Source of the DNA: Pristiophorus japonicus
Taxonomy: Eukaryota
NCBI RefSeq assembly: GCF_044704955.1
Contig: NC_091980.1
Location: 99,324,001 to 99,388,000 of the forward strand
Reading direction: 5' to 3'
DNA: 64,000 nt
How positions within the stretch are numbered: position 1 is the stretch's first letter; every line of letters begins with the position of its first letter. A program made the position numbers and the translations under genes. The notes beneath the pieces are model-generated. The model saw only the letters and a list, made by a program, of their open reading frames with translations. It searched no databases and was not told the DNA's origin. Of this stretch, positions 1-64,000 are shown piece by piece.

Positions 1-364
1 GTTGTCACTGTTGTAATGTGGGAAACGTGGCAGCCAACTTGCGCATAAGCAAGCTTCCACAAACACCAGATAATCTGTTTTTTTGTTATGTTGTGAGAGG
101 AATAAATATTGGCCAGGACACCAGGGATAACTCTGCTCTTCTTCAAAATAGTGCCATTGGATCTTTTACGTCCACTTAAGAGAGCAGACGGGGTCTTATC
201 TAAATTGAAGTCTCATCCAAAAGACGGCACCTCTGACAGTGCAGTCCTCCCTCAGCACTGCACTGGAGTGTCAGCCTAGATTTTTTGTGCTCAAGTCCCT
301 GGAGTGGGACTTGAACCCACAACCTTCTGACTCAGAGGCTGTCCACGGAGCCACAGCTGGCACT
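1..364 (-). mobile_element. tRNA-derived DeuSINE (SacSINE1-like), runs off left edge
   Basis: The minus strand has a B-box-like GGTTCAAGTCC head near 305-316. Deu-domain-like core gatcttttacgtccac...tctcatccaaaagacggcacctctgacagtgcag. Confidence 0.75.
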
Positions 365-943
365 GTATCCTAGACAACAATAGTTCAAGGTGTGATGTAT
401 TTTTGTATGTTACAGTTGTACGGCCATTTAAGCAAGACCTTTGTGGATCTGTTAAAATTCCTTTCTTCTGGAAATTACCCCAAATTTCTTGATTTCTGTA
501 GGTTGTTCACAAATTCCAGAATTGGTATCTGACTGAGCATTTTTTGTCAATTATTGCTATTAATAGGGAATTCTGAATAGTTAGAAAATACTTTTAATTT
601 ATACTGCTTTCTTTCCCTGCCCTACAACAAAGGACTGTCAAAAAAGGTTTTTAAAAATAACTTCTCCTTTGATAGACTCCACTGGTACAAGCCAGAACCC
701 AGACTTTTACTTGGAGGAATGCCAAATCCCATTCAGTACTATGGTAGTGAGTCAGAAACAGACCTGTTGGATCAATCTTCTGGAATGGATATTTTCTAGC
801 TTGCTACCCAACATGATGCATCTCCAGAAAACTGTTTTCTACTAAGAAAACAGAATTTGTCCTCTTAAGGAGACTTTCTCCATGACATTTCTCGAATGTC
901 TTTCTGGGGTAAACCTTATATTAAAAGTAATACTTGAAATATT

Positions 944-1144
944 GGGATAGGTTTCCATTTTCACTGATTGTGCAGTAAATTGGTGGAGAGGATTGACTGC
1001 CTGTTATAGAACCTACCCACATTTTATTCCATGGATCTCAATCGATTGCAAATTGGGTGTATTTTATAATGGGTAGGATGTATAATTGGCAGGCAATCCA
1101 CTCCACCGGTTTACCACCAATAGGTGAAGATAGAAATCTTCCCC
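944..1144. mobile_element. ~200-bp palindromic MITE, Harbinger-type ends
   Basis: GGG..CCC ends and an internal inverted repeat (ggtggagaggattgactgcc...cctaccc / gggtagg...ggcaggcaatccactccacc). ATT flanks both sides (941-943, 1145-1147). Confidence 0.65.
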
Positions 1145-1263
1145 ATTATCTCCCATTAAGTAGATGTGCTCTTCGAAAAACAGTTTTCTTATGATATTCA
1201 TTGCAATCTGTTGATTTCATTTTCCCATAAATATTATTGCAAGGCTACTGATTTCATTTCTTA

Positions 1264-1512
1264 CATAGAAACATAGACATAGAAAATAGGTGCAGGAGTG
1301 GGCCATTCGGCCCTTCGAGCCTGCACCGCCATTCAATGAGTTCATGGCTGAACATGCAACTTCAGTACCCCATTCCTACTTTCTCGCCATACCCCTTGAT
1401 CCCCCTAGTAGTAAGGACTACATCTAACTCCTTTTTGAATATATTTAGTGAATTGGCTTCAACAACTTTCTGTGGTAGAGAATTCCACAGGATCACCACT
1501 CTCTGGGTGAAG
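1264..1512 (-). mobile_element. CR1 LINE 3' fragment
   Basis: (catagaaa)n tail. Near-identical to the 3' ends at 17553 and 50958. Confidence 0.9.
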
Positions 1513-1554
1513 TCCCTTCCTTAATGCTCACATGACAAGAAGATAAGAGACAAA

Positions 1555-2251
1555 GGGGGAGAAATTCGGCTGCTTTACTCCTCCCATTAGCACCTGCGAG
1601 GGATGGTAACGGGACACTAAGGGGTTACCGACCGGGCGCAACTAATTCACCGATGTCTGCGAATTTCCTTGACGGTTTTGCGCTGGCAATAATACTTACT
1701 GCCTTGTGCTCTTGTGCCCTGGTCCGCCCCGGGTGTGTTATTCACTCTTGCCCACTGCTGCATCACCAGGTGTCAACAATGGCAGCTACAGGAGGCGAAA
1801 GGGCAGTTGTGGTCAGTTAGGGCAAACTTTATTCTTTGCACCAGTCTGGGGTCTGCTACTTGTTTTTGATGGGGCCTTGTTATGCGATTCCTCAGCCCTC
1901 CACTCTCTTAGCGTGCTTGGGGTTGTAATGGAAGTCGCGCAGGTCCCGTGGCCCCACAGAAATAAGAGCAAAAATCTTGCAACCCAGCACTGGCCCTTCC
2001 CTTTAAGCGAGGGAAGGAGGCAGTGATGCCGGCAACTCTGCACTGAACATTCTTCAGTGCTCTGCCGCCACTGCCCCTCTCACACACTTTCACGCTCTAA
2101 GAGAAGTGATAGCGCTTGATTTAGTGCTCCACTTCCCTCTTAGAGTGCTAAGGCGGAAGTTCCCTGGATGCAAAAAGGATTATTGCCTGGTGATACTTTT
2201 TTCATTTCTCATATGTTATTGCTCCAAAGGGGCACAATGAATTTCTAGCCC
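1555..2251. mobile_element. Non-autonomous Harbinger-type MITE
   Basis: TIRs gggggagaaattc / gaatttctagccc, with AAA on both flanks. Confidence 0.65.
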
Positions 2252-2439
2252 AAAGGCCCCAGAAATCATGCTATTTTTTGCAAAATTGTGTATAAAGCAG
2301 GCACATAATTTTCCTGGCAGAATTTGAGGAAGGACTAATTTCTGCCAAATTTCAACCACATTTTGCATCTAAAGAAATTTCCTCCAGCTGCACTTTCAGT
2401 AATCTATACATGCAAATGAAATATAAATGAAAAAATGGG

Positions 2440-2704
2440 GTAACATATCGTAAACAGTGAGGAGGATCTTAACAGACTAAAGGAGGATATAGACAGACTG
2501 AGAAAATGGGCAGTCACATGGCAGAGAAGAGTAAAGTGATAAATTTTAGTAAGAAGTATGAGGAGAGGTAATATAAACTAAATGATACAATTTTAATGGG
2601 GTGTTGGAATAGAGAGACCTGGGATGTAAGTACATAAACCTTTGAAAGTTGAGAAAGCTATTAAAAAGGCATACAGGGTCCTTGGCTTTATAAATAGTGG
2701 CATA
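2440..2704 (+). mobile_element. Old CR1 fragment, part upstream of the Harbinger-1 insertion
   Basis: Degenerate CR1 RT C-terminal sequence that resumes at 10432 (...aaatagtggcata | attgagtgcaaaagcaagg). Confidence 0.75.
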
Positions 2705-4465
2705 GGGCTCAAATTTCCCTAGGAGTTGCCCCACTTTTTTTGGAGCAAGTAGCTTTTTTTGGAGTAACTTAAAAATCACAAATTTCCCCATTTAACTTGC
2801 TCCAGTGTAAGTCAGTTAGTTAGGTTTCTTTTTGGTTTTGTTTTTTTTCTCCAAAAAGGGGCGTGCCAGCCACTTATGCCTGTTTTGGCCATAAAAGCAA
2901 ATTTGGCCAGCTACAAGTTACTCCAAATTAACTTAGGCCAGTGTATGCAGCCACTTTTGTGGGCACAGAAAAACCTTATCTACATTTAAGAAATCAGCGT
3001 AGGTAGCCAGAGACGGGGGAGCGGGGGGTGGGGCAGGTGAGTTAGAGGATTTTAACGCACTAAACACCTTCACAGCATCAGCACAACATCAAAACAACTT
3101 CAGCACAACATCTTCACGACGGCATCAAAAATAAATGAAAGATAAATCAGCTACTGAAAATAGAGCAGTCCTGCCTTGCCGACTGCAGAACGCACTGGCT
3201 AGCCCTCCTACCAGGGCTAGGGGCAGCAGGCACACATGACTGTAGGGGTGAGGGATGTTTTTTTTTTACAGTTGTTCCTAAATGCTGTGTGGTGATAATG
3301 GAACATGATTTAGTTTTAATGCAAAATATCTTTTATTGGAAAGTTTACAATGCACTTCCACAACAACAAGAACAACAACAAGAACAACAGCAAAGAATGG
3401 CGGCTCCCATCTCTCACCCACATATCGGGAAATGTGCACTTCCTCATAGGGGCCGTGATGGTGGTGGGGCGGGGGGGGTTGGGGGCCCGGCTTGGGTCTT
3501 AACAGAGGCTGGTGTGGAGATTGCAGTGGGAGTGGCATTTGATTGTCAGGCCTGTGTGCCCTTATTGCAACAGCTAGCTCCCTCATGGCCTCTGCCATCA
3601 TTTGCACTCCCTCTGACATGCCCGCCCTCAGTTCCCGTCTCAGTGCTGATTATTCTCCTGTCAGTGTCGCAACCTCATCACGCACCCCACTGATGGTGGT
3701 CATGAGTGATCTTGTAAGGGCATTGGTCTCCTCACTCAATGACATAACCTGATATACATCTGATGAAGGCTGCATCTCAGGAGAGACTGGTCGACTTTTC
3801 CTTCCCCTCGCCGTGGGTCTACCTAGTGGCACCCCTCCATTGCGAGGCGCATGCTGAGAAGGTGGGGCCCTGTGTGTTCCAATCTGCATTCCACCACCAC
3901 CACTGGGACCCACAACCTCGGAAGGTGTGAAACCAAGGAATATCGTGGCAGAGCTCATGGAGGTGGCTGGCAAAGTGATGACCTGTACCATGGACTGATC
4001 CATATCACGATCATCACTTTCCCATGAACACAGATCCATGGACCGCTCCTCACCCCACCCGCCTTGATCTGGAGCGGATGCATCTGGATCTTCTTGTTGA
4101 TCTTCAGGATGTTCAGAATTATCTTCTTGTTCTGCAAAATACAACAGATCAGTCAAATAGTTGGTAGGAAAGGAGGGGGCAGGATGGGTGGAATGAGTAG
4201 TCTCACACGTAGCAGGCCAGTCAGCAGCTTGATTTGAAGGGCGACGATGCATTTTCTGATTGACTCTCACTCTCACGTGTGGATCCAGCTTGCGCAGATC
4301 TGATTCTTTTTCTGCAGGTGTGACTCAGCAAGGCAGCGACCCTCTGTTCCAGTGGTGATAGTTGGTGCAGATTTGGCAGCCCTCCTCCTGTTCTAGTTCT
4401 CTCCCTTTTGTTGTCGGCCAATTTCTTCTGCAAAGATGAAAATATAATTTTTGCCACATGGTAAG

Positions 4466-5080
4466 TGTTAGCGTGAATGTTTTCTCGGAAGAATCACTCA
4501 ACACTCAGAGTCGGTTCCAACGCCAATGTGGCCTTTATTTTCGCTAGTGGGGAGGAAGACTCAGGACTGGATTCAGGCACTTCTCTCCGACGAACAAAGA
4601 AACTCATCGATATTTATATGTTTTACAATAGTTCTTTACAGTTACTCAGCCCACTTCGGCTGGACACAATCCAATTATACTGATTATAAATTACATATAG
4701 GTTTCTTTAACCCAATAGAATTCTCCTGATATCTCAGGGGCTGTATGTTCGTTTTTTGTCAGCTCGGGCTGATTAATGACCTCGTTATGTGAGGTGGGCC
4801 CCCCCCCCCTTATCTCTGTTCCTCGGGCTCTGCTGTGTGAAGTCCTTAGTTTATAGTTATCTTGTCTGAAGTGAGTGAGCTAAGGCATTCCCGGTAGTGG
4901 GCCTTACAGGGCCATTGCTCGGTCAGCCCCAGTTCATTACTTGACTAACTGAGTTCCCATCATGCTTGGGCAGCCATTTTATATGTGGCCACTTTAAACT
5001 TATATGAGTTTAGATATATTCAGCAGGTGCCTAATGCCTAGTGCTTTGATATATTCAGCAGGTGCCTAATGCCTACAACA
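4466..5080 (-). repeat. 3' LTR
   Basis: TGTTG...TAACA on the minus strand, TATAAATA near 4612-4619 and AATAAA at 4534-4539. Direct repeat of 9002-9616. Confidence 0.95.
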
Positions 5081-5093
5081 ATTCCCTCCTTTC
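5081..5093 (-). promoter_or_regulatory. Polypurine tract
   Basis: Minus-strand GAAAGGAGGGAAT lies immediately before the TG of the 3' LTR. Confidence 0.85.
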
Positions 5094-5217
5094 GGTAAAG
5101 GGACTAGTCCTAGTCCCCCTTTAAACGACCACCCTACTTTTATAGATTTTGTGCACGGCCCGGTACTCCCTGCCTCAACGTGCTGGCCAGTCACGCGGTT
5201 TCAGGAGTCCCAGTTGC

Positions 5218-7309
5218 TTAAATCAAATTGACAAAGGCCAAATCCTCCTGCCCCCTTATTAGACAGGCTTGTTTAGTATTTGGGGACCGGTCATGGGTCC
5301 CTCTTCATTGTGCGTGATGCCTGCATGCCTGGCAGGCCATTATGCCCCATGTTATTGCTAAGATCAATTGTATCCCGACCAGTATGTGTGAAATTATTCG
5401 AATCCAAGGATGGATGTTCACATTTATTCCCCAGTCCCAGACCTTTCTCCACCAACTCTGACTTTGTAAGTCTACATCGATATCTTCTTCCAGTACTTTG
5501 ATTTTAGTTTGCAGTTGGTGGTAGAGCTTTACGGATTGACCCACCCTGAACCTCAATTCTCGTAATACTTCGGTTAGATGTGGGATAGGGACCCGGTCTG
5601 GCTCGTCATAATCCTGCAAATGATCATGGAGCTGATCGGTTACATCAATAACTTCGGGCTTCCGGCGCCTAACCTGGGTGATATGCGCTTGCCCGATCGC
5701 GACAGGGCGTAGCGGCGCAAAGCAAAAGTTCGGCTGTGGTATAGGGCACTGCAGGTCATTATACCGGTATGAACGCTCTGTGGTAGAGACGCAGTATCTT
5801 CCCTTCCCTCCGTAGCCTGCCCTCACGAAGTGCCTGTGTGCGGGCACTATTTCTAGTACACACCCGTCGGTTCGGTTAAACCCGCACTCGTCCAGCTCAC
5901 CTCGGCCTACCGGGTGAGGGCATATTGTGATCTACCCCCTTTGCTTGCATTCTGTTAGGCAAATTCCGGTAAGTATGTTGTTTCGACGAACGGCGGAGGT
6001 GGTGGTCAGATAGTAACGTATGGAGACATTTTCCCGTATTACTCCGATATTCTCTAGTTGGTACAGGGGGAACGGCCCTGAGTCCGGCGTGGCTATAGGG
6101 ATCATCAGGACTATCCCTATCCCAGTATTCCAACCATCTGGCAATCTGGAATTGCTGGGTATACTCGGGTCAGTCCCTTCAGAATACAATTATCCAGTGT
6201 CCCCCTCTGGTTAGCCAACTGAGCCAAATGTGAACTGTCTATCCAATCGGGTACTTCCCCGCGTTGGATCTGGTCGAGATTGTGGTGGATCTGTCCCACC
6301 ATCCACAGATCATAAGCGTGACAGAGTTGCCCCTGTCTTTGCTTTCCTGCATCTTCTTTTTCTCTATCAATGAGGTGATTGATGGTTTTGGCGTGAGCTT
6401 CCAGGACTGAGGTGCCATCCAACTGGATTTCGGCACCCTCCTTTCCTAGGTTGGCTTGGTCTTCCTGGTTTTGCTCCACCCTCTCTAATAACCCTTGTAT
6501 ATGTATAGAGTTTACTACGGAGGTCCCTGTATTGAAACCGGTAGCAACATCATTTACTATTCCCCTCTTTATCCTGGGGGCTGACCCTGTCCTCGGAATC
6601 TACTGGCACCCATTGCATCGGCAGCCTGCTGCATTACAACTTTACTTAATGCATTGTACATTTTCCTTGACTGTTTTGTACAGTATTCCGGCATCTGGAT
6701 GCCTGAAATATTGATCAGGACAGGCACAATTTCATGTTTAACATTATCATACAATAATTCCCCTTCGTTGTACATTACAATCCCATTTTCTGGTCCCTTA
6801 GTAGTTATGGGACAAGGCAGTTCCTCGGGCAATGTAGTGGTTCTTATGGGGCGTGGTGTCGGAGAGGGTGAGAAGCATACATACAATGATATTGCAGCCG
6901 CCCCCACCTCCTCGTAGTACCCACACAGCCCCACTCCCTTTTTGCGGATGACTGATTGCTGGGACTGTCCCGGAGGCGCGCAAATTATGCCGAAAGTACA
7001 TTCATCAGGCCCTTTGACATCCCTCCGTTTAATGCAGCTGCTCCTTATACCCGTGGAGCACTGTACACATACCCGGTTCTTATTAGGATTCAATTGTAAC
7101 CATGCATTAAAATAAGTCCTGTCCTTGCTCCAGTCCTTGGCTGCTGGGATGCACATTCCATCCGTTAAATTAAACAAGACTCCATAGTTCATGTAGTTAT
7201 TTATTTCCTGAGTGTGCTGCAATCCGTTGGTATCATCCAGTGTTTGAGTGGGTCTTGAGGTTCCCAGTATCATGAGTCCCCAGAGTTGAAGTCACCACTG
7301 CGGTCCCAT
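5218..7309 (-). pseudogene. env: Envelope / class I fusion glycoprotein (F-like), ~700 codons, 2 frameshifts and 3 stops
   Basis: Splice acceptor tttcag at 7327, aagATGg at 7309 and a signal-like N-terminus. Furin site RIKR|GIVNDVATGFNTGTSVVNS near 6565, heptad region, Cys-rich CLTECKQRGxITIC segment, second heptad, Trp-rich membrane-proximal region and TM (IISHILVGIQLILAITWGIMAC). Joins track ORFs 6569-7273, 6117-6479, 5932-6189 and 5305-5847. Confidence 0.85.
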
Positions 7310-7436
7310 CTTGGTGAGTATTTTATCTGAAAATTTTAAACAGATAGCCTGGTCATCACCAGGTGTTAGGTTCTGGTCTACTTGTGTCACTGTCACTCTG
7401 TGGAATCGGAGGTAAGGATTAGGTTAACCATATTCT

Positions 7437-7589
7437 TTATAGTCGTACCATCTCTATCACTTCATGTCCCTGTCTGGGCTGCCGTCGGTTTTGCGTTTGA
7501 GCCTGCTGTGCTCGAGTCTGCACGATGACCCATCTAAATATTATCCAAACTCCAATCAACACCAATGCCACCATTATTCCTCCAAACAT
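7437..7589 (-). CDS. 50-aa small transmembrane ORF (MFGGIMVALVLIGVWIIFRWVIVQTRAQQAQTQNRRQPRQGHEVIEMVRL)
   Basis: Translated by hand from ATG 7589 to TAA 7437. ~23 mostly hydrophobic residues followed by a Gln/Arg tail, on the same strand as env and 128 nt upstream of it. Confidence 0.5.
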   Translation of the reverse strand: MFGGIMVALVLIGVWIIFRWVIVQTRAQQAQTQNRRQPRQGHEVIEMVRL

Positions 7590-8193
7590 CGCTGTCTGCT
7601 TTACCGTTAGGTTGGGTTTGTGGACTACACCTACCCACCGTGGGGTACATTGGCTCTACTGCCATAGGTGATGGTGCTTTGGCTGCGCACTGCACTATCC
7701 GTCTAGTCCCGTTTTTTAAAACATCTCTTCCAGCCTGTTTATCTTAGCTTTAAACTCTTGACCAGCTAGTTCCATTTTATTCTTTTTTTTTAACCACCGG
7801 GACCATGTATTTTTTATCTTTTACTCAACAAACCTATCCTTTGTACATTTCCTAGCTCCATAACTTATCATCCAAATAAATCCACACCTGCGCTTCTAAC
7901 TTAAAATGTCTTAAAACTTCCCACATACAGGACAACACTACAAAGGGTTAAAACAATTTCACTCTGTTTAGAAAAGTGGGTGGAGCTAAAATAAACAGAC
8001 AGTTGCATTCCTCTTCCAACCAGGCTTTTGGAACCATGAAAACATAAAAAAATTCATTCCACAGTCAAAAAATCACACAAGGACTCTCAACGACAGACAT
8101 TCACAAAAGTCTCTCTTCATTCAACAAAGCTTATTAATTTTTTCTTTGGCCGGCTCTATTCTTGGATCCATACTTCACTTAAGATAATCACTA

Positions 8194-8451
8194 TCAGGTT
8201 TTTTTAAAATTTCTTACATATTGATTTACTTCCTCTGTTAGTTTTACGTGGGCTCGCAGTATCAAAACTACTGCCTTTTCCTCTTTGTCTTTCTTTTCCT
8301 TTTCCCACCATTCCCTTTGATTCGCTGGCAGGTCCTGAGGATCCCACCCTGCTCTAATAATTTTCTCGATTAGTTTCTTTTGTTTTTCCGCCAGGTGGCG
8401 GGTAAGGGACCCTTCTTGTCCCCACTCGAGGTTACTTGCTTTCGTGGCCAT
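8194..8451 (-). CDS. 85-aa ORF at the gag position, possible truncated Gag N-terminus
   Basis: First sizeable ORF after the PBS/leader, with a strong Kozak context (ggaATGG) and a charged, helical-looking sequence. Confidence 0.5.
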   Translation of the reverse strand: MATKASNLEWGQEGSLTRHLAEKQKKLIEKIIRAGWDPQDLPANQREWWEKEKKDKEEKAVVLILRAHVKLTEEVNQYVRNFKKT

Positions 8452-8981
8452 TCCTGGGTAGGACTAGAACCGTTAGGAATCTACTCTCAGAGGTCCGCTT
8501 TCTACCTAGCGTAACTTGTAGTAGACCGTCTCCTGGCTACTGTCAGGTCACAAGTTCTGCTGTTACACAAACTTATACAATTCTTAAAACGCGTTTAAGC
8601 AATTCCCGCAGTGCTCTACGTATCCTTAATGACTACCTACCACCGCTCTGCCCGTTGGTCCGACCCTGTTCACAGGTTTGGATTCCGTTAGCCGCTGTAC
8701 ACCGCTTGGTTTTACCCCGGAGTATATTTCAAATCACACTACTGGGTCCGGAAGATGTCTTTCGGTATCACGATCCCACGGTCCAAGTGTGTTCCCAGCA
8801 CCTACTTAGTTCCTGGCCGTCACGTGGGATTAAATTCCTCTTAATTCAGGCTCAGGCTAGGTTTTTGAGATATTGGACCGTCTCCTCGTGTCGATCAACC
8901 AGCATCCACCTTCCGCACCCGTTAAAAAAATTAGTTTAAGATATACTCATCCGGTTTCTCCAAGAGCGTCAGCGACCCCGA

Positions 8982-9000
8982 AATCCTGTTCGTGACGCCA
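8982..9000 (-). promoter_or_regulatory. Primer binding site, tRNA-Ser(CGA)
   Basis: Minus-strand TGGCGTCACGAACAGGATT, 1 nt inside the 5' LTR. It is complementary to the vertebrate tRNA-Ser(CGA) 3' end ...AATCCTGTTCGTGACG-CCA (recalled, not searched). Confidence 0.8.
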
Positions 9001-9001
9001 C

Positions 9002-9616
9002 TGTTAGCGTGAATGTTTTATCGGAAGAATCACTCAACACTCAGAGTCGGTTCCAATGCCAATGCGACCTTTATTTTCGCTAGCGGGGAGGAAGCCTCAG
9101 GACTGGATTCAGGCACTTCTCTCCGACGAACAAAGAAACTCATCGATATTTATATGTTTTACAATAGTTCTTTACAGTTACTCAGCCCACTTCGGCTGGA
9201 CACAATCCAATCACACCGATTATAAATTACATATAGGTTTCTTTAACCCAATAGAATTCTCCTGATATCTCAGGGGCTGTATGTTCGTTTTTTGTCAGCT
9301 CGGGCTGATTAATGACCTCGTTATGTGAGGTGGCCCCCCCCCCCCTTATCTCTGTTCCTCGGGCTCTGCTGTGTGAAGTCCTTAGTTTATAGTTATCTTG
9401 TCTGAAGTGAGTGAGTTAAGGCATTCCCGGTAGTGGGCCTCACAGGGTCATTGCTCAGTCAGCCCCAGTTCATTACTTGACTAACTGAGTTCCCATCATG
9501 CTTGGGCAGCCATTTTATATGTGGCCACTTTAAACTTATATGAGTTTAGATATATTCAGCAGGTGCCTAATGCCTAGTGTTTTGATATATTCAGCCGGTG
9601 CCTAATGCCTACAACA
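9002..9616 (-). repeat. 5' LTR
   Basis: About 17 substitutions versus 4466-5080 by eye (~97% identity). Contains a tandem gatatattcagcaggtgcctaatgccta duplication at the U3 end. Confidence 0.95.
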
Positions 9617-10431
9617 GTGAGCTTCTGATAGATGGGACATATACAGATGATCATATTTACAATTGCAATTCTATTTAAAACTCAAGATAATACTTACACT
9701 CACTACTTGACCAATGTCCTGCCATTTCTTTTTACACTGGCTTCCAGTTTTTGCAGTATTCACCCCTGCAGAGAATTATTCTGCAGCTAGGTTCCAGCGT
9801 TTCCTCATTTCTTTGGGTGGAACTTTTGTGGGACCACTCTTACTGATATCCAGCTCCTGCCATCTGTCCTCAATGACAGTGACTAGTTTCTCCACTTTCT
9901 CATGCAAGAAGTTCTTTGTTCTTGTTGCATGCTCTTGCGTCATTGGTGTATCGGGCTCACACTCAGGTAATGTTGAAAAAACACAGTTCTCACCTTGCAT
10001 GCACCTATGCAGCACTCCTTTCCACTCCCTCAGCCACGCAAAAATCAATATTAATATCTTACCTTCCAATATGGCCCACTGCCAATGCTGCTGATGCACT
10101 GAGGATGCTCTCCCGTTAAATAGCCGATTGCCAAGGTTCCAGGCCCGCGCGCATGCGCGCACGCTTCAACGCGAATTGCACATGTGCGCACGCACAAACG
10201 AACATGCGTCCCCCCGCCATCACTCGAAGACACGCTGGGCCCAAGCCCCACCCCCCTGCCGGTTGCGCTGAGCAAGTGTGACCCAAGCTCTGCCCCCCCC
10301 CAGATTTCGCAGCGCCACGCCACAGGATCACAGGGATCGAGGAGCGGCCAAATGATCCTGGTAAGTTTTCGGTGTGTTTTCTCCACCACGTCTAACTACG
10401 CTGCTCTAAGTGGCTGGGGAAATTTGGGCCC

Positions 10432-10992
10432 ATTGAGTGCAAAAGCAAGGAAGTTATGCTAAAACTTTATAAAACATTAGATGGGCTCCAGCTGGAATAT
10501 TGTGGCCAATTCTGGGCAGCACACTTTATGAAGAATGTCAAAGCCTTAGAGAGGGTGCGGAGGAAATTTACATTAATGGTACTAGGGATTAAAGACTTCA
10601 GTTACGTGGAGAAACTAGAGAAGCTGCAATAGTTCTTCTTAGAGCAGAGACAGTTAAGGGGAGATTTGATAGAGCTGTTCAGAATCATGAAGGGTATTGA
10701 TTGAGTAAATAAGGAAAGATCATTTCCAGTGGCGGAAGGGTTAGTAAGCATAGGGCATAGATTTGAGATCATTGGCAAAAGAACCAGAGAGCAGGAGGAA
10801 AATAATGTTTACATAGCAAGTTGTTTTGATCTGCCTGAAAAGATGGTGGGAGCAGATTTAATAGTAACTTTCAAAAGGGAATTAGATAAATTAGAATGGG
10901 ACTAATTGGATAACATTTTTCAAAATGCTGGCACAGGCATAATGTGCTGAATGGCCTCCTTATGTGCTGTATCATTCTATGACTCTATGATG
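10432..10992 (+). mobile_element. Old CR1 3' part (continuation of 2440-2704)
   Basis: Degenerate LEYC/RGDLIE-coding sequence and a ctatgactctatga tail. Confidence 0.75.
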
Positions 10993-11379
10993 TTGGAATG
11001 GCCATCATTTTTGTCCCCACAGCACTTAGCATAACTTATGACCTGTAGTGGTTTGCCAGATCGGCTAGGTCTGGTTGAAGTGTTCCATTTAAATTAGTTT
11101 GTAACCTGGATACCTTTTGCCAATATCTCAAAGTTTCTTGAATATCTCAGTATTTATTCTTTTGCCTTAGGAGCTACTGAGATGGACTTTAAACTGTCTG
11201 ATGAGAACCTGTCTGGTCAGCAGCAAATTTGTGACAACTACCAACAGTAAAGGTCACCACAGAGCAGTAGGGGTTTCCTTATGGGTTCCTCTGTATGGAA
11301 TCCTAATGGCGGGGGAGGAGGAGAAGAGATAAGAATTTAAAAAAGGAAGCTGAATTGAAAAAGCCAACCTGGTATCACT

Positions 11380-11560
11380 CCTGTCCCTATAATCTCTATT
11401 CCCCGGAGATCTTACAAGGAAATGAAGGTTAAGATTTGCCTTTGCAGACCTTGATTCACTAAGGAAGCCCTGAATAAATTCTGCACACTGACCTGCAGTC
11501 CAGAGCAGCTGCCCAAACAGCTCCCCCCACCGCCTTCTTAGTAGTGCTGAATGCCAGAAT
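11380..11560 (+). pseudogene. Highly degraded Harbinger transposase N-terminal remnant
   Basis: ttcactaaggaagccctgaataaattctgcacactg reads FTKEALNKFCTL, comparable to LRFHKVVINEICEL at ~46430. Confidence 0.4.
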
Positions 11561-12664
11561 GCACCCAGCATTGCTACGGCATTAATGAAGGAAAATACAT
11601 TCACTGGTGTCTTTCTCTCATTAAAGCCAGCTGAATATATCCTACCAAATATGTCCACCATCACTACCAAAGGAAAATCCTGTAACTGGAGACAACTGGC
11701 AGGGAGCTGATAGAATGACTTCCAACTGATTTTCCTTCCCCTGCATGCCTTAGTGCTGCCCAAAGACAGTTGATAAAAGGGAGGAAATGTTAGTCCTTTG
11801 ACTCCTGAGTACAGTAAACCTTGGTGCTTGTATTGGGTTAACATCACTTTGTCTTCTCATCTTCCATTGATCTTTTGTGTTTAGGAGGTCATGTTGATTA
11901 ATTTGGCATCAGAAGCCAATTTTTTTATATTTCCACTGGGTTTAGCTGATAAAGGTTTATTCAAAAAAAAATTCTTGGTGTTTGACAACGGAGATGAAAT
12001 GTAAATCCTAAACCAAACAATTGTACAGATATTAGCTGAGCTAATGCTTTACAATATGACATTCCAACAGATGTGTTGTTTGTATGATACAATTTAGTAT
12101 TCCTTCTCAGCACAATTTCAGACCCATATATTATCAATAATGCAAACAGTGTTTGTTAAATTCTTGCTAAAAAAAATGCTTACGATTAGCATTCTGTGAT
12201 GTTTATGTTTTTGTACATAGCATTGCTAATCCCGAAATACACCTGTGGTGTGAACATATTTATTTCAAACAAAAGCATTTTTAGATTTTGTAAGGAAATA
12301 AAGTAAAATGCCATTATCATAATGCCAGCACGTCACAGTCTTATTTAAGAAGCATTTGTTTTACAAAAGCAACTATCTGCACTGTCAAACTAGTATAATT
12401 TAGAAGCACTAAGTAAATTAACAAGCTGAAAATAGAGCACCATCCTAAAGTCATAGAGTAAATACACAATTCTACTGTCAAGTCTTAGTCTGACATACTG
12501 AAGTCAAAAAATATTTTTTTTTATATTACTGCAGTGGAGAATTTCCATTTCCTTTTGAATGTAACTAAAATGTCATATATGAATTCTGTTTATCAAAAAT
12601 ATTTCAGGTAAATTTTAATATGCTCCAAACCAAAAGCTGTTTACCAAATATTTAGAATACCAAA

Positions 12665-13110
12665 CTGGTTCCTGCCTGACCAATCTCCTCAAATTCTTTG
12701 AGGAAGTGACAGCCAAAGTGGATTATGAGAAGCATTGTAATGTGGTGTACCTTGACTTCCAAAAGGCTTTTGATAATGCTCTACACAAAAGGCTTTTAAT
12801 TAAATTCAAAGCTGTGAGCAGTCAGAGTCAACCCTAGGAATCGATAAGAAACTGGCCGAAGGGTTGTATAATGAGTACTCGTTAGAAGAGTTATGTCAGA
12901 GTTGAGTACCTCAGGGCTCCGTGCTAGGATCACGACTTTCTCTAATTTACATAATTGATCTGGATCCTGAAACTCAATGCAAAGTGATCAGATTTTCAGA
13001 TGATACTAAACTAGGAGGGGCAGTGGAATCGGCAGAGGCAACTCTGAAATTACAGAATGATTTGGACATAATTTTCATGTGGGAAGAACAAGGGCAGATG
13101 AGTGTAAAGT
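12665..13110 (+). mobile_element. Old CR1 RT fragment
   Basis: SCLTNLLKFFEE, VYLDFQKAFD, PQGSVLG and FSDDTKLGG motifs. Confidence 0.85.
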
Positions 13111-13119
13111 GGTAGAAAG

Positions 13120-13460
13120 GAAAAACTTGCATTTGGGTAGCACTTTTCAGAACATCTTAACGCGTTTCACAGCCAATTAAGTACTTTTGAAACATATTCA
13201 CTAGTGTAATGTAGGGAAATGTAGCAGTCAATTTGTGTATAATAATGTTCCACAACAGTAATGAGATAAATAACCAGATCATTTGTTTTTAGTGGGATTG
13301 GTTGAGGGATAGACTTTGGCCAAATAACTGGAAGAAACCACTGCTCTTCTAATAGTGCTGTGGGATCTTTTACATCCATCTGAGTGGACTGATGGGGCCT
13401 CAGTTTAATATCTCATCTGAAAGACGACACCTCTGACACTGCTGCATTCCCTCAGTATGT
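13120..13460 (-). mobile_element. DeuSINE fragment
   Basis: Homologous to 1-260 (gggatcttttacatccatctgag...tctcatctgaaagacgacacctctgac). Confidence 0.7.
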
Positions 13461-13611
13461 AACTGATGTGTCAACCTTCTACTTATACCTGCCTCATCTA
13501 CCTCTTTGGCTATTGCACCTTGTATCTCGTAAATGTCATTAATTGCTTTGATTCCTCTCATTATGCCTCATGTTGTATCACAACTGTTTTTTTAATAATA
13601 CAATTCAACCA

Positions 13612-13942
13612 TGTGTCCCCCTTGTTAAAGGGGCACACCACCAAAATCTGCAAATTAACAAATAAATGTTAATGGGAACCTTAATAAATCAAATTAAAAT
13701 TCTGTTCCCTGTTGTATTGATGCACTCCCGTCCCTCCGGTGCCCACCGGTTGCGGAAAGCCTCGAGCTTACTGGTGGACACCGCGTGCTCCATCTCCAGG
13801 GCCACCCGGGCATGAACATAGCTGCTGCAGAGAGGCAGGCAGTCGGGCTGAATGACCCCCCTTGACCGCCTGCTGCCTAGACCTGTTGATGGCCACCTTG
13901 GCCAGGCCCAAGAGCAGTCCCACGAGGAAGCCCTCCGACCTT
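13612..13942 (-). mobile_element. Tx1-clade (L1-Tx1) LINE 3' fragment
   Basis: SEGFLVGLLLGLAKVAINRSRQ...ALEMEHAVST...FRNRWAP, homologous to 21885-22340. Confidence 0.75.
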
Positions 13943-14277
13943 TTCCATTTAAGCACTTTACAATCCTTTGCATGTTTTTTTCTTGTGTGTGTATTCCATT
14001 CCCCTTCCTGAAAGACACGCCTAATCTATTTTTTTTCCAATACAGTCCCCCACATGCACCTCAGTTTATTTTGCCAGTGATCTACCACAGACTTTTCCTA
14101 TTTGGTTTCTTGCACTGTGCTGCATCCTCTGTGCCAGGCATAGGTTGGTGATATATCATACTGTGTAGGTGCAGGTGCTTGAATCTCTGTGCTTCTGCAC
14201 ACTGTGTAGTTTATGCTGCAATTCCAGATGGTCCAAATTCATTTATGGATAGCAGAACTTATATATTAGAAATGTAT

Positions 14278-14630
14278 GACAACAACAACACCCTTTTATA
14301 TAATGCCTTTAAAATTAAAAATAAATTCCAATGTGTTTTATAGATAAGCATGAGGAAAGTGGACACCAAGCCAGGAAAGGAGAGATTAGAAGGGGTGAGC
14401 CAAAGCTTGGTTGAACAGATAGGATTTGAGAATGTTTTTAAAGGAGGAGAGAAAGTTGGAGGCAGAGGGGTTTAGGTGGAGAATTCTAGCGAATAGAATC
14501 CAAGCGACTGAAGGCGTTGCCCAGGATGAGATGGGAAGGAAGGATGTACAAGAGGCTGGAGTTACAGAAATGAAGAGTTTAGGTGAGGTATAGTGTTGGA
14601 GGAGTTTCCGGAGATAGGATGAGGTGATGG
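14278..14630 (-). mobile_element. L2-like LINE 3' fragment (continues 15150-15390 and 16019-16150)
   Basis: (aac)n tail and minus-strand SLSSFKxxLKSYLFNQA-type C-terminus typical of L2. Confidence 0.6.
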
Positions 14631-14632
14631 AG

Positions 14633-15147
14633 GGCCTGAATTTGCGGTCGTAGGCTTCCTGCGGGAAAATGCCTCCAAAAATTATGAACCTACATGGTGT
14701 CTTCGAAGGTTCGAACACTTGCACTCCTGGGTCTCTCCGCGTTCGCATGCATTTCGCAAACGCCTCTAGGATCATGTGGGCCAGGCCAACCAATCAAAAA
14801 GGGGGATTCCTAGTTACAAATGGAATCCCCATAAGCATGAATAGGAATAAAAAACACAATTACACATTAGTTAAATAAAAATAAATAATTTCATGTTCAA
14901 AATCAATTAAAATACAATTAATTTAATTAAAGTGTTTCACAGGCATTTGCTGGGCAGTAGTTGGGCAAATAGCCCAACTCTCCGCTATTTCAATGTCCAT
15001 TTCCCGAGGATGCAGTGGATCTGTCAAGCTGAAACTCGACAGATCGCATGTTCCGTGTTTTCACGCATGTGAATCACACGTGTAAATCTGGAATTTGCGG
15101 GGCATTTACGGTGCGTACGTGGTCATAGGCCCTGGAAAATCCAGGCT
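14633..15147. mobile_element. Harbinger-type MITE
   Basis: Imperfect TIRs ggcctgaattt / aaatccaggct. Homologous, in opposite orientation, to 34606-35314 and in part to 40755-41072. Confidence 0.65.
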
Positions 15148-15392
15148 GGCTTTTCAGTAGGCCGGAAGTAGGGCAGAGGTGGGTAATGTTACAGAGGTGG
15201 TAATAAGAGTCTTAGTAATGGAGAGTGTTTGGGGTCTGAAGGTCAATTCAGGAGCGAAAAGGACCTCAAGGTTGCAAGCAATCTGGCTCGGCCTGAGAAG
15301 AAGGATGCCATCAGTGAGAACATTGATTGCTTTGGTCTTTCTGATGTTGAGCTGAAGGAAGTTAAGATTGATACAAGACTGGATGTGTCCTG

Positions 15393-16018
15393 CAGCTGGA
15401 ATTTCAGTCTTCTGCCACCCCTATTACTGCCCCAGAGGGACGGCAATAGCGGCAGGAAGCACCTCCACTGCCCTGCCAGGAAATTCGGTGCTGGTTTGGA
15501 GGGGGCCCAGAGCATTACTGCTCGGAAGTGGTGAGCCGGTGTGCAATGCCCCTGGTTGCGACACAGGCTTTATTTTTGGCTGCTGCACGACCCATAGCGC
15601 TCTGTAGAACGCCCTGGTGGTAACGCCTGTGGAAGCAGGCGTTCCAAGTTGTAGCGGCCACAGTGAGGTAAGTAATGTTGGCCTCAGGTATGTGTGATTT
15701 TTTTCTTTTCTTTTGCGATTTATGTTGTAGTGGCTTGAGTTATGTTTTGGGAATGTTTTAGGTAGCTTTTTTCAGGATTTTTTCCCCCCAGACCTCTCTT
15801 AGGGAGCTCCGAGGCCAGCTGTTTAGCTCTGGATTTTCACTTGCTCAGCCGGCCTATCACCCTAAAAGAGGTGTGCAATGCCTCCTTTAGCACTCCGCTC
15901 CAAACTCAGTGTCCAGCTGATGAATTTTGTGGCTGAGGACGCAAACCATTTCCAGTGCACACTTTACTGCCCCGCCACCATTACCGCCCCAAAATGTCAA
16001 GAACCGAAAATTCAGCCC
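15393..16018. mobile_element. Harbinger-type MITE
   Basis: Ends gctggaatttc / gaaaattcagccc. Interrupts the L2-like fragment. Confidence 0.55.
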
Positions 16019-17552
16019 AAGAGGTAGTCATGAGGCCAGGAGAACTGGGTATCATCAGCTTTCATGTCGAAACTCACCTTATGACTGCAGATGATGTCAT
16101 CAAGGGGTAGCATGTACATGAGGAATAGAAAAGGCCAAAGGATAGATCTTATAATCATATTACTAGAGATACATAACCCTGATATACACATCAGTAGAAA
16201 ATAAAATAAAACAAAACAGGCTAACTGATGGAAGGTAATTGATGGAAACTCGATGGTAACTCTGTGTGCTTACTGTTGTAAACCTGCGCAAAGTACACCA
16301 ATCCAGAAATACACCTCTTAATGCTTTCACATGCTTGAAGAAAGTGTGCATGTACCAGATGTGAAATGACATATACCATGATAGCATTTAAGCTTTTTTC
16401 TGAAATGTGCTGTTACATTCATGTTGCATGCAAACAATATTAATTGGGGTGAAACATTCCAGAATCCAGGGCAGTGTCACTTACTTGAGTCTCTGTAACA
16501 CCCTGCAGGCCTTTTATACTGAAGACTTCTACAATCTTCAACTCAGAGTTAACTCCATTAATTGTATGAATTCTTCATAAAATGCACAGTTGCTTTGACT
16601 GTTCAATGCTGTCTTTCCCTTGGTGGCCCTCTTTACATCATTGAATGGTTCTTTGAACCTTGCCAGGTCCTTTCATTCCTGGGAATTTGATGCAACTATC
16701 AAACAACTCCACCCAGGCCTCTCTCTGGTTTTGAAATTCTTTGACTTGGCCTCTGTGCCAAGGACGATTGTACTCTGTACAAGGTTTTTTGCCACCATCG
16801 GTTTTAACTTTTGTTTGTTGATCCTGGGCTTTGTTCTTTCCTCCTCTGGGACAATGTGTTATTTTGTAACCAGCTCTGCCATCAGTAATATTTGATATAA
16901 TTATTACTGAGAAGGATCAGGAGCTTTGTAATTTTCTTGCTCAGATGCTGAACAATGATTATGAATAAAAGTGGTGCTTACCAATGTAAATAATGTTCAA
17001 TCTACTCGATGGTAACTCTGTGGGCTTACTGCTGTAAACTTGCAAAGTACACCAATCCAGAAATACACCTCTTAATGCTTTCACATGCTTAAAGAAAGTG
17101 TGCATTGGAAATTCAAGCCTAGCTTACTTGCTACATTACCTAACGTATTACTAATATGTCAATATTTACATCCACTGTCATTCTACAGCTTGCATAAACC
17201 AAATGAGTATGTGTATTATTTACAAAGAAAAATTATACACTATAGGATCTCAACTATAGGCAAATTAGTGATTAGATTATAACACAAGTTCCTTGATTTC
17301 AGAAAAAAAAGGGCAGGAATATCATACATGAGGAGTGGGAGCTGACCTCATCCGATTTCTCATGGTCAGCGAATTTAAATTATCATGTGTTTCCTTAACA
17401 TAACCAAGGGAGTACTATGCTGAAAATGGGCAGGGAATGAGGCAGAACAGTGGATTTTAAATGGGCTGCTGCTCTTTTGAACCATTGCTGTTTGTCATGA
17501 CTAAATTGGGCTGCAAAAATGGAATCTCACCAAGCTCGAGAATAGAACTAGA

Positions 17553-20254
17553 AACATAGAAACATAGAAAATAGGTGCAGGAGCAGGCCATTCAGCCCTT
17601 CTAGCCTGCACCGCCATTCAATGAGTTCATGGCTGAACATGAAACTTCAGTACCCCCTTCCTGCTTTCTCGCCATAACACTTGATCCACCGAGTAGTAAG
17701 GACTTCATCTAACTCCCTTTTGAATATATTTAGTGAATTGGTCTCAACTACTTTCTGTGGTAGAGAATTCCACAGGTTCACCACTCTCTGGGTGAAGAAG
17801 TTTCTCCTCATCTCGGTCCTAAATGGCTTATCCCTTATCCTCAGACTGTGACCCCTGGTTCTGGACTTCCCCAACATTGGGAACATTCTTCCTGCATCTA
17901 ACCTGTCTAAACCCGTCAGAATTTTAAACGTTTCTATGAGGTCCCCTCTCATTCTTCTGAACTCCAGTGAATACAAGCCCAGTTGATCCAGTCTTTCTTG
18001 ATAGGTCAGTCCCGCCATCCCGGGAATCAGTCTGGTGAATCTTCGCTGCACTCCCTCAATAGCAAGAATGTCCTTCCTCAAGTTAGGAGACCAAAACTGT
18101 ACACAATACTCCAGGTGTGGCCTCACCAAGGCCCTGTACAACTGTAGCAACACCTCCCTGCCCCTGTATTCAAATCCCCTCGCTATGAAGGCCAACATGC
18201 CATTTGCTTTCTTAACCGCCTGCTGTACCTGCATGCTAACCTTCAATGACTGATGTACCATGACACCCAGGTCTCGTTGCACCTTCCCTTTTCCTAATCT
18301 GTCACCATTCAGATAATAGTCTGTCTCTCTGTTTTTACCACCAAAGTGGATAACCTCACATTTATCCACATTATACTTCATCTGCCATGCATTTGCCCAC
18401 TCACCTAACCTATCCAAGTCACTCTGCAGCCTAATAGCATCCTCCTCGCAGCTCACACTGCCACCCAACTTCGTGTCATCCGCAAATTTGGAGATACTGC
18501 ATTTAATCCCCTCGTCTAAATCATTAATGTACAATGTAAACAGCTGGGGCCCCAGCACAGAACCTTGCGGCACCCCACTAGTCACTGCCTGCCATTCTGA
18601 AAAGGACCCGTTTACTCCTACTCTTTGCTTCCTGTCTGACAACCAGTTCTCAATCCACGTCAGCACACTACCCCCAATCCCATGTGCTTTAACTTTGCAC
18701 ATTAATCTCTTGTGTGGGACCTTGTCGAAAGCCTTCTGAAAGTCCAAATATACCACATCAACTGGTTCTCCTTTGTCCACTTTACTGGAAACAATCCTCA
18801 AAAAATTCCAGAAGATTTGTCAAGCATGATTTCCCTTTCACAAATCCATGCTGACTTGGACCTATCATGTCACTATTTTCCAGATGCACAGCTATGACAT
18901 CCTTAATAATTGATTCCATCATTTTACCCACTACTGAGGTCAGGCTGACCGGTCTATAATTCCCTGTTTTCTCTCTCCCTCCTTTTTTAAAAAGTGGGGT
19001 TACATTGGCTACCCTCCACTCCATAGGAACTGATCCAGAGTCAATGGAATGTTGGAAAATGACTGTCAATGCATCCGCTATTTCCAAGGCCACCTCCTTA
19101 AGTACTCTGGGATGCAGTCCATCAGGCCCTGGGGATTTATCGGCCTTCAATCCCATCAATTTCCCCAACACAATTTACCGACTAATAAAGATTTCCCTCA
19201 GTTCCCCCTCCTTACTAGACCCTCTGACCCCCTTTATATCCGGAAGGTTGTTTGTATCCTCCTTAGTGAATACCGAACCAAAGTACTTGTTCAATTAGTC
19301 TGCCATTTCTTTGTTCCCCGTTATGACTTCCCCTGATTCTGACTGCAGGGGACCTACGTTTGTCTTTACTAACCTTTTTCTCTTTACATACCTATAGAAA
19401 CTTTTGCAATCCACCTTAATGTTCCCTGCAAGCTTCTTCTCGTACTCCATTTTCCCTGCCCTAATCAAACCCTTTGTCCTCCTCTGCTGAGTTCTAAATT
19501 TCTCCCAGTCCCCGGGTTCGCTGCTATTTCTGGCCAATTTGTATGCCACTTCCTTGGCTTTAATACTATCCCTGATTTCCCTAGATAGCCACGGTTGAGC
19601 CACCTTCCCTTTTTTATTTTTACGCCAGACAGGAATGTACAATTGTTGTAATTCATCCATGCGGTCTCTAAATGTCTGCCATTGCCCACCCACAGTCAAC
19701 CCCCTAAGTATCATTCGCCAATCTATCCTAGCCAATTCACGCCTCATACCTTCAAAGTTACCCTTCTTTAAGTTCTGGACCATGGTCTCTGAATTAACTG
19801 TTTCATTCTCCATCCTAATGCAGAATTCCACCATATTATGGTCACTCTTCCCCAAGGGGCCTCGCACAATGAGATTGCTAATTAATCCTCTCTCATTACA
19901 CAACACCCAGTCTAAGATGGCCTCCCCCCTAGTTGGTTCCTCAACATACTGGTCTAGGAAACCATCCCTTATGCACTCCAGGAAATCCTCCTCCACCGTA
20001 TTGCTTCCAGTTTGGCTAGCCCAATCTATGTGCATATTAAAGTCACCCATTATAACTGCTACACCTTTATTGCATGCACCCCTAATTTCCTGTTTGATGC
20101 CCTCCCCAACATCCCTATTACTGTTTGGAGGTCTGTACACAACTCCTACTAACGTTTTTTGCCCTTTGGTGTTCTGCAGCTCTACCCATATAGATTCCAC
20201 ATCATCCAAGCTAATGTCTTTCCTAACTATTGCATTAATCTCCTCTTTAACCAA
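17553..20254 (-). mobile_element. CR1-A, 5'-truncated, ORF2 (APE endonuclease + RT) with frameshifts/stop
   Basis: GVVYRPP, MGDFN, SDH, KSPGPDG, NYRPVSLT, GVPQGSVLGP and KFADD motifs; (catagaaa)n tail. Confidence 0.97.
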
Positions 20255-20271
20255 CTGCCCCCTTAAAGAAG

Positions 20272-21157
20272 AATATAAGATTTAAGAGCAGGAGTAGGCC
20301 ACCTGTCACCTTGAGCCTGCTCCCACATTTAATAAGTTCATGGCTGATCTGATCATGGACTCTGCTCCACTTCCCTGCCCACTCCCCATACCCTTTATTC
20401 TCTTATCGCTCCAAAATCTGTCCATCTCCGCCTTAAATATATTCAATGACCCAGCCTCCAGAGCTCTCTGGGGCAGAGAATTCCACAGATTTACAACCCT
20501 CTGAGAGAAGGAATTCCTCCTCATCTCTGGTTTAAATGGGCGGCCCCATATTCTGAGACTATGTCCCCTAGTTTTAGTTTCCCCTATGTGAAAATATCCT
20601 CTCTGCATCCACCTTGTCGAGACCCCTCATTATCTTATATGTTTCGATAAGATCACCTCTCATTCTTCTGAACTCCAATGTGTATAGGTCCAACCTACTC
20701 AACCTATCCTCGTAAATCAACCAAGTGAATCTTCTCTGAACAGCCTCCAATGCAAGTTTTTCCTTCCTTAAATACGGAAACCAAAGCTGTATGCAGTACT
20801 CTAATTGTGACCTCACCAATACCCTATACAGTTGTAGCAGGACTTCCCTGCCTTTATACTCTATCTCCCTTGCAATAAAGGCCAACATTCCATTTGCCTT
20901 CCTGATTACTTGCTCTACCTGCATACTATCTTTTTGTGTTTCATGCACAAGGATCCCCAGGTCCCTCTGTACTGTGGCACTTTGCAATTTTTCTCCATTT
21001 AAATTATAATTTCCTTTTCTATTTTTCCTGCCAAAGTGGATAACCTCACATTTTCCCACATTATCCTCCATCCGCCAAACTTTTGCCCACTCACATAGAC
21101 TGTCTATATCTCTTTGCAGATTTTTTGTGTCTTCCTCATAATTTGCTTTCCCACCCA
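20272..21157 (-). mobile_element. CR1-B 3' part (continues at 26484-26860)
   Basis: RT C-terminal motifs. The break ...ttcccaccc | atctttgtatc rejoins as DDTKxGGKA. Confidence 0.88.
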
Positions 21158-21884
21158 TAAGAACATAAGAACATAAGAACATAAGAATTAGGAACAGGAG
21201 TAGGCCCTCTAGCCCCTCGAGCCTGCTCCGCCATTCAATAAGATCATGGCTGATCTGGCCGTGGATTCAGCTCCGCTTACCCGCTCGTTCCCCATAACCC
21301 TTAATTCCCTTATTGGTTAAAAATCTATCTATCTGTGACTTGAATACATTCAATGAGCTAGCCTCAACTGCTTCCTTGGGCAGAGAATTCCACAGATTCA
21401 CAACCCTCTGGGAGAAGAAATTCCTTCTCAACTCGGTTTTAAATTGGCTCCCCCGTATTTTGAGGCTGTGCCCCCTAGTTCTAGTCTCCCCGACCAGTGG
21501 AAACAAGCTCTCTGCCTCTATCTTGATTATCCCTTTCATTATTTTAAATGTTTCTATAAGATCCCCCCTCATCCTTCTGAACTCCAACGAGTAAAGACCC
21601 AGTCTACTCAATCTATCATCATAAGGTAACCCCTCATCTCCGGAATCAGCCTCATGAATCGTCTCTGTACCCCCTCCAAAGCTAGTATATCCTTCCTTAA
21701 GTAAGGTGACCAAAACTGCACGCAGTACTCCAGGTGCGGCCTCACCAATACCCTATACAGTTGAAGCAGGACCTCCCTGCTTTTGTACTCCATCCCTCTC
21801 GCAATGAAGGCCAACATTCCAGTCACCTTCCTGATTACCTGCTGCACCTGCAAACTAACTTTTTTTGGGATTCATGCACAAGGA

Positions 21885-22589
21885 TGCAACAAATTTTTAA
21901 GCCGGTTCACGGACTCCCAGGCCGCCTGCAATTTCTGCGGTCTGGAGGAGTCCGTGTTCCATGTTTTTATTGAGTGCACGAGGTTGCAGCCTTTGTTCCA
22001 TTATTTGAAGGGGCTGCTCCTGAAATTCTGGCTGCACTTCAGTCCCACTCTCCTGATCTTTGGGCACCCTGTGCAGAGGGGAGCGGGTAGGTCCGAAGGC
22101 CTCCTCGTAGGACTGCTCCTGGGCACGGCCAAGGGTGCCATCAGCCGGTCCAGGCAGCGGGCGGTCGAGGGGGTCGTTCAACCTGACTGCCTGCCTCTCT
22201 TCCGCTCTTACATCCGGTCCAGGGTGTCCTTGGAGATGGAGCACGCGGTGTCCACCGGTACGCTCGCGGCCTTCCGCGAGAGGTGGGCACCGGAGGGACT
22301 GGAGTGCATCATCACGCCCGGCAACCAAATTTTAATTTGATTTTACGTTTTAAAGTTTAATTTGTTTTAATTGCTAGTGTTTTTAGTGTCCCCTTCCCTT
22401 TTATAGGGGGCACTGTGGAAAAATTGTGATTTTAGTGCCCAAAAAAAAACCAAAAAAAGAAAAACAAAAAAACCCCCCAAAAAAAACCAAAAAAAGGAAA
22501 AAAAGGGCCTTGTAAATGTCTGGTGTGTCACCCAGGTCGGGTGGCACGGTTTAATGTTTTATGTTTTGCAGATAAACTCCAAAAAGAGT
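21885..22589 (+). mobile_element. Tx1-clade LINE, 5'-truncated, with 14-bp TSD
   Basis: CNFCGLEESVFHVFIEC zinc finger (zf-RVT type), A-rich 3' UTR, and TSD ttcatgcacaagga at 21871-21884 and 22590-22603. Confidence 0.88.
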
Positions 22590-24985
22590 TTCATGCACAA
22601 GGACCCCAGGTCCCTCTGCACCGCAGCATGTTGTAATTTCTCCCCATTCAAATAATATTCCTTATTACTGTTTTTTTTCCCAAGGTGGATGACCTCACAC
22701 TTTCCGACATTGTATTCCATTTGCCAAACCTTAGCCCATTCGCTTAACCTATCTAAATCTCTTTGCAGCCTCTCTGTGTCCTCTACACAACCCGCTTTCC
22801 CACTAATCTATGTGTCATCTGCAAATTTTGTTACACGACACTCTGTCCCCTCTTCCAGGTCATCTATGTATATTGTAAACAGTTATGGTCTCAGCACCGA
22901 TCCCTGTGGCACACCACTAACCACCGATTTCCAACCCGAAAAGGACCCATTTATCCCGATTCTCTGCTTTCTGTTAGCCAGCCAATTCTCTATCCATGCT
23001 AATACATTTCCTCTGACTCCGCGTACCTTTTTCTTCTGCAGTAACCTTTTGTGTGGCACCTTATCGAATGCCTTTTGGAAATCTAAATACACCACATCCA
23101 TCGCTACACCTCTATCCACCATGCTTGTTATATCCTCAAAGAATTCCAGTAAATTAGTTAAACATGATTTTCCCTTCATGAACCCATGTTGCGTCTGCTT
23201 GATTGCACTATTCCTATCTAGATGTCCCGCTATTTCTTCCTTAATGATAGTTTCAAGCATTTTTCCCACTACAGATGTTGAACTAACCAGCCTATAGTTA
23301 CCTGCGTTTTGTCTGCCTCCTTTTTTAAACAGAGGCGTTACATTAGCTGCTTTCCAATCTGCTGGTACCTCCCCAGAGTCCAGAGAATTTTGGTAGATTA
23401 TAACGAATGCATCTGCTATAACTTCCATCATCTCTTTTAATACTCTGGGATGAATTTCATCAGGACAAGGGGACTTGTCTACCTTGAGTCCCATTCGCCT
23501 GTCCAGCACTACCCGCCTAGTGATAGTGATTGTCTCAAGGTCCTCCCTTCCCACATTCTTGTGACCAGCAATTTTTGCCATGGTTTTTGTGTCTTCCACT
23601 GTGAAGACCGAAGCAAAATAATTGTTTAAGGTCTCAGCCATTTCCACATTTCCCATTATTAAATCCCCCTTCTCATCTTCTAAGGGACCAACATTTACTT
23701 TAGTCACTCTTTTCCGTTTTATATATTTGTAAAAGCTTTTACTATCTGTTTTTATGTTTTGCGCAAGTTTACTTTCGTAATCTATCTTTCCTTTCTTTAT
23801 TGCTTTCTTAGTCATTCTTTGCTGTCGTTTAAAATTTTCCCAATCTTCTAGTTTCCCACTAACCTTGGCCACCTTATACGCATTGGTTTTTAATTTGATA
23901 CACTCCTTTATTTCCTTGGTTATCCACAGCTGGTTATTCCTTCTCTTACCGCCCTTCTTTTTCACTGGAATATATTTTTGTTGAGCACTATGAAAGAGCT
24001 CCTTAAAAGTCCTCCACGGTTCCTCAATTGTGCCACCATTTAGTCTGTGTTTCCAGTCTACTTTAGCCAACTCTGCCCTCATCCCACTGTAGTCCCCTTT
24101 GTTTTAGCATTGTATGCTCGTTTGAGACACTACTTCCTCACCCTCAATCTGTATTACAAATTCAACCATACTGTGATCACTCATTCCGAGAGGATCTTTT
24201 ACGAGGAGATCGTTTATTATTCCTGTCTCATTACACAGGACCAGATCTAAGATAGCTTGCTCCCTTGTAGGTTCTTTAACATACTGTTCTAAGAAACAAT
24301 CCCGTATGCATTCTATGAATTCCTCCTCCAGGCTACCCCGTGCGATTTGATTTGACCAATCGATATGTAGGTTAAAATCCCCCATGATTACTGCCGTTCC
24401 TTTTTCACATGCCTCCATTATTCCCTTGATTATTGCCTGCCCCACTGTGAAGTTATTATTTGGGGGCCTATAAACTATGCCCACCAGTGACTTTTTCCCC
24501 TTACTATCTCTAATCTCCACCCACAATGATTCAACATTTTCTTCATTCGAGCCAATATCGTCTCTCACAACTGCCCTGATATCATCCTTTATTAACAGAG
24601 CTACCCCACCTCCTTTCCCTTCTTGTCTATCTTTCCGAATTGTCAGATACCCCTGTATGTTTAATTCCCAGTCTTGGCCACCCTGCAACCACGTTTCTTT
24701 AATGGCCACCAAATCATACCCATTTGTAATGATTTGTGCTGTCAACTCATTTACTTTATTTCGAATGCTGCGTGCGTTTCGGTAGAGTGTTTTAATACTA
24801 GTTTTTAATCCCATGATTTTTAGTTTTGACCCCTCCTGCAGCCCCTTTATATTCAGTGGCCCTTTTTGTTTTTTGCCTTGGGTTTTTCTGCCCTCCACTT
24901 TTACTCATCTCCTTTCTGTCTTTTGCTTTTGTCTCCTTTTTGTTTCCCTCTGTCTCCCTTTATTGGTTCCCATCACCCTGCCATA

Positions 24986-25932
24986 TTAGTTTAAATCCTC
25001 CCCAACAGCACTAGCCAACACTCCCCCTAGGACATTGGTTCTGGTCCTGCCTAGGTGCAGACCGTCCGGTTTGTACTGGTCCCACCTCCCCCAGAACCGA
25101 TTGCAATGCCCCAGGAATTTGAATCCCTCCCTGCTGCACCACTGCTCAAGCCACGTATTCATCTGAGCTATCCTGTGATTCCTACTCTGACTAGCACATG
25201 GCACTGGTAGCAATCCCGAGATTACTACTTTTGAGGTCCCACGTTTTAATTTAGCTCCTAGCTCCTTAAATTCGTCTCATAGGACCTCATCCCTTTTTTT
25301 ACCTATATCGTTGGTACCAATGTGCACCACGACAACTGGCTGTTCACCCTCCCTTTTAAGAATGTCCTGCACCCGCTCCGAGACATCCTTGACCCTTGCA
25401 CCAGGGAGGCAACATACCATCCTGGAGTCTCGGTTATGGCCGCAGAAACGCCTATCTATTCCCCTTACAATCGAATCCCCTATCACTATCACTCTCTCAC
25501 TCTTTTTCCTGCCCTCCTGTGCAGCAGAGCCACCCACGGTGCCATGAACTTGGCTGCTGCTGCCCTTCCCTGATGAGTCATGCCCATCAACAGTACTCAA
25601 AACGGTGTATCTGTTTTGCAGGGGGAGGACCGCAGGGGACCCCTGCACTACCTTCCTTGCACTGCTCTTCTTGCTGGTCTTCCATTCCCTAGCTGGCTGT
25701 GTATCCTTCACCTGCGGTAAGACCAACTCGCTACACGTGCTACTCATGTCATTCTCAGCATCGTGGATGCTCCAGAGTAAATCCACCCTCAGCTCCAATT
25801 CCACAACGCGGACCGTCAGGAGCTGGAGGCGGATACATTTCCCGCACACGTAGTCGTCAGGGACACCGGAAGTGTCCCTGAGTTCCCACATGTACAGGAG
25901 GAGCATATCACGTGACCGTGCTCTCCTGCCAT
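24986..25932 (-). pseudogene. CR1 ORF1 (zinc finger + SGNH/GDSL esterase)
   Basis: YVCGKC, VIGDSIVRG, CLPGARV, HIGTND and DGLHL motifs; interrupted by a stop and frameshifts. Confidence 0.9.
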
Positions 25933-26114
25933 GACTTAATCCTTAGATACACTTAAATTGGCAACAACAATGCTGAAGTTTACTCACTGTTATAGAAGAG
26001 AGAAAAGAAATACTACTCACCAATCACCAGCCAATCACTTACCCCCTTGGCTGTGACATCACCTTTCTGTTTCTTTCTACTTCTTTTTTGCCTTCCCCCT
26101 GTAGCTGCACAAGC

Positions 26115-26480
26115 CTCTCACCGAACTTGCGCTGTTCCTGGTCTCACTGGCCTTTATAGGCCTTTCGCCGACCCCGGACTCACGCCTCTTGCCGAACTCG
26201 CGCTGCGCCCAATCTCACTGGCCTTTTGTAGGCCTCTCCGATCCCCGGAACTCCCGCCTCTCGCCGAACTCGTGCTGCTCCGGTCGCACTGGCCTTTTTT
26301 AGGCCTCTCTGATCCCCGGAACTACCGCCTCTCGCCGAACTTGCGCTGCTCCTGGTCTCGCTGGCCTTTTGTAGGCCTCTCCGATCCCCAGAACTCCCGC
26401 CTCTCGCCGAACTCGTGCTGCTCCTGGTCTTGCTGGCCTTTTGTAGGCCGCTCTGATCCCTGGAACTCCCGCCTCTCGCG
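26115..26480 (-). repeat. ~71-bp GC-rich tandem monomers (about 5 copies) at the CR1-C 5' end
   Basis: Unit ctctcgccgaactcg...ctggcctttt(g)taggcctctccgatccccggaactcccgc, starting near 26115, 26185, 26257, 26328 and 26400. Confidence 0.9.
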
Positions 26481-26483
26481 GGA

Positions 26484-26860
26484 TCTTTGTATCTTCAGGA
26501 AACTTGGCTACATAACACTCAATTCTTTCATTCAAGTCATTAATATCGATTGTAAATAGTTGAAGACCCAGCACCAATCCATGTGGCATCCCACTAGTCA
26601 CTGTTTGCCAACCGGAAAATGACCCATTTATCCTGACTCTCTGTTTTCTGTTAGTTAGCCAATCCTCTATCCATGCTAATATATTACCCCCAACCCCATG
26701 AACTTTTAGCTTGTGCAGTAACCTTTTATGTGGCACCTTATTGAATGTCTTCTGGAAATCCAAATACACCATGTCCACTGGTTCCCCCTTATCCACCCTG
26801 CTCATTACATCCTCAAAGAATTCAAGCAAATTTGTCAAACATGATTTCCCTTTCATAAAA
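26484..26860 (-). mobile_element. CR1-B 5' part
   Basis: MKGKSCLTNLLEFFED...VAKFPEDTK. Confidence 0.88.
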
Positions 26861-27775
26861 AAAAATGAAGAAATTAGGTGCTCAATTTTCCCCAGTTATC
26901 TGCGCCGTTTCTTTGGCGTAAATTAAGATATCCAAATTTCCCCAAACTTTCTGCGCCAGAGTAACTCAGTTAGTTACAATTTTTTTCGGTTAGTATTTTT
27001 TTGCGTAACCTGATGTCGGCATCAGTTTTTCACATTTAAGTCAGTATGGCTAACTTACATTTCTCCTAGGACGGCATACGTGACCTCTCCCCAAAAAAAC
27101 TTCTGGGCACTTATGAAAAACCAGCGCACATTAAAAAAATCGGTGCAGAAAGATACCATTGTTTTTATGCAAAGTTCTGGCAGGAGTCAAGAAGACAAAG
27201 AATATGCATAATGAAGCATAATTCTTTCAAAGTCAAAGGGAGAAAATGGAAGTCTGATGCAATTCTTCTATTTTTGATTTTTTTCAAAGTACCTCGCCAC
27301 CACCGAACATCTCCTCACCGGACTCGAGCCCCGAGCCCCTGGACACAGCGGCTCGAGGCTTGGCTTCAAAAGAAGCCTGGGGGGAGTGGACGCGAACTGA
27401 AAGGATAAGAACCCTTATACATACAGCAGTTTCAAAAGAAGCCCGGGGGAGGGGGGTTGGTGTGGATGCCGAACCCCTGTGTCTGGGCGAAGAAGCGATT
27501 CTGCCAGCCAACTCTCGAGCCCAGTGAGGAGACGTTCAGTCGGTGGTGGGGTGATACTTTGAAAAAATCTAAAATTAAAGAATTGCATTAGACTTCATTG
27601 CCCCAAATGTCTTCATTGAATGCCTAGCTTCCCGTTCTAAGCAAGCCTATTGCACATGCGCAGACCAGGGTATGGTCCATACTAGGGCATCGACCTTGGG
27701 GACAGAGAGAGAGGAAAGAAGGTTTAAGTCCTTTGTCCTGCTGTTTTGAGCTTCTTGCAAAGGTACAATTTAATT

Positions 27776-28984
27776 ATGGGGGCAATATTGACAATGCCAT
27801 ACCTTGTGCAAGCTGTCTGCATAATGGTGCTGCGGAGGAGTCGATTGATTAGACATCATTGCATAAGGAACCTCAGAGCACATAAGATTGATGGACAGGA
27901 GGCCTTACCCACATCGGGTATAGCGAGATAGGCATTCATAACTGCACCTCAGTGATGCAAACTGTGTGAGAAGGCTGCGTTATCGCAAAGAAGTTGTAAC
28001 CAAGATCTGTGAGTTAGTAAAAGCAGATCTGCACCCTAGGAGCATCAGGAGGACTGCTTTGTCAGTTGAAGTAAAGATTACAGCTGTACTTTTATTTTAT
28101 GCATCTGGATCATTCCAGGCCAAAACTGGGGATGTGTGCACCATTTCTCATCATGCAACACATATCTGCATTCGGCAGGTGACTGCTGCACTATATGCCT
28201 GGAGGAATGACTGCATAAAGTTCCCTATGACCACCCAGGCAATGCGTGAAAGAGCTGTGGGCTTCTCCAGTATTGCTGGCTTCCCAAAGGTACAGGGCTG
28301 CATTGATTGCAAGGCGATGTGAGTACAAGCACCTTTGGGGGATTCCGACATGTACAGGAACAGAAAAGGTTTCCACTCCATTAATGTGCAGCTCGTGTGT
28401 GACGACATGTATCGCATCATGTCAGTGGATGCGGGATACCATGGGAGCACCCAAGATGTGTTCATTCTGTGCGAGAGCACTATATCTGCCATGTTTCAGC
28501 AGCAGCCAGAAGGGCAGAGCTGCTGGGAGACAAAGGGTACGGCCTCGCCACCTGACTCATGACGCCCCTACGCGTAACCCAGATGGAAGCTAACTGTCAA
28601 TACAACATGTCGCATATTACAATGTGCAGCATATTAGAGAGCACCATTGGCATCTTGAAACAGCGTTTCTGATGCCTGGACCATTCCGGAGGCTACTTGC
28701 AATACTCCCCTGAGAGTGTTGGTCAGTTCACTGTTGTGTGCTGCATACTACATAACTTAGCCATCATGAGGCAGCAGCAGCTGGTAGTAGAAAACCCTCC
28801 TGAGGTGAGAGTGGCTGATGATGAGGAAGAACATGCAGATGATGATGATGAGGAGGAGGAGGAGGAAGCCATGCAACTACCTGAACCCGGAGCATGACGG
28901 CGGAGGAGGGCGGACCGTCGTGCCCCTTTAACGATTGCTCGAGCCTTGCGCCAGCAGCTCATCCATGAACGCTTTGCTGCCTGA
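27776..28984 (+). pseudogene. Harbinger DDE transposase (HARBI1-like)
   Basis: FYASGSFQ, FPKVQGCIDC, YRNRKGFHSINVQLVCD, GDKGY, CCILHNLA and ERFAA*; several stops and frameshifts. Confidence 0.92.
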
Positions 28985-29412
28985 AGGCTCAGCGGCAACT
29001 ATTCCACATGGAGCATGTTTATTGTTTGGACCTGTTCCGTAATGTTGTGTTGTGTTAATGGAACAAATAATGGAAACGATTCTTCTTTCATTGAAAAAGT
29101 TGTGTTAATAATGGAACAAATAATGGAAATGATTCAGTTATAATTTAAAATATATTTTATTCAAAAGTTTAACACTTGTTTGTACTTAACTAACTTTAAG
29201 AAAAATATTCTTGCATCAAACTTTAAAGTTTTCAGTTAAGGTCACTTACAAACTTTTAAACTTGTAAATTTACATAAATTAAAAGTTTTTTGTAATGTGA
29301 GAACAGTTACAACAATAACAACAATATTAACAACAACAACAACAACAGCAGCAAAGAAAGACTGCACCCATCTCTGCTCCGCCTTATTCTAAGACCGCCC
29401 GCTGCGCTTGAT

Positions 29413-30863
29413 CTAGGTGACTTCACCCCTGCCCGCAGTCCGTGGCACAGCATTTCTCGGGTTGGTACCAAGCTTATACTTTCGAGCATCTCGGGTAATG
29501 TGCACTTCTTGATCGGGGGCGTGGGCAGGTGGTAATGTGGAAGGCTTGGCTTGGGCCTCTTCAGAGGCTGGTCTGGGGATTGGAGTGGGAGTGGCAGTTG
29601 ATTCTGTCAATGGGCGCAGGGTCTGGGCATGTTCCCTTATTGCAGCAGCTAACTCTGACATTCCCTCTCTCACGTGCCCTGACAGCATCTCCACTACTTA
29701 TAATATTCCCTCCCTCATGTTCACCAACAGTGTATCAGCTACCTGCAACATCAATGCTCTCCGCACTCATTGCCATCATCTGAACCACACCTGTTAGATC
29801 CTGCATCTCACGAGAGCGCAGTTGAACTCTCCTTCCCCTCCTCACCCTGGCTGTGACTCACTGCATCCCACTGGGACCTGCAGCCTCGGACTGTGCAAAA
29901 CCATGGAATGTCCCAACACTAGTACCACTCAGGAAAGGGGCTGGCACCTCCTCCAGAGTGAGTACAAGAGTGGGGGCTTCATCCTTGCCCTCCCCCCTGC
30001 CCCTCCCAACTTTGCCCCCCTCATCCTCACCCCCATGCTCTTGGTCTGGAAGATGGGATTGGAAGATGTTCTCCTCCTCAGGCGCATCGGCGTCTGAATC
30101 TTCTTCTGCATCAGCTTCAGCCTCATCAGGGTTGGCCTCAAGTTCTGCAAAATATAACAGAACAGACAAATGGTTAGCAGCAGAGGAGGGTCAGGGTGGC
30201 ATGAGCGCAGGCTCATTTGAAGGACCACGATGAATGATAACACATTGCATCAACCGAAGCGTAGCTGATGGAGACATCCCCATGAACCGAAGCATGGCTA
30301 GCCCGCGCAGTACTTGACTTTTAGCAAAGCCAGACTGTGGAATTTGCAGGACTTACCCTCTCCCTCAAGTGTGGGCTCAGCTTGTGCAGTGGTGATTGCA
30401 TTCCTCCAGGCAGGACCCATCAAAGCAGCAACCCTGTCTTCCAGGTGTGTCAGTGAGTGCAGATTTGCTGGGCCTCCTCCTGTTTGAGTTCTTTCCCTTT
30501 TGTTGTGTGCACCTTCCTCTGCAAAGATGAAAATATAACTTTTTAGAGAGGGTGTCTTTCTGCTGGGTGGGACATACTGATGGTCACATTTACAATTGCA
30601 ATTCCAGTGAATAAATGAAAATATTATTTACACTAACTACTTGACCAAGGTCCTGCCACTTTTTGCACTGGCCTCCAGACCTCGGGGTGGTCACCATTGC
30701 ACAGTAATCTTGTACAAGATGATTCCAGCGTTTCTTCATTTCTTTTGGTGAAACTTTTAAGTGACCACTGCTGGTGTCCAGCTCGTGCCATCTGGCCTCA
30801 ATTACAGTAACCAGGGCCTCCACTTTATCCTGTGAGATATTCTTGGTCCTTGAGTTTTTCCAT
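29413..30863 (-). pseudogene. Harbinger Myb/SANT-like gene, 3 exons
   Basis: VEALVTVIEARW...MKKRW...RSGGQCKKWQDLGQVVS. Same exon structure as Harbinger-1. Confidence 0.85.
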
Positions 30864-31559
30864 TGAGAATTAAAGTTCTCACACACAACTGGCTTTTTAA
30901 AAATGGCTGAATGCAGACCGGGAGCTGTACTGGACATGTGCGCCCATAGTAGTCACATAAAAAACGACTTTTTTTTTCGCGCATGTGCATCACTTTTTCG
31001 GCGCAGACATTAGAGTTCACCCCCCAAAATTAAAGGACAGGCTGCGCGCCGCCAATTTAAAAAAATAGAACGGGGAAACTTGCAAATTTTTTTGGGGGAG
31101 TAGTCGAGGCCAAAAGAAACGGGCGTAACTCTTGAAATACGTCAAAAAATGGCATTGGGGAAAATTGAGCCCGTTGAATGTTTTTGTGGAATCGTGATAG
31201 AGAAGTGTTGCTGTGTTTGGGGCAGAATGGAATCCTTCTGTGTGATCAAATGTGCAGCACGCGTGGCAATGGTTACTGTAAGAATGAATGCTGTTTGCTC
31301 GGCTCATAGGCAGCAAGAGCAGATGAGGAAAAAAAAACTCTCAGGATAGTAAGATTGTCTACGGATTGACAACTCCAATTAAATATATCCTTATAATAGG
31401 CATGTTATAAGCATCTTGCTTGTAACATGTTTCAGCATTCCCAATGGAGCCTGGAAAGCATCAGACTAACCCTTTAGTTCTTTCACACATAAATTTCCAT
31501 GCCTGTAATACTTCAACTTGAATTTTGGGGCTGGCACAGAGAAAGGCTCCTAATGTCAC

Positions 31560-32050
31560 ACATGTTATGCCATCAAGTCAAACTCCCACCTAAAACTACT
31601 TGCATGATGTGTAATCCTCCATTCACACCAAAAGGAATGTAGGCTTGGATGGAAGTGTAATTCACATGTGATCCAAATGCTGAAACGTATGCTTTGTCTG
31701 ATTTTAAAAGAGGTGGCTTCCCCACAACCATGGAGAAAGAAACCAGACTGGTGGCAGCCCTTCCAAACTGCGTGGTGTGACCTGCCATGAGGAGATAACT
31801 CTGGCAATTATGGGTGGGGTGACCACAGAGGGTGTAGGCCAGGAAGAGTTTGTTGTATTGGTGCTCGTCCAACAAAGCAAGTGAAATGAGTGGCAATTCC
31901 GCAGCCACGTCTCCACTCCATTTACAGATCTTTTTGAATCACAAAATTGTGAAAAGTTCAACAAAGAACCACAATGTCGGTGATCCACTTGGGAACATAT
32001 TGAGTGTTTCATCTGATCTGTGCAGACAATGAAATCTTCCCTTCCAGACC
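31560..32050 (-). pseudogene. Very old Harbinger transposase remnant
   Basis: Degenerate similarity to the GFPxxxGxIDxTH and TPL...YN..H..TR regions. Confidence 0.35.
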
Positions 32051-33024
32051 CTCATAATTCTCTCAGGTGAATGAATGGGTCTTGTTATTCCAAAGCATTC
32101 CTGTGTTCCGCATTCTCAGTGGGGTTATGAACCACGGCAGTAAGGACTAACCTTTATCCCCAAAAACGATCCTGAACAATGAATATTTTCCCTGAATAGA
32201 TAGGGAGGCTGGAGTTCCTCAATACAAAGAAGTCATAACACCTGCCTGCAGAGTTGGCATTCATATAAAGAATCCTTTGCAGTTAGTCAAAGACACCTTG
32301 TACATTAAGAGAAAAGATATTCTTTCTGTTAAATAAATTCAAAGGGTTGACTCTTGGAGCTCATATGACAATGCAAATCCTATCAATAGCACACTGCACT
32401 TTGGGGAACTTAGCAACATGATAAACTAACAGCCCCATAGTCCTCGAGTCATATCAAAGTAAATTAATTCTCCAACTCTTCTGTAGATTTTATTTGTCAC
32501 CTAGCAAATGCATACCCAAATGGAACTGTGGGTGATATACAAAGACCCACTATTGCAGCTTGAAAGGAGCCAATGGCAAAAAAAATCCTTAAAGTGGCAG
32601 AGACTTTGACAGCAACTAGGAAAGCTGTTCAGACTGATTATTTGGGCTGCAAGTCATCTTTCAAAAGGTGGCACACATCATCTATCTTCTGTATAGTGAA
32701 TGTTAGTTTCACACAGAGCTCCTCACTTAAATCTTGATTCAATCTTTGGGGACTAAACAAGCTTTGGGAGATGGAGTAATATTTAGTTTGTCTCATCCTC
32801 CTTAAATGCTGTTGCACTATTCTTGGGTCTGTTTTCCTTCGTCTCCTCCATTTTTTGTGAATAGAGAACTCCCCATAGAGAAACCCATGTTGCTAGATAA
32901 GTAGCTCTCAATCTGGGTGGAGGTCCATACTTTCTTGGGGTGGGAAGGGGGTGAGAATTCTGACAGACTCTCAGGGGAATACATTCAGCTTGTTCTCGAA
33001 ACTGGCAATAGTGCCCAGGATTTT

Positions 33025-33430
33025 CACCCAATGACGATGAAGGAACAACAATATATATCCAAGTCAGGCTGTTCTGTGACTAGGAATGGAACTTGAAGGG
33101 GATGGTGTTCCCATGATTTTATCCTTTTCAGTGTTCGATCCTTTGAAGCTGTTGACGTAAGCTTGGTGAGTTGCTGTAGTTCATCCTGCAGATAATATGT
33201 ACTGCCACCACAGTACACCAGTGCTGGAGAAGGTGGGTGTTGAGTCCAGTGACAGGAGCACTGATCAAGTAGATTGCTCTGCCTTGGATGGTGTCAAGTT
33301 TCTGGAGTAGCTGCACCCATCCTGATGTGTGGTGAGTATTACACACATTTCTGGCTTGTACTTTACAGGTGGTGAGACATTAGGTGGTGAGCCACTCATT
33401 GCAGAATATCCAGCCACTGCCTTATTCTTG
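33025..33430 (-). mobile_element. HER1-like LINE fragment
   Basis: Homologous to 57380-57780 (KLDTIQ...LNTHxLQH). Confidence 0.65.
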
Positions 33431-34605
33431 TAGCCATTGTGACGACCAATGAAAATTAATTGAGTTCTATAAAGGGTGAGCAATCCTCCAGCCAGATTAC
33501 TGCCCAGGCAGTGAAAACAGGAAACTACACCATGATTACCTACAATTAGGAGGTATAATGACACCCACACACATTCTGTGTGAAGCCAGCAAAATCTGCA
33601 CAAATATTTGTGCTGCCCAAATTGGCACCTTGCAAGTCAGGCTGATTTATCAATGTGCCCTCGTGAAGTATGTGGGAATGCTCTCTGATCATACTCTTGT
33701 ATGAGATAATGTGACAAATTTTGAAATGTTTTGTTCCCTTTTTAATCATAAAAGCACAGTCTTTAGGTGCAAAGTTCAAAGTGGTTCATTTCAATGATTG
33801 ACTGATTGGTAACAAATTATTCACAATGTTTTGACTTTCACAGACATAAATTTTATTTAGTGCTGATTGGACTATGAGTTTTGTCTTGCATCCTTCTTGC
33901 ATAATGTATATATTCAAATATTTGTATGTAATTTGGCTCATTGTGTATTAGTGTGTAATATTGCTACATTCTTTTAATATTCCAACTTCAAGTTAATTGA
34001 GTGATTCAAAATAGGACACACCATTTCTGGTGATAAATTACAGTCCTATTAGTCTTAACTCAATACCGCACAAAATATGCTTGAGGATTTTCTGTACAAT
34101 AATAACCCAGTGAACTAGCAGTCAATATGAATTTAGAAGGGGAAGATCCTGTCTGACCAACGTCATTGACTTTTACGAGGAAGTGACATCCCAAGGGGTG
34201 TAACAAAGACTTCCAAAAAGCAATTAACAAAGTTCTGCATGAAAAGCTACTAGCTAATCTTGGAAACAGATAAGAGATTGGCTGAGGGGTAGGAAACATC
34301 AGTTAAATGTTATCGAGGAGTCGTGTCAGGGGAGTGTCGTGTCAAGAGGAGTGGTGAATGGGGAGCCACAGTGTGTGCAGCCATCAAAACTTGCACAAAT
34401 AATTGCATTGGCAAAATTGGCACTTTGCAAGTTAGGCTGATTTATCATTGTGCCCTTGTGAAGTATGTGGGAGTGCCGAAATAGAACTAAACTTTTGTTT
34501 ATAATTTATATCGATGGACAGAACTTCAACTTTGGTGGGAATGTAAAATGGATTGGTAGCAAATCAGCCACCCATTAAACATCTCACCTGATTTTGCTTT
34601 ACAAT

Positions 34606-35314
34606 GGGGCAAAAATTGTGGTCTCTACGATACGCGTAGAGGCCCCACAAGTGCCGGTTCTTGATGTGCATGTGCTGAAATCCATCACTTGCGACTGTCA
34701 AAATTTCTATTGACAGTTCCAATGCATCCCCGGGAGAAAGGCCTTCACAAGCGGAGATTTGGGCTATTTGCCCAACTCCTGCCCAGCGAATATCCTTCAA
34801 ACTCTTACGCCTGGTAAAAGCATAGAGTTTTAAAAGATAGAAAAATAAAATTTTATCAATAATGTTTATATTAAAAACCCTGTCCATTAAGGTAAGTTTA
34901 TTTTTACTCCTATTAAAACATATTTAAAAAATGTCAAAAAAATAAATTAACGTCTAAAACATTTAATTAAATTAAATTTCAATTAATTTGAAATATGTGA
35001 AGTGTTCTTTTTATTTATTTAAAATGTCTGTGTGATTTTGGGGGTATCCCCATTCACAGAAATGGTGATCTCTGTGCAAACGGAACTCACCATTATTGTG
35101 AATGGGGATACACCATTTTCATTGGTTGGTCCGGCCCACGTGATCCCAGGATGCACAATACGCTCCTGGAATACGTGGATCTCTGCGCTGAGCTGCAAAT
35201 GGAGGTGTCGTAGCACAAGTGTTCATTCTTCCGGGACCACCAGGTACATTCAGAAAGATTTTTGTGGTCGGAGGCATCCGCCCGCGGGAAGCCTCTGACC
35301 ATAATTTTTGGCCC
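34606..35314. mobile_element. Harbinger-type MITE
   Basis: 18-bp TIRs ggggcaaaaattgtggtc / gaccataatttttggccc; flanks AAT/ATT. Confidence 0.8.
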
Positions 35315-35861
35315 ATTGACTTCAATAGAAAGTAAAAATCAGGCGAGGTGTATAATGGACGGCCAATCAAGTAGTGCCCATTTTACACCCCTACCCAACA
35401 TGAATGTTCCATCCACTGACTTTGATTCAGAAATGCAATGCAAATTGGTCCAGTAGAAGGGGCAGTTGATTCTGAGCAGGCGGCTTAAGAAATACTTACT
35501 TCTGTTCTTCCCCAAGGTGGGCAAATTATGGAAGTATAGAGAACAATGGCAGGTGAAATTTAAGGGCTAATCTGAAATGTTACACTTGGAGAACAGTCCC
35601 TTACCGGCATCAGAAAGATAGGCCTTAGCGCACTCAGTGCTAAACTGCTGATTCTGGAAGACAAAGTTCTTTTCCATTTTTGAGGTAGTGCTATAGACCG
35701 CACTAACCTTATTAGACCTCATAAAATTGTGAACAAACATTATGATAGGTCCCATAAATGAATTATCCAAGCTGTTCTGCAGCATGACACCTCATTCCCT
35801 GAATGTTGTATAAAACAAGCATTTGGAGACCTGCAAACCAAAGCTTGATCTAAAGCTCTAG

Positions 35862-37725
35862 TAGAAACATAGAAACATAGAAAATATGTGCAGGACCATT
35901 CGGCCTTTCGAGCCTGCACCACCATTCAATAAGATCATGGCTGATCATTCACCACAGTACCCCTTTCCTGCTTTCTCTCCATACCTCTTTAGCCGTAAGG
36001 ACCATATCTAACTCCCTCTTGAATATATTCAATGAACTGGCATCAACAACTCTCTGCGGTAGAGAATTCCCCAGGTTAACAACTCTCTGAGTGAAGAAGT
36101 TTCTCCTCATCTCAGTCCTAAATGGCTTACCCCTTATCCTTAGATTGTGTCCACTGGTTTTGGACATCCCCAACATCGGGAACATTCTTCCTGCATCTAA
36201 TCTGTCCAGTCCCATCAGAATTTTATATGTTTCTATGAGATACCCTCTCATCCTTCTAAACTCCAGTGAATAAAGGCCCATTCGATCCAATCTCTCCTCA
36301 TATGTCAGTCCAGCCATCCCGGGAATCAGTCTGGTGAACCTTCGCTGCACTCCCTCAATAGCAAGAACGTCCTTCCTCAGACTAGGAGACCAAAACTGAA
36401 CAAAATATTCCAGGTGTGGCCTCACCAAGGCCCTGTACAATTGCAGTAAGACCTCCCTGCTCCTATACTCAAAACCTGTAGCTATGAAGGCTAACATACT
36501 ATTTGCCTTCTTCACCGCCTGCTGTACCTGCATGCTAACTTTCAATGATTGATGTACCGTGACACCCAGGTCTCATTGCACCTCCCCTTTTCCTAATCTG
36601 CCGCCATTCAGATAATATTCTGCCTTCATGTTATTGCCTCCAAAGTGGATAACCTCACATTTATCCACATTATTCTGCATCTGCCTTGCATTTGCCCACT
36701 CACCTAACCTGTCCAAATCACCCTGCAGCCTCTTAGCGTCCTCCTCACAGCTCACACCACCACCCAGCTTAGTGTCATCTGCAAACTTGGCGATATTACA
36801 CTCAATTACTTTATCCATATCATTAATGTATATTGTAAATAGCTAGTGTCCCACGCCACTGCGGCACTCCACTAGTCACTGCCTGTATTCTGAAAAGGAA
36901 CTGTTTATCCCGACTCTCTGCTTCCTGTCTGCCAACCTGTTCTCTATCCATGTCAGTACATTACCCCCAATAACATGTGTTTTAATTTTGCACACCAATC
37001 TCTTGTGTGGGACCTTGTCAAAAGCCTTTTGAAAGTCCAAATACACCACATCCACTGGTTCTCCCTTGTCCATTCTACAAGTTACATCCTCAAAAATTCC
37101 AGAAGATGTATCAAGCATGATTTCGCTTTCATAAATCCATGTTGACTTGGACCAATCCTGTCACTGCTTTCCAAATGCGCTGTTATTTCATCTTTAATAA
37201 TTGATTCCAACATTTTCCCCACTGCTGATGTCACGCTAACCAGTCTGTAATTACCCATTTTCTCTCTCCCTCTTTTTTTTAAAAAAGTGGTGTTACATTA
37301 GCTACTCTCCAATCCATAGGAACTGATCCAGAGTCGATAGACTGTTGGAAAATGATCACCAATGCATCCACTATTTCTAGGGCCACTTCCTTAAGTACTC
37401 TGGGATGCAGACTATCAGGTCCCGGGGATTTATCGGCCTTCACTCCCATCAATTTCCCTAACACAATTTGCCACCTAATAAGGATATCCTTCAGTTCCTC
37501 CTTCTCACTCGACCCTCGATCCCCTAGTACTCCGGAAGGTTTTTTGTGTCTTCCTTCGTGATGACAGAACCAAAGTATTTGTTCAACTGGTCTGCCATTT
37601 CTTTGTTCCCCATTATAAATTCACCTGAATCTGACTGCAAGGGACCTACATTTGTCTTCACTAATCTTTTTCTCTTCACATATCTATGGAAGATTTTGCA
37701 GTCAGTTTTTATGTTCCCAGCAAGC
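35862..37725 (-). mobile_element. CR1, 5'-truncated, decayed RT
   Basis: KSPGPDS, VYLDFQKAFD, KFADDTK and RGxLIE motifs; (catagaaa)n tail. Confidence 0.95.
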
Positions 37726-38048
37726 TCTATTTTAGCTCGGTTTTATTTTTACTGTTCTTAATTTCATCAATAGAACTTTTTACTTTAGAGCTAATGCCAT
37801 TTTTTTCTGCTGCTTTTCTGCATTTCAGCATGCCTTTGGTTCACCACCAGCAGTAGCATTTTTGCTGCTCCCAGTTGTCACTCTCACCTTAAGCACTATG
37901 CTTAGCTTTGGATTCCACTGCACTCACTGACTATTCTGAATTTGGAGAAGAGGAATTCCTGCTAAAGGAGGGAAGACAGATACACTTGCATCTCAGATAT
38001 CTGGCTCCCACCAGCAGGCAGCCCAGAACTAATGTGATACAACTCAAT

Positions 38049-38720
38049 CTTCTTCTTCTTCTTAGGCAGTTCCTCGGAGTCGAGAATGACTTGCTTCCAC
38101 ACTAATATGAGTTCTCAGGTGACTGATGAGTCCAATGCGGGACCTACATTTTCTGTCACAGGTGGGGCAGACAGTGGTCAGAGGGATGGATTGTTCTGCA
38201 TTCCCACCGCTGTTTGTGCTTGGCTTCCGTGTGCTCCCGGCAAAGAGACTCGAGGTGTTCGGCACTTTCCCAGATGCTTTTCCTCCATTTTGAACGGTCT
38301 TAGGCCAGTTTTCCCAGGTGTCAATGGGGATGTTGCACTTTTTCAAGGAAGCTTTGAGGGTGTCCTTGAAGCATTTCCTCTGCCCACCTTGGGCTCGGTT
38401 GCCGTGTCGAAGCTCTGAGTGGAGCGCTTGTTTTGGGAGTCTAGTATCAGGCATGCAGACTGTCCATCGAAGCTGATCGAGCGTGGTCAATGCTTCAATG
38501 CTGGGGATGTTGGCCTGAGCGAGAAAACTGATGTTGGTGCGCCTATCCTGCCAATGGATTTGCAGGATCTTGTTGAGGCAGCATTGGTGGTACTTCTCCA
38601 GTGCTTTGAGGTGCCTGCTATACATAGCCCATGTCTCTGAAGCATATAGGAGGACGGGTATCACTCCTGCTCTATAGATCATGAGCTTAGTGCCGTGTTT
38701 GAGGTCCTGGTCTTCAATAC
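38049..38720 (-). mobile_element. RTE-clade LINE 3' fragment
   Basis: LLYASETW...CLNKILQIHWQD...RLPKQAL, a C-terminal CPTCDRKC...HLRTH finger, and a (gaa)n tail. Confidence 0.88.
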
Positions 38721-39209
38721 AGCTACTTGGGCATGTAGCCCTGCCTTCGCAGTTTATGATTCAGTAGGGAAGCAGTCACCTAATTATGCCATCTACTGGA
38801 ACATCTCCTGCAGGCTACATCCAAGAAAGGATACCAATATTGCTTTGAATCATGGAGGACTTCATTCGATCAATATATACTATGTGAAATAAAGCAGAAT
38901 AACGCAGCAGCCACATGCTTTCATCCTAAGCCGTGGTACCATAACCATAAGCAGATCCTGCTTTCCATAAAAACAGGACTCTACTCTTACTGCCCAATAT
39001 CTAGTCCTACAATAGCATGACCCAGGGGACCACAATAATGAAACCTCTTGTCATATGTACTAGATACCATTACCTCACGTTCCTCCATGAGTGCTTCTTC
39101 AATCTCCTGTCAGGCAGACTGATTAACATTGTAGCGATACAAGGTCAGTTACATATCATCAAGCATTTTTATTTTACAAACCGTAAATGATCATACAGAG
39201 AAACAGGTA

Positions 39210-39340
39210 TCGCCAGCACGGTTGACTCTTAACTGCTCTCTGAAGTGGCCAAGCAAGCCACTTTATTAAGGGCAACTAAGGATGGGCAATAAATGCAAGC
39301 CTGTGCAGCAAGGCCCATGTCCTGAGAATGAATGTAAAAA
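39210..39340 (+). mobile_element. HE1/HER1-type 3' tail fragment
   Basis: gggcaactaaggatgggcaataaatgc...gcccatgtcc matches the tail at 57845-57910. Confidence 0.6.
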
Positions 39341-39401
39341 ATGCCAATTAATTCAGTCATTCTTCCTGATATAGAAAAACTATTAAAGCATGGTACATTA
39401 T

Positions 39402-39918
39402 CAATCATCACCATCGGCAGTCCCTTGAAATCGAGGAAGAATTGCTTCCACTCTAAAAGTGAGTTCTCAGGTGACTTTACAGGGAATTACAGGTGGGACA
39501 GACAGTGGTTGAAGGAAAGGATGGATGGGAAATCTGGTTTGCCACATGCTCCTTCCGTTGTCTGCGCGTGATTTCTGCTTGCTCTCGGCGACGAGACTGG
39601 AGGTGCTCAACGTCCTCCCGGATGCTCTTCCTCCACTTAGGGTAGTCTTGGGCCAGGGATTCCCAGGTGCCGGTGGGGATGTTGCACTTTATCAAGGAGG
39701 CTTTGAGGGTGTCCTTGAAATGTTCCCTCTGCCCACCTGGGGCTTGCTTGCCGTGTAGGAGTTCTGAGTAGAGAGCTTGCTTTGGGAGTCTTGTGTTGGG
39801 CATGTGGACAATGTGGTCCATCCAATGGAGCTGGTCGAATGTAGTCAGTGCTTCAATGCTGGAGATGTTGGCCTGAGCGAGAACACTGACGTTGGTGCGT
39901 CTATCCTCCCAGTGGATA
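39402..39918 (-). mobile_element. RTE-clade LINE 3' fragment
   Basis: Homologous to 38049-38560. Confidence 0.88.
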
Positions 39919-39932
39919 GTGGACACTATCCA

Positions 39933-40753
39933 AATTTAGCTTGTTAACTTCTGCTCAGCTTTTTTCTGAATCTCTTGGCTCTGAGCTTAAACACGAGAGT
40001 TTTCTTTTGCTAGATTGGGCTCGCTTCCTATACCTTGCTGAACTGATCCGACATGGGCCTTGAATTTGCGGTTGGAGGCTTTCCGTGGGGAAATACCTCC
40101 GATCCACGAATAAAATGCCCGTATACCCAGTAGTCCAAGAGGTACCGAGACTTGCGGTCCTGGGCCTCTCAGGGTACCCGCGGGTAGAGGCCCACTGTAA
40201 GAAATTGTGAATTGGAAGAAATAACTTGAGACCAAAAAGTCTCTTCAGAATTGAGGGATTCATTCCATGGTACAATAGTTAAAGCGACTTGAACAGCATG
40301 AACATAAATAACTGATAACAGTAAGCTAGGGGCAAAAGCTTCTTCGAGGTGGAAATCAATGCTGACTTAAGGCCTAACACCTTGATCAAGTTTAGCTTCT
40401 GAGGTGGATCGATCCTGGTTAATAACCTAACATCTCCAACCGCTCGAGGGACAAACCAACAGAAGTGACCGCTGCCACAGACTGCAGAGATCTGCTGACC
40501 CAAGACCCTCGCGCTGCCTTATCAGGCATCTAACTATCAGTCTGTCCGTATGTTCATCTGTCCATTCGGTCGTGCCATTCCGCTCCGGAGGTCGTAGATC
40601 GCTCTCTGCTGTCACGAATTGTATGACTATTATACTTATCTTAACTACATGTAGTATCTGATTATGCTTTAAATTGTATCTCTTTAATAAAATACCTTAA
40701 AACTCCTAAGACCCTTTGGGTATCTGTGTGTGACCTGTGATCCTAATCTTACA
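39933..40753 (+). mobile_element. Probable solo LTR (5' end uncertain)
   Basis: CpG-rich island with AATAAA at 40686, a GT-rich tract and a terminal ...TTACA abutting a MITE fragment. Confidence 0.45.
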
Positions 40754-40754
40754 C

Positions 40755-41072
40755 CACGTATCCCCCCAGGGGTGCATGCTGTTCGCAAGCATCCCTGGGA
40801 TCATGTGGGCCAGCCCAACCAATAAAAGAAGGGGATTCCCATTCCCTTTTACCAGACGTAAAAATTTCACGGGCATTCGCTACGCAGAAGTTGGACAAAT
40901 AGCCCAACTCTCCGTCCGCGGATGCCCTTTTCGCAGGCATGTATTGGACCTATCTAGAAGATTCTTGACAGATGAAAAGTTCTGGATTTTCATGCATGCA
41001 CTTCGTGCGCGAAAATCTGAAACTTGCATGGCCCTTACAGGCGCGTGTGCACCTCGTATGCAAATTACAGGC
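40755..41072. mobile_element. MITE fragment (family of 14633-15147)
   Basis: Shared ggatcatgtgggcc...aaccaat and caaatagcccaactctccg blocks. Confidence 0.6.
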
Positions 41073-42775
41073 CCTCGTGTTTCTCTCTTCTTTTGTCCCC
41101 TACCTGGACGGAAAATGGGCAGTGTTACTTCTGATTCCTTCCCATCTGCTAGTTGGTCAGGAGTGCTGCCAATGAAGCAAGCTACTGCACTCCCAGGAGT
41201 GGATTTCCGACTGATAACCCATGTGGAGCTTACAGGCAGTGTGGTTATTTTAACATACCTGCTTTGGATGCCTCGTGGAATCGTCTGAATGTAACGACCT
41301 CTATTTGTCTTGATCTGATAAAGATAACAGTTTAAATGATTAGCTAATTAACTTTCAGGAAAGCTCATTAATATATTTATCTCCTCTTTGCTTTACTGGT
41401 CCAACCTGCCTTTCTCTGTCAAGATAACAAACCTTTGTGAATTAACAACATTCCAAATCTGTATTCATGACAAAAGTTTATTATAGCTTGAACCAAAAAT
41501 CCTTCCTATATCAAATAGTCAGGAATCCTAAAATATGACAGGCAAAATAATCAGTTTGGCTGCTAGGTGACCAGGGTTACTCTTTCCTGCCCTTGCAATT
41601 AATACCAGCTTTTGATGTCAGATCAAGTAGTATCCTGGGGTATATAGCTCTTAAAAAAAGTGTCATCTATTGAGTGCTGCACAAATTTACCTTTTGGAGA
41701 AGAGAAGCAATGCAGCCAGAAGGGCTGGAATGAGACCTTGCAGCCTTGTCTGTAGAGAAAGAGGAGAAAGAAAAGGAGAAGCGCCAAAGGCTGATGCAAG
41801 GCCAGGCCATCTGGTGTGGTGAGGAGTCACCGACAAGGTTGTCTCTTAAAAGCAGCCCTTGAATTCCTCTGGTGATCACCCTATGGCCTTCATTGTAGTA
41901 AACTGACTCTACAACAACAAGATGACCTTAACGCCCCTTGCTTCATCACCATCCCTACATATTAGGCCCTAGTGCCAACATGCAGATGCCCTTTCAGTGC
42001 AAAAAAAATCATCCTCAATCATCCCAAAAATAGGTGGTTATTTCTCTACCCCATGTGAGTATTTCTAAACAACAACTTGCATTTATATAGCACCTTTAAC
42101 GTAGTAAGATGTCCCAATGGTTCCCCAGTCGATGCCCTTGATGATAATGTAGGGTGTGTGTTGCCTACTTCCTCATCGCTTGTTCCTTCTAAGTACCTAC
42201 CCCATGGGGAGCAGTGAGTATATGATGCATGTTGCTACTTCTCAGTGTGGACCTTGTGATGTAACTGTCAGAAATTCCCTGTTTCTGCTGTGCCATGACC
42301 AGCATCTCAACATTTATGTTGATAGGTTGCTGCTCTCTCCTACTGCCTTCTCTCTGAGGCAATCCTCTGAGGGGGCTGTGTGGAAGTGACAGATAGATCC
42401 TCACGTTCAGAAGTAAGCTGCTTATTCATCTTTCCCACTGCCATATCTTAGCTGCTAGCCCTCCTTTGTGGATGACCAGGATATGTGTAGGGACAGACCC
42501 TTGACCATGACTAAAAAGTATGCAGCCAGTAATTAAGGTGCTGTCAAGCCAATCCTCTAGCCTTTGAGACATGAAGTGAGTGCCTCCTGTAAATTGGAAC
42601 CCAAAAGCTCAGTAACAACAGACACAGAGTTGGCAAACAAAACCTCATCAGCACTAGGATTCTCTGTTCTCTGCAGTTCCTCAACACATTGGAGTTGCCA
42701 TTCCCTCTATGATACTCTGCAGGTTCCCAGATCCTCTTAAGCCTACAGAGAAGTTAAAGCAGCACTGCTGCATAT

Positions 42776-43120
42776 AAAAACATAAAAACATAAGAATTAG
42801 GAGTAGGAGTAGCCCATTCAGCTCTGCCATTCAATGACACCATGGCTACTCTTCTACCTCAACTCCACTTGCCTGCACTATCCCCATATCCCTTGAGTCC
42901 CTTAATATCCAAAAATCTATCGATCTCTATCTTGAATATACTCAACGACTGAGCTTCCACAGCCCTCGAGGGTAGCGAATTCCAAAGATTCACAACCCTC
43001 TGAGTGAAGAAATTTCTTCTCATCTCAGTCCTAAATGGCCGACCCCTAACTCCTGGTTCGAGACACCCCAGCCAGAGGAAACATCCTCCCTGCATCTACC
43101 CTATCAAGCCCTGTAAGAAT
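42776..43120 (-). mobile_element. CR1 3' fragment
   Basis: FRTEMRRNFFTQRVVNLWNSLP motif and cataa(g)aa tail. Confidence 0.88.
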
Positions 43121-43799
43121 ATTCTCCACCATTTCATGCAGGGAGTTCTGAAGTTTCTTGAAGTATAGTGGTAAGAACTACTAATTAATCAATGCACATT
43201 GGTGAGGAAAACTTACTGGGGTCTGTTGTAGATTAATTGATAGAGATTGAATGCTAGGAATATTCAACAACTCCATTATCACTATCATGTGAGTACCAGG
43301 GTGGTAGAAAGCAAACTAGGTGGGCCTTTGTCTTTTTTCATCTTGCAATTCCTATGTTCCTATGGCCCCGAACTTGGTGGGAGCTAAGGCGCACCAGTTT
43401 CTCGGCGGAATGTGAGTTTTTGCCGCCTGCTGCCACAGGGGCCAGTTGGGCGGGAGTTTAGTCGCGGTTCTGTCGGCAGCAACAGGAACGGCAGGCAGCG
43501 GGAGTAGGCGGACGGGAGCAGGTGGCAGCAGCAGTGGGCGGTAGGTGCAGGCCTTTCGACTCGGCAAACATCGGAGGCCGTGCACCGCGAGATTTAGATT
43601 TTTTTTTGGAGTTTCTTGTGGGCGATGACATCACTTTTCCCCTGATTGGGGCTGAGGACACAGCTGTGCATGCACATAAAACCTCACTACTCACTTGCAC
43701 CTGCCAGTTGCAGGGGGGTCAGATTTGGAGAGAGAAAAACGAGATCATCATCAGCCATCCATCTAAGAAAGCGGTCATGAATACAAAAAACCTTCCAGG

Positions 43800-45385
43800 A
43801 TGTCTGATGGAGGGAAGCCCAGAGCTCCCTGGTTTAATGAGGAGGAGCTGGAGGAACTTGTATGTGAGGTGGAGCACCGTTATAAAGACCTCACCCAGGA
43901 TGGTCGTGGCACTCCTGCACCACCCCAATATAGACGCATTTGGTGGGAGATTGGGGAGGCCGTGTCCTCAGTGGGCAACATTGTGCGGGATGACGACCAG
44001 TGCAGGAAATGATGGAACGATATTGTTACATCAGCAAGAGTATGTAAACATGTATTGTTGCACTTTCGTACTACTCCAAAAGGTTCTGTGTCCGTTGTAT
44101 GTGTGTGTGTGTGTGTGCGTGTGTGTGCGTATGTGTGTGTGTTGCATGAGCAAATGGGTAAAGGCTGCAACCTTTATTTCTGCAGAAGAAAAGAGCATCC
44201 AACGCATCAAAGTGGCACCCGAGGGAGTGCACCGGAGGGGGCCCACCAAATGTCATCGAGGTGACTAGCTTAGAGAATCGTGCCTTGGCTCTGGTGGGTG
44301 ACCACCCCCGTGCCACCACACAGGGTGGTGCAGATCCCGTGCTAGAGCATGGTAAGCTTATACGAATCTCCGGTCTGCGTCATGCTCATGTCATGCAAGG
44401 TCATGTAATGTTATGTCAAATGCTTTTTACTGCACTGTGTGTCGCCCATTAATGGTGTGCTCATGTAGCGACGGAAATCCTTGAAGTAAGAATGTGAAAT
44501 GTGACGGTACACATGTCAGCATAACCAATTCCGCCCCCCCCTTCCCCCCACCGAGCAATGCACCCCATCCACCTCTGGCACACAAAGGCAGTGTAAAACA
44601 CTACCGCCTTCCACCTCGACACTGTCAGCAGCCCAACACACCAGCTCCTTCCACCATCCCTCCCCCTCGCAGATCACCCATATCCACCGCATCCACCTCC
44701 GCCACCCAGAGTCACAAACACCAGGAGGAAGAGAAGGGAGAAGTGGCAGTTTTCGTACCACTTGAGGTCGAGGAATTGCAAGAGGAGGACTCCAACCTCC
44801 TGACATGTGTATAACCTGTTTGGTCAGCATCGGTTTCAGGATCCGACTTTTTGGGCTTCGAATCGAACGGTGCGGGAACAAGTGTTAGGAGGCGCAGAAG
44901 CCCATGCCGGAACCACCCATGATGATGCAACAAGCCGATGAGGATACAGGACGGGTGGCAGCAATCCAAGAAATGGTCCAGTTGTCGAGGACGAGTGTCG
45001 AGCTAGGTCGAGATCTGCTGCAGGCTATGGCTGGCATAGCTGCCAGCATCACCACCTTTGCGGAGGAGCATTCTGTCAGTATGTCGCGGCTCATCAGTGC
45101 AGTGGAGCGAAACACCGACTCTGTAGAGGCCATGTGCCAATCGATGCTATCGGGCCATGTCATGCACCAGTGAGGCTAACAGACCCCGAGGAGCCGGAGT
45201 TGCCAGCGGTTTCCATCTCACCCCCTACATTCTCTCCAAGACGAACACAACAGCAGCACTCCGGCTGCCCTCCGGCACAACATTATGGAGCAGAGGCGGT
45301 GAGGGGCAGGGGTGCAGCTTGCCATGGTGAAGGTGGTGCCATGAAGAGGACGATGGGGGGAAAGAGAGGTGGTGGTAGTGGGTAG
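43800..45385 (+). pseudogene. Harbinger Myb/SANT-like gene
   Basis: MSDGGKPRAPWFNEEELEELVCEVEHRY...WWEIGEAVSS...RDDDQCRK*WND. Intron 44040-44184 (gtatgt...ctgcag); exon 2 has TGGG...LENRALAL. Confidence 0.8.
44098..44142. repeat. (TG)n microsatellite in the Myb intron
   Basis: Directly visible. Confidence 0.95.
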
Positions 45386-46245
45386 AGGGTTGGTTGTTGG
45401 TGCTGGTGATGTTGTTAAGTGTTCATTTAGTTGTTGCTGTTGGTTCACATGGTTCGTTTGGATTGTCACTTGACAGGTTTTGGAAATAATGTACACTTTT
45501 TGGATTCACTTATTTGCATGTTCTGTCACTTGCCATGCTGCACAATTCAATACAGACACATTGTTCACCAAGTCTTGGGGCTAGATTTTACACTTTTTTT
45601 GCATGCATAACGTCCACTTAATGTCCATTTTACCGCTGAAATGAGGTATAACGCCCAGATATCGCCCATTTAGACACAAAATGGAAATTGACACCCATTT
45701 TTTGGACACTTATCGCCGAGCATTACTTTCCGCATGTGCGTAATGCCGGGAGAAAATAATACCGCCCGCTCACTTTTTTTGGGCGGAATCATCAGAATGG
45801 GCGAAACCAACGGCCATAATATCGCCCAGCGCTAGTTTCCGCACAGAATTAACGCCAAGATTAAATAATACCGACCGCCCACTTTTTTTTGTCGTAAAGA
45901 TCACATTTGCCGAAACTAACGCCCAGGAGATTGCCCAGCGTCACTTTCACAGCCTCGCACACATCTTGCCCACAATAGCGCTCACCCAAAACACTGCTCA
46001 GAAAAAGTGGAACTGGTCTGAACGAATCACAGCGGTGTGGGCGTCATTTTTAAAATCGCAGGTCGCTTCATTCAAAAGGCTGCTTCAACTTCGGGGGAGT
46101 TTGGATTGGCTCTGGAGTTCTTCTCAGGTGAAGTAACTATCTCAATAGACATAGTTTCAGACTCTGGACTATTGGGGTTTACTGTAGGTGTATTTTAATG
46201 AGGAAATTATTGCTTCTGATCAATCGCTATTATACTTTCATTGCA

Positions 46246-47434
46246 ATGGGGCCAGCATCGATTAATACGCAGATGCTGCAGAGTGCAAATGGCTCAATGT
46301 CTAATGCACATCATTATGTGCCCAATTTAAGATGTGCCAGAATGAGGAGGAGGTCCAGACCATATACACCCCGCAAGTACAGGGAAAAGAGGTCTTACCT
46401 CGACATGTCCGACCACACCTGCCTTTTGAGACTGCGCTTCCACAAGGTGGTGATTAATGAAATATGTGAGCTCATCAGGCCACATATGCAGCCTGCCATC
46501 AGGACATCAGTGTCGGTCGAGGTCAAGGTCACCACGGCATTGTCTTTCTACGCGTCTGGTTCCTTTCGGGCCTCCGCGGTCGAGATTTCCCCTCTGTCTC
46601 ACCATGCCACACATCGCTGCATTAGACAGGTCAGGGAGGCCCTGTATGCGCGTAGGATGGACTTTATCAGCTTCCCCATGACCACGGAGGCTCAGACTGA
46701 CAGGGCTGAAGCATTCTACCACATTGCTAAGTTCCCCAGGGTGCAGGGAGCAATACAGTGCACTCACATCACCATGCGGGCACCTTCTCAGGACCCAGAG
46801 CTTTTTCGTAACGGAAAAGGATTTCACTCTCTGAAGGTCCAATAGTGGTCGACCACAACCAGATCATAATGGTAGTGAATGCTAAATGTCCGGGCAGCTT
46901 CGATAAGGCTCACATCCTGCGTGAGAGCGCTGTCTCTGACATGTTTAAGAGTCAGCCACAAGGACAATGCTGGATGCTTGGTGATAACCGATATGGCCTA
47001 GCCACCTGGCTGATGACCCCCCTGCGTGACACCCACACCGAGGCCGAGAAGCGATACGACCAGAGCCACAGAGACACACGCAATGTGGTCCAGAATACAA
47101 TAACTGTGCTTAAGCAGCGCTTTAAATGCCTGGAGACTCAGGAGGGGAGCTACAATACAACCCTGAGCAAGAAGGTAAATTTGAGGTCGTGTGCTCCATG
47201 CTGCACAACCTGGCTATCAGAAGGGGACAAGAATTGCCAAAAGGCTCTGATGGTCCCCCTGAAGAGAGAAAGGAACAGAAGGCCAAGGGGCTGGATGCTG
47301 ACCTAAGGCCAGACAATCAGGCTGACTATGCAACCATGCCCAGGCCCCCCTCCAGACCGCAGGAAAGGACCTGTGGTGGCTACATAGCTGTAAGACTCTT
47401 ACGTCAGGAGCTCATAACTGAACGATTTGCCTGA
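46246..47434 (+). pseudogene. Harbinger DDE transposase (HARBI1-like)
   Basis: SFYASGSF, FPRVQGAIQCTH, NGKGFHSL, WMLGDNRYG, WLMTP, MLHNLAI and ERFA*; stop at 46843 and later frameshifts. Confidence 0.92.
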
Positions 47435-47946
47435 AAAAACATTGCTTTGAGTGGCAACGCTGACACACTGCTGTGTGTGTGCAGCTCAGACATCAATGGT
47501 GGCCAGTTAAAGTTTAAGTTGATTGAAGTTAAGTTTTATTTAACCCTTTCATGTTAAGGAATCACCAGTGTGTAACGGTCCAGCTATCTGAGACAATGCG
47601 CAACAAGATTATGTTGAATAAAAACATTTTTATACGAGCATTGGTCTGAAATCATAAGTATCACGTGCAAAAACACCCCACCTCCACCCACACCCATTTT
47701 TTTGACCATTGACATCAATCAAATGGTCAACAAGTCCAGCAACACAATACAAAGGCAAAGCAGGAGGGTGGCCCCCTCCCCCTATACATTACAATAAATC
47801 ACATACACCCAGATGGAGATATAACGCAGCAATCACCTGTGGACATGTACCTCACTTTCCTTCCCCCCCTCCCCTTCTTCTCCCCTCCTCTACCCCTTCC
47901 CCTTCTCGTTCCATGCCGCCTGGCCGAAGAGCTCCTCAGGCGGTGC

Positions 47947-49550
47947 CTCATTCGGGGGGGATGAAGGCAGAGTAATGGTTGGAGCGGGGGTGCCGAGGGG
48001 GCAACATTCTCAGATCCAGAAGCAGGATCTTGGTCCTGCTATCGCCTTCAGGGCCTCTGCTATCTGCGGAACGTACGCTGTCATGGTGGCCAGCTGTCGG
48101 GATATGCCCCCCAATGCATCGAGGATTTGGTCACCAATGTCTACAGTCCTCCTGGACAACTGTACCTTCTCTCCACTCTCATGTGGCACTCATGGATCAG
48201 ACCTGCCGTGTCCACGAAACCTCCACGGGATCGGAGCAGTCCTGGGGACAAATGAGGTGCCCTGTGGCGAGGTGCTTGGGCCTGGTACCTCCAGAGCGGA
48301 GGCGGGATTGACCGGATGACTACTAGATGGCCTTGGGGTGGAATGGCTTCTGGAGCATGGTGATGCAGGTTCCTCGAAGTCCGTGCTCTCATCCGTAGAG
48401 AACAGACCCAGCAGATTGACGGGCGAGAATCGGAGCTCCTCAGCACCTGATGTAGGATCGTCTGGCGAGCCTGGCCCCGCGCCCCCACCTTCTGGTCTCT
48501 GTGGTCTTGCCTGGGGCCATGCTGCTGGCTGAGCTGCAAAACACAAATGAGGTTATTAGAGGAGAAGGGGGTGCGAGGGTCACAAGGTGAGTCCAGCGCT
48601 ACATACAACATATGCATGACAAAAGCACCACTGCTATCAAAATCATCACAGACATCACATTTCATGACCATCAACACATTCTGCATTGCAATGATTTTCA
48701 TTAGGCCAGCATTATTTATAGGACAATTTTAGAAATCATCTATCATATATGATTGTTTGGATATCAGTGGGTGTGGCATCTATTGACTTTACATCACGCA
48801 ATGGTGTAAACTTTATTCACGTGGCAGCACTTCAGGGTCTGCAGATGCTTGCGTGGCTGTCTGGGTGTGCTTCCCCACGAGTGCGAGCATCCGCTCCTCC
48901 ATCTCAGTGATGTCGCTGGGAACTGGTGGCCCCCCCAACTGTTTGCCTCTGCACAGACCTCATCGTCAATAGTTTCTTCTGTAAAAGGTGACAGGAAGAC
49001 ATGGCATGAGATCATTGCTAAGTACTGTCACAGAGACTGATATAACACGTAACCGACAGATGTAATCATGATTATTATGATAATTATTATTCTTTACCTA
49101 AAGACAAACACCGTGAACGCAGGCTTTGAGTACAACATTCCCGGTAAAAGTGAAAGACCTCACATCTGCTGATAGTCACTCATGACTGTTATAAATCAAA
49201 TTGTATAAATACATAAGTACATGTAAATAAATGTAATACTTACTCTTGCGTATCTGACAAGGTCGTTCCATCGTTTGTGGCATTGGTTGCACCTCGTTGG
49301 TCGTCAACGAGACCACCTCTGCTATCTCGCCCCATATCTTCTGATAGGCCTTTGGGGTGGGATTCCCACGCCCTCCCTGGGTCAAATCACCCCAGCGTAA
49401 CTCGAACTCCTGCAGGAGGGAGGCATTTGCCTCGTCCGAGAACCTCCTCCCTCTTTTGCACCCTCCAATGTGCTCCTCTCCCAGCTCACTGCTCTGGCCA
49501 GCGTCCTCAGTCTCCACAGCGTGCTGTGTCGCCTCCTCCTCTCCTTCCAT
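47947..49550 (-). pseudogene. Harbinger Myb/SANT-like gene, 3 exons
   Basis: RRFSDEANASLLQEFELRWGDL...IWGEIAEVVS. Donor near 49241, acceptors near 48978 and 48534. Confidence 0.8.
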
Positions 49551-49987
49551 TATAGGCACCAAATTCGGGCAAATATCTGGCTGGTAACAGCTAATTTTTT
49601 TTTCCCAATTTGCTTAAAGCTCTAAACTCTTCCTCCTTCCTCCCAAAGCAGCCATACGACACCCACACATGCTTTCACTCCCTCTCAGCTCCCTCTCTAT
49701 CTGTCTCCTCTTCTGCGCATGTCATGATGATCCTTGACCTCCTGAATCGCAGGAATCGAGCGTTGCCATGCCGTTGCTAAGGACGGCGACACTTTACGGC
49801 AGAAAGTCAGAGAGATTTAACGCTACCACCCATTTCATATCGCTCGCAGTAACACCCAATTTCAAAAATGGAGACTAGGGGCTTTGAGAATGGGCGACAT
49901 GCCGGCGATCTGAAAACCCATTTTTACCGCCCACGCCGGAAATAACGCCCATTTTTAGGCGATATGCACAAAATTGTAAAATCTAGC

Positions 49988-50958
49988 AAGGAAATAAAGG
50001 AGAGTCTCAAATTAAAGACCAATGCGTATAAGGTGGCCAAGGTTAGTGAGAAAATAGAAGATTGGTAAAATTTTAAACGATAGCAAAGAATGACTAAGAA
50101 ATCAATAAAGAAAGGAAAGATAGATTACGAAGGTAAACTTGCGCAAAACATAAAAACAGATAGTAAAAGCTTTTACAGATATATAAAACGGAAAAGAGTG
50201 ACTAAAGTAAATGTTGGTCCCTTAGAAGATGAGAAGGGGGATTTAATAATGGGAAGTGTGGAAATGGCTGAGACCTTAAACAATTATTTTGCTTCGGTCT
50301 TCACAGTGGAAGACACAAAAACCATGCCAAAAATTGCTGGTCACAGAAATGTGGGAAGGGAGGACCTTGAGCCAATCACTATCACTAGGGGGGTAGTGCT
50401 GGACAGGCTAATGGGACTCAAGGTAGACAAGTCCCCTGGTCCTGATGAAATGCATCCCAGGGTATTAAAAGAGATGGCGGAAGTTATAGCAGATGCATTC
50501 GTTATAATCTACCAAAATTCTCTGGACTCTGGGGAGGTACCAGCGGATTGGAAAGCAGCTAATGTAACGCCTCTGTTTAAAAAAGGGGGCAGACAAAAGG
50601 CAGGTAACTATAGGCCAGTTAGTTTAACATCTGTAGTGGGGAAAATGCTTGAAACTATCATTAAGGAAGAAATAGCGGGACATCTAGATCGGAATAGTTC
50701 AATCAAGCAGACGCTTGGATTCATGAAGGGGAAATCATGTTTAACTAATTTACTGGAATTCTTTGAGGATATAACGAGCATGATGGATAGAGGTCTACCG
50801 ATGGATGTGGTGTATTTAGATTTCCAAAAGGCATTCGATAAGGTGCCTCACAAAAGGTTACTGCAGAAGATAGAGGTATGTGGAGTCAGAGGAAATGTAT
50901 TAGCATGGATAGAGAATTCGCTGGCGAACAGAAAGCAGAGAGTCAGGATAAATGGGTC
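49988..50958 (+). mobile_element. CR1 (CR1-C family), 5' part of a split copy
   Basis: The 290-aa ORF is nearly identical to 22883-23920. The copy resumes at 55028. Confidence 0.93.
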
Positions 50959-51057
50959 ATAGAAACATAGAAACATAGAAAATAGGTGCAGGAGTAGGCC
51001 ATTCGGCCCTTCTAGCCTGCACCGCCATTCAATGAGTTCATGTCTGAACATTCAACT

Positions 51058-53667
51058 TCAGTACCCCATTCCTGCTTTCTCGCCATACCCCTTGATCCCC
51101 CTAGTAGTAAGGACCTCATCTAACTCCTTTTTGAAAATATTTAGTGAATTGGCCTCAACAACTTTCTGTGGTAGAGAATTCCACAGGTTCACCACTCTCT
51201 GGGTGAAGAAGTTCCTCCGCATCTCGGTCCTAAATGGCTTACCCCTTATCCTTAGACTGTGACCTCTGGTTCTGGACTTCCCCAACATTGGGAACATTCT
51301 TCCTGCATCTAACCTGTCTAACCCCGTCAGAATTTTAAATGTTTCTATGAGGTCCCCTCTCATTCTTCTGAACTCCAGTGAATACAAGCCCAGTTGATCC
51401 AGTCTTTCTTGATAGGTCAGTCCCGCCATCCCGGGAATCAGTCTGGTGAACCTTCGCTGCACTCCCTCAATAGCAAGAATGTCCTTCCTCAGGTTAGGAG
51501 ACCAAAACTGTACACAATACTCCAGGTGTGGCCTCACCAATGCCCTGTACAACTGTAGCAACACCTCCCTGCCCCTGTACTCAAATCCCCTTGCTATGAA
51601 GGCCAACATGCCATTTGCTTTCTTAACCGCCTGCTGCACCTGCATGCCAACCTTCAATGACTGATGTACCATGACACCCAGGTCTCTTTGCACCTCCCCT
51701 TTTCCTAATCTGTCACCATTCAGATAATAGTCTGTCTCTCTGTTTTTACCACCAAAGTGGATAATCTCACATTTATCCACATTATACTTCATCTGCCATG
51801 CATTTGCCCACTCACCTAACCTATCCAAGTCGCTCTGCAGCCTCACAGCATCCTCCTCGCAGCTCACACTGCCACCCAACTTAGTGTCATCCGCAAATTT
51901 GGAGATACTACATTTAATCCCCTCATCTAAATCATTAATGTACAGTGTAAACAGCTGGGGCTCCAGCACAGAACCTTGCGGTACCCCACTAGTCACTGCC
52001 TGCCATTCTGAAAAGTCCCCATTTACTCCTACTCTTTGCTTCCTGTCTGACAACCAGTTCTCAATCCATGTCAGTACACTACCCCCAATCCCATGTGCTC
52101 TAACTTTGCACATCAATCTCTTGTGTGGGACCTTGTCGAACGCCTTCTGAAAGTCCAAATATACCACATCAACTGGTTCTCCCTTATCCACTCTACTGGA
52201 AACATCCTCAAAAAATTCCAGAAGATTTGTCAAGCATGATTTCCCTTTCACAAATCCATGCTGACTTGGACCTATCATGTCACCTCTTTCCAAATGCACT
52301 GCTATGACATCCTTAATAATTGATTCCATCATTTTACCCACTACCGATGTCAGGCTGACCGGTCTATAATTCCCTGTTTTCTCTCTCCCTCTTTTTTTAA
52401 AAAGTGGGGTTACATTGGCTACCCTCCACTCCATAGGAACTGATCCAGAGTCAATGGAATGTTGGAAAATGACTGTCAACGCATCCACTATTTCCAAGGC
52501 CACCTCCTTAAGTACTCTGGGATGCAGTCCATCAGGCCCTGGGGATTTATCGGCCTTCAATCCCATCAATTTCCCCAACACAATTTCCCGGCTAATAAGG
52601 ATTTCCCTCAGTTCCTCCTCCTTACTAGACCCCCCGACCCCTTTTATAACCGGAAGGTTGTTTGTGTCCTCCTTCGTGAATACCGAACCAAAGTACTTGT
52701 TCAATTGGTCCGCCATTTCTTTGTTCCCCGTTATGACTTCCCCTGATTCTGACTGCAGCGGACCTACGTTTGTCTTTACTAACCTTTTTCTCTTTACATA
52801 TCTATCGAAACTTTTGCAATCCGTCTTAATGTTCCCTGCAAGCTTCTTCTCATACTCCATTTTCCCTGCCCTAATCAAACCCTTTGTCCTCCTCTGCTGA
52901 GTTCTAAATTTCTCCCAGTCCCCAGGTTCGCTGCTATTTCTGGCCAATTTGTATGCCACTTCCTTGGCTTTAATACTATCCCTGATTTCCCTTGATAGCC
53001 ACGGTTGAGCCACCTTCCCTTTTTTATTTTTATGCCAGACAGGAATGTACAATTGTTGTAATTCATCCATGCGGTCTCTAAATGTCTGCCATTGCCCATC
53101 CACAGTCAACCCCTTAAGTATCATTCGCCAATCCATCCCAGCCAATTCACGCCTCATACCTTCAAAGTTAGCCTTCTTTAAGTTCTGAACCATGGTCTCT
53201 GAATTAACTGTTTCATTCTCCATCCCAATGCAGAATTCCACCATATTATGGTCACTCTTCCCCAAGGGGCCTCGCACAACGAGATTGCTAATTAATCCTC
53301 TCTCATTACATAACACCCAGTCTAAGATGGCCTCCCCCCGAGTTGGTTCCTCGACATATTGGTCTAAAAAACCATCCCTTATGCACTCCAGAAAATCCTC
53401 CTCCACCGTATTGTTTCCAGTTTGGTTAGCCCAATCTATGTGCATATTAAAGTCACCCATTATAACTGCTGCACCTTTATTGCACGCACCCCTAATTTCA
53501 TGTTTGATGCCCTCCCCAACATCACTACTACTGTTTGGAGGTCTGTACACAACTCCCACTAACGTTTTTTGCCCTTTGGTGTTCTGCAGCTCTACCCATA
53601 TAGATTCCACATCATCCAAGCTAATGTCCTTCCTAACTATTGCCTTAATCTCCTCCTTAACCAGCAA
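51058..53667 (-). CDS. CR1 ORF2 APE endonuclease-reverse transcriptase (869 aa open; N-terminus in a shifted frame to ~53963)
   Basis: Uninterrupted frame with GDFN, SDH, QGSVL and FADD. The LCLNARS endonuclease start lies in 53670-53963. Confidence 0.92.
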   Translation of the reverse strand: MLVKEEIKAIVRKDISLDDVESIWVELQNTKGQKTLVGVVYRPPNSSSDVGEGIKHEIRGACNKGAAVIMGDFNMHIDWANQTGNNTVEEDFLECIRDGFLDQYVEEPTRGEAILDWVLCNERGLISNLVVRGPLGKSDHNMVEFCIGMENETVNSETMVQNLKKANFEGMRRELAGMDWRMILKGLTVDGQWQTFRDRMDELQQLYIPVWHKNKKGKVAQPWLSREIRDSIKAKEVAYKLARNSSEPGDWEKFRTQQRRTKGLIRAGKMEYEKKLAGNIKTDCKSFDRYVKRKRLVKTNVGPLQSESGEVITGNKEMADQLNKYFGSVFTKEDTNNLPVIKGVGGSSKEEELREILISREIVLGKLMGLKADKSPGPDGLHPRVLKEVALEIVDALTVIFQHSIDSGSVPMEWRVANVTPLFKKRGREKTGNYRPVSLTSVVGKMMESIIKDVIAVHLERGDMIGPSQHGFVKGKSCLTNLLEFFEDVSSRVDKGEPVDVVYLDFQKAFDKVPHKRLMCKVRAHGIGGSVLTWIENWLSDRKQRVGVNGDFSEWQAVTSGVPQGSVLEPQLFTLYINDLDEGIKCSISKFADDTKLGGSVSCEEDAVRLQSDLDRLGEWANAWQMKYNVDKCEIIHFGGKNRETDYYLNGDRLGKGEVQRDLGVMVHQSLKVGMQVQQAVKKANGMLAFIARGFEYRGREVLLQLYRALVRPHLEYCVQFWSPNLRKDILAIEGVQRRFTRLIPGMAGLTYQERLDQLGLYSLEFRRMRGDLIETFKILTGLDRLDAGRMFPMLGKSRTRGHSLRIRGKPFRTEMRRNFFTQRVVNLWNSLPQKVVEANSLNIFKKELDEVLTTRGIKGYGEKAGMGY

Positions 53668-54040
53668 TGCTACCCATCTCCTTTTCCTTTTATTCTATCC
53701 TTCCTGAATGTTGAATACCCCTGGATGTTGAGTTCCCAGCCCTGATCATCCTGGAGCCACGTCTCCATAATCCCAATCACATCATATTTGTTAACATCTA
53801 TTTGCACAGTTAATTCATCCACCTTATTGCGGATACTCCTTGCATTAAGACACAAAGCCTTTAGGCTTGTTTTTTTAACACCCTCTGTCCTTTTAGAATT
53901 TTGCTGTACAATGGCCCTTTTTGTTCTTTGCCTTGGGTTTCTCTGCCCTCCACTTTTCCTCATCTCCTTTCTGTCTTTTGTTTTTGCCTCCTTTTTGTTT
54001 CCCTCTATCTCCCTGTATTGGTTCCCATCCCCCTGCCATA

Positions 54041-54989
54041 TTAGTTTAACTCCTCCCCAACAGCACTAGCAAACACTCCCCCGAGGACATTGGTTCCGAT
54101 TGTGCCCAGGTGCAGACCGTCCGGATTGTACTGGTCCCACCTCCCCCAGAACCGGTTCCAATGCCCCAGGAATTTGAATCCCTCCCTGCTGCACCATTGC
54201 TCAAGCCACGTATTCATCTGAGCTATCCTGCGATTCCTACTCTGACTAGCATGTGGCACTGGTAGCAATCCCGAGATTACTACTTTTGAGGTCCTACTTT
54301 TTAATTTAGCTCCTAGCTCCTTAAATTCATTTCGTAGGAACTCATCCCTTTTTTTTACCTATGTCATTGGTACCAACGTGCACCACAACAACTGGCTGTT
54401 CTCCCTCCCTTTTTAGAATGTCCTGCACCCGCTCCGAGACATCCTTGACCCTTGCACCAGGGAGGCAACATACCATCCTGGAGTCTCGGTTGCGGCCGCA
54501 GAAACGCCTATCTATTCCCCTTACAATTGAATCCCCTATCACTATCGCTCGCCCACTCTTTTTCCTGCCCTCCTGTGCAACAGAGCCAGCCACGGTGCCA
54601 TGAACTTGGCTGCTGCTGCCCGCTCCTGATGAGTCATCCCCCTCAACAGCACTCAAAGCAGTGTATCTGTTTTGCAGTGGGATGACCACAGGGGACCCCT
54701 GCACTACCTTCCTTGCACTACTCTTCCTGCTGGTCTTCCATTCCCTCTCTGGCTGTGGACCCTTCTCCTGCGGTAAGACCAACTCGCTACACGTGATACT
54801 CACGTCATTCTCAGCATCGTGGATGCTCCAGAGTGAATCCACCTTCAGCTCCAACTCCGCAACGCGGACCGTCAGTAGCCGGAGGTGGACACACTTCCCG
54901 CACATGTAGTTGTCAGGGACACTGGTGTTGTCCCCGTGTTTCCACATGGTACAGGAGGAGCATATCACGTGACCGAGCTGTCCTGCCAT
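54041..54989 (-). pseudogene. CR1 ORF1 (zinc finger + SGNH esterase), one frameshift in an A-run
   Basis: CSSC..CGKC, GDSIVRG, HVGTND and DGLHL motifs. Confidence 0.92.
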
Positions 54990-55027
54990 GACTTAACCCT
55001 TAGATACACTTAAATTGCCGACAACAA

Positions 55028-56104
55028 TTTTCGGGTTGGAAATCGGTGGTTAGTGGTGTGCCACAGGGATCGGTGCTGGGACCACAACTGTTTACAATAT
55101 ACATAGATGACCTGGAAGAGGGGACAGAGTGTCATGTAACAAAATTTGCAGATGACACAAAGATTAGTGGGAAAGCGGGTTGTGTAGAGGACACAGAGAG
55201 GCTGCAAAGAGATTTAGATAGGTTAAGCGAATGGGCTAAGGTTTGGCAGATGGAATACAATGTCGGAAAATGTGAGGTCATCCACCTTGGGAAAAAAAAA
55301 ACAGTAAAAGGAAATATTATTTGAATGGGGAGAAATTACAACATGCTGAGGTGCGGAGGGGTCCTTGTGCATGAATCCCAAAAAGTTAGTTTGCAGGCGC
55401 AGCAGGTAATCAGGAAGGCAAATGGAATTTTGGCCTTCATTGCGAGAGGGATGGAGTACAAAAGCAGGGAGGTCCTGCTGCAACTGTATAGGGTATTGGT
55501 GAGGCCGCACCTGAAGTACTGCGTGCAGTTTTGGTCACCTTACTTAAGGAAGGATATACTAGCTTTGGAGGGGGTACAGAGACGATTTACTAGGCTGATT
55601 CCGGAGATGAGGGGGTTACCTTATGATGATAGATTGAGTGGACTGGGTCTTTACTCGTTGGAGTTCAGAAGGATGAGGGGTGATCTTATAGAAACATTTA
55701 AAATAATGAAAGGGATAGACAAGATAGAGGCAGAGAGGTTGTTTCCACTGGTAGGGGAGACTAGAACTAGGGGGCACAGCCTCAAAATACGGGGGAGCCA
55801 ATTTAAAACCGAGTTGAGAAGGAATTTCTTCTCCCAGAGGGTTGTGAATCTGTGGAATTCTCTGCCCAAGGAAGCAGTTGAGGCTAGCTCATTGAATGTA
55901 TTCAAGTCACAGATAGATAGATTTTTAACCAATAAGGGAATTAAGGGTTACGGGGAGCGGGCGGGTAAGTGGAGCTGAGTCCACGGCCAGATCAGCCATG
56001 ATCTTGTTGAATGGTGGAGCAGGCTCGAGGGGCTAGATGGCCTACTCCTGTTCCTAATTCTTATGTTCTTATTTTCTTATGTTCTTATGTTCTTATGTTC
56101 TTAT
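55028..56104 (+). mobile_element. CR1 (CR1-C family), 3' part of the split copy
   Basis: GVPQGSVLGP and KFADD motifs; (ttcttatg)n tail. Confidence 0.95.
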
Positions 56105-56319
56105 CTTGCTGGGCTGGTATGAATCCAACAGGCACTCCTTTGCCCACTACCTCAATGCCCTTTATTCTAATTATTTAGAGGACTGGCTCCTCATGTCAAT
56201 TGAGACCACTCAGGTTATGTAGTCTGCCTCCACTGCATGCAGTCTCACAAAGGTTGTAGGTAACCATGTCCTTCTACCAGAGAATATGTTCATTATCATT
56301 AGACTAGATGTAAACAACC

Positions 56320-57920
56320 AACGGGAGGAGGCTCTATGTGCATCCCAATCCTCAATGATGGCAGAGTGTAAAAGACAAGGCTGAAGCATTTGCAGCCATC
56401 TTCAACCAGAGTTGCCGAGTGTATGATCCATCTCAGCCTCCTCCTGAGGTCCTCACCATCACAGAAGCCAGTCTTCAGCTAATTTGATTCACTCCTCGTG
56501 ATATCAAGAAATGGCTGAGCGCACTGGATACAGCTAAGTCTATGGGCCCCGACAACATCCCGGATGTTGTGCTGAAGATTTGTGTTTCAGAACTAGTCGT
56601 GCCTCTAGCCAAGCTGTTCCAGTTCAGCTACAACACTGGCATCTACCCGACAATGTGGAAAACTGCCCAGGTATGCCCTGTCCACAAAAAGCAGGATAAA
56701 TCCAATATGGACAATTTCCACCCCATCAGTCTACTCTCAATCATCAGCAAAGTGTCATCAACAGTGCTATCAAGAGGCACTTACTCACCAATAACCTGCT
56801 CACTGATGCTCAGTTTGGATTTCACCAGGACCACATTATAGCCAAACTCCAAACATGGACAGAAGAGCTGAATTCTAAAGGTGAGTTGAGAGTAACTGCC
56901 CTTGACATTAAGGTAGCATTTGGCCGAGTGGGAATCAGGGGGGAAACTCTCCATTGGCTGAAGACAAAGGAAGGTGGTTGTGGTTGATGGATGCCAATCA
57001 TCTCAGCCCCAGGATATTGCTACAAGTGTTCCTCAGGCCAGTGTCCTCAGCCCAACCATCTTCAGCTGCTTCATCAATGACCTTCGTTCCATTATGTCAG
57101 AAATGGGGATGTTCGCTGATGATTGCACAGTGCTCAGTTCCATTCGCAACTCCTCAGATAATGAAGCAATCTACGCCCGCATGCAGCAAGACCTGGACAA
57201 CATTCAGGCTTGGACTGATAAGTGGCAAGTAACATTCGTGCCACACAAGTACCAGGCAATAGCTATCTCCAACAAGAGAGAGTCTAATCACCACCCCTTG
57301 ACATTCAACAGCATTACCATCGCCGAATCACCCAACATCAAGACCCTGCTGGTCACCTTTGATCAGAAACTTAACTGAACCAACCACATAAATACTGTGA
57401 CTACAAGAGCAGGTCAGAGGCTGGGCATTTTGCAGTGGGTGTCTCACCTCCTGACTCCCCAATGCTTTCCCATCATCTAAACGGTACAAGTTAGGAGTGT
57501 GATGGAATACTCTCCACTTGCCTGGATGAGTGCTGCTCCAACAAAACTGAAGAAGCTCGACACCATCCAGGACAAAGCAAGCCACTTTTTTGGCACCCCA
57601 TCCACCACCTTAAACATTCACTCCCTTCACCACCAGCATGCCGTGGCTGCAGTGTGCACCATCTACAAGATGCACTGCAGCAGCTCACCAAGGCTTCTTC
57701 GACAGCACCTCCCAAACGCCTGATCTCTACCACCTAGAGGACAAAGGTAGCAGATGCATGCGAACACCACTAATAGCACTATGGGAGTACATTCACCACA
57801 GGGACTGCAGTAGTTCAAGAGGGTGGCTCACCACTACCTTCTCAAGGGCAATTAGGGATGAGCAATAAATGCTGGCCTTGCCAGTGATGCCCACATCCCA
57901 GGAACAAATGTAAAAGAAAA
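56320..57920 (+). mobile_element. HER1-like (CR1/L2 group) LINE, decayed RT and 3' tail
   Basis: GPDNIP, PISLLS, VPQASVLSP and MFADD motifs; tail gggcaattagggatgagcaataaatgctggcc...gcccacatccca. Confidence 0.8.
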
Positions 57921-60139
57921 ATGTCTGGCCTACATTCCACCTGGTATAAAGGGAAGAGTAGAGAGTATGCAAGTAATTTGAGGAACCCGAGAGAGTGGGT
58001 AACAAAATATGATCCATTCAGTGAGTGAAGGTCAAGGCCTGGCCTTTGTCTGTCATAAAGTTTGTGCTGTACCTTTATTGAGATGGTAGTGAGGGGTTGT
58101 TAGATGTTAGATTTATCCAGCGCTTTGTTGATCTGACAACATTCTATGATTTGAGTCCTTGACACATTGCTTTCCTTTCAGTGGGCATAATTTATTGAAG
58201 CTTACCTTGGTTCCTCAGCCCTGAGAGTCTTTTGCACATTTGCTCCCATGACTTATTGACAAAGGAAACTGCATTGTTTGCCACCTCTTGCTGTGCATGT
58301 TGCACTGCAGCTTTATTAGAAGGATATCCCTCTGCAACAAAAATAGTTACTTCTTCCTGTGCCACCTCCTTAAGTAGAACTCCAGGGTTTTATTGGTGAA
58401 GGGGATAATTCTCCGTGCTTCTCCAGCCATATTCTGACTCACCTGGTAACCAAAACTGTGCCATATCCCTTTAAATACAGCATCTTTTTAATAGCTGTAT
58501 TTCAGATTTCCTGCTCCTCCAAGTCTCTCAACACTCGATAAGCAAATAAATAGGGAGCAGAAAGTTAAGGCAAGTTATTGGGCTTGTTATACTTTATCTT
58601 TGTAAAAACTAAAGAAACTTTCCATTAAAATGTGAAGATATTTATTTAGGGTAATTAACTCCCCGTGAACTTTTCTTCTATTTATGTTTTGCATTGTCCT
58701 CTTTATTACTTGGTGAATGTTGTAAACTTTCTATTTATGTTTAATTGTAAAATATATATTAGCATCTGCAGTCTATTTAATATCTGCCAATCAGAAGTGT
58801 GTAAGCAGATTACTGCCAATAGCATTCTTCAGGTCATACAACTCATCAAAGTGCAGATTATCGATTTTTCAAAATAGAGCTTCCAGATTGTTGGGTGCAA
58901 AGTCAGTTTACAGCAACCGCTATGTATCTATTGAAAGATGAAACTGTTCTATAACCATCTGAAATTATAATGGGCCCAAACAGTGCTCAATGAGTGTGTT
59001 ATCTCTCTGCAGATGTCAATACAGTCTGTCATAGTCAAATCAAATTAAATGAGGATAAATTACAAAGTTACAAAAGAAAAAGAAATAAAGGGTGCAGGGT
59101 GTAATGTTTGTCTTCATCTGGCTTATTAAAAGTTTACCAGTTCTCTTTAAGTGGAAAGAATGCCAACTACAAATTTGCATATTTTTTCAACCTTTACAAA
59201 TGTGCTATTAGTCTTTCCAAATTAACAACTTCACAAACTCAATTAAACCATAATTGGTAATTTTAAAAGTCAGAGAACTGATTATCTTTTAATCAGTAAC
59301 AATAGAGTACCAGAAAGGAACTTAAGTGGAATATCTTAATGGACAGAGAGATCTGCTATCAAGGATCTCAGTAAATTACCTTTGCTGCCTGCCCTTTCCC
59401 CCCACAATTAAGAATGAATCTAGCCAAGTGCATACAAAAACATTAAGCTGAAAATTCAAAGCCTTTCCTGCCATAACTCCAGTAGAAGTGCACCTGAATA
59501 GCTGGAAAGTAGGATGGCTCCTGACCTTAGACAGGTGTTCCCCTGATTGACCTTCTGGGGGTGGAGCCTCTGTCTGTCCCTTCCAAGGTCAACAGCATAG
59601 GAGGGGGGCAGGAGCAGGGACTCACAACCAATGGTCCTGCACAAACCGTTCATCAGCTTTTGAATGGAAAAACCGCGCAAGTGTGGAACTTTGAATGGGC
59701 TGCACAGCCCGTTAAAGGGGCCGGCATCCAAAAAAAATTCAGGGAACATTGCTCCCAACACAAAGAGTCCCTGCAATCCCACCTCACAAAGGACCCCAGT
59801 GTATCATCAGTGTTGTTATTTCTGGTGAGACCAAGCATATCTGGTTATTGAATCATGGTATTGGGCTTCGCCTGGAATTCCAGGCCAGGATTGTGACCTA
59901 GAGCCCCAAAGATAAACAGATAAGTTTAAAATAAATATTTAAATGCAGGCCCCTAACAAAGAGAGTTTAGGAAGGCAATCCTTAAATATTTCTAGGTGGT
60001 GCTGACACCCCCACCCCACCACCTTCCAAGATGTTCACTACTGCCAAAGTATGCGGCCCCTTTAATGCCCAGGTACCCGAAATGTGCCTCTAATGGTGTG
60101 GAAACTCCCCATTGCCATTCAAATAAAGCAGCATTCGCC

Positions 60140-60365
60140 CCTGACCCTACAAACTTCGGCAGGGTCGAAGGCAAAGTGTTAGTTCAGGAGATCTTCGAAG
60201 TGCTCCTTCCAACAGGCACTGACTGCCTTTCTGTCCTTGAGGAGTACCTCTCCGTTCTTGGCCAGCAGTGGGGTAGGGTCTTGGGTGCTTGGGCCATAGG
60301 TGGTCTTGACTGCATTGAAGACTCCTCTCACCTTGTGGTTGTCGGCTAGCTGCTGGATCTCCTTA
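60140..60365 (-). mobile_element. RTE fragment, inverted
   Basis: The minus strand reads PLLAKNGEVLLKDRKAVSACWKEHFEDLLN. Confidence 0.75.
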
Positions 60366-60384
60366 AAGGATCCTGATCCTGACT

Positions 60385-60810
60385 AATGGATCCATCACAG
60401 ATCCAATTCACGTCCGGACTGGGGTCAAGCAAGGCTGCATCATCGCACCAATGCTCTTTACGATCTTCCTCACTGCAATGCTCCACTTCACCCTCTGCAA
60501 GCTCCCTACTGGAGTGGAACTAAATTATAGAACAAATGGGAATCTGTTCAACCTCTGCCGCTTCTAGGCCAGATCCAAGGTCGTCCCATCATTGAACTAC
60601 AGTGCCCAGGTGACGTTTGCGTCTGCGCACACTTGGAGGCTAAACTCCAAGCCATCATCAACATCTTCACCGAGGCAGACAAGAGCATAGGCCTTACGCT
60701 AAAAATCCGTAAGACAAAGATCGTCTACCAACCTGACCCCGTCACAGCACTGCCGCCCGGTCATCAAAATCCACGATGAGGCTTTGGATAACGTGAACCA
60801 TTTTCGATAT
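60385..60810 (+). mobile_element. RTE RT fragment
   Basis: TGVKQGCIIAP, YRTNGNLFNL and LDNVNHF motifs; interrupted by the Gypsy LTR. Confidence 0.8.
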
Positions 60811-61063
60811 TGTCATGTCTTTCACCATCTTGCAATGACTATACATATGTAACTGTAACTCATGCATACTGTACCTGTACCCTTGTAATGCACATCCTGA
60901 CCACAGGGCGTGAGCTCCTCACCTGGGCTTCCAGGTATAAAAGGGGAGGTCCCACCCAGGATCAGGCTTTTCAGTCCTGGAAATAAAGTGAAGGTCACAG
61001 AGTGACCGTGTCTGATATATCCATGCCTCGTGTGAGTTTGTAACAAGGTGCAGAGACACTACA
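60811..61063 (+). repeat. Gypsy 5' LTR
   Basis: TGTCA...CTACA ends with TATAAAA and AATAAA. Followed by PBS TGGCGACGAG (tRNA-Ser-like) at 61066. Confidence 0.88.
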
Positions 61064-61100
61064 TCTGGCGACGAGAACCGGGAATCACCGAACCACGAGG

Positions 61101-64000
61101 ATGGCCACTGGTGGCACAGAGAAACGCTACTGTGTGGATGAGGACTGGGACGACCTCGTGGAAAGACTCCAGCAGAGCTTTGTCACAAAGGACTGGCTGG
61201 AAGAGGCAGCGGCTGACAAGCGGAGGACGCATCTACTGACCAGTTGTGGTCCACAGACATATGCGCTGATGAAAGACCTGCTCGCACACCAAAAGCCAGC
61301 GGACAAGTCCTTCGAAGAGCTCAGCCAGCTGATCAGTGAGCATCTTAAGCCGGCAAGTAGCGTACACATGGCCCGGCACCGGTTCTACTCTCACCGGCGT
61401 CGGGAGGGTCAAAACATCTCGGACTTCATGGCGGAACTGCGGCGTTTGGCCAGTCTCTGAAAGTTCTCTGATGCCTTCAGAGGGGAGATGTTAAGGGACT
61501 TTTTCATCGAGGGCATTAATCATGCCGGCATTTTCAGGAAGCTCATAAAGACTAAGGATTTGACTTTAGAAGGGGCAGCGTTGATAGCTCAGACCTTCAT
61601 GGCAGGGGAAGAGGAGACCAAGCTAATTTACGCACACAGCCCTGGTTTCAATGTTGCGATGAACCAGGTAGTTAATGTTGTAAAATGGACACAGAACCCC
61701 ACAGGCAGGCAAGGGCAATTCGACACCATCCAGGCGGGCAGGCAAGGGCAATTTGACACCGTCCAGGCACCAACTAGCTCCAGGATGGGCCTGCAACAGG
61801 GACAATGGAAAGGGGATTGACAATTCACACCATCACGAGGAACAATGCATCTTGTGATGGGACAATTAACACCCTCGATCAGAGTGCTTAGAAACAGCCA
61901 AACGAGCCATCAGAGAGGAATGCCTGGGAATAGCTCTTTTGTTAACAGCAATCTCAGCTCATGTTGGAGATGTGGGGGCAGACACACTGCAAAAATCTGC
62001 AGGTTCCAACTTTACACTTGTAGGATTTGTAATGTCAAGGGACACCTGGCCAGGATGTGCAAAAAGGCAGCAGCGAAGCTAGTCTGCGAGACAGACGAAC
62101 CAGACGAGGGGTCTGAAATGCAGGATGAGGCTTGGGGAACAACCATGGATGCTGAAGTTCAGAGAGTTCATGTGGCCGACGTCCACAGCTCATACACCCA
62201 AACGCCACCCATGATGGTGAAAGTCTTACTGAATGGCATCCCGGTGCACATGGAACTGAATACCGGAGCTAGCCAGTCCTTCATGAGCGCCCAACAATTT
62301 GAGAGACTATGGCCACACAGAGCTAGCAGGCCCAACTTGGAACGCATTGAGACGCAGCTACGTACGTACACCAAAGAGATCATCCCAGTGCTGGGCAGTG
62401 CAAACTTGGTGGTAATGCATAATGGATCACTGAACCGGCTGCCACTCTGGATTTTTCCGGGAAATGGCCCTGCGCTCTTGGGGAGGAGTTGGCTAGCTGA
62501 GATGAATTGGAAATTGGGGGATGTGCACGCCATTTCATCCATGGAGCGAAGTTCATGCTTGCAGGTATTGCAAAAATTCGAGTCACTCTTTCAACCCGGT
62601 GTCGGAACATTCAAGAGCACCAACGTAGTGATACATATCACTCCGGACGCCAGACCAGTGCACCACAAAGCCAGAGCGGTGCCGTATATGCTGCGTGAAA
62701 AAATTGAAAGTGAACTGAACAGGCTGCTCAGAGAGGGCATAATTTCGCCTGTTGAATTCAGCGACTGGGCAAGTCCCATTGTTCCCAACCTCAAAGACTA
62801 CAAATGGGACAATTAACACCCTCGATCAGAGTGCTTAGAAACAGCCAAACGAGCCATCAGAGAGGAATGCCTGGGAATAGCTCTTTTGTTAACAGCAATC
62901 TCAGCTCATGTTGGAGATGTGGGGGCAGACACACTGCAAAAATCTGCAGGTTTCAACTTTCCATTGTAGGATTTTTAATGTCAAGGGACACCTGGCCAGG
63001 GTGTGCAAAAAGGCAGTAGCGAGGCTAGTCTGCGAGACAGACGAACCAGACGAGGGGTCTGAAATGCAGGATGCCATCAACAAAGCCACCATCAACCGAG
63101 AGTCGCTGCAAGACCAATACCCGCTCCCGAGAGCGGAGGACCTTTTTGCCATGCTGGCAGGTGGTAAGCTGTTCACGAAGCTAGACCTCACTTTGGCCTA
63201 CATGACTCAGGAACTGGCTGAAGAATCTAATTTTCTGACCACCATCATGACACAAAGGATTATTTGTTTACAATAGTTGCCCGTTTGGCATTCGTTTGGC
63301 AGCAGCTATCTTTCAGCGAAACATGGAAAGCTTGCTCAAGTCCATCCCTGGAACGATCGTGTTCCAAGATGACATCCTTATAACGGGTCGAGACACTGAG
63401 GAACACCTCCGCAACCTGGAGGAGATGCTACGCCGATTGGAACGGGTAGGCCTGCGGCTGAAAAAGGCCAAGTGCGTATTTTTGGGCCCAGAGATCGAGT
63501 TCCTGGGCAGGAGGTTTGCCGCAGACAGGATCTGGCCCACTGAATCAAAAACTGAGGCGATTCGCCGGGCGCCCAGGCCCGGCAACACGTCGGAGTTGCG
63601 ATCATCCTTGGGACTCTTGAACTATTTTGGGAACTTCCTGCCGAACTTTAGCACATTGTTGGAGCCGTTACACATGCTCCTCCGTAAAGGTTGTGAATGG
63701 TCTTTGGAGGATTGTCAAGAACGGGCTTTCAATAAGGCGAGGAACCTGCTGTGTTCCAACAAACTGTTGACTTTGTATGACCCCTGTAAAAAACTGGTTT
63801 TAACGTGCGATGCGTCATCCTATGGGGTTGGGTGTGTTTTGCAGCAGGACAACGATGATGGCCGACTCCAACCGGTGGCTTACACCTCCAGGTCGCTCTC
63901 CCAGGCAGAGCGTGGATACGGCATGGCCGAGAAGGAGGCGCTCGCGTGTGTGCACGGTGTGAAAAAGATGCACCAGTACCTTTTCAGTAGACGGTTCGAG
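61101..64000 (+). pseudogene. Ty3/Gypsy gag-pol, decayed, runs off right edge
   Basis: Gag with two CCHC-like knuckles (CWRCGGRH, CRICNVKGH), protease ELNTGAS (D to N), RT WASPIV / KLDL / FQDDILI, and RNase H LTCDASSYGVG. Confidence 0.93.

What the first reader, a model, noticed from the sequence alone, without database searches (positions are those of the whole stretch)
4466..9616. Compact pol-less LTR element whose main cargo is an F-type fusion glycoprotein
Seen: complete cis-elements (LTRs, 5-bp TSD, PBS, PPT, env splice acceptor) around only 3.9 kb, over half of it env, with no protease, RT or integrase trace. Known: typical vertebrate gamma-type Env has CXXC/CX6CC and an immunosuppressive domain. 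F-like Envs occur in insect errantiviruses and have been reported for lokiretroviruses. This protein lacks CX6CC and has a long Cys-rich post-cleavage subunit (~450 aa), as F proteins do. Inference: a non-autonomous or satellite endogenous virus that supplies envelope and borrows Gag-Pol in trans, possibly one half of a split genome. Non-autonomous LTR elements usually lose env, not pol.
Basis: partly seen in the sequence, partly recalled or inferred. Interest (0 to 1): 0.88.

Follow-up and report, generated by a model that had tools for sequence, protein, structure and literature searches.

The report
Pol-less shark retrovirus with dead envelope
This is one of about 1,500 polymerase-less copies of a shark endogenous retrovirus that likely spread by borrowing enzymes from a much rarer complete virus; its envelope gene is predicted to fold like measles-type fusion proteins, but it was already broken in the copies that multiplied, so it likely rode along as cargo rather than serving a partner.

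Summary
The anatomy is confirmed: 615-bp LTRs (97.4% identical), a 5-bp target duplication proven by empty sites, a tRNA-Ser(CGA) primer site, no pol, and env filling 53% of the interior. The Env core is F-type (Foldseek: RSV F E=3e-11; no CX6CC). The element transposed without pol: exact markers count 1,594 pol-less filler and 1,450 env sites against 38 RT sites, and 50 of 81 sampled copies have exact 4-5 bp duplications. A full-length gag-pro-pol-env provirus with the same LTR, leader and env exists; its RT is nearest snakehead retrovirus, not lokiretroviruses. Two inferences fail. It is not half of a split genome: 18 of 20 RT loci carry env. It does not supply envelope: this copy's subfamily shares a signal-peptide stop (183 of 196 sites), and the youngest subfamily shares an early frameshift (29 of 32). 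The 3.9-kb compactness is a private 1.6-kb deletion. Best reading: a recKoRV/bovine-D-type-like parasite whose non-coding core repeatedly took env and LTRs from helpers. An older pol-less lineage with an open signal peptide leaves early envelope supply possible. This scan noted SnRV-clade shark proviruses with F-like Env before, in other genomes.

The parts
9002..9616 (-). 5' LTR, 615 bp; TATA-like 9148-9154, AATAAA 9070-9075
4466..5080 (-). 3' LTR, 97.4% identical to the 5' LTR
9617..9621 (.). target site duplication, upstream copy (matches empty alleles)
   Evidence: 9 of 9 empty alleles
4461..4465 (.). target site duplication, downstream copy, one mismatch
8983..9000 (-). primer binding site, tRNA-Ser(CGA)
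8944..8960 (-). leader splice-donor site, mutated in this copy; donor function inferred from sequence
8197..8451 (-). gag N-terminus (~85 codons, matrix-like position), then stops
7590..8196 (-). remnant of the A-rich non-coding filler that replaces capsid-to-integrase in the pol-less family; ~1.6 kb of it deleted in this copy at 7779-7787
7437..7589 (-). 50-codon ORF with one hydrophobic segment; diverged homologue of a ~66-codon ORF between integrase and env in the full-length provirus
7327..7405 (-). two candidate env splice acceptors (7398-7405, 7327-7336), untested
5218..7309 (-). broken F-type env: subfamily-wide stop in the signal peptide (7292-7294), furin site 6564-6575, 42-nt in-frame deletion just after the fusion peptide (shared by 22 of 42 copies), two 1-nt deletions, stops at 5932-5934 and 5305-5307
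5081..5093 (-). polypurine tract

Best explanation
The element is a dead copy of a pol-less, env-bearing family that shares LTR, leader and env with a rare full-length shark provirus whose RT is likely of the snakehead-retrovirus clade, and it likely multiplied as a parasite of that provirus, its RNA being packaged, reverse-transcribed and integrated by helper Gag-Pol while its predicted F-type env was already inactivated and likely travelled as cargo. Shown: shared cis-elements, replacement of capsid-to-integrase by a non-coding filler, many independent insertions, about 40 filler sites per RT site, founder env lesions. Inferred: trans-mobilisation; co-packaging with template switching, which would explain why one filler is found with at least two env lineages (78% identical), three signal peptides, several U3 regions and two primer sites. 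Why env DNA is kept is not shown; likely reasons are cis-acting RNA signals or length in the 3' half and repeated refreshing from helper RNA.
For: Full-length LTR-gag-PR-RT-tether-RH-IN-env-LTR at 9 of 14 loci picked for long gag frames. No capsid or pol match inside any of 40 pol-less elements or the 38 of 40 printed (the two cut rows have 4.9-kb interiors). Markers: filler 1,594, env 1,450, RT 38, controls 0. TSDs: 32 exact 5-bp, 18 exact 4-bp, 7 with one mismatch, 9 none, 15 ends not found, of 81; 47 distinct words. Signal-peptide stop in 44 of 44 sampled A/B-type copies and 183 of 196 genome-wide, while two neighbouring degenerate positions vary in only 6 and 12 of 100 listed. Subfamily C: shared early frameshift in 29 of 32, a further shared stop in 11. 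39 of 63 A-versus-helper env differences lie in the first 46 codons: mosaic. Fold. Precedent: PMC10924933 passages.
Against: Shared env variants among pol-less copies are depleted of replacements (N/S 69/60 versus 369/161 for singletons, p=0.0008; subfamily C 51/72 versus 147/73, p=8e-6). I attribute this to import from helpers, but it would also follow from env selection in pol-less templates. 13 of 196 sites have an open signal peptide; the 6 examined are pol-less, older, 4 of 6 with a full-length env 76-78% identical to subfamily A, and 25 of their 28 frameshifts are private. 3 of 32 subfamily-C copies are in frame at the shared site and one is open throughout. The RT marker is one 21-mer from one lineage and would miss diverged helpers. 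No young helper matching subfamily C's age was seen among 29 pol-bearing loci.
Confidence: 0.78

Rival explanations
1. Two-stage history: the ancestral pol-less element did supply a working Env to mixed particles (mutual complementation) and kept it under selection; later, env-dead mutants took over the amplification.
For: Older pol-less lineage with open signal peptide, divergent env and mostly private lesions; N/S 74/178 between that env and subfamily A; the gag-pol interval is unrecognisable while env and the small ORF stay readable; low N/S of shared variants.
Against: The same six copies share lesions near codons 537-555 (stop in 4, 1-nt deletion in 3); divergence between env lineages could all have accrued in helpers; helpers carry their own env; subfamily D also stops early (open 153-157 codons in 3 of 3).
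Confidence: 0.15
2. Split (bipartite) genome: env-only and gag-pol-only halves depend on each other.
For: Pol-less env-bearing copies are abundant; one gag-plus-partial-pol copy without env and two RT loci without env exist.
Against: 18 of 20 RT loci carry env (13 nearly complete); the env-less ones are truncated fragments, none a clean LTR-gag-pol-LTR. Amplified pol-less env is broken.
Confidence: 0.03
3. Single post-insertion deletion of an ordinary provirus.
For: This copy has a private 1.6-kb deletion.
Against: The deleted stretch is filler, not pol; over a thousand loci share the filler with distinct TSDs.
Confidence: 0.01
4. Stop read-through, re-initiation or a truncated secreted Env fragment gives the pol-less env a residual function such as receptor interference.
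For: Subfamily C would still encode signal peptide plus ~70 residues; two A/B copies are open from an inner Met.
Against: The inner-Met frame has no hydrophobic leader (best 9-mer 0.17 versus 3.03 for the helper signal peptide); 22 of 42 also lack 14 codons of the first heptad region; singleton N/S is near neutral.
Confidence: 0.05

Closest known systems
Bovine ERVK[2-1-LTR] D-type, koala recKoRV, mouse ETn/MusD (PMC10924933; passages read)
   Same: Defective morph shares LTRs and flanking gag and env portions with a competent morph, central segment swapped for other sequence, outnumbers the helper, recombines with it.
   Different: Here a shark class III-like virus, about 40:1 by markers, nearly whole env retained, serial env/U3/PBS exchange; trans-complementation is inferred, not measured; filler origin unresolved.
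Snakehead retrovirus (SnRV) clade, incl. elephant-shark CmiERV lineage I (PMC4422223 part 1 of 2 read; PMC12193657, PMC2717909, PMC4977317 passages)
   Same: Helper RT nearest the SnRV row (hand count 91 of 190 positions); gag and pol in one frame; small accessory ORF before env; no N-terminal myristoyl Gly.
   Different: Two zinc knuckles (SnRV one, PMC2717909); short Env tail (SnRV 136 aa, PMC12193657); tRNA-Ser primer (SnRV Arg, recalled). Homology with SnRV Env itself was not tested.
Lokiretroviruses (PMC7947760; parts 1-2 of 4 and supplement part 68 read)
   Same: F-like Env with RxKR, fusion peptide, coiled coil, TM; tether plus RNase H.
   Different: RT lacks Loki motifs (74 of 190 to Loki-Ame by hand count); tether-RNase H matches MLV, with no foamy RT-RH among the best 60, whereas Loki RH groups with foamy; no smc ORF seen; Loki not reported in Chondrichthyes in that paper.
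Paramyxo-/pneumovirus F, baculovirus F, foamy Env (PMC11468914 passages) and walleye epsilonretrovirus Env models
   Same: Predicted fold of the 486-aa core matches RSV F, hPIV3 F; BFVD also lists WEHV1 (9e-12), WDSV (2e-7) and feline foamy Env (1e-5).
   Different: Identity 10-16%, no Pfam or PDB sequence match; extra ~150-aa Cys-rich N-terminal domain; TM-scores 0.4-0.5 from a pLDDT-65 monomer model.

Membership tests
Helper-dependent defective ERV morph (recKoRV / bovine D-type / ETn kind) | Shares LTR, PBS, leader and PPT with a competent provirus in the same genome | tested here: met
Helper-dependent defective ERV morph (recKoRV / bovine D-type / ETn kind) | Central gag-pol segment replaced by non-homologous sequence, gag and env flanks kept | tested here: met
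Helper-dependent defective ERV morph (recKoRV / bovine D-type / ETn kind) | Independent insertions with distinct TSDs | tested here: met
   50 exact of 81, 47 distinct
Helper-dependent defective ERV morph (recKoRV / bovine D-type / ETn kind) | Filler derives from an older retroelement | tested here: inconclusive
   only a weak gag-N-like match (E 0.03 or worse) and a diverged small-ORF homologue at its 3' end
Helper-dependent defective ERV morph (recKoRV / bovine D-type / ETn kind) | Mobilisation depends on the competent morph | not testable with these tools
   inferred from absence of pol
Split (bipartite) retroviral genome | Complementary env-less gag-pol partner class | tested here: not met
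   18 of 20 RT loci carry env
Split (bipartite) retroviral genome | env open in the templates of the pol-less half | tested here: not met
   older lineage inconclusive
F-type (paramyxo/pneumo-like) class I fusogen | Furin site, fusion peptide and heptad region, long Cys-rich beta region, second helix, TM | tested here: met
F-type (paramyxo/pneumo-like) class I fusogen | Fold match to solved F structures | tested here: met
   RSV F 3e-11; all 41 listed rows are F proteins; PF00523 cluster 0.92
F-type (paramyxo/pneumo-like) class I fusogen | Sequence-profile match to PF00523 or PF12259 | tested here: not met
   one relative has Baculo_F at E=0.001, below cut-off
Gamma-type retroviral Env | CX6CC and immunosuppressive domain in a short TM subunit | tested here: not met
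Lokiretrovirus | RT falls in the Loki clade | tested here: not met
   hand comparison: 91/190 SnRV, 74/190 Loki-Ame; no tree with references
Lokiretrovirus | RNase H groups with foamy viruses | tested here: not met
   MLV/XMRV RNase H best; foamy RT-RH absent from best 60
Lokiretrovirus | Integrase related to CGIN1 | not tested
   no reference at hand; weak MLVIN_C match
Lokiretrovirus | F-like Env | tested here: met
SnRV-like clade | RT groups with SnRV | tested here: inconclusive
   nearest of the rows compared by eye; phylogeny with references not run
SnRV-like clade | Small accessory ORF(s) besides gag, pol, env | tested here: met
   ~66-codon TM ORF in 4 of 4 full-length copies printed
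SnRV-like clade | Env homologous to SnRV Env | not tested
   no SnRV Env sequence was returned by any search

The most novel reading that the evidence does not exclude
A long-lived retroviral satellite: one non-coding core has persisted across successive helper viruses, each time capturing their env, LTR and primer site, and in its oldest form it contributed a working F-type envelope to mixed particles before env-dead cheaters displaced it; its youngest subfamily, many copies with identical LTRs, is still being mobilised in this shark, and F-type Env is the ancestral envelope of SnRV-clade and epsilon retroviruses.
Probability: 0.15. Interest if true: 0.8.

Novelty: new variant of a known kind. 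Interest (0 to 1): 0.5.

Why it matters
It extends the recKoRV/bovine-D pattern of 'parasites of parasites' to cartilaginous fish and a class III-like virus, at a ratio near 40:1 and with a very young wave (median LTR divergence 0.003). It shows that retained env DNA in a pol-less ERV need not mean envelope supply. It adds an orthoretrovirus-like lineage, with Env relatives in sharks, a skate, frogs and coelacanth, to the retroviruses with F-type envelopes; I found this in print only for loki- and foamy viruses (searches). With the walleye-virus matches this bears on whether F-type Env is ancestral in Retroviridae.

Full report
Observation. The element lies on the minus strand with 615-bp LTRs at 9002-9616 and 4466-5080 that differ at 16 sites. 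The flanking five-mers differ at one base, but the element sits in a high-copy repeat (3,231 candidates) and 9 of 9 other copies show the five-mer once. The PBS matches a tRNA-Ser(CGA) gene. Env spans 7309-5218, 53% of a 3,921-nt interior. No pol domain is present. The host is a shark by inference: the nearest Env relatives are shark proteins at 58-91% identity. LTR divergence of 0.027 gives 6 Myr at the mammalian rate or 60 Myr at the shark rate assumed in PMC4422223, so the age is loose.

The family. A search of the own genome scored 40 of 9,666 candidates; 39 loci were fetched. Most have 4.6-5.6-kb interiors; this copy lost a further ~1.6 kb at 7779-7787. What it lost is not pol but part of a 2.4-kb A-rich filler (38% A) without gag-pol homology. 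Exact 21-mer counts are 1,594 for the filler, 1,450 for env, 587 for this subfamily's small ORF and 38 for RT, with zero controls; these are lower bounds and the RT marker sees one lineage. Forty env loci on contig C1 without this subfamily's marker were taken in listed order: none of the 38 printed has capsid or pol inside the element, the two cut rows have 4.9-kb interiors, and 32 form a second subfamily, C, with the same filler but helper-type signal peptide and another U3. Of 81 pol-less loci, 50 have exact 4- or 5-bp TSDs (47 distinct), 7 one mismatch, 9 none, 15 had no callable ends. Median LTR divergence is 0.027 for A/B (35 copies), 0.003 for C (29, many identical pairs), 0.032 for D (4) and 0.05 for six full-length copies. 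So the family transposed without pol, in several waves.

The helper. Fourteen loci chosen mainly for long gag frames gave nine 9.2-9.5-kb proviruses with the same LTR, PBS and leader, and env 86-90% identical. They encode gag with zinc knuckles, protease, RT, tether, RNase H and integrase and a ~66-codon membrane ORF before env. Of 20 further RT loci, 13 carry nearly all of env, 5 part of it, and 2 are truncated fragments without it. One locus has gag and partial pol without integrase or env. No amplified env-less partner was seen, so a split genome is not supported. RT scores 146 bits to MLV, 140 to foamy and 81 to Ty3 structures. Against the RT alignment in the supplement of PMC7947760, my hand count gives 91 of 190 identities to SnRV and 74 of 190 to Loki-Ame; tether-RNase H is MLV-like, while Loki RNase H groups with foamy viruses. 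I file the helper as likely SnRV-clade, without a reference tree.

The envelope. It has no CX6CC or ISD, one RxKR, 462 residues and 14 Cys after cleavage. Sequence libraries give no significant match. A profile search found 55 relatives; the 18 looked up include sharks, a skate, three frogs and coelacanth. The language-model search ranks a PF00523 cluster first (0.92). An AlphaFold model of the 486-aa core from 47 sequences (pLDDT 64.6, pTM 0.47) matches RSV F (3e-11) and hPIV3 F (2e-10) in PDB, and in BFVD mononegaviral and baculoviral F as well as WEHV1, WDSV and feline foamy Env. The F-type call stands, as a prediction.

Does the pol-less element supply Env? Mostly not. All 44 sampled A/B-type copies, this one included, stop within the first six env codons; genome-wide 183 of 196 sites carry that stop, far more than the 6-12% variation at neighbouring degenerate positions, so it was inherited. 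The next in-frame Met has no hydrophobic leader. 22 of 42 copies also share a 42-nt deletion after the fusion peptide. In subfamily C, 29 of 32 share a frameshift near codon 66 and 11 a further stop; three are in frame there and one is open throughout. Three D-type copies end after 153-157 codons. Against this: shared variants are depleted of replacements. The mosaic pattern explains much of that: 39 of 63 A-versus-helper differences fall in the first 46 codons, and 8 of 13 A-versus-B differences are at codons that also separate A from the helper. A real caveat is the 13 open sites: the six listed ones are pol-less, carry the filler, and mostly have an older env about 78% identical to A, with 25 of 28 frameshifts private but lesions near codons 537-555 shared by 3-4 copies. 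Whether that lineage had a working Env is undecided.

Mechanism. Shown: cis-elements, loss of pol, amplification, a complete helper, founder lesions, mosaicism. Inferred: pol-less RNA is packaged and copied by helper Gag-Pol; co-packaging lets RT switch templates, so the filler core picks up new env, U3 and PBS. Both primer types, Ser(CGA) and Ser(AGA), occur in helpers and in pol-less copies. Retention of env DNA (filler and env counts are nearly equal) likely reflects cis needs or refreshing by recombination; not tested.

Known analogues. PMC10924933 (passages) describes bovine ERVK C/D morphs and cites recKoRV and ETn/MusD as sharing a central swap with gag and env flanks kept. F-like Env is published for lokiretroviruses (PMC7947760) and foamy viruses (PMC11468914 passages). 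Passages of 10.1101/2021.11.05.467493 leave epsilon Env unclassified; 10.1101/2021.11.23.469661 (part 1 and passages) screened only gamma- and beta-type Env. PMC12440569 (part 1), PMC13709493, PMC12583693, PMC13524379, PMC11521997 and 10.1101/2024.03.17.585361 (passages) added nothing on SnRV-clade Env. Nine paper searches showed no report of this family, within an open-access library. Three earlier scan notes report similar proviruses in other genomes; I had reached the reading before seeing them and they are not independent proof.

Verdict. Real, well-bounded and F-type, but a new variant of a known kind: a helper-dependent defective ERV with a dead envelope. Interest 0.5.

Noticed in passing
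G000 C36 (L180) and C23 arrays; PBS of L031-L179: Primer switch: the Ser(CGA) tRNA motif has 1 match in the genome, the Ser(AGA) motif 1,111, many in ~1.95-kb tandem arrays; the youngest subfamily uses the abundant type (27 of 29).
   Followed up: partly
filler 3' end, window ~7740-7800 and L031-L159: A weak match to the gag N-terminus (E 0.03 or worse) at the same place in many fillers: the filler may be the leader and gag start of an older relative.
   Followed up: partly
P0028, P0053, P0034, P0046 versus this Env: The N-terminal domain differs among relatives (Ig-like label or weak V-set match versus Cys-rich here), suggesting receptor-binding-domain exchange on an F core.
   Followed up: no
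BFVD hits Q9WHI8, A4GTG3: Walleye epsilonretrovirus Env models match the F-type core better than foamy Env does.
   Followed up: no
P0052 cluster: Sixteen near-identical Env-like proteins, most 677 aa, in the frog Mantella aurantiaca: a recent expansion of a relative.
   Followed up: no
window 2866-4465 and 9617-10453: Host site is a high-copy repeat with spliced-looking ORF pieces that resemble a Harbinger Myb/SANT gene (recalled; no Pfam hit).
   Followed up: partly
window 8406-8939 (+): Antisense frame of ~173 codons over the leader, open in many copies; selection not tested.
   Followed up: no
L126/L127, L048, L146, L100/L102, L106/L108/L110: Tandem or segmentally duplicated proviruses; these are not independent insertions.
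   Followed up: partly
window 17549-27000, 35848-37726, 49987-56089: Several copies of an abundant LINE-like repeat with short tandem tails; CR1 identity recalled, not tested.
   Followed up: no
window 26113-26496 and 61857-62963: A 71-72-bp tandem array, and a 160-nt 99% direct repeat 947 nt apart.
   Followed up: no
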